A stretch of 35,072 nt of DNA, from the IMG/VR virus record IMGVR_UViG_2698536477_000006. One strand, written 5' to 3'. The position numbers and the translations under genes were made by a program. Shown here piece after piece: positions 1 to 35,072 of this stretch. Positions within the stretch are counted from its first letter, which is position 1. The number at the start of each line of letters is the position of its first letter. Source of the stretch: a virus (taxonomy: Duplodnaviria; Heunggongvirae; Uroviricota; Caudoviricetes). The notes below the pieces were generated by a model. It saw only the letters and a list, made by a program, of their open reading frames with translations. It searched no databases and was not told the DNA's origin.

Positions 1-1362
1 ATGTTTAAACCGGAACTCCTTTCCCCGGCGGGAACGCTGAAAAATATGCGTTACGCTTTCGCTTATGGCGCAGATGCTGTTTATGCGGGCCAGCCGCGTT
101 ATTCCCTGCGTGTGCGCAACAACGAATTCAACCACGAAAATCTTCAGCTCGGCATCAATGAAGCCCACGCGCTGGGGAAAAAGTTTTATGTCGTGGTCAA
201 CATTGCACCGCACAACGCCAAGCTGAAAACCTTTATCCGTGACCTGAAACCGGTGGTGGAAATGGGGCCGGATGCGCTGATTATGTCCGATCCAGGGCTG
301 ATTATGCTGGTGCGTGAGCACTTCCCTGAAATGCCGATCCACCTTTCGGTGCAGGCTAACGCCGTGAACTGGGCGACGGTGAAATTCTGGCAGCAAATGG
401 GCCTGACCCGCGTGATCCTCTCTCGCGAGCTGTCGCTGGAAGAGATTGAAGAGATCCGCAATCAGGTGCCGGATATGGAGATCGAGATCTTCGTTCACGG
501 CGCGCTGTGCATGGCCTACTCCGGTCGCTGCCTGCTCTCTGGCTATATCAACAAGCGCGACCCGAACCAGGGCACCTGCACCAACGCCTGCCGCTGGGAG
601 TACAACGTCCAGGAAGGGAAAGAAGATGATGTTGGCAACATCGTACACAAGTACGAGCCGATTCCGGTGCAAAATGTTGAGCCGACGCTGGGTATCGGCG
701 CACCAACCGACAAAGTGTTTATGATCGAAGAGGCCCAGCGTCCGGGCGAGTATATGACCGCGTTTGAAGATGAGCACGGCACTTACATCATGAACTCGAA
801 AGATCTGCGCGCCATCGCCCATGTAGAACGCCTGACCAAAATGGGCGTGCATTCGCTGAAAATCGAAGGTCGTACCAAATCTTTCTACTATTGTGCACGC
901 ACCGCACAGGTTTACCGCAAAGCTATCGATGACGCCGCTGCGGGAAAACCGTTCGATACCAGCCTGCTGGAAACTCTGGAAGGTCTGGCGCATCGTGGCT
1001 ATACCGAAGGTTTCCTGCGTCGTCATACTCACGACGATTATCAGAACTACGAATACGGTTATTCAGTTTCTGACCGCCAGCAGTTTGTTGGTGAGTTTAC
1101 CGGTGAGCGCAAGGGGGACCTCGCGGCGGTAGCGGTGAAAAATAAATTCTCCGTTGGCGACAGCCTTGAGCTGATGACGCCGCAAGGCAACATTAATTTT
1201 ACCCTTGAGCACATGGAAAACGCCAAAGGCGAAGCTATGCCGATAGCACCAGGCGATGGTTATACTGTGTGGCTCCCGGTCCCGCAGGATCTTGAGCTCA
1301 ATTACGCGCTGCTGATGCGTAATTTCTCCGGGGAAACCACGCGTAATCCCCACGGTAAGTGA
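1..1362 (+). CDS. yegQ: U32-family peptidase-like protein YegQ (tRNA hydroxylation, TrhP); host gene
   Basis: 453-aa ORF starting at window position 1; sequence recognised as E. coli YegQ; followed by cyaR as in the E. coli chromosome. Confidence 0.9.
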   Translation: MFKPELLSPAGTLKNMRYAFAYGADAVYAGQPRYSLRVRNNEFNHENLQLGINEAHALGKKFYVVVNIAPHNAKLKTFIRDLKPVVEMGPDALIMSDPGLIMLVREHFPEMPIHLSVQANAVNWATVKFWQQMGLTRVILSRELSLEEIEEIRNQVPDMEIEIFVHGALCMAYSGRCLLSGYINKRDPNQGTCTNACRWEYNVQEGKEDDVGNIVHKYEPIPVQNVEPTLGIGAPTDKVFMIEEAQRPGEYMTAFEDEHGTYIMNSKDLRAIAHVERLTKMGVHSLKIEGRTKSFYYCARTAQVYRKAIDDAAAGKPFDTSLLETLEGLAHRGYTEGFLRRHTHDDYQNYEYGYSVSDRQQFVGEFTGERKGDLAAVAVKNKFSVGDSLELMTPQGNINFTLEHMENAKGEAMPIAPGDGYTVWLPVPQDLELNYALLMRNFSGETTRNPHGK

Positions 1363-1391
1363 TTAATTTCGATTATTTTTCCCGGATGGAA

Positions 1392-1440
1392 AATTCTTAG
1401 AAACCGATCACATACAGCTGTATTTATTAAGGTTATCATC
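1392..1440 (+). promoter_or_regulatory. Candidate cyaR promoter: CRP half-site TCACA (1408-1412) and -10-like TATCAT (1434-1439)
   Basis: TCACA half-site about 40 nt upstream of the sRNA 5' end; TATCAT 8 nt upstream of 1447; cyaR is known to be CRP-activated. Confidence 0.4.
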
Positions 1441-1446
1441 CGTTTC

Positions 1447-1533
1447 GCTGAAAAACATAACCCATAAAATGCTAGCTGTACCAGGAACCACCTCCTTAGC
1501 CTGTGTAATCTCCCTTACACGGGCTTATTTTTT
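1447..1533 (+). ncRNA. cyaR: CyaR (RyeE) Hfq-dependent small RNA
   Basis: 87-nt stretch GCTGAAAAACATAACCCATAAAATGCTAGCTGTACCAGGAACCACCTCCTTAGCCTGTGTAATCTCCCTTACACGGGCTTATTTTTT matches the CyaR sequence as I recall it; terminator hairpin plus U-tail at the 3' end. Confidence 0.85.
1507..1533. repeat. P2 att core copy (27 bp, AATCTCCCTTACACGGGCTTATTTTTT), ogr-proximal prophage boundary inside the cyaR 3' end
   Basis: Identical 27-mer recurs at 34569-34595; it is the reverse complement of the P2 attP core AAAAAATAAGCCCGTGTAAGGGAGATT. Confidence 0.85.
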
Positions 1534-1597
1534 ACGTACAACAAATTGAAATAAAAGGATTTATTTCTGGTCACGTCCACACATTGACCACATCGAC

Positions 1598-1630
1598 AAA
1601 AAAGCCCCTCGACTGAGGGGCTTTCTGTTT
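1598..1630. terminator. Bidirectional intrinsic terminator hairpin (GCCCCTC-GACT-GAGGGGC) flanked by A-run and T-run
   Basis: 7-bp GC-rich stem with 4-nt loop; AAAAAA upstream and TTTCTGTTT downstream, so it terminates ogr on the minus strand and read-through from cyaR on the plus strand. Confidence 0.6.
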
Positions 1631-1634
1631 GTAA

Positions 1635-1853
1635 TTACATCCACATAATTTGCTGCCCTGACGGCAACGGGTGCGGCCTTACGGCGTGGACTTCTCCCGG
1701 CTTCACGATGTATCGCTGTACCGACTCATAAGTGATGAACGTGGCGCTGCAATTCACGTTCTGACACTGGTGATAACGCTCTTTTGTCGTGTCAGTGATA
1801 TAGCGACTTGTACGCGCATGTGCGGCATGCTGGCATAAAGGACAATGAAACAT
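1635..1853 (-). CDS. ogr: Ogr, zinc-finger late-gene transcriptional activator
   Basis: 72-aa product MFHCPLCQHAAHARTSRYITDTTKERYHQCQNVNC... with C4 zinc-binding motif; internal ATG at 1853 chosen over the longer ORF to match P2 Ogr length. Confidence 0.9.
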   Translation of the reverse strand: MFHCPLCQHAAHARTSRYITDTTKERYHQCQNVNCSATFITYESVQRYIVKPGEVHAVRPHPLPSGQQIMWM

Positions 1854-1934
1854 CGCGAGCACCTCTTCCGGTTTTGTTGATGGTGCCATTTTAGTTAATT
1901 TATCCTTATAAAACAAACAGATAAAATAAAAACA

Positions 1935-3098
1935 TCACTCATCATCTTCTGTTTCGTACTCCACATCAGAAAGCCTGACCTCAAGCTCTAAGGACGTCGT
2001 GAAGCCGCTATTATTCAGAAAATGTGTCACCTTAGTGATTGTCCAGTCCTGCTCGTCTATGACGCGCTTAAAGCCTGACACTCTGACCGGCGTTTCCGTG
2101 TAAATATCAGCCCGACCGGTAGCCAGGCTGATGGAGAACTCCGCCACCCCCCGTTGCAGTTTATCCCACTTCGCCTGAGCGGCGCGCATGGCCTGCGCTT
2201 TCGTGGCATATACCGTAGTCAGGGCAAAAACGTTGTCAGCCTCACCGGCCATGTATTCACCTTCGCGCGCTTCCGGTACTTTTGGCGCTTTCTTCTGCGT
2301 GACCGGTTTTGCTTTCGGGTGCTCCAGTGCGCGCAGGTGTTTTTCTTTCTTTTTGCGTTTCAGTTTTACCTTCTGCTTTTGTGGTTTCGGGTCTTTGGTG
2401 TGTAACCACTTTGCCGTTACGCCGGTATAGGCTCCACGGTCAGCAATCGCAAAATGATGGCGGTCGCCGTCGCTGCGGGTTATGGTGACCTGCGGGATTT
2501 TTTTACCGCTGGCCGTCACCCCCTGCCCCGCTTTGAGAAACAACAGTTTTCCCATTTTTACCGACACCTCGCCGCCGTTGCGTTCAGCAAGACGGGTCAG
2601 GAATTTCGCATCAGACTCCTGCGACTGGTCGATGTGCGGGATTTTAATTCCGGCCAGTGACGGAGTGACACTGGCTTCCAGCCTGTTACGGGAGGCTATC
2701 GCCTCAACAATCGCACCGAGCGTGGTGTCATGCCATGAGCCTTCCCGGCGGGAATTGAGCGTCCCGCGAAAATCTGCACTCCGGGCGCGGATGGTAACCA
2801 CATCCGGCGCGCCCCGGTGTTCAACCTCATCAACGGTAAATTTCCCTTTGCATACCAGGGCAAAACCTTTCCAGCCGATATACACCGTCAGGACAGCGCC
2901 ACGAACCGGCAGCCCGACCTGCCCGTCGGCATCGTTCAGTTCAATATCAAGCTGGTCAGCCTCAAAGCCCCGGTTATCCGTCAGGGTCATGCTCATCAGA
3001 CGGTCGCTGATATTGCCGGTAATATCCCTGCTGTCGAGCATCAGCATGTAATCCGGCGTCAGCGTACTGCCTGCATCAAATGTCAGTGCATCCAGCAT
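1935..3098 (-). CDS. D: Tail protein D (late control gene D)
   Basis: 387 aa, matches P2 gpD in length and position; start overlaps U stop. Confidence 0.9.
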   Translation of the reverse strand: MLDALTFDAGSTLTPDYMLMLDSRDITGNISDRLMSMTLTDNRGFEADQLDIELNDADGQVGLPVRGAVLTVYIGWKGFALVCKGKFTVDEVEHRGAPDVVTIRARSADFRGTLNSRREGSWHDTTLGAIVEAIASRNRLEASVTPSLAGIKIPHIDQSQESDAKFLTRLAERNGGEVSVKMGKLLFLKAGQGVTASGKKIPQVTITRSDGDRHHFAIADRGAYTGVTAKWLHTKDPKPQKQKVKLKRKKKEKHLRALEHPKAKPVTQKKAPKVPEAREGEYMAGEADNVFALTTVYATKAQAMRAAQAKWDKLQRGVAEFSISLATGRADIYTETPVRVSGFKRVIDEQDWTITKVTHFLNNSGFTTSLELEVRLSDVEYETEDDE

Positions 3099-3577
3099 TA
3101 TCCCGCCCCCGTCATATCCGTGAATTTAGTCGCCATACTGCCAGCCTTACCGATGAGCGATTCTGCCTGTTTACCGATATCGCCATAAAGCGCGGCCAGT
3201 GATTCATCAACGCGGGTGAGCGACAGCGTAAAATCAATTTTTCGGGGTGTGCCGTCTGCAAAGAAAATACTCCCTGTTTCACTCACCCTGCTGATGACAT
3301 ACATGCCGTAAATCATGCCGGTGCCATCCAGCAACGGCCACGCCCGGCCTTCCTCTGCCATCAGTCTGAGCGTGGTCATCGTCAGCTTTCCGCCGGTCAG
3401 TTCGGGATAAAGCACACCGGCCAGCGTGATGTTTTCCTCACCCACACCGAGAAACTGAAAGGCATCCCGTTTACCGATACGGGAATTTGACGGCCAGCGA
3501 TAATCCGATTCACGCTGCATGGTCTGGTGTGGCAGCGTCTGGCGCATAAAAACAAACATACCTAACGCGAGCATCAT
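3098..3577 (-). CDS. U: Tail protein U
   Basis: 159 aa, P2 gpU length and position. Confidence 0.9.
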   Translation of the reverse strand: MMLALGMFVFMRQTLPHQTMQRESDYRWPSNSRIGKRDAFQFLGVGEENITLAGVLYPELTGGKLTMTTLRLMAEEGRAWPLLDGTGMIYGMYVISRVSETGSIFFADGTPRKIDFTLSLTRVDESLAALYGDIGKQAESLIGKAGSMATKFTDMTGAG

Positions 3578-3591
3578 TTTTCGTCACCTCC

Positions 3592-6039
3592 TTAACCGTC
3601 ATGCATCATGCTGGCACGGGCGCGCGCACGTTTATCCCGCTCGTATTTTTCGAGCGCATCCTGTAACTGGCGGTCAAGCTGTGTCCCCTGCGCAGTACCG
3701 CCCGTCAGGTTGATGTGATATTCGTTTTTACTCTGGTCCACATAAGAGCGGCCAGCCGGTGCCGTGACCGGCTGGTAAGCCTGATACCCCGCATAAGAGC
3801 TGGTCGCCGGAATATAATCACCTGTGCCATACGTGGCGGCATGAGTCCTTGCGGCGGTCTGGTCAAGTGTGTCTGACTCTTTGTTGATAACACCGAGTTT
3901 TTCCAGTACCCAGTCAATACCGCTGCGCAGTTTGTTGAACGCATTAAGCGGCAGCATCAGCGCGTCAGCCAGTGCCTGCCCGAACATGACGCCCGTGTCA
4001 CGGCAACGGTTCAGGGTGTCCTGGGTGGCTTTGACCGGGGCAATCAGGTTTTTAAACCACTGCCACGCGGCCTGTAACTTTTCACCCAGCCAGTCAAACA
4101 GCGGCTTAAGTGGCGTGAACAGCTCCCCCACCGGCGCAAATGCCGCTTTCAGCCCTTCAACCACACCGCCAAAGAATGCGCTGACAGGCTCCCAGTATTT
4201 ACGGATAAGTAACGCCCCGGCGACAATAGCGGCCACCACGGCCACAACCGGCCAGCTAATCGCCCCGATGGCGGTCATAACGGCACTGCCAACCGTCGTG
4301 AAGACTGCCCCCATTGCGCCTGCTGCCGCGATGATGGCATTGATGCCGGTGATAACCGGCCAGGCTACAAGACCAATTGCACCGATGATGCCAGTCAGCG
4401 CCAGCGCGCCACCGGCAATGATGCCGATGGTTGACGCCAGTGATTTGTTTTTCTGGATCCAGCCGTCGAGTTTTAACACATACTTTGTGGCCGTCTGCGT
4501 GAGCTTACGCAGCGCGCCTTCCTGCTGGTCAAACAGGTCAGTCCCCACCGCCTCATAAGCGGACTGAAACTCTTTAAAGTCACCGCCTAGGTTGTCCTGC
4601 ATGATATTTACCAGCTCGGCGGTCTTCCCGTCTGAGGCTTTAAACGCAGCGGTCAGTTTGTCCAGCTTTCCGGTTGAGGCGGCAGTCATCAGCACGGCGG
4701 CGGCTGAGCTGGCCTCCTCCCCGAAAATAGTTTTCATGTATTCAGCCTGCTGGGCAGTACCGAGCCGGTTTTTCTCAAAACTGGCCTGCATTTCTTTCAG
4801 AATGGTAAATATTGGCCGGGTGTTTCCCTTGCTGTCTGAGGTTTTCACTCCAAGCTCTTTGAGTGCATCCCATGCTTTTCCCGTCGGTGCCTGCAGGCGG
4901 CTTAACACGGCACGGCTTCCCGTCCCCGCCATTGAGCCTGTAATTTTTGCATCATGCAGCGCCCCGACCATTGCGGCGGTTTCTTCAATGCTGACACCGG
5001 CATTTTTTGCCACAGGTGCGGCATAGGTCAGCGCATCGCTCATGCCGTCAAAATCGGCGGCGGTTTTGTTCATCGTCATGGAGAGAACATCCCCGATATG
5101 AGCGACCTTATCGTTTGAAAGCTGAAAGGCGGATTTCATCCCCATCAGCAGGGCGGCGTTTTCTTCCATCGTGCGGCGGTTCGCCAGCGCCATGTTCAGC
5201 GTGACCGGCGTTGCCGCCTGAATGGCATCAACATCCCCACCGGCTTTCGCAATAATAATCTGCGCACCGGCTGCATCATCTGCCGAGGCGGCGGTATTGT
5301 CGCCGAGCTGGCGCGCCTGTTTGCGTAATGCGGCCATTTCGGCGGAGTCTTTTGCCACACCGAGCACAGCCTGCAATTCTGAGTTTTTCTGCGCAAACTC
5401 ATAACCGGGCATCAGCAGCTTAACACCGGCCATCGTTCCCGCAGCAGCAATCCCCACACCGGCAGCGCTCACTGAGGCCATATTTCCTGCCAGTTCTTTT
5501 CCGGCCTGATAACGCTGTTTTACTGCGTTAAGTTTTGCCTGTTGTGCACTGACACGCGCCAGTGCGTCGCGCTGACGGTTAAGCTGTGCGGTGGTTTCAC
5601 TGATACGGTTTTTCAGCCCCTGCTCATCATGTGCAAGATTGCGGGTATTAATTCCCACAGCGGCCAGTTCCCGCTGCTGGCGTTTAACGGAATCCGTCAG
5701 GCGGTTATATTTCGCCTGTAAGTCCTCCGCCGCTCGCTTTGCTGATTCCAGCACTTTCGCCTGAGCACGTGTCGGACGTTCGGTGTTTTTAAACTGTGTG
5801 GCAAGGGCTTCGGCCTCCTGCCGTGCCTTTTCAAGTGCATGACCAGTCACGGCGAGCTGTGCACTGGTCTTGCGAAATCCCTCAATACGGGATGCCTGAC
5901 CGTTCAGCTCGCGCAGTGATTTTTGTGTTTCCCGGATATCCCCCGACAGCGACTTACTCGCTGTGCGGATGGATTTAAACGGGCGGGATGCCTGGTCAAC
6001 AGCCCTGAGCAATACCTGTAATTTTACATTGTTACTCAT
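3592..6039 (-). CDS. T: Tail tape measure protein T
   Basis: 815 aa, Ala/Gly-rich with coiled-coil and hydrophobic segments; P2 gpT length. Confidence 0.9.
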   Translation of the reverse strand: MSNNVKLQVLLRAVDQASRPFKSIRTASKSLSGDIRETQKSLRELNGQASRIEGFRKTSAQLAVTGHALEKARQEAEALATQFKNTERPTRAQAKVLESAKRAAEDLQAKYNRLTDSVKRQQRELAAVGINTRNLAHDEQGLKNRISETTAQLNRQRDALARVSAQQAKLNAVKQRYQAGKELAGNMASVSAAGVGIAAAGTMAGVKLLMPGYEFAQKNSELQAVLGVAKDSAEMAALRKQARQLGDNTAASADDAAGAQIIIAKAGGDVDAIQAATPVTLNMALANRRTMEENAALLMGMKSAFQLSNDKVAHIGDVLSMTMNKTAADFDGMSDALTYAAPVAKNAGVSIEETAAMVGALHDAKITGSMAGTGSRAVLSRLQAPTGKAWDALKELGVKTSDSKGNTRPIFTILKEMQASFEKNRLGTAQQAEYMKTIFGEEASSAAAVLMTAASTGKLDKLTAAFKASDGKTAELVNIMQDNLGGDFKEFQSAYEAVGTDLFDQQEGALRKLTQTATKYVLKLDGWIQKNKSLASTIGIIAGGALALTGIIGAIGLVAWPVITGINAIIAAAGAMGAVFTTVGSAVMTAIGAISWPVVAVVAAIVAGALLIRKYWEPVSAFFGGVVEGLKAAFAPVGELFTPLKPLFDWLGEKLQAAWQWFKNLIAPVKATQDTLNRCRDTGVMFGQALADALMLPLNAFNKLRSGIDWVLEKLGVINKESDTLDQTAARTHAATYGTGDYIPATSSYAGYQAYQPVTAPAGRSYVDQSKNEYHINLTGGTAQGTQLDRQLQDALEKYERDKRARARASMMHDG

Positions 6040-6459
6040 TCGTGTTTCCGCTTCGCCGGAGCGCCTTTTCGCGCCATGTGATGAGTTCGGTCAGGCTCAT
6101 GGGATACAGTTCTGATGGCGGCCAGTGAAATATCACTGCCACATCCGCCATCAGGTCATCGACCGAGAGATTTTTCGGAAACGTCACTGCACCGAGTTCG
6201 GCGACAAAAAACCGACCACCTTACCGGCCAGCGCCACAAGATCAGGCAGTTCCAGCGCGGCGACTTCCTGCTCGGTCAGCATCGGTGCCGTCATGCGCGG
6301 CAGCACCTTAATCAGTGCATCGACTTCGGAGTTCGCGACCGCTGCCAGACTGACACCGCGCAGCGTCCCGGCATTAGGTTTCATCAGCGTGACCTGTTCG
6401 ATAACCTGCTCACCACGCTTGACCGGATTGTCCAGGGTAATGACATTTTCTTTGTTCAT
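6032..6459 (-). CDS. E+E': E+E' fusion made by programmed -1 ribosomal frameshift (142 aa)
   Basis: Hand translation: slippery heptamer T TTT TTG at 6205-6211 (minus strand) sits 6 codons before the E stop; the -1 frame continues VAELGAVTFPKNLSVDDLMADVAVIFHWPPSELYPMSLTELITWREKALRRSGNTNE to TAA at 6032-6034, giving 85+57=142 aa, the P2 E+E' length. Confidence 0.8.
6184..6459 (-). CDS. E: Tail assembly chaperone E (zero-frame product)
   Basis: 91-aa ORF ending ...KVVGFLSPNSVQ; P2 gpE length; sits between FII and T. Confidence 0.9.
   Translation of the reverse strand: MNKENVITLDNPVKRGEQVIEQVTLMKPNAGTLRGVSLAAVANSEVDALIKVLPRMTAPMLTEQEVAALELPDLVALAGKVVGFLSPNSVQ
6205..6211 (-). other. -1 frameshift slippery site T TTT TTG
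   Basis: Read directly; X XXY YYZ heptamer in the E zero frame (codons GGT TTT TTG). Confidence 0.8.
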
Positions 6460-6515
6460 GGTTTTCTCACTTCTGAATCAGGGTTAACCGGTCAGCCAGG
6501 CTGACCGGATGAAAA

Positions 6516-7034
6516 TCACAGGCCGATATTTCGGCGGTGTTGCTCCAGCCGGTCGACGCCGTTCACCTTCTCAATCATGTTGATGGTGTCGATTTCGACC
6601 AGCTCCTTACCGTCCATCGTCAGCCGGAAATAGGTGCAGACCACGGAGATTTTCGACTCGGTGTCTTCTCCCTGTTTACCCTCGCCGGTGTCGATTTCTT
6701 TCTGACGTCCACGCATGACCACCTCGACGGCCACCGTTTCGCCGGTATCGTCGCGCTGGTAAGAGCCTGCAAAACGAATCGGTACGGCATCCACACCGGT
6801 TGCGGCGTAAAGCTCCCAGATAACCGAATCCGGGAAGCCACCGAGCGACCACTCCATTGACAGCGCATCGTCATCAAGGCCGAGGTCTACCGGTGCGCTG
6901 CCGTTCATACCAGCACCGCGATAGTTTTCGAGCTTACGGGTCAGTTTTGGCAGCGTGACGGACTTCGCGACGCCCTGATAGCTGTAGCCGTTCAGAAAGA
7001 CGTTCATTAACTTGAGTTTGCGCGGCATTGCCAT
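6516..7034 (-). CDS. FII: Tail tube protein FII
   Basis: 172 aa; P2 gpFII length and position. Confidence 0.9.
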   Translation of the reverse strand: MAMPRKLKLMNVFLNGYSYQGVAKSVTLPKLTRKLENYRGAGMNGSAPVDLGLDDDALSMEWSLGGFPDSVIWELYAATGVDAVPIRFAGSYQRDDTGETVAVEVVMRGRQKEIDTGEGKQGEDTESKISVVCTYFRLTMDGKELVEIDTINMIEKVNGVDRLEQHRRNIGL

Positions 7035-7046
7035 CGGTCAGGCTCC

Positions 7047-8237
7047 TTAATTGCTGTTAACCGAGGTGACCAGATTTGCCAGGTATTTATCGGTAATACG
7101 CTGGCGCAGGGTCAGGTTTTCAAGAGGAGGCACCGGTGTATAGTCGTAGTCGATATACAGTTTTCCGGCCTTGAGGGTTTCCGCATCGTTGGATTCTTCG
7201 CTGAACCAGCAGGTCGCATCCACGATATAGCCGTTTGTTTTCAGCTCACGGAATTTGGCATTGATGCCGTCAACGATGTCGCGAATCAGCGTTGCGGTGA
7301 TGGGCTTGTCCACCGCCCACATGTGCGCCTCAGCCATCGTGTCGGCCAGCACCTGCGCGGTGCGGGTGTAGTTTTCAAAGAGGAACAGCGGGTCATCAGA
7401 GCAGGTACGGTTACCCCAGAATCGGAAACCGTCGCGGCGAATCAGCGTAGTGACGCCTGACTCGTTAAGCAGGTCAGCATCGGTGCCGGACTCCTGCAAA
7501 TCCCAGAATACAGATGCGCTGATGCCGGTAACACCGTTTACCCCGACGTTGGACAGCGTTTTATGCCAGCCCTGCTCCTGGTCGATTTTAGCGCGCAGAC
7601 CCAGCGCACGGGCGGTGGCATACGCGGTGGCGGTGGTACTGGTGACCGTATCCCATGCGAGGAAATCCGGCCAGATGACCATCAGCTCACGCTGGCTGAA
7701 ATTCTGGCGGTAGGCTTTCACCTCGGAAATGGTCTTACATCCCCATGCGCTGATATACCCGAAAGCACGCAGCTTCTGACAGACTGATGCCAGTGCAACA
7801 GCCACCTCTTTGGTGTCCAGTCCCGGTACGCCGAGAATTCGTGGTTTAACACCGGTTACCGACTCCGCCGCCAGCAGGGCTTTCAGTCCGGTGTACTGAC
7901 CGTTTTCGTCGGTGGTGCCGATGATATTGGAAACGGTCTGCGCGAGTTTCGTTTCCTCGTCGTCGCCGGTGCCGTCTTCCACACGCACAACAACGGTGAC
8001 CGGTTTTGACTGGTCAGCGATGGCCTGCAACGATACCGCCAGCGTGCCTTTTTTACCAGCCTTTGCAATTGCACTCTGCACATTGGTAATCAGCACAGGT
8101 TTATTGAGGGGGAAGGTTTCCGCATCTGCATCGCTGGCCGTGCAGACCATGCCGACAATGGCCGTGGATACGGTGGAAATGACGCGGGTGCCGTCGTTAA
8201 TTTCCAGCACCTGCACGCCGTGATGATAGTCACTCAT
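7047..8237 (-). CDS. FI: Contractile tail sheath protein FI
   Basis: 396 aa; P2 gpFI length and position. Confidence 0.9.
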   Translation of the reverse strand: MSDYHHGVQVLEINDGTRVISTVSTAIVGMVCTASDADAETFPLNKPVLITNVQSAIAKAGKKGTLAVSLQAIADQSKPVTVVVRVEDGTGDDEETKLAQTVSNIIGTTDENGQYTGLKALLAAESVTGVKPRILGVPGLDTKEVAVALASVCQKLRAFGYISAWGCKTISEVKAYRQNFSQRELMVIWPDFLAWDTVTSTTATAYATARALGLRAKIDQEQGWHKTLSNVGVNGVTGISASVFWDLQESGTDADLLNESGVTTLIRRDGFRFWGNRTCSDDPLFLFENYTRTAQVLADTMAEAHMWAVDKPITATLIRDIVDGINAKFRELKTNGYIVDATCWFSEESNDAETLKAGKLYIDYDYTPVPPLENLTLRQRITDKYLANLVTSVNSN

Positions 8238-8300
8238 CCGTTTAACTCCGTGGTTAATGGGTGCAACTATTTTCCGTTGGGTAGTGCATGAGACGCTATT

Positions 8301-8315
8301 TGACCTGGCTGGTCA
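8301..8315 (-). promoter_or_regulatory. Candidate late-promoter (P_F-like) activator dyad TGACC-N5-GGTCA upstream of FI
   Basis: Imperfect inverted repeat centred about 70 nt upstream of the FI ATG, roughly where Ogr-dependent promoters carry their upstream dyad; it does not match the remembered TGT-N12-ACA consensus exactly. Confidence 0.25.
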
Positions 8316-8324
8316 GTGGATGAA

Positions 8325-8360
8325 ACAACAGATAAAGAAAAGGCGGGCAATCAGCCCGCC
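8325..8360 (-). terminator. Intrinsic terminator downstream of the cargo ORF (stem GGCGGGC / GCCCGCC, then T-rich tract on minus strand)
   Basis: 7-bp GC stem at 8342-8348 / 8354-8360 with 5-nt loop; minus-strand downstream sequence TTTTCTTTATCTG. Confidence 0.55.
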
Positions 8361-8503
8361 TGCCTTGATTTGTACTCACTCATTTTCCGACTGACAATTT
8401 ACATAGCCCAAAAGTTATCAAATCTGACAGTCTGCTTTGAGCGAGGAGCGGACATGGTCACACGATTAGTAAACCATGGTTTGTTTTTTAAATATTTATA
8501 TAG

Positions 8504-9832
8504 CTATAAATCAATTAGTTCAAAATTATCATCAATATCTAGAGTACCAATATTGATGGAAATTGTAGAGTTTACTGTACTTCTGATAAAAGTTAATAGC
8601 CCTATGAGTTTAGGCATTAATTCCTCATCAATACCACCCCTCACTACAGCTATAATTTCTCCTTGTGTTATATCTTCCCGCTCTAAAAACTTTTCAAGCT
8701 GTTGGATAGCAGAAAATAAGCGAGTCCTCATTGAGATCAATAAACCCCGAGAAGAAAAGCTTTTAATTTCCACAGCAATAACATCACTTTCTTTTTTAAC
8801 TATTAAATCTATAGTTGGCCTACATCCCAAAGAGGGTGACAGGTCAACTTCGAATCCATTTCTTATGTAAAATTCCGCAACAGATTTTTCGGCCAAATGT
8901 TCTATTGCAATTGGATTTTGGGATTGATAACTATATATAATTTGATTGCGGTCTTCCTCATCAAGATCAATCTCCCCTAGCTTGTTTATTGCACCATTGA
9001 GGATTTCTTTTACTTGGTTTGATAAACTTCTTATTTCACAAAAATCCTGTTTAGTTAAAAATCTGTTATGTGCAACCTTATTTCTCAATTTGTAAAGTCG
9101 CTCCCATTTTCTTTCAAGATGTTGCGAGTTCTCCTCCAGGAGAGTAGAGAAATACTTCTCCCAATTTGATTTGGGTACATATTTAAGTATTTTATTTTTA
9201 TCGGACTCATCAAAATTCGTTTTGATAAGAATCCTATCAAGCTCATCCAGAGTTATATCTCTCTTCTTTTGGAACAAAACTTCTGATAGATTTATGAAAT
9301 CAAGCTTGTAAAGATCATTCAAATACACATCATCTTCTTCAAATTTTTCGATTTTTTTCACTAAGTCTGGATGAATGGCTTCCTTTGACCAAGCCATGCC
9401 TACATTAATAAGCATAAATTTACTTATTAATTTCCTCATTACGTTTTCAACATCATTTATTATAGGGTAAGACTTATGCGCATAATATCTTCCAATATCA
9501 TCCCAAAGAATATTTATTACTGTAGATTCAGGGTTTATCCTTTTGCATAATTCTTTTATTTTATCTCCAACCTCAGAAAATTCATCAATTAATTCTTCGC
9601 TTGTGTTTTCCAATGCAATTATGAAATAACGTTCTTTGTTGGATGGGATGTTATTCGTTTCAACATTGAATTTAACCGTAATTAACGGATTCGATCTTGG
9701 GGTTTTCTTATATGTTAGTTTGCGCCCCGTGATTGAGATAAGCGAGTCAATTTTTAGAAAGTCAATAAAAGCTTTTTTACTATTGCAAAAAGAATCATCA
9801 TTTGTGACAAGAACCAAAAATTCAAGTTTCAC
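8504..9832 (-). CDS. Cargo protein at the Z/fun hotspot: uncharacterised 442-aa protein with HEPN-like Rx4H motif and PD-(D/E)xK nuclease-like motif (candidate anti-phage / abortive-infection effector)
   Basis: Long ORF in a markedly AT-rich island between FI and G. RNKVAH at aa 250-255 (nt 9068-9085) fits HEPN Rx4-6H. P-T-I-D-LIV ... VIAV-E-I-K at aa 339-357 (nt 8762-8818) fits a restriction-endonuclease-like D...ExK core. Own terminator downstream. Confidence 0.6.
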   Translation of the reverse strand: MKLEFLVLVTNDDSFCNSKKAFIDFLKIDSLISITGRKLTYKKTPRSNPLITVKFNVETNNIPSNKERYFIIALENTSEELIDEFSEVGDKIKELCKRINPESTVINILWDDIGRYYAHKSYPIINDVENVMRKLISKFMLINVGMAWSKEAIHPDLVKKIEKFEEDDVYLNDLYKLDFINLSEVLFQKKRDITLDELDRILIKTNFDESDKNKILKYVPKSNWEKYFSTLLEENSQHLERKWERLYKLRNKVAHNRFLTKQDFCEIRSLSNQVKEILNGAINKLGEIDLDEEDRNQIIYSYQSQNPIAIEHLAEKSVAEFYIRNGFEVDLSPSLGCRPTIDLIVKKESDVIAVEIKSFSSRGLLISMRTRLFSAIQQLEKFLEREDITQGEIIAVVRGGIDEELMPKLIGLLTFIRSTVNSTISINIGTLDIDDNFELIDL

Positions 9833-10133
9833 TCAAAAACCTCTTTATTTTATCTTCTCAATGGAAGTTGGATGAAAAATGTTATAATATTTAATTCTTT
9901 CTTGGAGTGCATAAAAATACTATTTTCTTTTTTCTGCACAAACTATCTCAACTCATCTAAATAATCATTTTCATACGCACCTACAGACATTAGACCTCCG
10001 AATAAAATTAACGCATCAACTTTTAAATATCTATAACACATGTATAGAAATACTCAAACAAAATTATACACAATTCTCCCTTGCTCGCTCTAATTTGTTC
10101 AACAGATACTATGATATTAACTACATCTGCTCC

Positions 10134-10175
10134 TAGCACAGAGCAGACTGTCAGAGTAGACTTTACTCTGTGCTA
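10134..10175 (-). other. Hairpin (10-bp arms TAGCACAGAG / CTCTGTGCTA, 22-nt loop) just downstream of G
   Basis: Inverted repeat read directly; no U-tract follows, so it is not a canonical intrinsic terminator. Confidence 0.3.
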
Positions 10176-10197
10176 TAGATATGTAAGCTCATACAAC

Positions 10198-10725
10198 TTA
10201 TTGCGGCATTTCCGGCCATTCAGGATTGGCAGGATCCACACGACTGACCAGAACGCTGTAGCGTTCCCATGTTTTAAGTCGGCTACGCTCCTCATCTGTT
10301 GCCATATTCAGCCTGACAGCACGCTCCAGCGGCAAAATCACGGATTCAGCATCTGCTAGAAGTCTGGCTTTCCGATTTTCTCCCTGCTGCTGCAATTCCT
10401 CTGCCGTATAAATTCGTTTAATCACTGTGCCATCCTTAAACATCCAGTTCCCTGAAATGTCCGCCCGTCGGTTAGCAGTAATATCCGTCACTTCAACAAC
10501 ACTTAATCCATCCGGTCTGATAGCTGTCACATCCTTTTCCACATAGCGGATGATATTATCTTTGTCGTACGCTATTTTTATCGTGTCATCAGCAAAATAC
10601 TTTTGTTCTTCGTACCAGTTCTTACCATCTTCTGAAAAAAACCAGACAACATCAAAGTCCTTTGTCAATTGATATTGTTCAACCGTTTTTGGATTACCCG
10701 CCGTAATATTTTTTAAATGCTGCAT
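10198..10725 (-). CDS. G: Tail fibre assembly chaperone G
   Basis: 175 aa; P2 gpG length; directly downstream of the tail fibre gene. Confidence 0.85.
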
Positions 10726-10728
10726 AAA

Positions 10729-12858
10729 TTATACCTGCGCCACGTTATACCATGTCCCGTTAATGTATTTCTGCACCGGTCTGTAATATACGCCACCAAT
10801 GTTATCGGCAGAGTTTGAGCCGGTATCCTGAACAATAATGCCGGTATATACACACCCTGACGGTACCTGATGTGTCCATGTCATGCCATTGTTCGCAGGT
10901 TTGTATGTGGCGGCACCACCAAGCCGGATATCCCGGACATAGCGGGAGTCAAAGTTACCGTAATCTGTGGGATTAACACGCCCCGTAATATTTATGGTTT
11001 TATTACTTTGAATGCTACCGGAGACAAAGCGCATAACATGAACGTTATTAGCATAAACATCCAGATTACCGTCGCCATTTTGTTTAAAGCCTGTGTCATT
11101 ATCACCCAAAACAATCGAGTTACCGCCAAGAGCACTGGATGTTCCGATGCCCAGTGCACCATTCAATTGACCTCCAGATAATGGCAACGCCCCAACATCA
11201 GCAGCAGTCGGTTTAATGTGCGAACTGTAAATTACATATACAGTTCCATCTGTCAGGCCTGTTGGTTTATTCGCTGTATAAGATGGTGATGTATGAATCG
11301 TTACGCTGGCGTTACTGGTATAATCCCACTGAATATTAACACCTGTGGCGTAATTACCTATTTCAACATAAACATCATAGGTATCACCGGATGTATTCAC
11401 CCATGCAAAATTAGTAAATCCAACCGATGTCCGTCGCCATAACGCACCAGTAAGACCTTTTGGATTTCCATTTCCCGCACGAAGAACAAGTTCAGATATA
11501 CCAGCCTGCATAGGGGAGTTAACATTATATCCAGCACCACCAATCAGACTTATGTAAACCACGGAACTGGCCTGTGGCATGGTTACAGTTGCCAGCCTGA
11601 ACCATCCTGTACCACCACTAAAAGACATGGTTGTTGAATTTGTTGCACCAATATTGCGCAGGAATAATCTTTTATCAGGAATATCCGCACCGTTCTGATC
11701 TTTCTGAAGACGTTTCTCAGCATTGTCATAGGCAGACTTCACCGCTTTTGGTGTTGCGGCGAGCGTTTCAGACGTGCTGTTAGTCGCACTACTGAGCTGA
11801 ACAAGGCCTTTTCGCGCCGTGGTGGCATCCTGCGCAGTATATTTCCCGTTAGCAAGGTCATACGCGACCTTTACCGCCTTTGGTGTTGCCGCAAGCGTTT
11901 CTGAATCGCTGTTGGTGGCGCTACTGAGCTGGACAAGACCTTTTCGCGCCGTGGTGGCATCCTGTGCGGTATATTTCCCGTTAGCGAGGTCATATGCTGC
12001 CTTTACCGCCTTTGGCGTTGCCGCAAGCGTTTCAGAATCGCTGTTGGTGGCGCTACTGAGCTGAGCAAGCCCTTTTCGCGCTGTGGTGGCGTCCTGTGCA
12101 GTGTATTTCCCGTTAGCAAGGTCATATGCTGTCTTTACTGCTTTTGGCGTTGCGGCGAGCGTTTCAGACGTGCTGTTAGTCGCACTACTGAGCTGAACAA
12201 GGCCTTTTCGCGCCGTGGTGGCATCCTGCGCAGTATATTTCCCGTTAGCAAGGTCATATGCGGCCTTTACCGCTTTCGGCGTTGCGGCCAGTGTTTCAGA
12301 CGTGCTGTTGGTCGCACTGCTTAACTGAGTAAAACCTTTTGCGGTCAGCGAGGCGTCCGGGTGACGTCGTGACTGTTCGTGCTCTGCAATTTTGTCATCA
12401 ACGTAATCCTGCGTCGCCATCACCGTTGTGGTGTCAATGGTCAGCGCCACTGAGGCCACACTGCTGACGATGATGACCATGCGACAGGTCTGCGAACGCC
12501 CTGAGCCTTCGGCAAGAGCTGGCTTATAACTTTCGGCCATGTTCGCCACGGCAATTAATGTTCCCGCATCATCGTACAGGCCAAGCTCACGCATCCAGAA
12601 ACCGCCCACCTCCGGCGGAATAACCAGCTCTGCGATAATATAATTACTGTTTCGTTTGTCCTGACTGATTTTGTTCAGCGCATGTCGCCAGACTTCGTGG
12701 ATAAGCCCGGTCTGTCCGGCATCCGGGACAGGCAATTTACCACCGCCATCCCCGACGGCCATCGTGGTAATGTTGACCTTCCGCCCTCCCGGTGCGGTTG
12801 CCGCTGCCAGCTTTGCTGCACCGGCAGTGGTGATAACGGTTTTGAATTTTGTGCTCAT
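10729..12858 (-). CDS. H: Tail fibre protein H (conserved P2-type N-terminus, repeat-containing shaft, divergent C-terminal receptor-binding region)
   Basis: 709 aa; N-terminus MSTKFKTVITTAGAAKLAAA... is the P2 gpH type; internal 44-aa tandem repeats; Gly/Ser/Thr-rich C-terminal half. Confidence 0.9.
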   Translation of the reverse strand: MSTKFKTVITTAGAAKLAAATAPGGRKVNITTMAVGDGGGKLPVPDAGQTGLIHEVWRHALNKISQDKRNSNYIIAELVIPPEVGGFWMRELGLYDDAGTLIAVANMAESYKPALAEGSGRSQTCRMVIIVSSVASVALTIDTTTVMATQDYVDDKIAEHEQSRRHPDASLTAKGFTQLSSATNSTSETLAATPKAVKAAYDLANGKYTAQDATTARKGLVQLSSATNSTSETLAATPKAVKTAYDLANGKYTAQDATTARKGLAQLSSATNSDSETLAATPKAVKAAYDLANGKYTAQDATTARKGLVQLSSATNSDSETLAATPKAVKVAYDLANGKYTAQDATTARKGLVQLSSATNSTSETLAATPKAVKSAYDNAEKRLQKDQNGADIPDKRLFLRNIGATNSTTMSFSGGTGWFRLATVTMPQASSVVYISLIGGAGYNVNSPMQAGISELVLRAGNGNPKGLTGALWRRTSVGFTNFAWVNTSGDTYDVYVEIGNYATGVNIQWDYTSNASVTIHTSPSYTANKPTGLTDGTVYVIYSSHIKPTAADVGALPLSGGQLNGALGIGTSSALGGNSIVLGDNDTGFKQNGDGNLDVYANNVHVMRFVSGSIQSNKTINITGRVNPTDYGNFDSRYVRDIRLGGAATYKPANNGMTWTHQVPSGCVYTGIIVQDTGSNSADNIGGVYYRPVQKYINGTWYNVAQV
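11719..12345 (-). repeat. About five tandem in-frame 132-nt (44-aa) repeats inside the tail fibre gene
   Basis: Protein motif QLSSATNS(T/D)SETLAATPKAVKxAYDLANGKYTAQDATTARKGLx recurs with 44-aa period from about aa 174 to 378; the nucleotide copies are near-identical with a few substitutions. Confidence 0.85.
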
Positions 12859-12868
12859 TATTCCTCAC

Positions 12869-13399
12869 TTATCCGGGGTAAACCGTAATTACATCGCCGT
12901 CGTAAGCCACACCACCGGCGAACAGGTAGCCGGGAATGTCCCGGGTAATGTTCAGGCCAATAAGGTGGCTGCTTGCAGGTTTGGCATCAGCAATCAGCCG
13001 TTCCATTTCCTGATACATTGCCTCTGTGATGCCACTTTCCAGTACACCAATATCAAGCCGGAAGGTGCCGGGCGGGTCACTGTTTTCCCACCACTCCGTC
13101 ACGTTGATGAGATAGCCGAGCGGCTCCACCACACGCCGGATTGCACCTATAGTGCCTTTATGACAGTGGATGAAATACGCATCGCGGATAACGGCGCGTT
13201 TTGTCGCTTCCGGCCACTTTTCATCCCACCTGTCGACCGAAAACGCCCACGCCAGCCACGGCAGCAGATTTGCCGGACAGGTGTCCGGGTTCCACAGCTC
13301 ACGAATACTGACCGGCGTTTTTTCAATTTCCGCACAGGCTTTTGCGGCGGCGACCTCAAGCGGTGATGAGCCGGTCGGCAGCAGTCGCGAATCACTCAT
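12869..13399 (-). CDS. I: Baseplate assembly protein I
   Basis: 176 aa; P2 gpI length and position. Confidence 0.9.
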   Translation of the reverse strand: MSDSRLLPTGSSPLEVAAAKACAEIEKTPVSIRELWNPDTCPANLLPWLAWAFSVDRWDEKWPEATKRAVIRDAYFIHCHKGTIGAIRRVVEPLGYLINVTEWWENSDPPGTFRLDIGVLESGITEAMYQEMERLIADAKPASSHLIGLNITRDIPGYLFAGGVAYDGDVITVYPG

Positions 13400-14300
13400 C
13401 CGAGCCTCCGGTCACGACGCGGTATTCGGTACAGAAAGACGCCTGCGTACTGTTGAGCACGATGTCGGCCAGTGGTGCAGCCAGTTCGACACGCTGCACA
13501 CCTTCCACATGCAAAGCGGCATAAATGGCAGACAGACGGATGTCGCGCCCCAGCCGGTGCTGTGCCGTGATATACGCTTCCAGTTTTTTCACGGCGGCAG
13601 CGCGAATGGGTTCGCTTTCGGGACCAGGGTAAAGGTAAAGCGTGGCGTTTATCTGGTATTCAACGATGGCGGCAGACTGCACGGTCACGCGGTCGGCCAC
13701 CGGCCTGACGTCCTCGCCATTAAGGGCGTTACGCACCACCGCCAGCAGGTCTTCGGATGCGACACCGTTATTTTCACGTGACAGCACAGAGATGGTGACG
13801 CAGGCCGGAGACGGACTGGTTACAGAAATATCCGCGACACGCCCGTCGGCACTGCGACCATGATACTGATAAGCACCCACCGACCCGGCGACGCTTAAGC
13901 CCTCAAACGCCTGCTGAATACGCAGACGATAATCGGTGTCAGATTCCATCACTGCCGGTGTCGGCGGGAGGGTCGAATCATCTGCCGGGGTGATAATCAG
14001 GCGCGTGGTGTTGTAATTGGCACCAATCACATCAAGGTCATTACCGGCGGCACAGGCCAGCATTACCGCCCGTGCGGCCTCATTCACACGCTGACGCCAG
14101 ATAAGCTCACGATAAGCATTTTCCTCCAGCAGTTTGACGAGAGGCTCGGATTCCAGCGTCAGGGTACGGGCGACCGCCTCCTGCTGGTCTTCCGGGTAAA
14201 GGGAAATCAGTGTCGCCTTGCGTTCGGCAAGAATGGTTTCAAAGTCCAGCTCCTCGACCACATCCGGTGCAGGTAGCTGGTTCAGGTCGATAATCGGCAT
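13392..14300 (-). CDS. J: Baseplate assembly protein J
   Basis: 302 aa; P2 gpJ length and position. Confidence 0.9.
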   Translation of the reverse strand: MPIIDLNQLPAPDVVEELDFETILAERKATLISLYPEDQQEAVARTLTLESEPLVKLLEENAYRELIWRQRVNEAARAVMLACAAGNDLDVIGANYNTTRLIITPADDSTLPPTPAVMESDTDYRLRIQQAFEGLSVAGSVGAYQYHGRSADGRVADISVTSPSPACVTISVLSRENNGVASEDLLAVVRNALNGEDVRPVADRVTVQSAAIVEYQINATLYLYPGPESEPIRAAAVKKLEAYITAQHRLGRDIRLSAIYAALHVEGVQRVELAAPLADIVLNSTQASFCTEYRVVTGGSDE

Positions 14301-14304
14301 GGTT

Positions 14305-14652
14305 TCAACTCACAGGGATGGTTAACGAAAGTGGCTGGCCGGTGTCGTTGTGCTGGCCGGTCAAAGTGACAGTCATTCGCCCGTCAAAACCGCGCTCAGT
14401 GGTGACGGATGACAGGGTGATGCGGGGTTCCCATTTCAGCACCGCCATGTAACAGGCGACCTTAATCTGCAACTCAAGCGCCGGGGTCTGCGGCTGGTCA
14501 ATCATTGACGCCAGCAACGAGCCGTAATCACGACGCATCACCCGTGAGCCGACCGGTGTGCGCAGGATATCGCCGATACTCTGGCTGATATGCTCAAGGT
14601 CAGTGACAGTCAGGCCATCACTGCGATTCATTCCGAGATAACGCGCTGTCAT
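14305..14652 (-). CDS. W: Baseplate protein W
   Basis: 115 aa; P2 gpW length and position. Confidence 0.9.
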   Translation of the reverse strand: MTARYLGMNRSDGLTVTDLEHISQSIGDILRTPVGSRVMRRDYGSLLASMIDQPQTPALELQIKVACYMAVLKWEPRITLSSVTTERGFDGRMTVTLTGQHNDTGQPLSLTIPVS

Positions 14653-15284
14653 AGAGGGCTCCCGGTTGTGCCGCCGCTGTCGCCGGGGTGTTTATGGGTA
14701 TGCAGTACCTTACCGTTTGATGAGAGTTCACCGCCGGTGTGTTCAATGTTGCCGCGCATCGTCCCGCCCTTCTGCACTTCCAGCGTGCCGGTAATCAGCC
14801 TGTTGGTGCAGACCACCTCCGGTGTGTCCAGGGTGACGCGGGTTGATGCTTTCACCATGACCACCGGCACCGTGGCAGTAACAGAATCAGAAGCCGTCAC
14901 GCTGGCCGTTTTAATTCCGCTTACCGTGAGTGCACTGGTTTCGGGTTCATACTCAATCACCGCCCCGTCAGGGAAACGGATATGCAGGGCATCCGCCGAC
15001 GCAGACGGCGCGGGGTTATCGCCGGAATAAATCCCCGGCAGAACAAACGCCGTGTCAAGTTCACCGCCCACGGCCAGAATCAGCACCTGCTCCCCCACGG
15101 AAGGTGCCCACCATGTGCGCGAGCGCCCGGCACGACAGGTCAGCCACTGAAGCCAGTCGGTGCACATGCCGCCGGTCTGCACACGGCAGCGACCGGCTTT
15201 AAGGTTGGTTTCGACGACAAGGCCGGTACGAATCATGTTGCGCAGTGCGCGCGCGAGTTCCTGGATATTTGCGAGAGTGTTCAT
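14649..15284 (-). CDS. V: Baseplate spike / assembly protein V
   Basis: 211 aa; P2 gpV length and position; 4-nt overlap with W. Confidence 0.9.
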   Translation of the reverse strand: MNTLANIQELARALRNMIRTGLVVETNLKAGRCRVQTGGMCTDWLQWLTCRAGRSRTWWAPSVGEQVLILAVGGELDTAFVLPGIYSGDNPAPSASADALHIRFPDGAVIEYEPETSALTVSGIKTASVTASDSVTATVPVVMVKASTRVTLDTPEVVCTNRLITGTLEVQKGGTMRGNIEHTGGELSSNGKVLHTHKHPGDSGGTTGSPL

Positions 15285-15296
15285 AACGGGAAGGAT

Positions 15297-15318
15297 GCCG
15301 CCGGGTCATACCGGCGGC
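15297..15318 (-). other. Stem-loop (GCCGCCGG-GTCATA-CCGGCGGC) in the S-V intergenic region, where the late promoter P_V is expected
   Basis: 8-bp GC-rich inverted repeat read directly; no U-tract; function unclear. Confidence 0.3.
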
Positions 15319-15350
15319 AATGTAACGATGAGGTGTCGGGAATGGCACAA

Positions 15351-15803
15351 CTAACGGTCGAGGTGAGCCAGGATAATCTCTTCAATCATCTGCACATCCT
15401 CACCGGTAAAGCCGAGCAGAGGACGCGCCGGATAATCAATTTTCTTACCGTCTTTCCGGGTTTCTTCCGACAGACCGAACTGATGCACACTGGCGATTTT
15501 CGGTGACTTCCCGCCGTAAAACTCCATTGATGCCTGTTCAGGGCTGGCGCGGATATGCAAAAAACGACTGGTGATAAGTTTCGCAAACATTTTTCGCTTA
15601 ACGCGACCGGTCTTTTTTCTGGCGCTCTGCTGCTGGCGTGGCACGTAGGGGGTGCCGTCCGGGGCTTTCTGTGCCATCACCCGACGCTGCTGACTCTGCC
15701 GCAGACGTTTCGCCAGTTCGGCACTCAGTCGCCGACGCCCTGACGGTGACAGCGATTCAATAAGTCCGGTCAGCCGGTCTTCAAAACGCTTAAACTCATT
15801 CAT
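15351..15803 (-). CDS. S: Tail completion protein S
   Basis: 150 aa; P2 gpS length and position. Confidence 0.9.
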   Translation of the reverse strand: MNEFKRFEDRLTGLIESLSPSGRRRLSAELAKRLRQSQQRRVMAQKAPDGTPYVPRQQQSARKKTGRVKRKMFAKLITSRFLHIRASPEQASMEFYGGKSPKIASVHQFGLSEETRKDGKKIDYPARPLLGFTGEDVQMIEEIILAHLDR

Positions 15804-16263
15804 CCCACTTGCTCACCAGTTCGCCATTGATATAAAGCTCCATCGGGCGGGTGACGGGCTCCGGCGGCGTGGGTTCCGGGATATTCTTCACATGCAGCGC
15901 GCCGTCAACCTCACTGACCAGCGTGCGCTCGGTCAGCATCAGGCTGATACTGATATCAAAGCTGCTGTCATTGTTGATGTCCGCATAAAACGTGAAGCCC
16001 TTTTTCTGGCCTTCGTCGGTGGTCATGATGTCGGGCTGATTTTCCCGCAGCCACGCCAGCACCGGCACGATGAGCAGGTCAAAATCACCGGTAAAGTCGG
16101 TCACAATGACATTGAGCGTGTAACGCTTTTCAAATGACAGCGACGTCGCCAGTGTGGAGGCAATACTCCCGTTATCCACGAATATCCGCAGCATCTCGGG
16201 ACTGGTTTTCAGCACCGTGACGGCATCAGTCAGCGCCCTGCGCAGGCTGTCGGGTTTGAGCAT
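15796..16263 (-). CDS. R: Tail completion protein R
   Basis: 155 aa; P2 gpR length and position. Confidence 0.9.
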   Translation of the reverse strand: MLKPDSLRRALTDAVTVLKTSPEMLRIFVDNGSIASTLATSLSFEKRYTLNVIVTDFTGDFDLLIVPVLAWLRENQPDIMTTDEGQKKGFTFYADINNDSSFDISISLMLTERTLVSEVDGALHVKNIPEPTPPEPVTRPMELYINGELVSKWDE

Positions 16264-16516
16264 CGTTTTCGTCCTGACAGTGTTTAATCATTTTTACCTG
16301 GCTGGCACAACGTGCCAGCGCGTTCTCAAGCTGCCTGATATCAGCACTTAAATCGCCGTTCGTCTCCGGGTCACTGCCCGGCATCGGGCAAAGACTCACT
16401 TTCGGGCAGGCGTTGTGGACAATCACTGGCGTCGGTGCAGGCCGGGCGCTGGTGCAACCGGCGCACAGCATCAGGCAGGTCAGCGCCGTACCAGCGGCGA
16501 AAATCTTCGTTTTCAT
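16226..16516 (-). CDS. lysC: LysC, Rz1-like outer-membrane lipoprotein spanin
   Basis: 96-aa product MKTKIFAAGTALTCLMLCAGC... with lipobox L-C-A-G-C; lies in an alternate frame overlapping the 3' part of lysB and the start of R; internal start chosen at the signal peptide. Confidence 0.7.
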   Translation of the reverse strand: MKTKIFAAGTALTCLMLCAGCTSARPAPTPVIVHNACPKVSLCPMPGSDPETNGDLSADIRQLENALARCASQVKMIKHCQDENDAQTRQPAQGAD

Positions 16517-16796
16517 TAAGTAACCTCGTGATGGTTTTCTCGCGCTGTGCTTCACGCTTCGCGGCGTTCTCCAGTTCCTGACGCAGTGCCACCTGCGCCA
16601 GCTCGTTTTTGTCTGCCCTGGTGAGCGCAACATGAAGCTGATTTTTCAGCATGGTGATGGTCGTCTGCTGTTCACTGGCGACGTTATTCGCCCTGTCCAG
16701 CGAGGCGCGCAGACTGGCATTTTTGTGTTTCACCAGAAACAGACCGGCCACCGCCAGCGATAACAACACAACCAGCACAGTCATCAGCTTTGACAT
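16371..16796 (-). CDS. lysB: LysB, Rz-like inner-membrane spanin
   Basis: 141 aa; N-terminal transmembrane segment then charged coiled-coil; P2 LysB length. Confidence 0.85.
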   Translation of the reverse strand: MSKLMTVLVVLLSLAVAGLFLVKHKNASLRASLDRANNVASEQQTTITMLKNQLHVALTRADKNELAQVALRQELENAAKREAQREKTITRLLNENEDFRRWYGADLPDAVRRLHQRPACTDASDCPQRLPESESLPDAGQ

Positions 16797-17209
16797 GGTT
16801 CCCGCCCCTCAAAACGCTGACGACAGGCCGTACGTATCAGCCGGAATAACAGCGCCGCCACGAGATAAATCAGCGCGGTAAAAATCCACCCGGCAGCGAC
16901 CAGCGAGATAAACGTCGCCACCATCACCACCAGACCCATCGCCCGTCTGCACCACGTCACCGGCTGCAAATACAGCGACGTGACAATCTTCACGGCCAGC
17001 GATTCCGGCGGAAGCTCCCGCCCGTAGCGTTCAAGTACATACTCTGTGGCATACACGCCGACACCACCGGCAACCACACAGATAACTGTCGCCAGAATCG
17101 CCCAGGCGGCGACAAAACTGACGGCCACGCTCTGCGGGTAAATCAGGGACAGTGCCAGCATCAGCGCCAGCGACACGTTCAGCATCAGTGAAAGGGATAA
17201 TTTCTTCAT
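16784..17209 (-). CDS. lysA: LysA, membrane protein controlling lysis timing
   Basis: 141 aa with multiple hydrophobic helices; P2 LysA length and position. Confidence 0.85.
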   Translation of the reverse strand: MKKLSLSLMLNVSLALMLALSLIYPQSVAVSFVAAWAILATVICVVAGGVGVYATEYVLERYGRELPPESLAVKIVTSLYLQPVTWCRRAMGLVVMVATFISLVAAGWIFTALIYLVAALLFRLIRTACRQRFEGREPCQS

Positions 17210-17223
17210 GGTGTTTACTCCGT

Positions 17224-17721
17224 TTAAGCCGGTACGCCGCCAGCGGTACGCCAGACGGTGACCAGTTTTTCCAGTGAATGCTCACGCTGACCGTAACCGG
17301 CTCCCGGCAGGGACGCCCAGATATTGCGACAGCGTGAAATGGCGCGCTCAATGCGTCCCTCCCGGATGTCATCCAGTGCACCGCGTTCGCGGATCAACTG
17401 AATGGCAAGTCTGTCCTGTGACAACGGACTGAAATCCGGCAGGGCAAGCTGTTTGCGGTAGTGCGGCCAGAACAGGTAAAGCTGCTGATAGCGACCGGAA
17501 GCCGTGGATTTTTCACCGCGACGGTTAAACACCTTCGCCGGTCGGCCATGCGCGAACGGGTGGTCACTGTAGTCGGTGAATATTTCCGGCTTTCCGTCCA
17601 GTCCGGTGACTATCACGTCATAGCCCCGGTTTTTCGTCAGCGGGTGATTCGCCGTCCCTTCGGACACGGCCAGCATGTCGAGAAAGGCGGCGATATTCTG
17701 ATGCGTGTTAATTACCGGCAT
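17224..17721 (-). CDS. K: Endolysin K (lysozyme)
   Basis: 165 aa; P2 gpK length and position. Confidence 0.9.
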   Translation of the reverse strand: MPVINTHQNIAAFLDMLAVSEGTANHPLTKNRGYDVIVTGLDGKPEIFTDYSDHPFAHGRPAKVFNRRGEKSTASGRYQQLYLFWPHYRKQLALPDFSPLSQDRLAIQLIRERGALDDIREGRIERAISRCRNIWASLPGAGYGQREHSLEKLVTVWRTAGGVPA

Positions 17722-18002
17722 TACGGTTTCCCCCTGCCCTTAAAGCGGCGCTGAATGGCAATCTCAATCACCTGATAACCGGCGATACCCAGCATGGAGC
17801 CGATGCCGCACACCGCAGGCAGTGACAGGTCAGGAAACTGCACCAGAACAACACCGGCAACCATCGAGACAAAACCACCGAGCAACATGCGCCCGATAAA
17901 CAGACGCGGGGTGATGGGTTCACCACCGGCAAGCACCTTGCCGACAACAATCAGCACCCCAATCATGAAAAGCGACAGGACGCTTTTTTCTTCTGCTGTC
18001 AT
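17721..18002 (-). CDS. Y: Holin Y
   Basis: 93 aa; hydrophobic transmembrane segments and charged C-terminus; P2 gpY length. Confidence 0.9.
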   Translation of the reverse strand: MTAEEKSVLSLFMIGVLIVVGKVLAGGEPITPRLFIGRMLLGGFVSMVAGVVLVQFPDLSLPAVCGIGSMLGIAGYQVIEIAIQRRFKGRGKP

Positions 18003-18005
18003 GCG

Positions 18006-18209
18006 TTACTCCCACAGATTGACAGTTTCAGCCACGGGCGCGGTCTGAACGTCGGGCAGTTCGACGGCGGTGCCATGTGGCAGCACCGCCCCCAGTTCAG
18101 CCAGTCCCGGATTTGTGGCGAGCACAGCCTCGACCACGCCCTCAGTGCGCCCGTAATACCGGACACAAATGGCGTCGAGCGTGTCGCCCTGTAGCGCAAA
18201 GGTCTTCAT
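18006..18209 (-). CDS. X: Tail protein X
   Basis: 67-aa product MKTFALQGDTLDAICVRYYG...; internal start chosen to match P2 gpX; ATGA overlap with L stop. Confidence 0.85.
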   Translation of the reverse strand: MKTFALQGDTLDAICVRYYGRTEGVVEAVLATNPGLAELGAVLPHGTAVELPDVQTAPVAETVNLWE

Positions 18210-18718
18210 CAGATTTGACTCACGATGCAGCGCGGCTTGTCCTGGATACGCGCCACCGCCCAGCGCATATCCCGCCACAGCTCATCAATGGTGCTGTCAA
18301 TGCTGTCGGCCTTCTTGTCGCCTTTCGCACTGGCATCCACGCCGCGATAACGCTCATAAAGCGACGCGGTCGCCATCGCACACACGGCGCGCTCGTAGTA
18401 AAAAACCCTGATGCTTTCACCGTCGATATCGTCCGCCGGGACGTCAGCCAGACGCGTAAAACCGGCGGCAATTTTCTGTTCGCGGTACTCGTACAGCTCC
18501 GCATTCGTCTCCGCCATGCCTGACTTGATGGCCTCACGCAGACGGGCGGGGGCGACGGTCTGCTCAAGGCGCATACGTTCCCGGACGCGCTTCGGGTCGA
18601 TATCGGGAAAAAAGAACGTGTTTTTAATCACCGGCTCGTCGCCTGCCGGTTGCGGGATGACCACCGTACCCTCACCGGACACGGGAGCCTCCTTTCGCGG
18701 AATAATCAGCGTCATCAT
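18209..18718 (-). CDS. L: Capsid completion protein L
   Basis: 169-aa product starting MMTLIIPRKEAP...; internal start chosen; P2 gpL length. Confidence 0.85.
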   Translation of the reverse strand: MMTLIIPRKEAPVSGEGTVVIPQPAGDEPVIKNTFFFPDIDPKRVRERMRLEQTVAPARLREAIKSGMAETNAELYEYREQKIAAGFTRLADVPADDIDGESIRVFYYERAVCAMATASLYERYRGVDASAKGDKKADSIDSTIDELWRDMRWAVARIQDKPRCIVSQI

Positions 18719-18817
18719 GACTACCTCTGAAAAGTCGGGCGGTGGACGCCGGTACAGCGTCAGGTGATTCACCCTCACTGACCGGCGTGCCGCCCTGGCG
18801 CGGGGCGCATTCGGTTG

Positions 18818-19561
18818 TTAACTGGCTTTCTTTTTCGGGCGTCCACGTTTTGCCGGTGTCACGCTCCGGGTCTTACGCGGGGTACGGGTGGCCGCTTTGG
18901 GCTGCGGCTCCGGCTTCGGTTTCAGCTCCCGCTCCAGTCGTTCAATCTCTTTTTTGACGCCTGCCTGACAGTCGAGCTGTGTCGCACGTTGCAGGTGAGC
19001 CAGCGCACCGGCGGCATCACCACCGTCACGCAGAAACAGACCGGTGATTTTGTGCAGCTTTGCGCGCACTTCATCAGGCATGTCTGCCGTGGCAGTCAGT
19101 TCAAGTGTGTCCGTCAGCAGGCGGGGATCCACAGACTCACCGGCAGCGTGAGCGCGCATGGCCGCGAGCGCCACCTCCTCGGTGAACATGTACGGCGGGG
19201 TGCGGCGGTGTTTACCCGGCATGGTCAGACCGTACTTCAGGGCATAACGGGCAATCTCCAGCGCACCGGCAATATCGCCGGTATCCAGACGCCACAGCAT
19301 GACCGTCATCAGAATGTCATCCTGTGCACCTTTGCCCTGCTCCAGCACGCCGTTCACCCACGGCAACCAGAACGGCAGCAGTTCGCGTTTTTTCGCGGCC
19401 TTCAGCTCTTTTGAATAAATCGCTTTCAGTGTGCGCTGGTCTGCGGCCAGCTTGACCAGCATCTGCTCATAGACAGTTGCATGTCGCAGCGGGGCGGCTT
19501 CCCGCTGCGCGGTCATCGCTGCCGAAACCCGCATCATGTGGCGCTGTGCGGGACTCGTCAT
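18818..19561 (-). CDS. M: Terminase small (endonuclease) subunit M
   Basis: 247 aa; basic C-terminal tail; P2 gpM length and position. Confidence 0.9.
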   Translation of the reverse strand: MTSPAQRHMMRVSAAMTAQREAAPLRHATVYEQMLVKLAADQRTLKAIYSKELKAAKKRELLPFWLPWVNGVLEQGKGAQDDILMTVMLWRLDTGDIAGALEIARYALKYGLTMPGKHRRTPPYMFTEEVALAAMRAHAAGESVDPRLLTDTLELTATADMPDEVRAKLHKITGLFLRDGGDAAGALAHLQRATQLDCQAGVKKEIERLERELKPKPEPQPKAATRTPRKTRSVTPAKRGRPKKKAS

Positions 19562-19564
19562 CGG

Positions 19565-20638
19565 TTACGCTCCCGGCTCTGCGGTCGCTTTAGCCGGTGT
19601 GGAGAAATCACCGACCTTAATTTTTTCCACCAGACAACCGGCGGCGTAGTCCTCCACCACGTAATCAATGTTCATTGACTCGTAGTTCTCCACGCGGTCG
19701 AGTTTCGGGTTTTCCTCAATCACGCGGCGATGGCTGTCATCCATGTAGTAGATGGACAGGTTTTCCAGCTTCGTGATGAGCATCGCATCCGCCGGGAAGT
19801 ACGGGACGCGTACCGCTGGCAGGTTGCCGATGCGTTTCTGGCTGATGATGACGTCAGCGGCCAGCATTTCGCTGTTGTCCTGCTCCTTGTTGACGATGGG
19901 AAAATACTTGTCCGCCAGTAGCTGACGTCCCACAATCACCACAAGGTCAGGGTCTTCCTGATACCACGGCTCAATCAGGTTGTTGGTCGCATCCATCACC
20001 AGTGCATCGAGGCTGGCATAATCACCGCCCTTACCCACGCGGATGACCTCAGAGGTGGTGTGCCCTTCCTCGTCAGTGACCTTGCTCATCACGCGCGCCG
20101 GTGCTTCATTGCGGTATTTCTGCAGCCAGCCGACCGCCACATCCTGCAGCATCGGATTGCTGCTGCGGTCAGAGGTTTCGGCACGCTTCACGCCGTTAAA
20201 ACCGGCCATGATGAAATCAAGGGACTGGCGTTTGATAATGGCGTTACGGACACGGAGCTGGAAATCCTGATAACGCGCCCACAGGTCCAGCGTTTTGTAG
20301 CGGATATAAAAATCGAAATTAATCTGGTCGCATTCGTACTTGTTGGACGCCAGCTTCGAGAAGTCCTTCGGCTGACGCTCGGTGCCACCGGCGGTGTCGG
20401 TGGTGCTGGCGATGGAGCCGGTGACACCGATGCCAATTTTTTCCCCTTTCATTTCGCTGACCGGCACAATGTTGATGCGGGTCAGAAAGTCAGAGGACTC
20501 CTGCATGGTGTTCATCAGGGTCTGGGTGACCGACGGTTCAACGGTGAATTTTTTCGACACATCACCGGCGTCGATGCCGTTCAGTTCGGCAACACGGGAC
20601 AGGTAAGCATTAAATTTAAAGCGGGTTTCCTGGCGCAT
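19565..20638 (-). CDS. N: Major capsid protein N
   Basis: 357 aa; P2 gpN length and position. Confidence 0.9.
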   Translation of the reverse strand: MRQETRFKFNAYLSRVAELNGIDAGDVSKKFTVEPSVTQTLMNTMQESSDFLTRINIVPVSEMKGEKIGIGVTGSIASTTDTAGGTERQPKDFSKLASNKYECDQINFDFYIRYKTLDLWARYQDFQLRVRNAIIKRQSLDFIMAGFNGVKRAETSDRSSNPMLQDVAVGWLQKYRNEAPARVMSKVTDEEGHTTSEVIRVGKGGDYASLDALVMDATNNLIEPWYQEDPDLVVIVGRQLLADKYFPIVNKEQDNSEMLAADVIISQKRIGNLPAVRVPYFPADAMLITKLENLSIYYMDDSHRRVIEENPKLDRVENYESMNIDYVVEDYAAGCLVEKIKVGDFSTPAKATAEPGA

Positions 20639-20696
20639 AGTTATTCCTGAAATTAAGGGTTAATCGTGAAGGTTTTCCCGGACTGACTGACGCCGG

Positions 20697-21551
20697 TCAG
20701 CAGTTCGTCATCAGGGCGTCACCGCCACCACCGGTGGCCTTGCTGCGGCGCTGCTGGGTCAGACTTTCGGTGTGGTCGAGACTGTTTTTCAGGCGGGTGA
20801 ATGCCTGGCTGGTTTCATCCGCCCTGTCAGTCACCTCCTGCTTAAGTGCGGAAAAGGCGGTTTCCATCTCAGCGAGGCGCTGCTCAGTGGCGCTCAGTTT
20901 TTCCTGCACATGTTCAGCAACAGCGGTCACCGCTTCATGCACGTCATTCAGACGGGCGTCATCGCTGGCCTGTTTGCGGCCAAAAATGGATTTCACCTTT
21001 TCGGTCAGGGCGGTGAACACGGTTTCAGGCAGGTCTTCAAATTCCAGCTCAACAGGCGTTGCCACTGAAATCAGGTTTTCAGGGCTTAATTTGAAGCGGT
21101 TCAGGGGGTTGTGTTTTGCCGTGCGGCAGAATTCCAGGTATTCCGTGCCGAGGCTTGCCGGGTCATCGGTGACGGCCAGCCCCACCAGATAACATTTGCC
21201 GGTGTTGGCAAAGTTCGGCTGAATTTCCATTGAGGTATAGACCTTCTGCGCGGCCTTGTTCATCGCGATAAGGTCATCGGTCGGGGTGATTTTCGCAAAC
21301 AGCGCCCATTTGCCTTTCAGCGCCGAATCATCGTCAATCTTTTCGGCCTTCAGTTCGGCCACATCGCCATAACGCTTAAAAATACCGTCAGGCAGGATGC
21401 CGCGCAGATGTTCCAGGTTAATGCGGCAACCATAGACACGCGGGTCAAAGGTTTCGGCCATTTCCTGAATATCCTGCGCACTGATGACACGCCCGTCACA
21501 GGTGTCACCCTCAACGCCGATACGAAAGAATTTTGAGACTTTTTTTGCCAT
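20697..21551 (-). CDS. O: Capsid scaffolding protein O
   Basis: 284-aa product starting MAKKVSKFFRIGVEGDTCDGR...; internal start chosen to match P2 gpO. Confidence 0.85.
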   Translation of the reverse strand: MAKKVSKFFRIGVEGDTCDGRVISAQDIQEMAETFDPRVYGCRINLEHLRGILPDGIFKRYGDVAELKAEKIDDDSALKGKWALFAKITPTDDLIAMNKAAQKVYTSMEIQPNFANTGKCYLVGLAVTDDPASLGTEYLEFCRTAKHNPLNRFKLSPENLISVATPVELEFEDLPETVFTALTEKVKSIFGRKQASDDARLNDVHEAVTAVAEHVQEKLSATEQRLAEMETAFSALKQEVTDRADETSQAFTRLKNSLDHTESLTQQRRSKATGGGGDALMTNC

Positions 21552-21724
21552 TGTCAGGAGTCCTGAATAGTGATTAGAGGAGTCACATGTCGGCATCAGT
21601 TTCCCGACGATGCGCATCCTCCGCCATCAGTCCCGGATGGCTTATCACTGACACAACAGCACCTTAGCGAATCGCGGGGCGCGACTCAGTAGCCTTGCCG
21701 TGTATTCATCACGGCGAGGTATTC

Positions 21725-23497
21725 ATGACCATCACCACAGACACCACTCTTTTACACGACCCGCGTCGTCAGGCGGCGCTGCTGTACTGGCAGGGATTTT
21801 CCGTGCCGCAGATTGCTGCCATGTTGCAGATGAAACGCCCGACGGTGCAGAGCTGGAAACAGCGCGACGGCTGGGACAGCGTTGCCCCCATCAGCCGTGT
21901 CGAAATGAGTCTGGAAGCGCGGCTGACCCAGCTCATCATCAAACCGCAGAAAACCGGCGGTGACTTCAAGGAAATTGACCTGCTCGGACGCCAGATTGAA
22001 CGACTGGCACGGGTAAACCGCTACAGCCAGACCGGCAACGAGGCAGACCTTAATCCGAACGTCGCTAACCGCAACAAAGGCGGGCGGCGCAAACCGAAAA
22101 AGAATTTTTTCAGTGACGAGGCCATCGAAAAGCTGGAGCAGATTTTCTTTGAGCAGTCTTTCGAATATCAGTTGCACTGGTATCGCGCCGGGCTTGAGCA
22201 CCGCATCCGCGATATCCTGAAATCCCGCCAGATTGGCGCAACGTTTTATTTTTCCCGCGAGGCGCTGCTGCGCGCCCTGAAAACCGGCCATAACCAGATT
22301 TTTCTGTCGGCCAGTAAAACGCAGGCGTATGTGTTCCGCGAATACATCATCGCCTTTGCCCGTCTGGTTGACGTTGACCTGACCGGTGACCCGATTGTCC
22401 TGGGCAATAACGGCGCAAAACTGATTTTTCTCGGCACCAACTCCAACACCGCGCAGAGCCATAACGGCGACCTGTACGTCGACGAGATTTTCTGGATCCC
22501 GAATTTTCAGGTACTGCGTAAGGTGGCATCAGGTATGGCCTCACAGAGCCACCTGCGCTCGACCTATTTCTCCACCCCGTCCACGCTGGCGCACGACGCC
22601 TACCCGTTCTGGTCGGGTGAACTGTTTAACCGGGGACGCGCCAGCGCCGCCGAACGCGTGGAAATCGACGTCAGTCATAACGCCCTTGCCGGAGGTCTTC
22701 TCTGTGCGGACGGCCAGTGGCGGCAGATTGTCACCATTGAGGACGCCCTGAAAGGCGGCTGCACGCTGTTCGACATTGAGCAGCTCAAACGTGAAAACAG
22801 CGCCGACGATTTTAAAAACCTGTTCATGTGTGAATTTGTTGACGACAAGGCGTCGGTGTTCCCGTTCGAGGAGCTGCAACGCTGCATGGTCGACACGCTG
22901 GAAGAATGGGAAGACTATGCGCCGTTTGCCGCCAATCCGTTCGGCTCCCGCCCGGTCTGGATTGGTTACGACCCGTCACACCGTGGCGACAGTGCCGGAT
23001 GCGTGGTGCTGGCACCGCCGGTGGTGGCCGGTGGCAAATTCAGAATACTTGAGCGTCACCAGTGGAAAGGCATGGACTTTGCCACACAGGCGGAATCCAT
23101 CCGCAAACTCACCGAAAAATACAACGTCGAATACATCGGAATTGATGCCACCGGCCTCGGTGTCGGCGTGTTCCAGCTCGTGCGCTCGTTCTATCCCGCC
23201 GCGCGCGATATCCGCTACACGCCGGAAATGAAAACCGCAATGGTGCTCAAGGCAAAAGACGTCATCCGCCGTGGCTGTCTGGAATATGACGTCAGCGCCA
23301 CCGACATCACCAGCTCGTTTATGGCTATCCGCAAGACCATGACCAGCAGCGGACGCAGCGCCACTTATGAGGCCAGCCGCAGCGAGGAAGCCAGCCACGC
23401 CGACCTCGCCTGGGCGACCATGCACGCCCTGTTAAATGAGCCACTCACCGCCGGTATCAGCACACCGCTGACATCCACCATTCTGGAGTTTTACTGA
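21725..23497 (+). CDS. P: Terminase large (ATPase) subunit P
   Basis: 590-aa product from ATG at 21725 (MTITTDTTLL...); divergent from O across the P_O/P_P intergenic region. Confidence 0.9.
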   Translation: MTITTDTTLLHDPRRQAALLYWQGFSVPQIAAMLQMKRPTVQSWKQRDGWDSVAPISRVEMSLEARLTQLIIKPQKTGGDFKEIDLLGRQIERLARVNRYSQTGNEADLNPNVANRNKGGRRKPKKNFFSDEAIEKLEQIFFEQSFEYQLHWYRAGLEHRIRDILKSRQIGATFYFSREALLRALKTGHNQIFLSASKTQAYVFREYIIAFARLVDVDLTGDPIVLGNNGAKLIFLGTNSNTAQSHNGDLYVDEIFWIPNFQVLRKVASGMASQSHLRSTYFSTPSTLAHDAYPFWSGELFNRGRASAAERVEIDVSHNALAGGLLCADGQWRQIVTIEDALKGGCTLFDIEQLKRENSADDFKNLFMCEFVDDKASVFPFEELQRCMVDTLEEWEDYAPFAANPFGSRPVWIGYDPSHRGDSAGCVVLAPPVVAGGKFRILERHQWKGMDFATQAESIRKLTEKYNVEYIGIDATGLGVGVFQLVRSFYPAARDIRYTPEMKTAMVLKAKDVIRRGCLEYDVSATDITSSFMAIRKTMTSSGRSATYEASRSEEASHADLAWATMHALLNEPLTAGISTPLTSTILEFY

Positions 23498-24531
23498 TGA
23501 GCAAGAAAAAAGGGAAAACACTGCAACCTGCGGCAAAAAAAATGACCGCCAGTGCCCCGAAAATGGAGGCATTCACCTTTGGCGAACCGGTGCCGGTACT
23601 CGACCGCCGTGACATTCTGGATTACGTCGAGTGCATCAGTAACGGCAGATGGTATGAGCCACCAATCAGCTTTACCGGTCTGGCAAAAAGCCTGCGTGCT
23701 GCCGTGCATCACAGCTCCCCGATTTACGTCAAACGCAATATTCTGGCCTCGACATTTATCCCGCATCCGTGGCTGTCCCAGCAGGATTTCAGCCGCTTTG
23801 TGCTGGATTTTCTGGTGTTCGGTAATGCGTTTCTGGAAAAGCGTTACAGCACTACCGGTAAAGTCATCAGACTGGAAACCTCACCGGCAAAATATACCCG
23901 CCGTGGTGTGGAAGAGGATGTTTACTGGTGGGTGCCGTCCTTCAACGAGCCGACAGCCTTCGCGCCCGGTTCCGTGTTTCACCTGCTGGAGCCGGATATT
24001 AATCAGGAGCTGTACGGCCTGCCGGAATATCTCAGCGCCCTTAACTCTGCCTGGCTGAATGAGTCGGCCACGCTGTTCCGCCGCAAGTATTACGAAAACG
24101 GCGCACATGCCGGATACATCATGTACGTTACCGATGCCGTGCAGGATCGCAACGATATCGAAATGCTTCGCGAAAACATGGTGAAGTCGAAAGGCCGCAA
24201 CAACTTTAAAAACCTGTTTCTCTATGCCCCACAGGGAAAAGCCGACGGCATTAAAATTATCCCGCTCAGTGAAGTGGCAACGAAGGACGATTTTTTTAAT
24301 ATCAAAAAAGCCAGCGCCGCAGACCTGCTGGACGCGCACCGCATCCCCTTTCAGTTGATGGGCGGCAAGCCGGAGAACGTCGGGTCGCTGGGTGATATTG
24401 AGAAAGTGGCAAAGGTCTTTGTCCGCAATGAGCTTATCCCGTTACAGGACAGGATCCGCGAGATAAACGGCTGGCTCGGTCAGGAGGTCATCCGCTTTAA
24501 AAACTACTCACTGGACACTGACAACGGCTGA
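23497..24531 (+). CDS. Q: Portal protein Q
   Basis: 344 aa; P2 gpQ length; last gene before cos. Confidence 0.9.
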   Translation: MSKKKGKTLQPAAKKMTASAPKMEAFTFGEPVPVLDRRDILDYVECISNGRWYEPPISFTGLAKSLRAAVHHSSPIYVKRNILASTFIPHPWLSQQDFSRFVLDFLVFGNAFLEKRYSTTGKVIRLETSPAKYTRRGVEEDVYWWVPSFNEPTAFAPGSVFHLLEPDINQELYGLPEYLSALNSAWLNESATLFRRKYYENGAHAGYIMYVTDAVQDRNDIEMLRENMVKSKGRNNFKNLFLYAPQGKADGIKIIPLSEVATKDDFFNIKKASAADLLDAHRIPFQLMGGKPENVGSLGDIEKVAKVFVRNELIPLQDRIREINGWLGQEVIRFKNYSLDTDNG

Positions 24532-24536
24532 ACATC

Positions 24537-24558
24537 GCCGCCTGCGGGCGGCTTTTTT
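24537..24558 (+). terminator. Intrinsic terminator after Q (GCCGCC-TGCG-GGCGGC then TTTTTT)
   Basis: 6-bp GC stem, 4-nt loop, 6-T run immediately after the Q stop. Confidence 0.7.
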
Positions 24559-24700
24559 ACACCCCGTCATCACACCCTCACACGCTCACCACCGCACAAA
24601 ACACCCCGCAGACACACCAACGCCCCGGCGCACAATCCAAACGCCGTCACGACGCGCTCAGACGCTGAAAAAATAAAATCAGCACCACCGCCAGCGCGCA

Positions 24701-24719
24701 GTGCTTTCCCCGCCTCGCC
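24701..24719. other. cos: cos cohesive-end sequence (19 nt; reverse complement of GGCGAGGCGGGGAAAGCAC)
   Basis: GTGCTTTCCCCGCCTCGCC read directly; matches the P2 19-nt cohesive end; located between Q and the early region as in P2. Confidence 0.8.
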
Positions 24720-24848
24720 CGCCCGCTTCATGTGGCGATTTTAATGCGGTTGCATTTTTATCGAAAGTCTCGTCTCACAAATCCCTCCCTTCACTAAATA
24801 GACTCATTATCCACATGCAATCTAATTCAAAAAAATGCATGTATAGTA

Positions 24849-26819
24849 TTAAAGGTCATCAATTAAACCTAAAGGCAAACCGTCCTCACCAACCGAGCTA
24901 TAATGAGCGATAATATTCGAAAGTTCACCAGTAGAAAACGAATTAGGCAAATCATTATCAACTAATATAATCTGGCACGGAACATTTTTTCTTTCTGCTT
25001 TTTGAACTGTATTCAATAGTTGTTCATAAATATTTTGATACTTCATCGGATCTGACATTCCCTCAAGGTCATCCTCGAATGCAAGAGTTTCTTTTGAATA
25101 TTTTTCCTTGGTCTGTTTCCCTAAATATTTGCCAACCGTATCAAATATCAAAAGTAAAGGATGGTTAACATTATGATCTATTGCATAATCAAGAATAGAC
25201 AAAAGATACCCAATAGAAGAAATAGTTCTCAAACCTCCGGATGTTATTTTAAAATATTCTTTTTCTCTTATAACAGGAATGTAATAGCTTTCAGAGATTT
25301 TTATCCCCGTTCTGTTTTTGATATTAATACCCTTCAAATACTGACTAAATCTATCACCCAAACCTTGTAAAATGCCCTCCATGCTAGGTGCGTTTTTCTT
25401 TAACGCCTCCAAGCGTTCAGTTAATGCTTCAATATCTTTTCTCAGTACCTGATACTTTTCAAGCAGTTCCTCTTGCTGGTTTCTAACCTTCAAATCTTTT
25501 ACTAACTGCTCCCTAACCTTCTCATTTTTTGAGATCTCTTTAATATAAAAATCTCTCTGAGTCAAGAATGGTGTAATCATTGACTGGCTTTCTTCGTCAA
25601 TCAATTCTCTCAACTCGTCAAGTCGTTCATCTAATTCCTTTTTATAACCTGATTCTTTTTTTAATTTAAATGACATTTCTGAGATCATGTCATTAATATT
25701 TCGTCTACGTCGACTAAGTGAATTCAACTCTTCATTAAGATCTTTTTCTGATGAGATTTCAAATGGAAAATCAGAATCATCTATTTTAATGTGGCTATCA
25801 CAGACTGGACAGGAAAATACTTCCTTATCCAATACACCAATGCGAGAATTTGCTGTTTTAATCGCTTTGAGTTTTTCAATATCATTATCATAGTCATTTT
25901 TTAACCGCGAATATTTATCAATCTTATCCTCAAGCGCAGTAATATTTAATATGCACTCTTTGTATTTAAGCGAAATAAAATTGTGAGCATCTTTCAATTC
26001 TGTATACTGTATGGAATCCGCTTTCATATTTTTATCGAGAGCAGACAAACCTGCAACAAGTTCTTCTAAAACAAGATCTATCCTATTAATCTCATCATCA
26101 ATTGATTCAATCGTTTCATAGTCTGTATCGCGAAGAAATTCAGATATTATCTGATACTTCCTATTTAATTCCGTTACTAAACTACTTTTTGCAGATATTT
26201 CACCTTGGAGTCTGGCGATGCTTTCATCCAACACATTGAACATGTATTTAAAAACTTCTTTCGTAAATGCGTAGCGGGACCAATCACCCAATCGCAAGAA
26301 AGATTTACTACCAATATCATCCTGACTTACATAAACAAATTTATATATATTTCTAAAACTTAACCTGCGCATCTGTGAATGAGCTTTAGAAGGAGACACC
26401 TTAATTTCAATCTTTGGAAAATTAAGACTATCAAGTAAAAACTCCGAAAAAACACCATCAACATTTGATAATGGGCTATAATTAGGAGCGTATTTTTTCG
26501 GAAAATGTTTATGTAAATCATCAAACTTACAACGATAAACTTCTATTGCTTTTTTATGATCATAGATATCTCTTACGATTGTGAATACAGTATCATTGAT
26601 CACTACTTCAAGAGCAGCATAGTTTACTGATGTTTTTATTTCATCTGCTAAATCTATAGAGCTAGCACCTAAAAGATAATTAATAAACTCCAGAATGCTT
26701 GACTTACCTGTGTCAGAGTCTCCGTAGATAACATTGAGACCTTTATAAAAAGTAGTGACGTAGTTTTTACGAACGCCAACAAGAATCAAACTATTGATAT
26801 TGAGATATGATTTCATCAT
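24849..26819 (-). CDS. SMC/Rad50-like ABC ATPase (Lamassu LmuB-like / ABC-3C ATPase component): N-terminal Walker A, long central coiled-coil with CxxC hook, C-terminal signature-like and Walker-B-like motifs
   Basis: 656 aa; Walker A GDSDTGKS at aa 33-40; central region rich in E/K/L heptad-like sequence; CPVC at aa 337-340 (nt 25800-25811); ITSGG at aa 525-529; hydrophobic strand LLLIFD at aa 555-560; start overlaps stop of the upstream gene. Confidence 0.75.
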   Translation of the reverse strand: MMKSYLNINSLILVGVRKNYVTTFYKGLNVIYGDSDTGKSSILEFINYLLGASSIDLADEIKTSVNYAALEVVINDTVFTIVRDIYDHKKAIEVYRCKFDDLHKHFPKKYAPNYSPLSNVDGVFSEFLLDSLNFPKIEIKVSPSKAHSQMRRLSFRNIYKFVYVSQDDIGSKSFLRLGDWSRYAFTKEVFKYMFNVLDESIARLQGEISAKSSLVTELNRKYQIISEFLRDTDYETIESIDDEINRIDLVLEELVAGLSALDKNMKADSIQYTELKDAHNFISLKYKECILNITALEDKIDKYSRLKNDYDNDIEKLKAIKTANSRIGVLDKEVFSCPVCDSHIKIDDSDFPFEISSEKDLNEELNSLSRRRRNINDMISEMSFKLKKESGYKKELDERLDELRELIDEESQSMITPFLTQRDFYIKEISKNEKVREQLVKDLKVRNQQEELLEKYQVLRKDIEALTERLEALKKNAPSMEGILQGLGDRFSQYLKGINIKNRTGIKISESYYIPVIREKEYFKITSGGLRTISSIGYLLSILDYAIDHNVNHPLLLIFDTVGKYLGKQTKEKYSKETLAFEDDLEGMSDPMKYQNIYEQLLNTVQKAERKNVPCQIILVDNDLPNSFSTGELSNIIAHYSSVGEDGLPLGLIDDL

Positions 26820-27328
26820 TTCTCCTTGAAGACTTGATTTATAACAGAGTTTAACTTAGAGGTAGGCAATGCTTGTAGCGGTAACAATGCTTCGGATAGT
26901 CGTTTTATTTCTTTAAAATATCCATCAGTCAATGAGCTAGCAAATTCCTTACCTTTTTCAGATAAAAATAATTTAACACTCTCATTATTTTTTTTCTCAG
27001 CTGAGAGCAATCCCCGCAATGACATAATTTTTATAAGATATTTCACTTTGGAATTGTCGAATAAGATATCTACATTTGTTGAAAAACTCTTTATTGTATA
27101 AGTTAACTGGGACTCGACACAAGCAGGCTTTTTCCCCGAAACTGTAAGAGCATAATCAATTTTTGATGGGTTTTTTATCAGATACATAAAAATTTGTATT
27201 TTATTAATATCTAATGATAACACTCCTTTTTTGCTATGAGATAATATAGATATAGCAATGGCAAGCATAGCAAAATTCAAGCTATACTCTTCATCAAGAG
27301 GAATATACGGCAAGTTATTTTTCTTCAT
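26816..27328 (-). CDS. Small middle component (LmuC-like / ABC-3C MC) of the cassette
   Basis: 170-aa ORF wedged between effector and ATPase with overlapping start and stop codons on both sides; AT-rich like its neighbours. Confidence 0.6.
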   Translation of the reverse strand: MKKNNLPYIPLDEEYSLNFAMLAIAISILSHSKKGVLSLDINKIQIFMYLIKNPSKIDYALTVSGKKPACVESQLTYTIKSFSTNVDILFDNSKVKYLIKIMSLRGLLSAEKKNNESVKLFLSEKGKEFASSLTDGYFKEIKRLSEALLPLQALPTSKLNSVINQVFKEK

Positions 27329-28538
27329 GATTACCTCGCCGTAATTGCTCCAAAGTTTCTACGCTGGTTTCAGATGACCAGACAATATCCCTGTCATTTT
27401 TGTTAGCCAGTTGATGCAACATTCCTTTCTTATGTATCGTTTCTAAACTTTTTATAAGAGAATCTAACGACGACTTATCCTCTTGGGCTATTCGTCTATG
27501 AACAGCAGCAATAAATTTATCTGGGGAAATTGAATTCGCGATATATTGCTCATACTCTTCCTGGTAAATCTCCCTTATTTTAGAATACAAATGACCAAGT
27601 AGTTTCCTATCGTAATCACTCGTAAAAATATTTCTCGCAAGCTCAGCATTATAATAATATTCCTTTGCATGCATAGCGATATCCTGATGTATATCTGCGA
27701 CAATCATTTTTAAGACGAAATACTCATTATCATATTGTTTCTCATCAGAAAAACGCTCAACACATATCTTCTTGGGTGCTTCTAAATTTATCTGCTGAAT
27801 AAATTGCTTTACCGCAACAAACACTGTAGACGAGCTGTTTTCGGGCTTGCAAATTGAGCTATGCCCTTCATTAACTGCAATTGAGTTATTTCGTTCACTA
27901 TCCATCGGTAATGCGCTTTTTTTATCAACTATAGTGTCATGAGAACCATAAACATATCTAGTGATAGGAAGTTTTTTGCTACAATTTATCCAGCGCCTAT
28001 TCAACGTATCGGTCGCTTCACTTAACAATCCAAGATCTACTAACTGAGCATTTGAAGATACCATTGAAGTTATATTCGCCAATTTAGCACCAAAGTGAGG
28101 GACTGCTAACGAAATGAATCCAATTATATTAGATTGTTCCTCATGCTCAACTTTTTTTAGAATTAGATTTTTTGATATTAACCCCCCCATACTATGGGCG
28201 ATTATTATAATTCGAGAGTAATCACTTAGCGTTACCCTAATCTCAGTATACAATAACTCAGCTATTTCATCAGTTGGTAAATTTCTCTCTAACTTATTTT
28301 TCTTAGAGAAAATACGAGCCCATAATCCTGACGTTTTAGCATACGTTTGTGTAAATTTGGTGAAATAATTGAAACATGCAATATCAAATACATTGCCAAT
28401 GTCTTCATCTTCTGCTAATAGTTTTGGAAATGAAGTTTCTTTATTAAAGTTCCATGTTTCCAAACCACCATTTAATCCATGTACAAATAGTATCAGGCTA
28501 TCTTTTTTCTCGTGGCTTATCCATTCAACCATGCTCAT
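27315..28538 (-). CDS. Effector component: N-terminal alpha/beta-hydrolase (lipase/esterase-like) domain plus C-terminal helical domain (LmuA-like with hydrolase effector)
   Basis: 407 aa; oxyanion HG in LFVHGLNGG (aa 17-25); nucleophile elbow AHSMGG with Ser116 (nt 28191-28193); candidate Asp201 (GSHDTIVD) and His226 (NEGHSS) give a Ser-Asp-His triad in canonical order; first gene of the three-gene operon. Confidence 0.7.
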   Translation of the reverse strand: MSMVEWISHEKKDSLILFVHGLNGGLETWNFNKETSFPKLLAEDEDIGNVFDIACFNYFTKFTQTYAKTSGLWARIFSKKNKLERNLPTDEIAELLYTEIRVTLSDYSRIIIIAHSMGGLISKNLILKKVEHEEQSNIIGFISLAVPHFGAKLANITSMVSSNAQLVDLGLLSEATDTLNRRWINCSKKLPITRYVYGSHDTIVDKKSALPMDSERNNSIAVNEGHSSICKPENSSSTVFVAVKQFIQQINLEAPKKICVERFSDEKQYDNEYFVLKMIVADIHQDIAMHAKEYYYNAELARNIFTSDYDRKLLGHLYSKIREIYQEEYEQYIANSISPDKFIAAVHRRIAQEDKSSLDSLIKSLETIHKKGMLHQLANKNDRDIVWSSETSVETLEQLRRGNHEEK

Positions 28539-28586
28539 ATGCTTTTCTGCCGTGTATAAAAATTAAACTATAACAAACAATTCCTC

Positions 28587-28603
28587 AACAATAACATATT
28601 GTT
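28587..28603. promoter_or_regulatory. Inverted repeat AACAATA-aca-TATTGTT about 50-65 nt upstream of the cassette start codon (candidate operator/promoter element)
   Basis: 7-bp perfect arms read directly, in the 89-nt gap between the A stop and the effector start. Confidence 0.3.
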
Positions 28604-28627
28604 ACCCCGTTTGACCGTTTTTTTCAA

Positions 28628-30910
28628 CTACCACTCACGCTGTCTGTCAAAAAAGTCGATATCGTTATCAAATTTAAAACGCTTATGCCCAAAATCCAAA
28701 ACAGCTCCGCGAGCGAGAGCTTCAAGCTCCCAATAACTAGCCTGAATGTCACTTTGTGCAAGAAGAACCTTAATTTTCGGGATAGTCTTTCTCTCCTGCC
28801 TTGTCAACCGGGCGGATGGGGCAGGAAAGTAGCTTCGACCATTGAAAGGGGTAAAGCTCTGCTGTGAACGATTACTGCATTTCAGTTCATTACTCAATAA
28901 GTCTCTAAGTACCTTCATAATGCCTGGCTCGGTCCAACTTAGAATCCCTTCATCTATTAAATTTAACACCGCTGCAGCATGCTCAGTCGGTGTGGGAGCC
29001 GGTAACGAAGTATCACCACCGGTGAGTTTTCCACAGTTATTGACAGGACTCCGAGGCGCGGCGATGCCGCTTTTTAAAGTCAAAGGCTCAACGACCGGAA
29101 CTTTCGGCACAATGCGCCAGTCCGTCGTTCTGGTGATATGAATATGACGCGCGCCGAGATGCGGCGCGTAAATGCCGACCACTCTCTCGACTTCTTCCTC
29201 GTACTCGTTAACGTCATCCGACGGGCTACGGGCGACCCTGACAGTCTGACAATCGCGCGGGACATTTGCCCCACCCTGCGCGCTGATATACAACGCAAAA
29301 TCACCACTGTCTGCGGCAGCGCGAGCAGCCTCGACGCGTTCGTCAAACTCATCAGCAATACTGACGCCGCGAGGCAATTTGCGTAGTTCACGGTAAGCCC
29401 CCATTGTCGGCAGTCCAACCGTTTTAAATTGCGGAATGCGCCACGTTGACGCCCATGCGGTAACAGCCGCGGCAGTATCTTTAAGCGGCTTACCGGTATC
29501 GTTATCGAGCTGACCATCCAGTGCATAGCCGTCGATGTTTTTTGAAATGTATTTCGCGATATATCCCGCAGCACCGCCCCGGTTAAGGTGTTTTGCCTGA
29601 AAACGGTTTCGCGCAGCTCCTCTTTCGTCTCCATCCTCTTTGAGCGCGTAGCGACGCATGATTTCGATAATCTGGTTACGCTGGCGTGGATTACAAAAAA
29701 GCATCATATGCCAGTGCGGCGTTCCGTCGTGGTGTGGCTCGACGACACGCAAACCGTAGACCTGTAAATCATTATCCTTGAATGCCGTGCGCATCAGGCT
29801 CCAGATGCGGCAGAGATAACGCTGCGCATCCTTTGGATTAAATGCCTCATCGTTCCAGCCGTGATTAAGCTGAACGGTTTTACTTTCGCCTTTTCTGACC
29901 TGACGTGTCGGGTGATACTTTGACGGCGCGGTCAGCGTGATAAACATCCCCACATCACCCTCTGCGGCGGCGTAACGCTCAATACCGGCAATGGTGTTCA
30001 TCAGCTCCATCCGGCGAATTTCAGGATTAGAAATACTGCCCATCACCTTACTGATAAGGTCGATGCGCTCGCCGGTTTCCCTGTTTTCAAGGTCACACGA
30101 TTTAAGAAATTCCAGATTTGCCTGGCGGCGCGCACGCACATCACGAATGGCGTGTTTACTGGCATAAGGAGAACGGTCTTTATTGACCTCCCCGACAGCT
30201 ATCAGTAACGCTTCATGCCAGCGCATACGCTGGCCTTTAAGCTGATGAGTCCACCACTCATCGTTAAACAGACGGGCAATGGCAGAATATGCCTGCCTCG
30301 TGGTCATCTGCCCTTTACGGTATTTTTTCCAGTAGAGAGGGGAAATATTGAAAGCACGTGCAGCGCCAGCAACATGACCATAGAGGTGAGCCTGCGCCTC
30401 ATCCGTAAACAGCGATTCTTTTTCGCCATGCGCATCCACCCAGGCATCACTGAGTTCCCCATACATCATGAAAAGCTGCGATGAGATACGGGCAGCAAAC
30501 TTTTTCAGCTCCTTGTCATTCATTCCCGGCAGGCGCGCATAGTGGTCACGCTCTGCCAGAAACAGTAACGACGCGTCGGTGTTCATTTCATGGCGCTGAT
30601 TCACACGCTCAATGCGCGGCCATAAACGACGCTGAAAAGTGGATGTGAGGAAATAAAACCCGTGCACCGGGCTTTTATTGCGCCGGATGTGGTCATAGCG
30701 TGAAGTAAACAGCGAGCGCAAAAAGTAAGGCAGGCGGTTAATCGTGGATAAAACACCTTGCACCTGACGCATCTCGTCACGTGTAAGGGGTCTTTCGCGC
30801 CCGACGGCCTCGCGTGGCGCGTTCCATGCATAAGCACCGGTAAACGCCTTACCGGTGCCTGCAGCAAATGCTGACGGAGGGACAAAACGCCCGGAGGCTT
30901 TAACGGCCAT
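28628..30910 (-). CDS. A: Replication initiation protein A (rolling-circle nickase)
   Basis: 761-aa product from internal ATG at 30910 (MAVKASGRFVPPSAF...); P2 gpA length. Confidence 0.9.
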   Translation of the reverse strand: MAVKASGRFVPPSAFAAGTGKAFTGAYAWNAPREAVGRERPLTRDEMRQVQGVLSTINRLPYFLRSLFTSRYDHIRRNKSPVHGFYFLTSTFQRRLWPRIERVNQRHEMNTDASLLFLAERDHYARLPGMNDKELKKFAARISSQLFMMYGELSDAWVDAHGEKESLFTDEAQAHLYGHVAGAARAFNISPLYWKKYRKGQMTTRQAYSAIARLFNDEWWTHQLKGQRMRWHEALLIAVGEVNKDRSPYASKHAIRDVRARRQANLEFLKSCDLENRETGERIDLISKVMGSISNPEIRRMELMNTIAGIERYAAAEGDVGMFITLTAPSKYHPTRQVRKGESKTVQLNHGWNDEAFNPKDAQRYLCRIWSLMRTAFKDNDLQVYGLRVVEPHHDGTPHWHMMLFCNPRQRNQIIEIMRRYALKEDGDERGAARNRFQAKHLNRGGAAGYIAKYISKNIDGYALDGQLDNDTGKPLKDTAAAVTAWASTWRIPQFKTVGLPTMGAYRELRKLPRGVSIADEFDERVEAARAAADSGDFALYISAQGGANVPRDCQTVRVARSPSDDVNEYEEEVERVVGIYAPHLGARHIHITRTTDWRIVPKVPVVEPLTLKSGIAAPRSPVNNCGKLTGGDTSLPAPTPTEHAAAVLNLIDEGILSWTEPGIMKVLRDLLSNELKCSNRSQQSFTPFNGRSYFPAPSARLTRQERKTIPKIKVLLAQSDIQASYWELEALARGAVLDFGHKRFKFDNDIDFFDRQREW

Positions 30911-31175
30911 ATGAGCCAAAAGCCTCTGAGCAACGCTTGCTGAGTTGCTCAACCTGCGCGTTTAAATCAGCAAAAGACTTTGCGCTTCCGGTCAGAATAT
31001 CGTGATGCATCAGGCCGGAAACGAGCTGGCTTAATTTCGGGTAATAACCAACCACCGCCAGCCATTCCTGACCGGCGTTTTTACCGCTTTCCGCTCTCTT
31101 TTTCTCGTGGAGAATAAACTGAAAGCTGTCACTGGTAACGACATAACGTTCGCCAATTTCAATACGAATACTCAT
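30900..31175 (-). CDS. Early-operon hypothetical protein (P2 orf83 position)
   Basis: 91-aa ORF directly upstream of A in the same orientation. Confidence 0.6.
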   Translation of the reverse strand: MSIRIEIGERYVVTSDSFQFILHEKKRAESGKNAGQEWLAVVGYYPKLSQLVSGLMHHDILTGSAKSFADLNAQVEQLSKRCSEAFGSYGR

Positions 31176-31396
31176 GCCGTTCTCCGGTAACGTTTGTTTT
31201 TTGCTTCAAAGACTGACTGACAGGAAACACAACGCGTGGCTGACGGGTAAGCCGCACGACGGGCAGCAGGTATTGGCGCGTCACACTCTTCGCAAACCAG
31301 CGCAGAAGCACCGCAATGTTTTACCCTTGCCGCGTTAATCTGGCGCTCCAGTAATTCAGCCTGTTGTTCCTGAATAAAATCTACGTTGTCCGGCAT
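31172..31396 (-). CDS. TraR/DksA-family C4 zinc-finger protein (P2 orf82 position)
   Basis: 74 aa with CxxC...CxxC (CEECDAPIP...CVSCQ) typical of the TraR/DksA zinc ribbon. Confidence 0.75.
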   Translation of the reverse strand: MPDNVDFIQEQQAELLERQINAARVKHCGASALVCEECDAPIPAARRAAYPSATRCVSCQSVFEAKNKRYRRTA

Positions 31397-31398
31397 TA

Positions 31399-31701
31399 TC
31401 AGCTCCTTTTATCGTTAAGTTTCCTGGATACATCAGCGCAATAACTGGCAAGTTCTGTCGTTAATTTTGTCAGTTCATCCACTGAGGAAATTTGCTTGTG
31501 GAATACAGCGCGTTTAACAAGTAAATTGACCACATCAGACAGGAGGTTTAATTCATTCTGATAAATCGCGATAACAGATTCAGTTATGTCGCGTTTTTCT
31601 TTATCAAGGCAAAGTTGAATAAGAGACAAATCGCCATTTTTCATAACGGCGATTTTTAAGGCGTTATTCAGTAATACAACTGAATGAGAACAGGACATCA
31701 A
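31399..31701 (-). CDS. Early-operon hypothetical protein, AT-rich (P2 orf81 position)
   Basis: 100-aa ORF with visibly lower G+C than neighbouring early genes. Confidence 0.55.
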
Positions 31702-31922
31702 AGCACCTCCCCGCGAGACAATCCGATATTGTGAAATTTTTCCGACTCCTGACTGAGCAGCTCGACTATCTCCACGCGGGATAACTCCGCCTTTGTGATA
31801 TGGCGAATCATGGCGTCAAGATGAGAAGAAAAGCGTGTCGCTGCGTCGGCCTGTGCTTCGGCTCTGGCCTGTTGCAGCAGTAATGCGTATTTACCGCACT
31901 TGTTTTCAGAAACTGTATGCAT
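31698..31922 (-). CDS. Early-operon hypothetical protein (P2 orf80 position)
   Basis: 74-aa ORF, 4-nt overlap with the downstream gene. Confidence 0.55.
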
Positions 31923-31985
31923 GACTTTCTCCAGGCAAAAAGAAGCCCCGCACGATTAAGTGCGTTAAAAACTCTGGTTAATTAT

Positions 31986-32486
31986 TTAATGCAGATATTG
32001 CTCTGGTTTTACCGACGTCAGAATTGTCGGTGCATACTCAAACAGGCTGAATAATTCACGTAATGCACGGAATAAAGCATCACGCCAGTAACATGATTCT
32101 TCATTAATTCGCCAGTATGGCTGGTTGAATTCTTTTTCAGTCAATCCGGCATGCATAAATAAAGTACGACGCTGACTGACTGTTAAAAAACTAATATATG
32201 CATACTCACTTGCGCCAACCTGACGGCGTTTTGAGAATGCCCCACGCAATTCATCAATTGCACAAACCAGCCGTTCACGTTCGACGTCGTTCATTTCTTC
32301 AAAACGCATCGTTGCGTGACGCTGTTTTAACTGCGCATGGAAGCAAACCGTTAGCCGTTCGCGTTCCATCATCTGATTATAATAATCACATGTATCCTGC
32401 CAGCGAGGGACGGCAAGATGCTTGCCAATTATCCGGCGCATAGCTGCTGGCTGTTTTTCAACGAGATTGAGCGTCATCACTGTCAT
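31986..32486 (-). CDS. B: Replication protein B (helicase-loading)
   Basis: 166 aa; P2 gpB length and position. Confidence 0.85.
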   Translation of the reverse strand: MTVMTLNLVEKQPAAMRRIIGKHLAVPRWQDTCDYYNQMMERERLTVCFHAQLKQRHATMRFEEMNDVERERLVCAIDELRGAFSKRRQVGASEYAYISFLTVSQRRTLFMHAGLTEKEFNQPYWRINEESCYWRDALFRALRELFSLFEYAPTILTSVKPEQYLH

Positions 32487-32677
32487 TTCCAGACCCTCCG
32501 GCTTTTCAGAAAGGTCAGAGCCTTTTTTAACGGACTCTGTTTTTTGGTGCGGATAATGATTCCCTTACGCCCCTTACCGTGGGTGATGGTGAAGTCAATC
32601 GCCCTGGGGCTTTCGTTACGCAATAACTGAGCAATACAACGAGGCTCATTCATACGGTTCTCCTTAACGTGGTTCAC
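32483..32677 (-). CDS. Small early protein (P2 orf78 position); start codon uncertain
   Basis: 64-aa basic ORF between cox and B; alternative start MNEPRC would remove the overlap with cox. Confidence 0.45.
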   Translation of the reverse strand: MNHVKENRMNEPRCIAQLLRNESPRAIDFTITHGKGRKGIIIRTKKQSPLKKALTFLKSRRVWK

Positions 32678-32939
32678 CGAGACCTAACCACATCAACCAG
32701 CCGTCACGAATCTCTTTAGGACGGCTTTCATAAGCCAGTTTTAGTCCGTTATTCCATGCCGGAAGGTATACCCAATATTCACCAGCACGCCCCGATACTG
32801 ACTGAGGGTCAGTAATCTCAATAACTGGTAATTTCCCTTTCTCAATCATGCCCCTTACAGCTCTTGGAGTTTTACCAATGAGTTTTGCAAACTCCTGATA
32901 AGGCACGGCATCAGTCACGCTTACAAGCTGTCTATTCAT
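32664..32939 (-). CDS. cox: Cox (excisionase / repressor of Pc)
   Basis: 91 aa; P2 Cox length; first gene of the early operon, divergent from C. Confidence 0.85.
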   Translation of the reverse strand: MNRQLVSVTDAVPYQEFAKLIGKTPRAVRGMIEKGKLPVIEITDPQSVSGRAGEYWVYLPAWNNGLKLAYESRPKEIRDGWLMWLGLGEPR

Positions 32940-32964
32940 CTGCTACGATTCTCCCTTAGTGCTT

Positions 32965-32983
32965 CTAATGGCTCCTAATGGCT
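32965..32983. promoter_or_regulatory. Candidate C-repressor operator: direct repeats CTAATGGCT x2 with 10-bp periodicity in the Pe/Pc switch region
   Basis: CTAATGGCT-C-CTAATGGCT read directly between cox and C; P2-type repressors bind direct repeats flanking the Pe -10. Confidence 0.5.
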
Positions 32984-33060
32984 AATTATTGCCTAAAAGG
33001 ATAACTCCAGAAGCACAACATTTCACACTATCAGCAAGAAATTACGCAATCGGAGTAATT

Positions 33061-33360
33061 ATGTCAATAGACGTTTCGGAGAAGTTGAAGCTAATCCGTG
33101 AATCTGAAAGGTTAAACCGTAAAGAATTCAGTGAATTAACTGGTGTAGCCTACAGCTCACTTTCGAGCTATGAGAGCCGGTCAAAAAACGCTGGAGTTGA
33201 AGCCATAATGAAGGTCTTACAACATCCTAGATTTACTAAATATACTTTGTGGTTCATGACTGATCAGGTAGCTCCAGAAGCCGGGCAAATTGCGCCCGCT
33301 CTCGCACACTTTGGGCAAAACGAAACAACGTCGCCCCACTCCGGTCAAAAGACTGGTTAA
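33061..33360 (+). CDS. C: Immunity repressor C
   Basis: 99-aa product from internal ATG at 33061; C-terminal half FTKYTLWFMTDQVAPEAGQIAPALAHFGQNETTSPHSGQKTG closely matches P2 C, while the N-terminal DNA-binding half differs. Confidence 0.85.
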   Translation: MSIDVSEKLKLIRESERLNRKEFSELTGVAYSSLSSYESRSKNAGVEAIMKVLQHPRFTKYTLWFMTDQVAPEAGQIAPALAHFGQNETTSPHSGQKTG

Positions 33361-33475
33361 CAATTTATCGTGAATATATTCATCACAAGTGCCTACTATT
33401 GGTGGCTAAATTTCAGCCACCACGAAAAAAGCGATTAGTAGTAGCAAAAAAAAGTACCACTCGGAGGGTTTTCTG

Positions 33476-34489
33476 ATGGCAATCAAAAAACTCGATGATG
33501 GTCGATATGAAGTGGACATCCGCCCTACTGGACGTAACGGAAAACGCATCCGTAGGAAGTTTGATAAGAAAAGCGAAGCTGTCGCTTTCGAAAAATACAC
33601 GTTGTACAACCACCACAATAAAGAATGGCTATCAAAACCAACAGACAAACGACGTCTGTCGGAACTGACACAGATCTGGTGGGATTTAAAGGGTAAACAC
33701 GAAGAGCATGGGAAATCTAATCTTGGAAAAATTGAAATCTTCACAAAAATAACGAATGACCCATGCGCATTTCAAATCACGAAATCCCTTATCAGCCAGT
33801 ACTGCGCCACCCGAAGAAGTCAGGGTATTAAACCTTCGAGTATCAATCGTGATTTAACATGTATTAGCGGCATGTTTACAGCCCTGATTGAAGCGGAGTT
33901 ATTCTTTGGTGAGCATCCTATCAGAGGGACAAAGAGGCTTAAGGAGGAAAAACCAGAAACAGGCTATCTCACACAGGAAGAAATAGCCTTACTGCTTGCA
34001 GCACTTGACGGCGACAATAAAAAGATTGCGATTCTTTGCCTAAGTACAGGAGCACGTTGGGGAGAAGCAGCTCGTTTGAAAGCAGAAAATATCATCCATA
34101 ACCGCGTCACGTTTGTTAAAACGAAAACAAACAAACCACGCACCGTCCCGATCTCAGAGGCTGTTGCCAAAATGATCGCGGATAACAAACGAGGTTTTTT
34201 ATTCCCTGATGCTGATTACCCTCGCTTCAGACGAACAATGAAAGCAATAAAACCGGATTTGCCAATGGGGCAAGCCACACATGCACTAAGGCACAGCTTT
34301 GCCACTCATTTCATGATTAATGGAGGAAGTATTATCACGCTACAACGGATACTAGGTCACACGCGGATTGAGCAAACTATGGTTTACGCTCATTTTGCGC
34401 CAGAGTACCTTCAGGACGCCATTTCTCTTAATCCGCTAAGAGGTGGTACTGAGGCCGAGAGTGTCCACACAGTGTCCACAGTAGAGTAA
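33476..34489 (+). CDS. int: Tyrosine integrase
   Basis: 337 aa; catalytic motifs ...HALRHSFATH... and ...LGHTRIEQTMVYAH...; adjacent to the att core. Confidence 0.9.
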   Translation: MAIKKLDDGRYEVDIRPTGRNGKRIRRKFDKKSEAVAFEKYTLYNHHNKEWLSKPTDKRRLSELTQIWWDLKGKHEEHGKSNLGKIEIFTKITNDPCAFQITKSLISQYCATRRSQGIKPSSINRDLTCISGMFTALIEAELFFGEHPIRGTKRLKEEKPETGYLTQEEIALLLAALDGDNKKIAILCLSTGARWGEAARLKAENIIHNRVTFVKTKTNKPRTVPISEAVAKMIADNKRGFLFPDADYPRFRRTMKAIKPDLPMGQATHALRHSFATHFMINGGSIITLQRILGHTRIEQTMVYAHFAPEYLQDAISLNPLRGGTEAESVHTVSTVE

Positions 34490-34568
34490 CGTTTAAGGGC
34501 TTTCAGTGGTAATTTATGCCGCTCAAACCCGCATTGTACCGTTGAAAGCCCCTACTGGTGACACCCTA

Positions 34569-34595
34569 AATCTCCCTTACACGGGCTTATTTTTT
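34569..34595. repeat. P2 att core copy (27 bp), int-proximal prophage boundary
   Basis: Identical to 1507-1533; preceded by CCCT, a partial duplicate of the cyaR 3' end. Confidence 0.85.
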
Positions 34596-34754
34596 TATGC
34601 ATAAGCCCTATCTCTGGTAACCGTCTTCCATTGACCACATCGATAGAATCTCCCTTCATAGCACGATGCCTTTCACGTAACGGCATCGTGCTCGCACAGG
34701 TTCCGGCTAAGCACAACCAGAACGCGCATGTTTGACGCTTACCAAAAAATATTC

Positions 34755-35072
34755 TCACTCTCCACATTTGAATGTCAGACGAGCGACGCCATGTAATCCT
34801 GCACCTTCTGTCTTCAGGTCAACTATCTGCATTTTTTTGCCCTGAGTAACACAGAAATGGGCTGCATCATTTTTTACTATATTTTCTGCACCAGATATTC
34901 TGCCCCTGGCTAAAGAAGCTTCGGCTTCGGTGTAGTATTGGTTATCGAGTTTACGCTGAATATTACTTTTATATGCAAGACCAAATTTACCGATACTTGT
35001 CTCATCATTATGCACAGCACAACCAGACACAATAAAAATACTAATTAATGATATAGCAGCTATCTTTTTCAT
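34755..35072 (-). CDS. yegR: Lipoprotein YegR (host gene)
   Basis: 105-aa ORF MKKIAAISLISIFIVSGCAVHNDETSIGKF... with lipobox; recognised as E. coli YegR; start codon at the last bases of the window. Confidence 0.8.
   Translation of the reverse strand: MKKIAAISLISIFIVSGCAVHNDETSIGKFGLAYKSNIQRKLDNQYYTEAEASLARGRISGAENIVKNDAAHFCVTQGKKMQIVDLKTEGAGLHGVARLTFKCGE

Follow-up and report, generated by a model that had tools for sequence, protein, structure and literature searches.

The analyzed stretch of DNA (35,072 nt, herein referred to as the window) is almost certainly an Escherichia coli segment, running from yegQ and cyaR to yegR, that carries a complete P2-like (Peduovirus) prophage at the known attB site of phage P2, namely the last 27 nt of the small RNA gene cyaR. 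No evidence contradicting this explanation was found in the analysis. The features of the window are listed in Table 1.

Table 1. Features of the window with their coordinates, strands, and the data on which each assignment is based.
Feature	Coordinates	Strand	Basis and details
yegQ/trhP, left chromosomal flank	1-1362	+	453-aa ORF; annotated as yegQ/trhP in matching E. coli genomes
cyaR (ryeE) sRNA gene, intact	1447-1533	+	Rfam RF00112; identity to K-12
CyaR intrinsic terminator (predicted)	1498-1533	+	Terminator scan and RNA fold; 11-bp stem 1498-1508/1515-1525, loop 1509-1514, tail UAUUUUUU 1526-1533
27-bp attL core, identical with the P2 attP core and the final 27 nt of cyaR	1507-1533	+	Repeat search, P2 record, alignment
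IHF-binding region of the P2 P arm (putative)	1532-1565	none	Mapped from AF063097 protein_bind; one base differs from P2
P2-like (Peduovirus) prophage body	1534-34568	none	Nucleotide identity to P2 of ~96% (late genes) and 98.8% (C-int-attP)
Int arm-type sites of the P arm (putative), repeats GTCCACA and GACCACA	1569-1596	none	P2 annotation mapped; motifs at 1575 and 1586
P2 rho-independent terminator for ogr and the F operon	1601-1624	-	P2 annotation, terminator pattern, RNA fold
ogr, late-gene activator, first prophage gene	1635-1853	-	Pfam Ogr_Delta, 76.9 bits; P2 annotation
D	1935-3098	-	
Tail fibre gene H	10729-12858	-	
Terminase gene	21695-23497	+	
Portal gene	23497-24531	+	
gpA gene	28628-30952	-	
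cox	32664-32939	-	PHROG Cox-like excisionase, E = 1.7e-45
C	33061-33360	+	
int, P2-type tyrosine integrase	33476-34489	+	Pfam Int_N and Phage_integrase; 98.8% DNA identity with the int region of P2
Int sites of the P' arm (34455-34481) with the Cox-binding region (34479-34552) (putative)	34455-34552	none	P2 annotation mapped
attR core (27 bp), partial non-functional duplicate of the CyaR 3' end	34569-34595	+	Repeat search, alignment, RNA fold
Bacterial flank with one arm-type repeat and resemblance to the P2 P arm	34609-34643	none	Repeat family D6, alignment, motif search
yegR, right chromosomal flank	34755-35072	-	105-aa ORF; annotated as yegR in matching genomes

The 27-bp Core and Homology to P2

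The 27-mer AATCTCCCTTACACGGGCTTATTTTTT is present in the window in exactly two exact copies, at positions 1507-1533 and 34569-34595, both on the plus strand. The preliminary description of this DNA had placed the core and its second copy at these positions, and both pairs of coordinates proved exact on re-inspection. No third copy was found in the window even with up to 3 mismatches allowed, and no chance matches to the 27-mer were found in 100 dinucleotide-preserving shuffles of the window. The same pair was recovered by the repeat finder (family D3). The repeat is maximal, since the bases on either side of the two copies differ (T1506 vs. A34568 and A1534 vs. T34596). The att-to-att spacing is 33,062 bp.

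The same 27-mer is annotated as attP in the GenBank record of bacteriophage P2 (AF063097, positions 24356-24382). On the late-gene side, homology to P2 begins at position 1534, the first base past the core; on the int side, it ends exactly at position 34595, the last base of the core. Nucleotide identity to P2 is 98.8% for positions 33300-34595, and identity to P2 and many of its relatives is approximately 96% over the late genes (alignment of positions 1534-26000). In a three-way alignment, attL is composed of the bacterial left flank, the core, and the P arm of P2, in which one base of the IHF region is changed. Correspondingly, attR is composed of the P2 P' arm, the core, and the bacterial right flank, and the switches are located exactly at the core edges. 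The gene order is also that of P2 (attL-ogr-D ... A-B-cox-C-int-attR). The DNA between the core copies is a complete P2-like (Peduovirus) prophage.

In the P2 record, an IHF site, a P arm Int site, and a rho-independent terminator are annotated on the ogr side of attP, and a P' arm Int site and Cox sites are annotated on the int side. The layout of the Int, IHF, Cox, and arm sites in the window is the same as in P2. The P' arm/Cox stretch is identical to P2 over its aligned part (34459-34552), with arm motifs at 34463 and 34474. Mapped in this way, every cis element that the P2 record annotates for attP is retained in the window as a putative site, and the set is divided between attL and attR.

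The Empty Attachment Site

An empty site was constructed in silico by joining positions 1033-1533 to positions 34596-35072, and the resulting 978-nt sequence was searched in 5,426 complete E. coli genomes. At least 22 prophage-free E. coli genomes carry it in one unbroken piece with 100% identity, and it lies there between yegQ and yegR. At least 80% of the construct was covered at a single place in 4,565 of the 5,426 genomes. Each of the empty loci examined has one copy of the core. The alignment with an empty locus had been named as a check in the preliminary description; run in silico, it gave the left flank, one core, and the right flank, uninterrupted, in prophage-free E. coli. Because the flanks join uninterrupted around one core in the empty sites, the 27-mer is precisely the junction. 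Thus, the att core, the edges of P2 homology, and the empty site all agree with the earlier claim of a P2-type prophage inserted at the 3' end of cyaR.

The insertion next to yegQ is presumably at locI, the preferred site of P2 in E. coli C. This P2 attachment site was reportedly described by Yu, Bertani and Haggard-Ljungquist in 1989 and by Barreiro and Haggard-Ljungquist in 1992, and the latter work is also said to have described the P2 remnant of E. coli K-12.

The cyaR Gene and Its Terminator

The CyaR_RyeE model (Rfam: RF00112) matched the window at positions 1445-1530 with 100.7 bits, vs. a gathering score of 47 (E = 3.4e-19). The match spans model positions 1-85 of 85 and is the sole Rfam match in the window. 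Positions 1447-1533 are 100% identical to the annotated 87-nt cyaR gene of K-12 (b4438, NC_000913.3 2167114-2167200). Synteny is as in K-12, with cyaR located downstream of yegQ, and the region upstream of cyaR falls inside a 98.9% alignment with K-12.

In the RNA fold, CyaR forms three hairpins, of which the terminator is the last. A rho-independent terminator at the 3' end of cyaR is predicted from both pattern and fold. Of this terminator, the core takes in the loop, the entire 3' stem half, and the U-tail, together with the final 2 nt of the 5' half of the stem. The core had previously been described as the final 27 nt of CyaR, including the downstream half of the terminator and the U-tail; the fold bears this out and shows that 2 nt of the 5' stem half are included as well.

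The lysogen, K-12, and the empty sites of strains 2014C-3307 and BL21(DE3) all have the same cyaR sequence (1447-1533). In the empty site of strain CRE389, cyaR matches too; there, the next base is A, as at position 1534 of the window, and the T-run is one T shorter. The lysogen keeps cyaR unaltered, since the att core corresponds to the final 27 nt of CyaR and its two copies are identical. The identity of the two copies also means that no trace is left of where within them the crossover took place. The share of the attL terminator that is phage-derived cannot be read from the sequence, and the earlier statement that the phage supplies the 3' end of the sRNA is thus undecidable at attL.

The int-proximal copy had been described as a partial duplicate of the CyaR 3' end, and this description holds. 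The attR copy has only these 27 nt, without the 5' stem half and without a promoter, and adjoins int. No terminator hairpin was found at attR by RNA folding, because the 5' stem half is absent. The only structure there is a weak alternative hairpin of 8 bp (GGGCUUAU/AUAAGCCC, z-score +0.5), and attR was accordingly rejected as a terminator.

Proposed Course of Integration

By established knowledge of P2 and lambda-type integrases, the tyrosine integrase Int of the prophage, together with IHF, would have recombined attP with the attB core. Recombination between identical cores leaves a complete and unchanged cyaR at attL (1447-1533). Phage DNA follows cyaR from position 1534 onward, first with the putative IHF and P-arm Int sites, then with the ogr/F-operon terminator and ogr. 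At the other end, recombination leaves the promoter-less 27-nt duplicate at attR, beside int. CyaR would still be made and would be terminated normally at its own hairpin, as the same knowledge of these integrases suggests. Integration could be reversed by Int, IHF, and Cox, as for P2 and lambda-type integrases.

The window is a clean worked example of a phage whose attB is the terminator-bearing end of an sRNA gene and which keeps this gene intact, with the same logic as for tRNA and tmRNA genes. Similar elements at the 3' ends of tRNA, tmRNA, or sRNA genes include P4 at leuX, the ssrA elements, and the Salmonella phages at ryeB/sdsR. In these elements, as in the window, attB overlaps a 3' end containing a hairpin, an identical copy is carried so that the gene stays intact, and a partial duplicate is found at the far end. 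Unlike the elements at tRNA ends, the prophage in the window has as its target the terminator of an Hfq-dependent sRNA, rather than the T-arm or acceptor stem of a tRNA, and the segment of identity is short (27 bp). For annotation, the borders of the prophage are fixed to the base, and cyaR is undisrupted.

Distribution of the Junctions and the K-12 Remnant

The attL junction, joining cyaR to the P2 arm, was found in 1,165 of the 5,426 complete E. coli genomes (~21%). The attR junction, formed by int, attR, and the flank, was found in 814 of these genomes.

In the RefSeq annotation of K-12, the "cryptic prophage PR-X" (2167183-2167811) overlaps the 3' end of cyaR and holds ogrK and the pseudogene yegZ. 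The K-12 genome aligns with window positions 1-2147 at 98.9% identity and resumes at position 34578, inside the attR core. PR-X has the same attL junction as the window and a cyaR that is 100% identical, but it has lost everything from the middle of gene D (2147) to the middle of the attR core (34578), whereas the window has the full 33-kb prophage. Through the deletion, gene D is cut in its middle and joined without a gap to the attR core, likewise cut in its middle (TACACGGGCTTATTTTTTT; K-12 locus 2184-2821), and only 18 nt are left of the second core. By this alignment, PR-X is a deletion derivative of exactly the arrangement found in the window.

The arrangement is already known and annotated, and the window adds no new biology. 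The P2 attP core is on record, the K-12 remnant is annotated over cyaR, and the "cyaR RNA" site is found in published tables of insertion sites. Thus, Wphi2 (P2) of strain W, ogr-D' of K-12, and P2*B of strain B are each assigned to the insertion site "cyaR RNA" (Archer et al., 2011, Table 2; PMC3032704). A passage in Bobay et al. (2013; PMC3603311) refers to phages already known to target ryeE in E. coli, citing Wassarman et al. (2001). No mention of cyaR or locI was found in the paper on P2 integrase phylogeny (PMC3448106).

The Hairpin between the Core and ogr

A hairpin with a 10-bp stem is located at positions 1601-1624, with approximately -20 kcal/mol on both strands and z-scores of -4.9 (plus strand) and -5.1 (minus strand). 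On the minus strand, UUUUUU comes after the stem GCCCCUC/GAGGGGC. On the plus strand, the hairpin is followed by UUUCUGUUUGU and passes a simple terminator pattern. As the patterns suggest, it may terminate transcription in both directions. In the P2 record AF063097, this hairpin is labeled "rho-independent terminator for ogr transcript and F operon", and both of these lie on the minus strand of the window.

A strong hairpin terminator between the core and ogr had been placed at 1598-1630 in the preliminary description and had been considered to insulate the prophage and sRNA transcripts from each other. The hairpin is real, with its stem at 1601-1624; the wider limits correspond to the flanking A-run and the T-rich tail. 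On the minus strand, its documented role is that of the ogr/F-operon terminator. Insulation against read-through from CyaR is plausible as a further role but is not the documented one. The role as ogr/F-operon terminator fully explains the hairpin, so insulation is not needed to account for its presence. A downstream back-stop is nevertheless conceivable, because the K-12 CyaR terminator showed 41% read-through as measured with a double-terminator plasmid in a delta-hfq strain (PMC9765468).

A P-Arm-Like Stretch in the Right Flank

The bacterial flank at positions 34609-34643 can be aligned locally with the P2 P arm (1562-1597) with a score of 38. For 2,000 shuffles, the mean score was 13.6 and the maximum was 24, and none of the 2,000 reached 38. 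The two stretches have in common the exact 15-mer CATTGACCACATCGA, which holds one arm-type Int repeat. The P-arm-like stretch is conserved in prophage-free E. coli strains and is followed by an 11-bp hairpin at positions 34660-34692 in the RNA fold. No phage att arm matching the right flank (34596-34770) better than P2 was found in the collection, where the only matches were records with host flank. Given its conservation in strains without the prophage, this part of the right flank probably represents what an older P2-like element has left behind as a fossil in the "empty" site.

Alternative Explanations

The two 27-mers might be a chance or otherwise unrelated repeat instead of att sites, and the phage-like DNA might be a degraded island that has become fixed in the chromosome. 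No point supporting this explanation was found, and its probability is practically nil. The absence of any match to the 27-mer in the shuffles, its identity with the annotated P2 attP, the homology breakpoints located exactly at the core edges, and the precise empty site present in thousands of genomes all stand against a chance repeat. A degraded island is contradicted by the retention of int, cox, C, A, and the portal, terminase, and tail genes. This explanation is already refuted.

A different question is whether integration of P2 at cyaR is neutral for the sRNA. Integration replaces the DNA from position 1534 onward, and a change from T7 to T6-A could alter termination efficiency, Hfq binding, or read-through of CyaR in P2 lysogens and in the K-12 remnant, with the ogr terminator 68 nt downstream acting as a back-stop against antisense read-through into ogr. 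We consider such an effect unlikely. The empty sites of 2014C-3307 and BL21(DE3) have a run of 7 T after the CyaR terminator, vs. 6 T followed by A at attL (1526-1534) in both the window and K-12, and a poly(U) tail of at least 7 permits efficient Hfq binding (PMC9765468). The 41% read-through of the K-12 terminator and the plus-strand terminator pattern at 1601-1624 are also in agreement with an effect of this kind. However, the prophage-free strain CRE389 likewise has 6 T. Since the empty sites themselves have either 6 or 7 T, the change in the T-run is not specific to lysogeny, and shortening of the U-tract by every integration was rejected as a general rule. A change of one U at the CyaR 3' end on integration would depend on the parental allele. 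Moreover, the hairpin is fully explained by its terminator role on the other strand, and the CyaR of K-12, which has the attL form, is the functional sRNA of the literature.

Two further readings, one on CyaR and one on the fossil in the right flank, go somewhat beyond this, and we regard them as similarly improbable. In the first, the CyaR of K-12 and of approximately one-fifth of E. coli would be an attL hybrid with its T-tract and downstream context set by P2 DNA, and lysogeny could tune termination, Hfq loading, or read-through, with the ogr terminator as a back-stop. In the second, the empty attB would itself be a fossil: an ancient P2-like element may have become fixed in the E. coli lineage and then eroded, and its remnant could conceivably still affect integration efficiency. 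The preferred reading remains a P2-like prophage integrated at the known attB, with cyaR kept intact.

Cargo Genes of the Prophage

Apart from the one base in the IHF region, the prophage differs from P2 in the content of two variable slots. In the slot between the portal gene Q and the replication gene A, the P2 genes are replaced by a three-gene Lamassu-type anti-phage operon (24849-28538, minus strand). The operon encodes LmuA (407 aa), with an alpha/beta-hydrolase N-terminus and ABC-3C CTD8; LmuC (170 aa), with ABC-3C MC4; and LmuB (656 aa), found by PADLOC with 781 bits. Among the P2-family records listed, none covers the whole of 23000-33400, and the best covers 59%.

The other variable slot has the sheath gene on one side and the tail-fibre genes on the other, and contains a 442-aa ORF (8504-9832, minus strand). 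No PHROG family was found for this ORF; the only matches, both sub-threshold, were to HEPN_Swt1 (20.6 bits vs. a cutoff of 27.5) and to PADLOC PDC-M34B (27.7 bits). The ORF may be an uncharacterised defence cargo gene.

The tail-fibre gene H (709 aa) contains five head-to-tail repeats of 132 nt (44 aa) at positions 11725-12384. These repeats are 78-88% identical to the first copy (repeat finder, 264-nt frame), and they match Pfam Phage_fiber_2 five times.

What the first reader, a model, noticed from the sequence alone, without database searches (positions are those of the whole stretch)
6032..6459. Programmed -1 frameshift producing E+E' is intact and can be reconstructed by hand
The heptamer T TTT TTG (6205-6211, minus strand) lies six codons before the E stop. 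Shifting -1 there gives a 57-codon extension that terminates at TAA 6032-6034, overlapping the start of T (6039). The resulting 142-aa fusion matches the known P2 E+E' size. This is the conserved tail-chaperone frameshift (analogous to lambda G/GT) and would be missed by standard ORF calling.
Basis: seen in the sequence. Interest (0 to 1): 0.5.

Follow-up and report, generated by a model that had tools for sequence, protein, structure and literature searches.

The report
Known P2 tail-chaperone E/E+E' frameshift
This is the well-known programmed -1 ribosomal frameshift that lets phage P2 make two tail-assembly chaperones (E and the longer E+E') from one start codon; it sits intact in a P2-like prophage of E. 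coli, so it is correct but ordinary.

Summary
Every coordinate in the finding checks out. On the minus strand, gene E runs 6459..6184 (91 aa). The heptamer T_TTT_TTG lies at 6211..6205 in the slip-competent phase, six sense codons before the TGA. The -1 frame then runs 57 codons to TAA 6034..6032, which overlaps the tape-measure gene T start (ATG 6039..6037). The fusion is 142 aa.

The window is a P2-like prophage. The segment is 99% identical to phage P2, and identical from the heptamer to the E' stop. The P2 reference record annotates the same joined CDS as a -1 frameshift. Only the fusion carries both Pfam domains, Phage_TAC_7 and Phage_P2_GpE.

The arrangement is conserved in 18 divergent Peduoviridae and in 79 of 80 species-level bacterial loci. 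Synonymous sites inside the heptamer are frozen (GGT 77/77, TTT 78/78).

RefSeq's automatic annotation calls E' a separate 51-aa gene, so the claim that ORF callers miss the fusion also holds.

Verdict: real, correctly interpreted, already known (Christie 2002; Xu 2004). The one possibly new detail is a Shine-Dalgarno-like AAGGUG element just 5' of the heptamer. It is under synonymous-site constraint, and its role is untested.

The parts
6184..6459 (-). Gene E (0-frame product gpE, 91 aa), a tail assembly chaperone
   Evidence: ORF list and translation. Pfam PF10109 Phage_TAC_7, residues 7-85, E = 2.6e-12. PHROG 103 'tail protein', E = 2.6e-45.
6205..6211 (-). Slippery heptamer T_TTT_TTG (codons Gly83 third base, Phe84, Leu85)
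   Evidence: Sequence and phase. Identical to the annotated P2 site. Synonymous sites are frozen in 78 distinct Enterobacterales sequences: GGT 77/77, TTT 78/78, TTG 75 and TTA 3.
6032..6205 (-). E' : the -1-frame extension (57 codons plus TAA), read from G6205
   Evidence: Translation. Pfam PF06528 Phage_P2_GpE at fusion residues 104-139, E = 1.2e-21. PHROG 1756 covers fusion residues 82-142, across the junction. 100% identical to P2 DNA.
6032..6459 (-). Whole E+E' coding region (142-aa fusion after the -1 shift)
   Evidence: Corresponds to P2 CDS 19430..19857 'E+E'', joined from two pieces.
6184..6186 (-). 0-frame stop TGA of E, the 3' limit of the productive shift window
6221..6223 (-). TAA in the -1 frame. 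The -1 frame opens only 3 codons before the heptamer, so this is the 5' limit of the shift window.
   Evidence: -1 frame open from local position 940, which is window 6220. This stop is not conserved in relatives.
6214..6221 (-). Shine-Dalgarno-like AGGUGGUC. It can pair with 16S 3' GAUCACCU (8 bp including one G.U) and lies 2 nt 5' of the heptamer. Candidate modulator, function untested.
   Evidence: Duplex energy -12.8 kcal/mol, in the top 1.5% of 22-nt stretches in the locus. Lys codon AAG 66: AAA 1 and Val GTG 72/78 in relatives. The codon-shuffle control is only marginal, p about 0.05.
3592..6039 (-). Gene T (tape measure protein, 815 aa). Its ATG overlaps the E' stop (ATGAGTAA). Presumed client of the chaperones.
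   Evidence: ORF. Pfam PF10145 PhageMin_Tail, E = 2.4e-45. Same length as P2 T.
6516..7034 (-). Gene FII (tail tube, 172 aa), immediately upstream of E
   Evidence: Pfam PF04985 Phage_tube, E = 2.3e-60.

Best explanation
This is the programmed -1 ribosomal frameshift of a P2-like (Peduovirus) prophage.

Most ribosomes translating gene E stop at TGA 6186..6184 and release the 91-aa chaperone gpE. A minority slip back one base at GG-U_UUU_UUG: the Phe and Leu tRNAs re-pair on UUU_UUU. Those ribosomes read on from G6205 in the -1 frame for 57 codons and make the 142-aa gpE+E'.

By analogy with lambda gpG/gpGT, the shared N-terminal domain is thought to coat the tape-measure protein T. The rarer E' domain is thought to recruit tube subunits (FII). 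The slip frequency would then set the E : E+E' ratio needed for tail assembly, and neither protein ends up in the virion.

Shown here: the anatomy, identity to P2, domain content, and family-wide conservation of the heptamer, its phase and the -1 ORF. Taken from the literature for P2: the shift really occurs, and its efficiency is 2-3 times lambda's. Inferred: the division of labour between the two domains.
For: - Anatomy and phase.
- 99% identity to P2, and 100% from the heptamer to the E' stop.
- The P2 RefSeq record annotates E+E' as a joined CDS with a -1 frameshift, essential.
- PF10109 plus PF06528 occur together only in the fusion. All 20 reconstructed fusions from the window, P2 and 18 divergent relatives match PF06528, and 18 of 20 match PF10109.
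- In the 18 relatives, down to 32% identity, an in-phase X_XXY_YYZ heptamer sits at the homologous place and the -1 frame stays open to the tape-measure start. This includes non-homopolymeric heptamers: G_GGA_AAG, C_CCT_TTC, A_AAT_TTT.
- 79 of 80 IMG/VR loci and 79 of 80 species-level genome loci keep the site.
- The heptamer's synonymous positions are invariant while a nearby Gly codon varies freely.
- Literature: PMC3091744 gives TTTTTTG, 91 and 142 aa, and no downstream hairpin. PMC5009743 gives the lambda G/GT mechanism and says P2 efficiency is 2-3 fold higher.
Against: - Nothing here measures translation. The shift and its frequency are taken from work on P2, and the primary paper (Christie 2002) was not available.
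- U_UUU_UUG is not among the listed efficient E. coli heptamers in Sharma 2014. No conserved 3' stimulatory structure exists. What makes the site efficient is therefore unexplained.
- Residue 85 could be Leu (tandem slip) or Phe (P-site slip on an empty A site). Sequence alone cannot decide.
- A GTG at 6187 overlapping the E stop (GTGA) could in principle allow separate initiation of a 51-aa E'.
Confidence: 0.96

Rival explanations
1. E' is a separate gene, as RefSeq PGAP annotates it. A 51-aa protein would start at GTG 6187..6185, perhaps by termination-reinitiation at the overlapping GTGA, with no frameshift needed.
For: PGAP calls a 'GpE family phage tail protein' CDS corresponding to window 6187..6032. 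The ORF listing finds the same 51-aa ORF. The start overlaps the E stop by 4 nt, a common coupling arrangement.
Against: - The GTG is not conserved even in close relatives. The homologous -1-frame codon specifies Leu in ST147, Ile in 186 and Val in YenM, and gene callers pick different starts in each record.
- The E stop moves between 6 and about 24 codons after the heptamer, while the heptamer stays fixed.
- Only a GGUG 2 nt upstream could serve as an SD, which is too close.
- The -1-frame peptide is conserved right from the heptamer (VAE.G), and PHROG 1756 matches across the junction.
- Frozen synonymous sites in the heptamer have no explanation under this model.
- Published work on identical P2 sequence reports the fusion.
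Confidence: 0.02
2. The fusion arises by RNA polymerase slippage on the T6 run, which adds one U to some transcripts, rather than by ribosomal slippage.
For: The site is a homopolymeric run of six T. Long A or T runs are known to cause transcriptional slippage, and AAAAAAA/UUUUUUU are under-represented in E. coli genes partly for that reason.
Against: - Six residues is shorter than the runs known to give productive slippage in bacteria (my own knowledge: about 9 or more).
- Relatives use G_GGA_AAG, C_CCT_TTC and A_AAT_TTT, which are not homopolymers but fit tandem tRNA re-pairing.
- The run is always in the X_XXY_YYZ phase, and the seventh base is constrained to G or A (Leu TTG/TTA, never CTN) in 78 of 78 sequences. 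Polymerase slippage needs neither.
Confidence: 0.015
3. The arrangement is an accident: a frameshift mutation or sequencing error in a decaying prophage, with no programmed function.
For: Decayed versions do exist. IMG/VR locus L004 has a 2-nt deletion inside E. A Symbiopectobacterium locus (L103) has E and E' fused in one frame by a deletion.
Against: - The same two-frame layout occurs in the P2 type phage, in 406 phage records with an E relative, and in 1583 of 5426 complete E. coli genomes.
- Both frames encode conserved Pfam domains.
- The neighbouring tail genes FI, FII, T, U and D have exactly the P2 lengths.
Confidence: 0.005

Closest known systems
Bacteriophage P2 genes E and E+E' (NP_046781 / NP_046780; Christie et al. 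2002, J Bacteriol 184:6522)
   Same: Same genes. 91-aa E and 142-aa E+E'. T_TTT_TTG at the same codons. DNA identical from the heptamer to the stop. Same neighbours: FI, FII upstream and T, U, D downstream.
   Different: One amino-acid difference (N29 here, S29 in P2) and nine nucleotide differences over window 6000-6500, all upstream of the heptamer. Here it is a prophage carrying different cargo genes.
Phage lambda G / G-T tail assembly chaperone -1 frameshift (Levin 1993; Xu, Hendrix and Duda 2004, 2013, 2014)
   Same: Same position between the major tail or tube gene and the tape-measure gene. Same logic: a short abundant product and a rare -1 extended product from one start. [quoted passage not shown]
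   Different: - No detectable sequence family in common: only PF10109 and PF06528 are hit.
- Heptamer T_TTT_TTG rather than lambda's G_GGA_AAG (from my own knowledge).
- Contractile rather than non-contractile tail.
- Reported efficiency 2-3 times higher.
E. coli dnaX -1 frameshift (A_AAA_AAG with a 5' SD-like stimulator and a 3' hairpin)
   Same: A bacterial -1 shift on an X_XXY_YYZ heptamer with an anti-SD-complementary element upstream.
   Different: - Here the SD-like element ends 2-4 nt from the heptamer rather than 8-14 nt. By published rules that placement attenuates -1.
- No conserved 3' hairpin.
[quoted passage not shown]

Membership tests
P2-type E/E+E' tail chaperone frameshift (Peduoviridae) | Short ORF E located between the tail tube gene (FII) and the tape-measure gene (T) | tested here: met
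   FII 7034..6516 (PF04985), E 6459..6184, T 6039..3592 (PF10145), all on the minus strand.
P2-type E/E+E' tail chaperone frameshift (Peduoviridae) | In-phase slippery heptamer (T_TTT_TTG in P2) near the 3' end of E | tested here: met
   TTTTTTG at 6211..6205, phase GG-T_TTT_TTG, six codons before the stop. Same offset as in P2.
P2-type E/E+E' tail chaperone frameshift (Peduoviridae) | -1-frame ORF overlapping the end of E, running to the start of T and carrying the GpE domain (PF06528) | tested here: met
   57 codons ending at TAA 6034..6032, overlapping the T ATG. PF06528 E = 1.2e-21.
P2-type E/E+E' tail chaperone frameshift (Peduoviridae) | N-terminal TAC domain (PF10109) homologous to P2 gpE | tested here: met
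   PF10109 E = 2.6e-12, above the gathering score. 141 of 142 residues identical to the reconstructed P2 fusion.
P2-type E/E+E' tail chaperone frameshift (Peduoviridae) | The fusion protein is actually made by -1 ribosomal slippage, at roughly 10% in P2 | not testable with these tools
   Reported for P2 with identical sequence: RefSeq note, PMC3091744, PMC5009743. The primary paper is not held. The 10% figure is from my memory of its abstract.
P2-type E/E+E' tail chaperone frameshift (Peduoviridae) | E+E' is essential for tail assembly | not testable with these tools
   The P2 RefSeq note says 'essential tail protein'.
Lambda G/GT-type tail assembly chaperone frameshift (Xu et al. 2004 class) | Two overlapping ORFs between the major tail or tube gene and the tape-measure gene, joined by a programmed shift | tested here: met
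   The class is described.
Lambda G/GT-type tail assembly chaperone frameshift (Xu et al. 2004 class) | Sequence homology to lambda gpG or gpT themselves | tested here: not met
   Pfam hits at E <= 0.01 are only PF10109 and PF06528, with no lambda G or T family. No solved-structure relative by sequence. This is a functional analogue, not a demonstrable homologue. A fold comparison was not done.
dnaX-type stimulated -1 frameshift | SD-like stimulator 8-14 nt 5' of the heptamer | tested here: inconclusive
   A strong, conserved SD-like element exists, but it ends 2-4 nt from the heptamer. Published rules predict attenuation at that spacing.
dnaX-type stimulated -1 frameshift | Stimulatory hairpin or pseudoknot 5-9 nt 3' of the heptamer | tested here: not met
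   No conserved structure across 15 relatives: consensus energy -1.18 kcal/mol. The only strong local hairpin starts about 50 nt downstream. PMC3091744 also reports none.

The most novel reading that the evidence does not exclude
The Shine-Dalgarno-like element AAGGUG(G/A)U(C/U) lies 2-4 nt 5' of the heptamer and is held by synonymous-site selection across Enterobacterales P2-like prophages. It may be a functional rRNA-pairing modulator of this frameshift. It could be a stimulator working at an unusually short spacing, because it pairs with the 5' part of the anti-SD. Or it could be a built-in attenuator that sets the E: E+E' ratio. Either would explain how a heptamer of modest intrinsic efficiency, with no 3' structure, gives a tuned shift frequency.
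Probability: 0.3. Interest if true: 0.35.

Novelty: already known. Interest (0 to 1): 0.1.

Why it matters
For biology, very little is new. This confirms a textbook recoding event in one more P2-like prophage, a phage type found in about 29% of complete E. coli genomes.

The practical value is for annotation. RefSeq PGAP and many GenBank phage records still split E+E' into 'tail assembly protein' plus a spurious small 'GpE family' ORF. The 142-aa essential protein is therefore missing from most protein databases, and a simple rule could restore it: an in-phase T_TTT_TTR heptamer upstream of a PF06528 ORF.

The conserved SD-like element next to the slip site is a cheap, testable lead on how bacterial -1 frameshift efficiency is set without a 3' structure.

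Tried and rejected
1. A 3' stimulatory structure. The 105 nt after the heptamer fold unusually well (-39.2 kcal/mol, z = -3.1). This is due to a 10-bp stem (CUGAUGGCGG / CCGCCAUCAG, 6154..6111) that starts about 50 nt downstream. That is too far to act, and it is not conserved in the family (consensus -1.18 kcal/mol). The arms encode the conserved LMAD and PPSE. Rejected as a stimulator.

2. A 5' hairpin or intrinsic-terminator look-alike. The terminator scan flagged 6232..6211 followed by the T run. It folds at -10.5 kcal/mol, z = -1.8, with four G.U pairs, and is absent in nine relatives. Rejected as chance.

3. Is the SD-like element explained by the amino acids alone? Resampling synonymous codons gave p about 0.05-0.2 per locus, which is suggestive only. 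The synonymous-site census is the stronger evidence.

4. The primary paper (Christie 2002) could not be read by DOI or PMC id. Secondary sources were used.

5. No solved structure by sequence and no NCBIfam model matches the fusion.

It was repeated with 7 sequences.

7. Structure prediction and fold search against lambda-type chaperones were not run.
Full report
**1. Checking the observation**

I read the minus strand of 5900..6600 and recomputed everything by script.
- Gene E starts at ATG 6459 and ends at TGA 6186..6184, giving 91 aa.
- TTTTTTG occupies 6211..6205. T6211 is the third base of Gly codon 83, so the 0-frame reading is GG-T_TTT_TTG (Phe84, Leu85). This is the X_XXY_YYZ phase that tandem tRNA slippage needs.
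- Six sense codons (SPNSVQ) follow before the stop.
- Re-reading from G6205 in the -1 frame gives 57 codons (VAELGAVTFPKNLSVDDLMADVAVIFHWPPSELYPMSLTELITWREKALRRSGNTNE) and TAA 6034..6032.
- The tape-measure gene T starts at ATG 6039..6037, so the two overlap as ATGAGTAA.
- The fusion is 85 + 57 = 142 aa.

Every number in the finding is right. The one imprecision is the shift point: the base read twice is 6205, not 6208.

**2. Is it more than chance?**

The heptamer alone is not. TTTTTTG occurs 23 times in the window on both strands, against 12.5 expected. The combination is different.
- I listed all 45 in-phase X_XXY_YYZ heptamers in 35 genes of the window (10,343 codons). The E site has the longest -1 extension, and it is the only one whose extension runs past the 0-frame stop.
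- The zone where both frames are open is only 12 codons long, from the -1-frame TAA at 6223..6221 to the 0-frame TGA at 6186..6184. The heptamer is the only slippery site in it.
- The extension matches Pfam PF06528 (Phage_P2_GpE) at E = 1.2e-21. The N-terminal part matches PF10109 (Phage_TAC_7) at E = 2.6e-12. Only the fusion carries both. PHROG 1756 matches residues 82-142, across the junction.

**3. What the window is**

The window is a complete P2-like (Peduovirus) prophage, about 96% identical to P2 over the structural genes. It is flanked by a peptidase U32 host gene at 1..1362. The 428-nt E/E' segment is 100% identical to E. coli strain MMC-J-0020, and a copy is found in 1583 of 5426 complete E. 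coli genomes.

Against the P2 reference, positions 6000..6500 are 99% identical. All differences lie upstream of the heptamer, and from the heptamer to the E' stop the DNA is identical. The fusion differs from P2's at one residue (N29 versus S29).

FI, FII, T, U and D have exactly the P2 lengths. The FI upstream region with the late promoter is conserved. The operon therefore looks intact.

**4. Conservation in relatives**

A tblastn search with E residues 1-85 found relatives in 406 phage records. I fetched 18 divergent ones, from 76% down to 32% identity.
- In all 18, an in-phase X_XXY_YYZ heptamer sits at the homologous place, just after ...GF(L). The -1 frame stays open from there to the tape-measure start.
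- Twelve of the 18 use T_TTT_TTG. The others use TTTTTTT, TTTTTTC (two), C_CCT_TTC, A_AAT_TTT and G_GGA_AAG.
- The -1-frame peptides share a strong motif (DDLMADIAVIFHWPPSE...L.EL..WRE.A..RSG). All 20 reconstructed fusions (window, P2 and the 18 relatives) hit PF06528.
- 79 of 80 near-identical IMG/VR loci keep the 91 aa / heptamer / 57-codon layout.
- Among 80 loci from a one-genome-per-species collection, 76 have TTTTTTG and 3 have TTTTTTA.
- Across 78 distinct sequences, the synonymous positions of the heptamer never vary: Gly GGT 77/77, Phe TTT 78/78, Leu TTG 75 and TTA 3, never CTN. The Gly four codons upstream is GGT 43, GGC 21, GGG 8.

This shows direct selection on the slippery sequence. 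Together with the non-homopolymeric heptamers in distant relatives, it argues for tRNA re-pairing rather than polymerase slippage.

**5. Mechanism**

The literature I could read agrees with this picture.
- PMC3091744 states that P2 shifts -1 at TTTTTTG to give a 91-aa E and a 142-aa E+E', and that no downstream hairpin exists.
- The Atkins review describes the lambda G/GT model. G and the G part of GT bind the tape measure, the T part binds the tube subunit, the ratio is critical, and neither protein is in the virion. It adds that in P2 and its relatives the efficiency is 2-3 times lambda's.

I therefore take the best explanation to be a ribosomal -1 shift that makes a minority E+E' alongside E, both acting as chaperones of gpT. 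What is shown here is anatomy, identity and conservation. That the shift occurs is taken from work on P2. The division of labour between domains is by analogy with lambda.

Residue 85 may be Leu (tandem slip) or Phe (P-site slip before Leu-tRNA arrives). Sequence cannot tell which.

**6. Stimulatory elements**

I looked for 3' structure. The downstream 105 nt fold well (z = -3.1), but through a stem that begins about 50 nt away. An alignment of 15 relatives shows no conserved structure.

A terminator-like hairpin that ends in the T run is weak and not conserved.

I did find a strong anti-Shine-Dalgarno match immediately 5' of the heptamer.
- AGGUGGUC (6221..6214) can pair with 16S GAUCACCU at -12.8 kcal/mol.
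- In 13 of 19 loci, this is among the strongest such matches in the whole 1.6-kb locus.
- 89% of 72 distinct species-level contexts reach -10 kcal/mol or better.
- The Lys codon in the element is AAG 66: AAA 1, whereas an equally conserved Lys 29 codons upstream is AAA 47: AAG 31. The Val codon is GTG in 72 of 78.
- A codon-resampling control was only marginal per locus.
- The element is missing from the relatives that use C_CCT_TTC, A_AAT_TTT or G_GGA_AAG (Kp4848-1, Citrobacter Shae_phiSM, Mannheimia PHL101), and it is weak in Mana, ST79 and 2F_1, which keep a T-run heptamer.

Published spacing rules place -1 stimulators 8-14 nt upstream, and say that an SD next to the E site attenuates -1. 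The direction of any effect is therefore open. U_UUU_UUG is also not listed among the best E. coli heptamers, so something may be tuning this site. This is the only part of the locus that might be new.

**7. Rivals**

- Separate initiation of a 51-aa E' at GTG 6187 is what PGAP annotates. However, the GTG is not conserved, the E stop moves while the heptamer stays fixed, and the frozen heptamer codons would be left unexplained.
- Transcriptional slippage is unlikely for a six-base run. It also does not predict the constraints on phase and on the seventh base.
- Decay or sequencing error is excluded by the conservation. Two genuinely decayed copies were seen: L004 with a 2-nt deletion in E, and L103 with E and E' fused in one frame.

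**8. Verdict**

The feature is already known from P2 (Christie 2002) and as a class (Xu, Hendrix and Duda 2004). The statement that standard ORF calling misses it is also true of current RefSeq and many GenBank records. Interest is low at 0.1. The SD-like element is a modest lead.

Noticed in passing
window 6214-6221 (minus strand); also loci L084-L101 and L104-L182: A Shine-Dalgarno-like AAGGUG(G/A)U(C/U) lies 2-4 nt 5' of the slippery heptamer. It is held by synonymous-site bias (Lys AAG 66: AAA 1; Val GTG 72/78) across Enterobacterales P2-like prophages. It is absent from the relatives that use non-T-run heptamers (C_CCT_TTC, A_AAT_TTT, G_GGA_AAG) and weak in Mana, ST79 and 2F_1. Its role as stimulator or attenuator is unknown.
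   Followed up: partly
window 24849-28538 (minus strand): Three low-GC ORFs (32-34% GC against about 56% for the phage backbone) form a Lamassu / ABC-3C defence system. They are LmuB (656 aa, PADLOC E = 1.5e-235), LmuC (170 aa, E = 1.5e-52) and LmuA (407 aa, E = 9e-109) with an alpha/beta-hydrolase N-terminal domain. They sit in the slot that holds old/tin in P2, between Q/cos and gene A.
   Followed up: partly
window 8504-9832 (minus strand): A 442-aa ORF with about 31% GC sits in the slot that holds Z/fun in P2, between the tail-fibre genes and FI. It has only sub-threshold matches: HEPN_Swt1 (E = 5.6e-4), AHJR-like REase (E = 8.5e-3) and PADLOC candidate PDC-M34B (E = 4.7e-7). It has no NCBIfam model. 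This may be an uncharacterised single-gene defence cargo.
   Followed up: partly
window 6111-6154 (minus strand, inside E'): A 10-bp perfect inverted repeat CUGAUGGCGG...CCGCCAUCAG with an inner hairpin makes the 105 nt after the heptamer fold at z = -3.1. It is present in P2, ST147 and 186 but is not conserved further. The arms encode the conserved LMAD and PPSE, so it is probably a by-product of coding.
   Followed up: yes
window 6488-6508 (minus strand, FII-E intergenic): A perfect 8-bp hairpin CCGGUCAG-CCUGG-CUGACCGG lies just after the FII stop. Phage 186 has an annotated 'tI; partial terminator of pJ transcript' at the same place. It may lower E-T-U-D expression relative to sheath and tube. 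Seen in the sequence only.
   Followed up: no
L103 (Candidatus Symbiopectobacterium, NZ_PEHF01000066.1) about 1100-1150; L004 (IMG/VR 2531839586_000013): These are two decayed copies. In L103, a deletion just 5' of the T run removes the SD-like element and fuses E and E' into one frame, so no separate E would be made. In L004, a 2-nt deletion breaks E around codon 52.
   Followed up: partly
RefSeq NZ_CM128549.1 22461-22616 (corresponds to window 6187-6032), and many phage records: There is a systematic annotation error. PGAP and several submitters call E' a stand-alone 'GpE family phage tail protein' or 'hypothetical protein' of 37-51 aa, with arbitrary starts, instead of the joined E+E' CDS.
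   Followed up: yes
window 1-1362 (plus strand) and 1635-1916 (minus strand): The host flank is a peptidase U32 family gene (PF01136, E = 5e-89), followed directly by the phage ogr gene (Ogr/Delta zinc finger). From memory this resembles the yegQ-ogrK P2-remnant site of E. coli K-12; that was not checked.
   Followed up: no

Follow-up and report, generated by a model that had tools for sequence, protein, structure and literature searches.

PrrC and RloC are latent HEPN anticodon nucleases that are activated by phage infection and kill by cutting tRNA. Two prophage-encoded proteins, HepS and Tha, are single HEPN proteins that act as abortive RNases triggered by phage proteins (PMC13043305, PMC11087260). 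HEPN–REase fusions have also been described: for EC042_2821 and its DUF3644 relatives, which are found in R-M operons, a role in conflict systems was predicted (PMC3710099, Anantharaman et al. 2013). The G–FI (Fun/Z) site of P2-like phages has been reported as a defence hotspot (PMC9519451), and not all cargo of P2 hotspots serves defence: partition systems and toxins occur there too (PMC9122126). The reference record of P2 (NC_001895) places fun(Z) directly upstream of FI.

The locus described here places a solitary HEPN-domain gene at that same site. The window (the whole stretch of DNA analysed, 35,072 nucleotides) carries a complete P2-like prophage with a cassette between its tail genes G and FI: on one side are the genes for the FI tail sheath (7047–8237, minus strand) and the FII tail tube (6516–7034), and on the other those for G tail-fibre assembly (10198–10725, minus strand) and the H tail fibre (10729–12858), with FI and G forming the conserved flanks. 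The FI-side flank includes a conserved, G+C-rich bidirectional terminator hairpin (8341–8361) downstream of the cargo gene and ahead of the FI late promoter, which we placed from the pF elements annotated in the record of P2. Homology to prophages that instead carry a 197-aa “lysogenic conversion protein” ends at 8455 and 10125, delimiting a swapped cassette of 1,669 bp (8456–10124). It is bracketed by a 35-nt inverted repeat, the FI-side arm (8418–8452) and G-side arm (10126–10160) of which are 83% complementary.

The G–FI site is a genuine cargo-swapping hotspot. The preliminary description of this DNA had taken the gene to be cargo at the Z/fun hotspot, and its placement between G and FI, the two breakpoints, the other cargos of other prophages and the presence of P2 fun(Z) in the same slot bear this out. 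The comparison of genomes sharing the flanks that it had proposed revealed turnover: of the complete E. coli genomes, 5,426 in all, 1,032 share the flank and only 5 carry this cargo; the FI-side breakpoint recurs at ~8445–8461 in ~1,030. Those five isolates are unrelated and their cassettes are 99.7–99.9% identical. Five other cargo types, again single genes, were seen at the site in other prophages. Among 50,697 deposited phage genomes, the FI-side flank is present in 114, and a tblastn search found no match to the cargo protein.

The cassette is a compositional island of 31.5% G+C (0.315, vs 0.501 for the whole window), close to the 30% first estimated by eye; values over 8500–10100 are 0.30–0.34, vs 0.54–0.60 in the flanking tail genes. 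Its sole credible gene (8504–9832, minus strand) encodes the 442-aa protein previously noted, from a GTG start (RefSeq WP_053895392.1, “HEPN domain-containing protein”); the probability of an open run of 442 codons arising by chance at this composition is ~4e-18. A Shine–Dalgarno sequence, AAAGAGG (9840–9846, minus strand), lies 7 nt 5′ of the GTG. The AT-rich, non-coding upstream part of the cassette (9833–10124, minus strand) presumably holds the gene’s own promoter, and it contains a weak sigma-70 match at 9951–9922 and nothing stronger. This upstream part travels with the gene: the match to a Citrobacter locus, at 93.6% nucleotide identity, takes in the ORF together with 305 nt on its upstream side and 80 nt on its downstream side. 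Of 16 loci, 13 use a start codon other than ATG, and homologues of the gene proved AT-rich in all hosts that we checked; together with the rarity of the gene (5/5,426 genomes), we take these features as signs that it is costly. We found no antitoxin gene in the cassette. An RNA antitoxin, as in a type III toxin–antitoxin pair, was rejected, since the cassette has no Rfam match above noise and no tandem repeat array outside the coding sequence.

AlphaFold2 predicts a three-domain protein (pLDDT 77.7; residues 146–174, within the HEPN domain, are of low confidence). The first ~240 residues, originally described as free of recognisable motifs, are in fact predicted to comprise an entire additional domain and, after it, the N-terminal half of HEPN. 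Residues 1–111 (9500–9832, minus strand) form a beta-alpha-beta ferredoxin-like (ACT/RRM-like) fold in the model and include the invariant residues E4, F15, C16, E67-R68-x-F70 and W110; this domain always accompanies the HEPN domain across the family. Residues 112–295 (8948–9499, minus strand) are, by predicted fold and by motif, a Swt1-like HEPN domain and a putative RNase. It contains an invariant E129-N130-x-x-R133 and the predicted catalytic motif R250-N-K-V-A-H255 (9068–9085, minus strand), which is identical in 114/114 close homologues; R250, A254 and H255 are also invariant among 125 distant representatives. The residue numbering used for R250, H255, D342, E355 and K357 was confirmed. 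The proposal that the Rx4H motif marks a HEPN active site fits the model well, as the motif sits in an all-alpha helical domain that has HEPN proteins among its structural neighbours. At the profile level the window protein itself scores 20.6 bits (E 5.6e-4) against Pfam PF18731 HEPN_Swt1, below the 27.5-bit gathering cut-off, but its relatives P0146 and P0182 exceed that cut-off at 29.5 and 29.1 bits, and several homologues of 65–67% identity carry a precomputed PF18731 hit.

The C-terminal domain (residues 305–442; 8507–8920, minus strand) is predicted to adopt a PD-(D/E)xK nuclease fold of the AHJR/YraN-like type, with an alpha-beta-beta-beta-alpha-beta order that places E315 on helix 1 and D342 and E355-x-K357 on strands 2 and 3. 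Structure prediction, suggested earlier as a check, puts both motifs inside the expected HEPN-like and PD-(D/E)xK folds. The initial reading of the core as P339-x-x-D342…E355-x-K357 was right about the last three residues and wrong about the first: P339 is shared by just 4% of homologues, which makes the literal “PD” accidental, and the conserved acidic partner is E315. The predicted core (8762–8890, minus strand) consists of E315 (8888–8890), D342 (8807–8809), E355 (8768–8770) and K357 (8762–8764), which align to the E..D..EVK of YraN and are all intact in the window protein. The resemblance to AHJR-like proteins and YraN is at the fold level only, as scores of 16.1 bits against Pfam PF18743 AHJR-like (cut-off 26.1) and 15.9 bits against YraN PRK14676 (curated cut-off 190) do not reach their thresholds.

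This domain is far less constrained than the other two. Among close homologues D342 is present in 100%, E315 in 94%, K357 in 79% and E355 in 75% (with D in a further 7%); the tetrad is canonical in 77/114 and absent in 26/114. The pattern D..[ED]xK served solely as a conservative absence test within the close family, being uninformative in the broad family, where 34% of shuffled tails match it. Purifying selection acts on each of the three domains: dN/dS is 0.04–0.15 in the N-terminal domain and in HEPN, and 0.27–0.45 in the C-terminal domain, which evolves 5–9 times faster.

The broad family comprises 981 clusters at 50% identity (E<=1e-3) and extends over several lineages of bacteria, chiefly Gamma- and Betaproteobacteria; among the 150 of these clusters listed, most match residues 1–300 only. 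The tails of the relatives vary: one 47-member cluster has a HepT-like second HEPN domain, others have ankyrin repeats, and many are singletons. A second Rx4H motif occurs in 48 of 125 distant representatives, vs 7% of shuffled tails. What stays constant across the family is the unit made up of the N-terminal and HEPN domains, whereas relatives exchange the C-terminal domain for others. The pairing of RNase and DNase modules envisaged in the preliminary description therefore holds up only in part: the HEPN motif is invariant, but the loss of the tetrad in close homologues and the replacement of the domain in distant relatives make the C-terminal domain look like an accessory rather than a co-equal effector.

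Relatives are always found in prophage accessory sites or defence islands. A 71%-identical homologue occupies the same G–FI site in another P2-like prophage, and a 75% homologue lies in the portal–gpA (old/tin) hotspot. A 93% homologue adjoins Septu-like or retron-like genes and DUF4145, and further homologues adjoin integrases, a reverse transcriptase, or PDC-S20/S31/M36 candidates. The prophage that carries our cargo gene has Lamassu in its other hotspot. Family relatives were found on 33 IMG/VR viral contigs, ~12 of which share an order of a ~190-aa protein, the relative and a ~350-aa protein; in the loci of this type that were scanned, the neighbours were a 186-type CI repressor and an integrase. 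We also considered an obligatory partner gene, and rejected it: the reverse transcriptase beside the P. putida homologue is missing from all other contexts, and the cassette has a single ORF.

Database searches agreed with the earlier view that the protein could not be assigned to a named family, with no match to one in PADLOC, solved structures, deposited phages or the literature. In PADLOC v2, no family other than PDC-M34B matches the cargo protein at E<=1, and no component of the validated E. coli screen systems (PD-T4, PD-T7, PD-lambda, Rst, Gao, Millman), as far as these are included in PADLOC v2, does so. Searched as a single sequence against solved structures, the protein had no hit at E<=10; a close-family profile found YraN alone (E 0.11), and a broad-family profile gave chance hits only. 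Foldseek comparison of the full model with the PDB returned no full-length analogue, only local matches to Hjc, Can2 and ferredoxins, and with BFVD only restriction-endonuclease-like viral proteins. NCBIfam and PHROGs gave noise-level matches only. Our literature search recovered no paper describing the family, and no phage-exclusion or toxicity phenotype for any member.

We think it probable that the cargo is a self-contained, single-protein anti-phage module in which a latent HEPN RNase is the abortive-infection effector and the nuclease-fold domain is an accessory; genomic context and analogy with described systems suggest the abortive function. Expression in the lysogen would be driven by the gene’s own AT-rich upstream region and, given the GTG start, would be weak. 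The Swt1-like HEPN domain would be the constant catalytic effector, working with the ferredoxin-like N-terminal domain, and would be kept latent until a competing phage infects, whereupon it would be activated, probably via oligomerisation because HEPN active sites are composite. The activated domain would cut tRNA, mRNA or rRNA; translation would stop and the infection would be aborted. As the variable accessory, the C-terminal PD-(D/E)xK domain most likely has phage DNA or branched replication intermediates as its ligands and perhaps also cuts them; it may either supply the activating or dimerising signal or serve as a second nuclease.

A more elaborate picture, which we regard as rather unlikely, is a modular one-polypeptide sensor: a ferredoxin-like plus HEPN chassis would carry interchangeable C-terminal receptors, among them PD-(D/E)xK, a second HEPN and ankyrin repeats; in the PD-(D/E)xK form, a decaying Holliday-junction-resolvase-like domain would sense phage DNA in a structure-specific way and license RNA cleavage, and the cassettes would shuttle between P2 hotspots via the 35-nt inverted repeats. 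If this were true, DNA sensing would be coupled directly to an RNase within one protein.

It is unlikely that the roles are reversed, i.e., that the PD-(D/E)xK domain is the true effector, a restriction-like or structure-specific DNase giving direct immunity, and the HEPN domain an RNA-binding or regulatory sensor. The window protein does have E315, D342, E355 and K357 intact on a canonical fold, the tetrad is kept in 68% of close homologues, HEPN–REase fusions occur in R-M contexts (PMC3710099), and direct immunity was conferred by many of the E. coli systems from screens that are remotely similar to PD-(D/E)xK proteins (PMC9519451). However, the HEPN arginine and histidine are invariant family-wide, which would be unexpected for a mere binding domain, whereas the tetrad has been lost repeatedly and the less constrained domain that carries it is replaced altogether in most distant relatives. 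That same replacement, by a second HEPN domain or ankyrin repeats, also weighs against a dual RNase and DNase suicide effector in which neither nuclease is the sensor and the trigger lies in the N-terminal domain or in release from an inhibitor of host or prophage origin. The window protein does have both catalytic sets intact, and its N-terminal domain matches HEPN in conservation and has an ACT/RRM-like fold that would suit ligand or RNA binding, but roughly between one quarter and one third of the close homologues are without a functional-looking tetrad and yet otherwise well conserved, and we find this arrangement quite improbable. Finally, although P2 hotspots also hold partition systems and toxins (PMC9122126) and our literature search turned up no defence phenotype for the family, we very much doubt that this is an addiction or toxin-like module, a prophage-cycle factor or a decaying passenger, given the purifying selection on all three domains, the near-identity of the cassette in five unrelated isolates, the lack of an antitoxin gene, RNA family or repeat array in it, and the consistent location of the gene beside defence genes and in lysogeny operons.

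Should a phenotype be confirmed for the abortive HEPN effector that we favour, it would add an unnamed, widespread and often phage-borne single-gene family to the known defences, one that current detection tools would miss. The constant HEPN chassis with its exchangeable C-terminal domains amounts to a natural experiment on how HEPN RNases are gated, and the 1.7-kb cassette is small enough for direct cloning and mutation. For the less-studied G–FI hotspot of P2-like phages, turnover of single-gene cargo is now documented, with a conserved inverted repeat as its brackets.

How does the protein compare with known systems? The occupant of the same slot in P2, Fun(Z), is likewise non-essential cargo for lysogenic conversion and, once cloned, blocks T5 (NC_001895 annotation), but it is an unrelated 528-aa protein encoded on the opposite strand, and only the location is shared. 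Another prophage has a cargo that is named an Sll1717-family P-loop ATPase; its comparison with Fun(Z) covered length and orientation, which are the same. The sole match in a defence database, PDC-M34 component B of PADLOC (E 4.7e-7), is shared by all relatives tested and is made via the HEPN domain, but it spans only positions 60–108 of a 192-position profile, and the cassette has no component A. PDC-M34, itself an unvalidated candidate that no paper in our literature search mentions, appears to be multi-gene, judging from the A/B naming of its components.

In overall layout the protein resembles EC042_2821 of E. coli, which is of comparable size and has a HEPN domain at its N terminus and a restriction-endonuclease fold at its C terminus. 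The HEPN families differ, however: our protein has no DUF3644 match even at E<=1, its Swt1-like HEPN domain is preceded by a conserved 111-aa domain, and its gene is solitary. PrrC and RloC differ in having an ABC-ATPase N-terminal domain, and PrrC in being silenced by an R-M system; neither feature is found in the cargo protein or its locus. HepS (from Gifsy-1) and Tha (from S. aureus prophages) share with our protein a prophage-encoded, single-gene organisation and a HEPN Rx4H effector. By analogy, sensing and killing may be combined in one polypeptide here as well, and the prophage would then have to avoid triggering it itself. In contrast to these two, our protein adds the ferredoxin-like N-terminal and C-terminal PD-(D/E)xK domains, and neither it nor the family profiles show sequence similarity to any solved structure.

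The family also invites comparison with tandem-HEPN RNases, i.e., Cas13 and the eukaryotic Swt1 dyad, since many distant relatives have their second Rx4H motif ~120 residues on from the first, which suggests that a composite HEPN site forms within one molecule, as it does in Cas13. Unlike Cas13, the cargo protein has a single HEPN domain and no guide RNA or CRISPR association; with just the one domain, it would need to oligomerise.

The window in full is a complete P2-like prophage, in which a single cargo gene lies between the P2-type tail genes FI (7047-8237; next to FII, 6516-7034) and G (10198-10725; next to the tail fibre gene H, 10729-12858, minus strand). The gene (8504-9832, minus strand; WP_053895392.1) encodes 442 aa from a GTG start, with a Shine-Dalgarno sequence, AAAGAGG, 7 nt 5' of it. 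The preliminary description had this ORF rightly placed, and it is real: at cassette composition, an open frame of 442 codons has a chance probability of ~4e-18. The strongly AT-rich island (~30% G+C) that had been noted by eye is equally clear, with a G+C content of 0.30-0.34 around the ORF versus 0.54-0.60 in the adjoining tail genes (0.315 in the cassette, 0.501 in the whole window). We found no second credible ORF, Rfam match or repeat array in the cassette. Its upstream region includes a mini-ORF of 15 codons (MSVGAYENDYLDELR; 9943-9990, minus strand) with a Shine-Dalgarno GGAGG at 9995-9999, and the Citrobacter copy of this region is 93.6% identical overall. Low G+C (28-33%) recurred in every homologue checked (the window and loci L002, L003, L006, L011, L044 and L047) regardless of host genus (Escherichia, Citrobacter, Rahnella, Providencia or Vibrio), which suggests a long past as mobile, AT-rich cargo. 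Of 16 non-redundant close-family loci (the window, at 9830-9832, with L002-L017, L044 and L047), 13 begin translation at GTG or TTG, even though the N-terminus is conserved from residue 1; this would fit selection to keep translation of a toxic protein weak.

In the P2 reference record, fun(Z), annotated as a non-essential lysogenic conversion gene that blocks T5, stands directly upstream of FI, so the interval had been correctly identified as the Z/fun slot. The proposed swapping of cargo between constant flanks is borne out by other prophages, each of which carries one different gene there, in either orientation: a 197-aa protein named "lysogenic conversion protein" in RefSeq, a 299-aa hypothetical protein, Sll1717-family P-loop ATPases of 484 and 528 aa, or a SMEK-domain protein. 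Compared with prophages carrying the 197-aa gene, homology ends at 8455 and 10125, delimiting a cassette of 1,669 bp (8456-10124), and the FI-side break recurs at ~8445-8461 over ~1,030 genomes. In a Citrobacter locus the ORF together with 305 nt before it and 80 nt after it (window 10137-8424) matches the window at 93.6% nucleotide identity, indicating that gene and upstream region move as one unit of ~1.7 kb. The preliminary description had not mentioned an imperfect 35-nt inverted repeat (83% complementary; core AGCAGACTGTCAG) whose arms, 8418-8452 and 10126-10160, flank the cassette exactly. The arm on the FI side is conserved where prophages carry other cargos, and it also occurs 3' of the Rahnella HEPN gene (L002 9620-9656) and of the one in a second P2-like prophage (L047, ~7394). 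The repeat may derive from an ancestral hairpin that was split, or may anchor the recombination by which cargo is swapped and inverted. The cargo is rare in E. coli: ~1,030 of 5,426 complete genomes have the FI-side flank, and only 5 have the gene (99.7-99.9% identity). A tblastn search of 50,697 deposited phage genomes found no copy.

An AlphaFold2 model built from a 46-sequence alignment (mean pLDDT 77.7) has three domains: a beta-alpha-beta sandwich (residues 1-111), an all-helical domain (112 to ~295), and a third domain (305-442) with the alpha-beta-beta-beta-alpha-beta order of restriction-endonuclease-fold nucleases. The sole low-confidence stretch is an insert in the helical domain, residues 146-174 (window ~9311-9397; pLDDT 40-51), which still contains many invariant residues (W148, L157, K160, I161 and D173) and may be an interface or a segment ordered only upon oligomerisation or substrate binding. 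Structural matches fell into a HEPN group (AF0298 2hsb, 9.1; sacsin HEPN, 8.0; HI0074, 7.6) and a ferredoxin-like or ACT-type group (Foldit4, 9.2; AHAS small subunits, Rel ACT and NikR); since the search gives no aligned ranges, the domain to which each group belongs was inferred from the type of fold and the length aligned. The modelled folds receive weak but concordant support from sequence profiles: Pfam HEPN_Swt1 (E 5.6e-4, residues 205-264), an AHJR-like restriction endonuclease (E 8.5e-3, residues 307-365) and PDDEXK_10 all match below their curated cut-offs, two relatives (P0146 and P0182) exceed the HEPN_Swt1 threshold, and in a family profile E315...D342...E355-V-K357 lines up with the E..D..EVK of a YraN protein (3fov, E 0.11). 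Since model and profiles concur, both motifs picked out in the preliminary description lie within the folds proposed for them. R250-N-K-V-A-H255 sits in the helical HEPN-type domain. D342, E355 and K357 belong to the restriction-endonuclease fold, but P339, read as part of the same core, is kept in just 4% of homologues. The first ~240 residues, described as motif-free, really comprise a discrete N-terminal domain and the opening half of the HEPN domain, where there is an invariant cluster, E129-N130-x-x-R133. The original observation is confirmed, and its interpretation was largely right at the level of fold and context.

A word-indexed search returned 276 homologues at E<=1e-3. The best 120 of these are 47-100% identical and mostly full-length (~440 aa), usually carry the name "HEPN domain-containing protein", and come from Enterobacterales, Vibrio, Aeromonas, Pseudomonas, Chromobacterium, Betaproteobacteria and others. 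Across 114 full-length close homologues, R250, N251, K252, H255, N256 and D342 are identical in every one. The other nuclease residues vary (E315 94%, E355 75% plus 7% Asp, K357 79%); 77 of the proteins have the canonical E-D-(E/D)-x-K tetrad, and 26 have no D...[ED]xK pattern anywhere. Mean identity to the query is 0.56-0.83 over residues 1-260 and 281-300, 0.42 at 261-280 and 0.16-0.41 beyond residue 320. All three domains are under purifying selection, the C-terminal one (pairwise dN/dS 0.27-0.45) being 5-9 times less constrained than the N-terminal (0.04-0.15) and HEPN (0.07-0.14) domains.

The wider family shows a modular architecture that went unremarked in the preliminary description. 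When 1.84 billion cluster representatives were scanned exhaustively with HMMER, 981 clusters matched at E<=1e-3 (288 at E<=1e-30), and most of the best 150 align to residues 1-300 only. The C-terminal tails of 125 distant representatives split into unrelated groups, of which the biggest (47 tails) bears a second HEPN domain (HepT-like and above threshold in relative P0158); 48 of the 125 have a further Rx4H located 70-170 residues beyond the first, versus 7% of shuffled tails. One other tail has ankyrin repeats and another may have an EVE domain. Because R250, H255, E129 and R133 are invariant in all 125 while the tails differ, the N-terminal and HEPN domains form a constant chassis and the C-terminal domain is exchangeable. 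One viral contig, IMGVR_UViG_3300011836_000020, carries two paralogues, a full-length PD-(D/E)xK type (L015 6001-7365; 63% identity) and a distant type (L029 5965-7272; 32% over the N-terminal and HEPN domains). Given that catalysis appears dispensable in many homologues, that relatives replace the domain outright and that it evolves fastest, the PD-(D/E)xK domain is best read as an accessory module for DNA binding or sensing, dimerisation, or a second nuclease activity. A mechanism led by the DNase is unlikely, and a true dual-nuclease effector is slightly less likely again.

Every homologue locus inspected is a mobile or accessory position. A 71% homologue occupies the same slot, between G and the sheath gene, in another P2-like prophage; in Rahnella, one of 75% identity lies in the other P2 hotspot, portal-gpA, adjoining a PDC-M36A-like gene. 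In Citrobacter islands a 93% homologue is near a Septu-like AAA_15+HNH pair, or a retron-like RT+ATPase set, plus a DUF4145 HEPN protein. Another directly follows a prophage integrase, and further ones are in integrase-bounded islands with DUF2971/PDC-S31, KAP-NTPase/PDC-S20 and T5orf172 genes. In Pseudomonas putida (L004 6622-7896, L005 68-1369) a 424-aa reverse transcriptase (best PADLOC matches: a generic RT model and RT_UG17) is encoded 105 nt 5' on the same strand, with resolvase and IS genes nearby; it is absent from all other contexts seen and so is probably a neighbouring system. Relatives occur on 33 viral contigs in IMG/VR, and on ~12 of them (L021-L029, L031, L033, L035; gene ~5960-7270) a member of a distant subgroup (418-443 aa) has a gene of ~190 aa immediately upstream and one of ~350 aa immediately downstream. 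Pfam scans of three of these loci (L021, L031, L033) identify the neighbours as a 186-type CI repressor (PF07022+PF16452) and an integrase, placing the relative inside the lysogeny operon; a gene so placed is expressed in the lysogen. A non-defence role is the least probable reading of a gene kept in such company.

Elsewhere in the window, the portal-gpA hotspot (portal Q 23497-24531; gpA 28628-30952) holds a complete Lamassu system (24849-28538, minus strand), with LmuA at 27315-28538 (PADLOC E 9e-109), LmuC at 26816-27328 (E 1.5e-52) and LmuB at 24849-26819 (E 1.5e-235), all on the minus strand. Tail fibre H has about five tandem copies of a ~44-aa unit (…YTAQDATTARKGLVQLSSATNS[TD]SETLAATPKAVK.AYDLANGK…), and in strain MMC-J-0020, whose prophage is otherwise identical, the H region is broken up into a pseudogene and a gene of reduced length (L001 8430-10672).

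The folds at model level, the invariant HEPN motif, the swappable and partly decayed nuclease domain, the solitary mobile cassette and the lysogeny, accessory and defence placement are established directly, and our putative best model, which we consider probably correct, is a latent HEPN abortive-infection RNase with an accessory C-terminal domain. HEPN composite active sites are built from two Rx4-6H motifs, and PrrC, RloC, HepS, Tha and Cas13 are gated RNases. From this biology and our findings, the lysogen would make small amounts of the window protein as a latent endoribonuclease; infection by another phage would activate the HEPN domain, and RNA cleavage would halt translation and abort the infection. 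With its single HEPN domain the window protein would have to oligomerise, and in the tandem-HEPN relatives a single chain may supply the whole active site, with the second domain completing it. The cargo is a candidate HEPN-based single-gene prophage defence module, a new variant of a familiar type, and a good, cheap experimental candidate more than a surprise.

As in the preliminary description, the protein could not be assigned to a named family: its only PADLOC match is a partial one, of the HEPN domain, to PDC-M34B (an unvalidated candidate), no PADLOC model of a validated system matched, and our literature search found no paper naming or testing the family. Nor was a sequence relationship to any solved structure detectable with the protein or its family profiles. 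Vassallo et al. noted this site as a second P2 hotspot and found three systems there (PMC9519451), but of the PADLOC models PDC-M34B alone matched the window protein. As for the P2 occupant of the slot, fun(Z) (NC_001895 15675-17261) encodes 528 aa on the strand opposite FI, and an E. coli 20AR0354 cargo (L052 4391-5977) that equals it in length and orientation bears the name "P-loop ATPase, Sll1717 family"; this suggests an identity for Fun(Z) from length and orientation rather than sequence comparison. HEPN-restriction-endonuclease fusions were catalogued in 2013 (EC042_2821/DUF3644; PMC3710099), but their HEPN family differs from that of the window protein. Functionally closest are HepS of Gifsy-1 and Tha of staphylococcal prophages, each of them a lone HEPN protein that phage tail proteins trigger (PMC13043305, PMC11087260).

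Follow-up and report, generated by a model that had tools for sequence, protein, structure and literature searches.

The stretch of DNA that was analyzed (the window, 35,072 nt) is a P2-like E. coli prophage. Its tail fiber gene is on the minus strand between genes for a baseplate protein and a tail fiber assembly protein (Table 1), and the resulting gene order, I-H-G, is that found in P2, fiAA91-ss and other records. The first-pass annotation had named this gene H, and our analyses confirmed that assignment. A Pfam search placed PF12571 (Phage_tail_fib) on aa 1–151 of the product (197.3 bits against a cutoff of 23), the best PHROG was phrog_381 'tail fiber protein' (E = 6e-280), and BLASTP indicated 96% identity to P2 gpH over aa 1–243. 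The PF12571 domain and the I-H-G order together identify the gene as one of the P2 gpH type. In addition, the gene had a 100% DNA match in the complete genome of E. coli E275a (NZ_CP035865), where it is annotated as 'tail fiber protein'. A scan of the window for tRNA genes detected none.

Tandem Repeats Finder identified a repeat array within H at 11725–12318, with a period of 132 nt, a copy number of 4.5, 87% matches, no indels and a score of 873, and a gap-free repeat search gave start-to-start spacings of 132, 132 and 132 nt. The period is in frame with the 709-aa ORF and produces four full 44-aa units followed by the first 25 residues of a fifth (11725–12327). Five stretches of H were matched by PF03406 (Phage_fiber_2, 'phage tail fibre repeat'; 323.2 bits in total, cutoff 22, E = 9.6e-99), with the best covering model positions 1–41 of 42. 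The units belong to this family, as they score above its gathering threshold and stand in tandem within a phage tail fiber protein. The Pfam register begins 8 residues before that of the first-pass annotation, which had described five in-frame repeats of 44 aa (132 nt) at 11719–12345. Those repeats were recovered in both the DNA and the Pfam searches, the 132-nt periodicity was evident in Tandem Repeats Finder and in the gap-free search, alignment of the units supported the proposed consensus and unit length, and the coordinates were right to within about 20 nt.

Table 1. Features of the tail fiber locus in the window; aa numbers refer to the H protein
Feature	Coordinates	Strand	Evidence or comparison
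gpI-like baseplate protein (176 aa), immediately upstream of H	12869..13399	-	phrog_48, E = 1e-99; P2 I position
Tail fiber gene H, P2 gpH homologue, 709 aa	10729..12858	-	ORF, Pfam, PHROGs, P2 alignment, RefSeq annotation
N-terminal tail-collar / baseplate-attachment domain, aa 1–151	12406..12858	-	PF12571
Lead-in PDASLTAKGFT, aa 167–177, resembling the unit tail QDATTARKGLV	12328..12360	-	translation
Unit 1, aa 178–221, type A	12196..12327	-	99.2% nt identity with E. coli 2013C-4830 unit 1
Unit 2, aa 222–265, type B	12064..12195	-	98.5% identity to ECC-1470 unit 2
Unit 3, aa 266–309, type C (NSDSE)	11932..12063	-	99.2% identity to ECC-1470 unit 3 and LR882050 unit 2
Unit 4, aa 310–353, second type-C unit	11800..11931	-	3' half same as 3' half of unit 1
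Unit 5, partial, aa 354–378	11725..11799	-	first 47 nt same as unit 2
110-nt duplicate, copy A (3' end of unit 1 + first 47 nt of unit 2), putative donor	12149..12258	-	2–10 differences from 12 other five-unit alleles
110-nt duplicate, copy B (3' end of unit 4 + first 47 nt of unit 5), putative recipient	11753..11862	-	13–17 differences from 12 other five-unit alleles
Junction module NAEKRLQKDQNGADIPDKRLFLRNIG, aa 379–404; distal modules differ beyond	11647..11724	-	alignment to Mu S
Distal fiber part, aa 405–709, presumed receptor-binding end	10732..11646	-	C-terminal match to Mu S; middle without homology to P2 H
Tail fiber assembly protein, gpG-like, 175 aa	10198..10725	-	phrog_136 'tail fiber assembly protein', E = 4e-78; P2 G position

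The array is preceded by a short lead-in that resembles the tail of a unit. BLASTP aligned aa 168–177 of P2 to unit tails, and the first PF03406 repeat match begins at aa 170. At the other end, only about the first 25 residues of the fifth unit (QLSSATNSTSETLAATPKAVKSAYD) are retained before it diverges into unique sequence. The last unit and the junction module behind it aligned to residues 105–175 of the phage Mu tail fiber protein S. The distal part had a weak PF20744 match, under the cutoff, in the Pfam search, and its C-terminal ~70–85 aa matched Mu S (5yvq) and a 'short tail fiber' chain (9cuy). An 81-aa ORF at 11819–12064 on the plus strand, considered as a possible coding or RNA role of the array on that strand, was rejected as a mirror artefact of the repeat.

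P2 gpH (AAD03286.1) is 669 aa long, the length given in the first-pass annotation, and has the same N-terminal domain, unit 1, start of unit 2 and gene order as the window. However, it carries one full and one partial unit, against four full and one partial in the window. The distal ~330–430 aa of the two proteins are largely non-homologous, although their extreme C-termini are partly similar (37% identity), and the distal part in the window is the shorter of the two. The repeats add 132 aa and the distal sequence removes 92 aa, which gives the window H a net 40 aa over P2 H. The proposal that the repeat tract explains part of the length difference was therefore correct.

Divergence and order of the repeat units

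Pairwise comparisons of the full units in the window showed them to be 93–98% identical as protein, with 41 of 44 positions invariant among the four, but only 83–92% identical as DNA, so that the earlier description of the copies as near-identical applies to the protein and not to the nucleotide sequence. Each pair differed at 10–22 of 132 nt, and 9–17 of these differences were at third codon positions. By the Nei-Gojobori method, the four full units had dS values of 0.34–0.81 and dN values of 0.01–0.06, with dN/dS of 0.03–0.09; units 3 and 4 were the closest pair (92.4% nt identity, dS 0.34). Between alleles, dS in the flanking parts of H was 0.04–0.13, several-fold under that between units, while dS in the array compared by position was 0.14–0.32, above the flanks. 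A near-invariant protein accompanied by such a large synonymous pool indicates strong purifying selection, and not fresh duplicates. The near-identity at synonymous sites that marks young repeats was absent from the array, with the exception of a single 110-nt perfect tract.

Comparison of 37 full units from 12 alleles showed that they clustered by position in the array, as type A (the first unit), type B (the second, with NSTSE) and type C (with NSDSE). Unit 1 of all 12 alleles fell in one cluster. The order in the window is A-B-C-C'-partial, and the common form has four units, A-B-C-partial. The architectures among 80 viral contigs, with p for the partial unit, were ABCp (33), Ap (21), ABCCp (9), ACp (7) and ACCp (4). 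Each unit of the window was closer to a unit of some other phage (95–99%) than to its own neighbors. The recurrence of ordered unit types in many phages indicates that the array is old and has been kept constant by purifying selection at the protein level, although the high synonymous diversity could partly reflect units imported from diverged alleles by recombination, and not great age.

The near-fixed differences between types did not extend beyond the first 35 nt of the unit, and the remaining two-thirds contained a pool of synonymous polymorphism common to all types. This restriction, together with the elevated dS of the array relative to the flanks, suggests ongoing shuffling between units and between alleles. 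Copy number was also variable, as was found when the H genes of relatives were checked: there are two units in P2, three in fiAA91-ss, four in 12474II and YpM115, and five in the window, EC18, ECC-1470 and H15. The IMG/VR loci had four units in 38 cases, two in 23, three in 10 and five in 9. Overall, the range was 2–5 in P2-like coliphages and prophages and 1–4 in other enterobacterial genera. A search for E. coli alleles matched 2184 records. A four-unit query returned mostly partial proteins and gave no clean copy-number maximum for gpH-type fibers (most of the best 120 matches were named 'partial', and several were on contigs of 0.5–0.9 kb).

Variation in copy number was also observed within single distal modules. 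Alleles with the window type of distal module had three, four or five units and those with two other types had 2–4 and 3–5; the P2-type distal module was accompanied by two units in every case (n = 21). The four-unit E. coli alleles P0028, P0092 and P0105 (665 aa) have the same N-terminus and distal part as the window H and the types A-B-C-partial, but one C-type unit fewer; such four-unit proteins with the distal part of the window were found on 104–196 contigs each, compared to 81 for the window protein. Together, these data showed that recombination acts on the array and that alleles alike in their distal module can still differ in copy number.

The first-pass annotation had interpreted the array as the product of a recent expansion by unequal recombination, on the basis of few substitutions between the copies. 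Close alleles do differ in copy number, one perfect tract is common to two places in the array, and truly fresh duplicates were identified in other lineages (units 2 and 3 of L095 were 100% identical, and units of L103 were 97% identical). However, the inter-unit differences in the window are mostly synonymous, with a dS far above that of the flanks, and the array is therefore not a fresh expansion. In addition, the nine five-unit arrays among the viral contigs all had a second C-type unit, in the order A-B-C-C-partial, and yet were just 92–97% identical to the window array, and each window unit had its nearest match in another phage. We consider a recent expansion of near-identical copies distinctly unlikely. 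The part of the earlier interpretation that invoked recombination within the array was upheld by the perfect tract and by the variation in copy number, and fresh unit duplications do occur in other genera, but not in the window array.

A perfect duplicate within the array

The longest exact match between units was a perfect match of 110 nt between two tracts that are three units apart (copies A and B in Table 1). The corresponding two tracts in each of the 12 other five-unit alleles differed from one another at 9–16 of 110 positions, and in the 11 other alleles of the initial comparison, exact runs between units did not exceed 71 nt. The first tract of the window resembled those of the other alleles and the second did not, which points to gene conversion, with the unit 1/2 junction as donor and the unit 4/5 junction as recipient. 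Based on these sequence comparisons, we believe the duplicate is best explained as a recent intragenic conversion of at least 110 nt in that direction. Such a conversion would have turned NSDSE into NSTSE in unit 5.

Position and probable role of the array in the fiber

The array is placed between a conserved N-terminal domain that would dock to the baseplate and an exchangeable distal part that would include the receptor-binding end. The junction directly behind the last unit (NAEKRLQKDQNGADIP…) is common to the window H and Mu S, and the alternative continuations seen beyond it were RLFLRNIG, DTFTKNIG and GRFLSNIN. Phage Mu S (gp49; PDB 5yvq, 9ki1, 8ju3) resembles the window protein in having a Pf2 unit with the same junction behind it (…QLTSATDSPSETLAATAKAVKIAMDNANARLAKDRNGADIPNK…) and a related C-terminal tip, but it has only a single unit and its N-terminal domain is unlike that of the window H. 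The EPclB-type fibers of EHEC also use a Pf2-type repeat as a fiber module, although in these proteins a single Pf2 is located between two collagen-like segments and the N- and C-terminal domains are different (PF08400, PF06820). Pf2 has been listed among the modules of the collagen-like tail fiber proteins of EHEC prophages, and EPclA, which is related to the EPclB type, was shown to be trimeric (PMC3368898). The units in the window are typical members of PF03406 (InterPro IPR005068, 'phage tail fibre repeat 2'), with no difference from the family.

When the whole protein and a profile of the unit were searched against the Protein Data Bank, the repeat was matched in Mu fiber chains only. In the in-situ study of Mu, the N-terminus alone of gp49 was built, and the existing C-terminal crystal structure was fitted into the fiber map (PMC11915804). 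AlphaFold2 monomer models of aa 140–440 without an alignment (mean pLDDT 43.1) and of aa 160–400 with a 79-sequence alignment of Pf2-containing proteins (mean pLDDT 44.4) were both of low confidence and hence too poor for fold searches. The only element with slightly higher confidence in both models was a predicted short helix that recurred over PKAVKAAYDLA in each full unit. The literature that we found on the structure or function of PF03406, or on repeat number in P2 H, consisted of domain listings and one modelling paper, in which the trRosetta and homology models of the family disagree (TM-score 0.21).

Based on the position of the array in the protein and by analogy with other fibers, we interpret it as a set of PF03406 ('Pf2') modules in proximal gpH, ordered, under selection and polymorphic in copy number, that probably serves as a spacer governing length or flexibility. 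Distal modules switch behind the junction, and published swap experiments in the P2-like phage P88 altered host range by way of a hypervariable C-terminal region of 31 aa (PMC5285337). For these reasons the array is taken to be a modular, length-polymorphic segment of a presumably trimeric fiber, and likely a spacer instead of an element of specificity. Each unit would then add a fixed increment to the fiber between the baseplate and the receptor-binding tip, and copy number would change through out-of-register homologous recombination between units. We also considered that the synonymous divergence may have been selected to stabilize a required array against recombinational collapse, with the copy number of 2–5 tuned to the thickness of the host surface layer (O-antigen or capsule). 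This extension of the spacer reading is speculative and seems to us rather unlikely; if it were true, the gain and loss of units would represent a second, geometry-based axis of host range that does not depend on the receptor-binding tip.

The conserved units and the junction may also provide homology for swaps of distal modules between phages. An alternative to a spacer would be that the array is mainly a DNA-level platform for recombination of the distal host-range cassettes, with the protein function of the extra units being secondary. The mosaic breakpoints are directly behind the last unit or the junction, where three other continuations occur besides the P2 type, and the same unit and junction are present in Mu S. 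Units were also found at about 82% DNA identity in genes for 'prophage tail fiber N-terminal domain-containing protein', and in other E. coli fiber genes with different N-termini, which would fit such a platform. However, DNA homology alone would tolerate amino acid change, against which the low dN/dS and the near-invariance of the units argue. In addition, one unit would be enough as a recombination site, and the platform reading leaves the ordered multi-unit arrays unexplained. We therefore regard it as very improbable that recombination is the main purpose of the array, and favor a spacer.

The feature is real, but it is of a kind already known, being a curated Pfam family in gpH-type, Mu S and prophage collagen-like fibers. 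As a catalogued repeat whose copy number was 1–5 among the relatives sampled, it is an ordinary finding. The synonymous divergence, the ordered types, the independence of copy number from the distal module and the one datable conversion tract refine this picture, and make the array a tidy example of the evolution of repeats in phage fibers, one that opens no new question and is of limited practical use. For annotation, the tract should be described as a catalogued repeat in a standard P2-type fiber whose exact protein is already public. For the engineering of fibers, the unit array and the junction represent natural boundaries for the exchange of distal modules.

The unit count in public genomes

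Public tail fiber proteins with this type of repeat are in many cases partial, with several on very short contigs, which suggests that repeats of the PF03406 kind break short-read assemblies. The warning in the first-pass annotation that the array is a likely site of assembly collapse was thus reasonable for the family, whose members are often at contig ends, but we found no artefact here. An assembly artefact is an unlikely source of the five units, and an expansion or mis-join of a shorter array is extremely improbable, given that the exact 709-aa protein is on 81 public contigs from several sources, that the 2130-nt gene is 100% identical in the complete genome NZ_CP035865, and that the units differ enough for unique placement of reads, the longest exact match between them being the 110-nt tract.

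The length of the gene was the same in most of the complete-genome matches listed. Among the 40 best of these with full coverage, 38 spanned exactly 2130 nt and the other two spanned 1998 nt, which is one unit fewer. The H genes of P2-like prophages differ by 132-nt steps, a property to be considered in assembly and typing, as is the frequent position of the repeat family at contig ends. Two further complete genomes had H genes that were 99.2% identical to that of the window, and in one of these, strain G6/7, the first 1200 nt of the gene, array included, were 100% identical.

Repeat units in other fiber genes and proteins

In the array of 44-aa Phage_fiber_2 (Pf2) units of L095, from an uncultured Enterobacteriaceae MAG, units 2 and 3 were 100% identical and shared an exact run of 170 nt, and that of L046, an IMG/VR locus, contained an exact run of 140 nt at an offset of one unit. 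Both arrays thus hold very young unit duplicates, whether produced by genuine recent duplication or by the assembly process.

Further E. coli fiber proteins (P0121-P0126, P0137, and P0160) were found to be built with the Pf2 unit of the window H protein. These had longer super-repeats composed of two Pf2 units and a His-containing linker (…AGKAPSSHTHPWNQITGVP…), and wherever the start was present the N-terminus was unlike that of the window H protein (MGNLNETEKWEENIYQLE… in P0124 and P0160). P0137 was encoded on a plasmid, and several of these proteins came from contigs of <1 kb that contained only the repeat.

Labels and annotation of H genes

Three enterobacterial P2-type H genes that were 75-85% identical to the query (L112, L118, and L120) came from assemblies labeled Chryseobacterium sp., Vagococcus sp., and a Collinsella MAG, likely a consequence of contamination or mis-binning. 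The H gene of E. coli 2013C-4830 (L008; NZ_CP027325, 2870408-2872725), an allele with four units, is annotated in RefSeq as a frameshifted pseudogene.

Other reading frames in the window

The antisense ORF within the array was rejected as a gene, being a mirror artifact of the Pf2 repeat. The 442-aa ORF occupies the same place as fun(Z) in P2. Its sole match was a sub-threshold one to HEPN_Swt1 (E = 5.6e-4, 20.6 bits versus a cutoff of 27.5), and it may be a further accessory or defense gene. Adjoining replication gene A was a trio of adjacent genes resembling an ABC-three-component (ABC-3C) system, which is probably cargo of a P2-like prophage variable region.

Putative accessory and rejected reading frames, with window coordinates
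Feature	Position	Strand	Remarks
442-aa ORF	8504-9832	-	downstream of fiber assembly gene
81-aa antisense ORF	11819-12064	+	wholly within Pf2 array; also repetitive
656-aa protein	within 24849-28538	-	weak SMC_N/AAA_23 matches
170-aa MC4 middle component	within 24849-28538	-	PF20290, E = 5e-27
407-aa alpha/beta-hydrolase	within 24849-28538	-	PF20284 CTD8, E = 1.7e-35

Follow-up and report, generated by a model that had tools for sequence, protein, structure and literature searches.

A cassette of three minus-strand genes at positions 24849 to 28538 of the window (the whole stretch of viral DNA that was analysed, 35,072 nucleotides) very probably encodes a type II ('short', zinc-hook) Lamassu/ABC-3C defence system with a lipase-like effector, carried as cargo by a P2-like prophage of Escherichia coli O157:H7. 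Judged by their sequences, the three genes are an intact and complete Lamassu/ABC-3C operon in the order lmuA-lmuC-lmuB. ABC-3C, for which Pfam distinguishes the types CTD1-12 and MC1-8, is another name for the Lamassu family (review PMC10586767), and the cassette fits CTD8 and MC4. The locus is composed of the following features:

23497..24531, plus strand: portal gene Q, convergent with lmuB; named 'phage portal protein' in RefSeq
24535-24552: GC-rich hairpin, a terminator-like site after portal gene Q
24701-24719, minus strand: P2-type cos of 19 nt, GGCGAGGCGGGGAAAGCAC; exact match, absent from all 100 shuffles
24849..26819, minus strand: lmuB, 656-aa short SMC/Rad50-like ATPase (PADLOC, motifs, profile-versus-PDB search)
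26816..27328, minus strand: lmuC, 170-aa middle component, ABC-3C MC4, with a predicted winged-helix core
27315..28538, minus strand: lmuA, 407-aa effector (PADLOC, Pfam, AF2 model, homologue alignment)
28539..28627, minus strand: spacer of 89 bp between the gene A stop and the lmuA start
28627..28598, minus strand: weak candidate sigma-70-like site TTGAAA-18-AACAAT, the one site in the spacer
28628..30952, minus strand: gene A, directly upstream of lmuA; named 'replication endonuclease' by RefSeq at the TW14359 locus

Within the P2-like O157:H7 prophage, the cassette occupies the variable cargo slot near cos, between Q and A, and cos forms the downstream edge of this slot. The locus between Q/cos and A was defined as the P2 hotspot by Rousset 2022 (PMC9122126), and P2 itself carries old and tin there. 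The sequence-only reading had assigned the cassette to this tin/old hotspot, and the positions of portal gene, cos, cassette and gene A bear this out. The old and tin genes share with the cassette the slot between gene A and cos and a role in which the lysogen excludes other phages, but their proteins and mechanisms are unrelated to it. In a DNA search against deposited P2-like phage genomes, similarity was limited to the first 156 nt of the query (24600-24755), by cos. According to the ORF list of the whole window, the overlap is 14 nt between lmuA and lmuC and 4 nt (ATGA) between lmuC and lmuB, where the lmuB start overlaps the lmuC stop, and the GC content of the cassette is 0.332 versus 0.539 in the remaining prophage. 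ORFs, overlaps, GC content and the cos match thus agree with the earlier description of three AT-rich, translationally coupled genes between cos and gene A. A promoter scan of the region returned 13 promoter-like sites versus 17.7 expected from shuffles, none of them convincing for the cassette, and the candidate in the spacer is therefore no better than chance.

Profile searches and PADLOC, which the sequence-only reading had proposed as checks of its Lamassu/ABC-3C architecture, matched all three proteins to models of this family. LmuA matches PADLOC LmuA (PDLC03851) with an E-value of 9.1e-109 over aa 3-406, LmuC matches PADLOC LmuC over its full length (1.5e-52), and LmuB matches PADLOC LmuB (PDLC03862) with 1.5e-235 over aa 2-656. 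In Pfam, the C-terminus of LmuA is assigned to ABC-3C CTD8 (1.7e-35, aa 265-389) and LmuC to ABC-3C MC4 (5e-27), both with scores above the gathering thresholds. E-values of 1e-52 to 1e-235 to curated family models also disfavour a chance origin of the ORFs.

According to Pfam and PADLOC, LmuA joins an enzymatic effector at its N-terminus to a C-terminal docking/oligomerisation domain of the Lamassu type. Its domains and catalytic residues, all encoded on the minus strand, are located as follows:

27774-28538, minus strand: alpha/beta-hydrolase domain, DUF676/PGAP1-type, about aa 1-255 (Pfam, AF2)
27372-27746, minus strand: helical ABC-3C CTD8 domain, aa 265-389 (Pfam)
28191-28193, minus strand: Ser116 codon, nucleophile, in AHSMGG
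27936-27938, minus strand: Asp201 codon, catalytic triad
27861-27863, minus strand: His226 codon, catalytic triad

From its sequence matches and its model, the N-terminal domain is taken to be a lipase-like alpha/beta-hydrolase of the DUF676/PGAP1 type. The Pfam families matched include DUF676 (2.4e-9, 37.5 bits, cut-off 20.3), PGAP1 (2.9e-7, 30.9 bits, cut-off 24.3) and the palmitoyl-protein thioesterase family. The nucleophile elbow (G/A-x-S-x-G) is present as A-H-S116-M-G, the residues Ser, Asp and His follow each other in the canonical order, and all three are invariant in an alignment of LmuA homologues (36/36) with identities down to 42%. In the AF2 model, the N-terminal core shows strands alternating with helices at a pLDDT of 80-95. 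A Foldseek search with LmuA against the PDB gave 739 matches at E<=0.001, with lipases, esterases and thioesterases on top and matches to lipases, esterases and monoacylglycerol lipases at about 1e-7. A profile search of LmuA against the PDB retrieved the putative lipase 7x2p (4e-6) as well as the esterase BlEst2, group XV phospholipase A2 and the GPI inositol-deacylase PGAP1. The alpha/beta-hydrolase with an intact Ser116-Asp201-His226 triad and the helical C-terminal domain, both read from the letters of the 407-aa protein, are thus well founded. The pLDDT falls below 50 at aa 60-86 and 150-171, which may be the places where many alpha/beta-hydrolases have their lid or cap elements, so that the binding pocket is unreadable; the CTD8 domain is modelled with low confidence (pLDDT 35-65) and therefore says nothing on oligomerisation.

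The 170-aa protein noted earlier as a small middle component is encoded between lmuA and lmuB, corresponds to LmuC by its PADLOC and MC4 matches, and is predicted by modelling to form a winged helix. LmuB is built of N- and C-terminal ABC half-heads split by a coiled coil (PADLOC, motifs, NCBIfam). The motifs listed below, all on the minus strand, are invariant in 28 homologues except for the third residue of the CPVC motif, for which invariance applies to C337, P338 and C340:

Walker A GDSDTGKS: G33-K39, K39 codon 26703-26705, minus strand
Q-loop Gln: Q166, minus strand
Zinc-hook motif C337-P-V-C340: 25800-25811, minus strand
ABC signature S527-G-G: S527 codon 25239-25241, minus strand
Walker B D560-T561, lacking the usual Glu: 25137-25142, minus strand

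Residues 198-520 gave NCBIfam coiled-coil matches to SMC, Rad50 and an archaeal SMC-related protein, all below the cut-offs. In a profile search against the PDB, LmuB matched the 660-aa DUF3732 protein 9hqu_A over nearly its full length (4.1e-10) and Rad50 with 4.8e-5, in keeping with the SMC/Rad50-like ATPase with Walker A, coiled coil and CPVC motif that had been recognised in the 656-aa protein. CPVC aligns with CPMC of 9hqu_A, and the CPxC motif is a predicted zinc hook at the apex of the coiled coil. Single-sequence searches of LmuA, LmuC and LmuB against the PDB retrieved no Lamassu structure, and only the LmuB profile reached one. Wadjet (JetABCD) was considered and rejected; the match to JetC was marginal (6e-4, no stretch passing alone) and there are no genes for JetA, JetB and JetD. 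The LmuB homologues begin at the second Met (MKSY...).

Whether the subtype had already been described was left open by the sequence-only reading, and this is the case: both the lipase-type Lamassu system and its occurrence at the P2 Q/cos-to-A spot are known. RefSeq uses the names 'ABC-three component system protein' and 'middle component 4'. The TW14359 locus is 99.7% identical to the cassette locus, and its LmuA is WP_000063136, which Table S5A of Rousset 2022 (PMC9122126) places at the P2 hotspot in O157:H7 contigs. Li 2025 discusses LmuA proteins that combine a lipase with CTD8. The E. coli 'Ec-Lipase' Lamassu (short, clade H) confers protection from lambda-vir, which is lost in its Walker A and catalytic-His mutants; upon over-expression, the His mutant alone is non-toxic (Haudiquet 2025, PMC12663957). 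Like the cassette, Ec-Lipase has a Ser/Asp/His lipase-type LmuA, an LmuC, a short LmuB with a CxxC zinc hook and an E. coli host, but the sequence differs: by the published mutant numbering, the residues are LmuB K42 and LmuA H215 versus K39 and H226 in the cassette, which has Ile at LmuB position 42 and Glu at LmuA position 215. The CxxC zinc hook occurs in some Lamassu clades, lipase clade H among them. With Vibrio cholerae DdmABC and SalEnt LmuACB, the cassette shares the A-C-B operon, a short LmuB, LmuC as middle component and an LmuA with N-terminal effector and C-terminal oligomerisation domain. The effector of these two systems is a Cap4 nuclease, whereas that of the cassette is an alpha/beta-hydrolase with a CTD of type 8; sequence similarity is very low, the solved homologue being reached by the LmuB profile only. 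SalEnt LmuB has a functional zinc hook and a deviant Walker B, which the D-T of the cassette matches, and DdmC is devoid of a zinc hook, in contrast to LmuB with its CPVC.

Among 5426 complete E. coli genomes, 96 carry the cassette, most of them O157:H7, and in 84 complete genomes it matches along its entire length with an identity of 99% or more. In a few O157 records, the cassette match covers an additional 'hypothetical protein' annotation or an ATPase under another name. Genes for the same domains, again in the order A-C-B, were also found on a Methylomonas chromosome and in a conjugative-element context in Pseudomonas aeruginosa, and the same module occurs in such a context in Klebsiella. 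The three-gene module is thus spread over Gammaproteobacteria on differing mobile backgrounds and moves as a unit. Since the Lamassu family acts against both phages and mobile elements, a cassette serving mainly for mobile-element competition (elimination of plasmids, exclusion of temperate phages or satellites) and not for defence against lytic phages would be compatible with anti-phage defence. Such a specialisation appears somewhat doubtful: it would fit the two conjugative-element contexts, the restriction of plasmids as well as phages by V. cholerae DdmABC and the capacity of P2-hotspot systems to act on other P2-like phages (Rousset 2022, PMC9122126), but the E. coli lipase-type Lamassu confers resistance to lambda-vir (Haudiquet 2025, PMC12663957).

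For the Lamassu defence system proposed here, a mechanism can be outlined by analogy with V. cholerae DdmABC, S. enterica LmuACB and E. coli 'Ec-Lipase'. The V. cholerae and S. enterica complexes known from cryo-EM have the composition LmuA1-LmuB2-LmuC1; they sequester LmuA, sense DNA ends and release LmuA, which then oligomerises. In the Lamassu systems tested, defence was abolished by loss of lmuC, the ATPase or the effector. In the resting cell, one LmuA would accordingly be held inactive, with LmuC and a folded dimer of LmuB sequestering its CTD8 close to the zinc hook. When a phage or plasmid invades, the complex would sense its DNA ends or replication intermediates, with DNA contacts made by the LmuB heads and the winged-helix LmuC, and ATP-dependent engagement of the heads would free LmuA. 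Free LmuA might then self-associate through CTD8, upon which the Ser116-Asp201-His226 hydrolase would be turned on and kill the cell, most likely by hydrolysis of membrane lipid esters. Infection would be aborted, and the lysogen population and hence the prophage would be protected.

Dimers and higher cyclic oligomers have been predicted for lipase LmuA proteins with a CTD8 or CTD9 domain, and nuclease LmuA is a cyclic tetramer. We tentatively consider it possible that CTD8 assembles LmuA into dimers or larger rings, and not into the nuclease tetramer, and that the resulting lipid-ester hydrolase destroys the membrane. If true, membrane killing by CTD8 rings would be a route new to the Lamassu family. 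Rather unlikely is a Lamassu system whose hydrolase is an esterase, thioesterase or deacylase acting on a non-phospholipid substrate, such as acyl-proteins, a lipoprotein, lipid-linked cell-wall precursors or a small molecule. The best profile matches of LmuA are enzymes of lipid esters (putative lipase, group XV phospholipase A2, GPI inositol-deacylase), this effector class is called 'lipase' in the field, and membrane-mediated killing is the simplest route to abortive infection. In favour of another substrate are the unreadable pocket of the AF2 model, the Pfam matches to the palmitoyl-protein thioesterase and PGAP1 deacylase families, and the range of the fold matches, which cover monoacylglycerol lipases, carboxylesterases, type II thioesterases and haloalkane dehalogenases, all near 1e-7.

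The nearest relative of the cassette to have been cloned is a copy in E. coli REL606, 97.3% identical in DNA and located in the same Q/cos-to-A hotspot; it was cloned as pFR106 ('Hydrolase + SMC') and is absent from the systems reported as protective (Rousset 2022, PMC9122126). In REL606, a 2-nt insertion (TG) splits lmuC into pieces of 50 and 121 aa, and the gene is intact at 170 aa in ancestral E. coli B and in the window. This frameshift probably explains the missing report of protection for pFR106, whose test is uninformative on the intact cassette because lmuC is frameshifted; its presence in the cloned copy is a small new point. The pFR106 insert carries the identical cos sequence. The lesion in the REL606 lineage, the annotation differences in a few O157 records and the lack of an own promoter above chance would suit silent or decaying cargo without function in its present host, but this is very unlikely for a cassette that keeps all three ORFs, every catalytic and structural motif and its translational coupling intact, and its near-identity over the full length in the 84 genomes argues against decay.

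LmuB resembles Rad50-Mre11/SbcCD in its ABC ATPase heads, antiparallel coiled coil and CxxC zinc hook, and SbcCD has been proposed as the evolutionary ancestor of Lamassu; the coiled coil of LmuB is far shorter, however, and LmuB differs further by the absence of an Mre11/SbcD partner, the Walker B without Glu and the coupled toxic effector. A housekeeping role of the 656-aa protein as an SbcC/Rad50-type DNA-repair ATPase, which the name 'exonuclease SbcC' in several database records and the distant but real homology to Rad50 might imply, is refuted by its gene context (LmuC and a serine hydrolase as neighbours and no SbcD/Mre11 nuclease gene beside lmuB, in AT-rich prophage cargo found in so few genomes) and by NCBIfam scores for Rad50, SMC and RecN of 13-26 bits versus cut-offs of 400-1000.

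How a P2-like prophage copes, once induced, with a cargo system predicted to respond to DNA ends and replication intermediates is a further question raised by the lipase-type Lamassu system. Replication of P2 is of the rolling-circle type, starting at a nick made by gpA, and cos ends are made. The cassette lies on the strand of gene A, 89 bp downstream of it.

The three genes at window 24849-28538 form an intact lipase-type Lamassu cassette in the cargo slot of a P2-like prophage, and this cassette is already catalogued. ORF calls recovered three minus-strand genes at the positions proposed by the sequence-only reading:

27315..28538, minus strand, lmuA, ORF of 407 aa
26816..27328, minus strand, lmuC, ORF of 170 aa
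24849..26819, minus strand, lmuB, ORF of 656 aa

The overlaps between lmuA and lmuC (14 nt) and between lmuC and lmuB (4 nt, ATGA) are the usual sign of translational coupling, and the GC content of the cassette is 0.332 compared with 0.539 for the phage backbone. E. coli O157:H7 TW14359 has a near-identical region, in which RefSeq annotates portal, terminase, capsid, and scaffold genes on one flank and the replication endonuclease (gene A), cox, repressor, and integrase genes on the other, and the 19-nt cohesive-end sequence of P2 is matched exactly at window 24701-24719; the cassette is therefore located between cos and gene A. This locus represents the P2 defence hotspot as defined by Rousset et al. 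(2022; PMC9122126), which in P2 itself is occupied by old and tin. A scan of the cassette region returned 13 promoter-like sites against 17.7 expected, i.e. at or below chance, and 5 terminator-like sites against 2.3 expected. At the start of lmuB, two adjacent ATG codons (ATGATGA) overlap the lmuC stop codon (window 26814-26819); the RefSeq product is 656 aa long in O157:H7, where the first ATG is used, and 655 aa long in the E. coli B lineage, where the second is used, and the second methionine (MKSY...) corresponds to the start position of most aligned LmuB homologues.

All three proteins gave full-length matches to PADLOC models, namely LmuA (PDLC03851, 9.1e-109), LmuC (PDLC03869, 1.5e-52), and LmuB (PDLC03862, 1.5e-235). 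In Pfam, LmuA shows DUF676/PGAP1-type alpha/beta-hydrolase matches followed by ABC-3C C-terminal domain 8 (CTD8; 1.7e-35), and LmuC matches ABC-3C middle component 4 (5e-27). The earlier interpretation as a three-gene Lamassu / ABC-3C system is thus supported; according to a review, ABC-3C is the Lamassu superfamily and alpha/beta-hydrolases are among the known effector domains of LmuA (PMC10586767). Pfam matches to SpoIISA_toxin, DASH_Dad3, and RICTOR_M were set aside as coiled-coil or low-score noise. For matches in the PDB, profiles rather than single sequences were needed: phmmer searches with the single sequences gave marginal esterase matches for LmuA and no match for the other two proteins. 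The LmuC profile gave only non-significant PDB matches to MarR/ScoC (E 0.13-0.5).

The proposed catalytic triad of LmuA proved to be intact: all 36 aligned homologues, with identities down to 42%, retain Ser116 (within A-H-S-M-G-G), Asp201, and His226. In the AF2 model, the hydrolase core has a pLDDT of 80-95 and the C-terminal domain is poorly predicted; a Foldseek search with this model retrieved lipases, monoacylglycerol lipases, carboxylesterases, and thioesterases at about 1e-7. The family profile matched a "putative lipase" in the PDB (7x2p, 4e-6) and, furthermore, the esterase BlEst2, phospholipase A2 group XV, and the GPI inositol-deacylase PGAP1. The pentapeptide A-H-S-M-G presumably corresponds to the variant nucleophile elbow of Bacillus lipases, which we regard as a lead rather than a test. 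LmuA belongs to exactly the lipase plus CTD8 effector class.

For LmuB, the description as an SMC/Rad50-like ATPase with Walker A and a CPVC hook-like motif was confirmed. All 28 aligned homologues share Walker A (G33...K39), Q166, the SGG signature (S527), the Walker B aspartate D560, and the C337-P-x-C340 hook, and the family profile matched a 660-aa "DUF3732 domain-containing protein" in the PDB (9hqu, 4.1e-10, positions 4-570), whose CPMC motif aligns with the CPxC of LmuB, as well as Rad50 (4.8e-5). The Walker B motif LLIFDT (D560-T561, window 25137-25142) carries threonine at the position of the usual catalytic glutamate in 28 of 28 homologues and in this respect resembles the "deviant Walker B" of Salmonella LmuB, for which a weak and very slow ATPase activity has been reported. 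A role of LmuB as housekeeping SbcC can be ruled out, since its scores against the NCBIfam SMC, Rad50, and RecN models are far below the cut-offs.

In the Lamassu systems of S. enterica and V. cholerae, one LmuA molecule is bound by a folded LmuB dimer and LmuC, which keep its oligomerisation domain sequestered. This complex associates with DNA ends in vitro, and in vivo it accumulates at the replication origin of the phage; LmuA is then released and assembles into an active oligomer that causes cell death. By analogy, LmuA of the present cassette would be held in the resting state by the LmuB dimer and LmuC via its oligomerisation domain, and binding of the complex to phage DNA ends would release it to form an active, lethal oligomer. 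As LmuA is a lipase with CTD8, abortive infection by the activated Ser116-Asp201-His226 hydrolase is to be expected, most likely acting on membrane lipid, this substrate being the weakest link of the proposed mechanism. Lipase-type LmuA proteins with CTD8 or CTD9 are predicted to assemble not as tetramers but as dimers and larger cyclic oligomers (Li et al.). Ec-Lipase, a lipase-type Lamassu from E. coli, confers protection against lambda-vir; this defence is lost in both the Walker A and the catalytic-histidine mutant, of which only the latter is non-toxic on over-expression (Haudiquet et al. 2025; PMC12663957). Ec-Lipase is numbered K42 and H215, whereas the corresponding residues here are K39 and H226, and it is therefore a different Lamassu member.

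The copy of the cassette in E. coli REL606 was cloned as pFR106 "Hydrolase + SMC", which is absent from the P2-hotspot systems reported as protective (Rousset et al. 2022; PMC9122126). The REL606 lmuC gene (locus L007, NC_012967.1, 2468-2982) is interrupted after codon 50 by two inserted nucleotides (TG), owing to which it is annotated in RefSeq as fragments of 50 and 121 aa. The 170-aa lmuC is intact in a record of E. coli B (NZ_CP115178.1) and in window 26816-27328. In agreement with this, the second protein in the published table has 50 aa, and REL606 is listed with only two genes (Rousset et al. 2022; PMC9122126). Because the Lamassu systems tested lose their defence when lmuC is deleted (Millman 2022), the frameshift probably accounts for the lack of a reported pFR106 phenotype. 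As the sole published cloning of the cassette used a broken lmuC, this lack should not be read as evidence of an inactive subtype; this frameshift is one small new point of the analysis.

The cassette is present at full length and in a chromosomal location in 96 of 5426 complete E. coli genomes, 84 of them with a cassette identity of at least 99% (among the matches listed, mostly O157:H7) and 12 with 95-99% (among the matches listed, B-lineage strains and one labelled "C"). About 2150 genomes contain the P2 flanks alone, without the cassette. None of the deposited phage genomes carries it, their match being limited to the initial 156 nt of the query, which adjoin cos. Homologous modules with the A-C-B order and the same domains are spread across Gammaproteobacteria; one example lies in the chromosome of a Methylomonas, another in the context of a P. 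aeruginosa conjugative element. Homologues of the lipase-type lmuA in a Klebsiella pneumoniae contig (L006) and in P. aeruginosa (L004) adjoin type IV secretion/conjugation genes, including those for TraG/TrwB-like coupling proteins and an ArdC-like antirestriction protein, which makes conjugative elements a further vehicle of the lipase-type module.

Whether the subtype had been described before was asked at the outset, and it has. The RefSeq product names are "ABC-three component system protein", "middle component 4", and either "AAA family ATPase" or "SMC family protein". Table S5A of the P2-hotspot survey places WP_000063136, the accession that LmuA carries in the 99.7%-identical locus of TW14359, at the hotspot in O157:H7 contigs under the label "DUF676/PGAP1 + hypothetical + hypothetical" (Rousset et al. 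2022; PMC9122126). Lamassu-family members in those prophage hotspots were also noted by Millman (2022), and the lipase plus CTD8 effector class is treated in the 2025 Lamassu structure papers. Being known to these sources and to PADLOC and Pfam, the cassette is of little weight as a discovery; in practice it offers an intact, naturally occurring E. coli copy with which to study the substrate of a lipase-type effector and how a non-nuclease effector becomes active through release and oligomerisation.

Elsewhere in the window, a second AT-rich island (about 8300-10000, GC 0.32) contains a single 442-aa ORF (8504-9832, minus strand) flanked by the tail sheath gene and tail-fibre genes, a position which we take to be the other P2 variable locus, Z/fun. 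This ORF has weak Pfam matches to a Swt1-like HEPN domain (5.6e-4; R-x4-H motif RNKVAH) and to an AHJR-like restriction-endonuclease fold (8.5e-3) and a weak PADLOC match to the candidate system PDC-M34B (4.7e-7), and may encode a single-protein defence nuclease. The tail fibre ORF (10729-12858, minus strand) encodes a 44-aa repeat that is present five times in tandem at aa ~170-390 (…DATTARKGLxQLSSATNSxSETLAATPKAVKxAYDLANGKYTAQ…), with LSSATNS at aa 179, 223, 267, 311, and 355.
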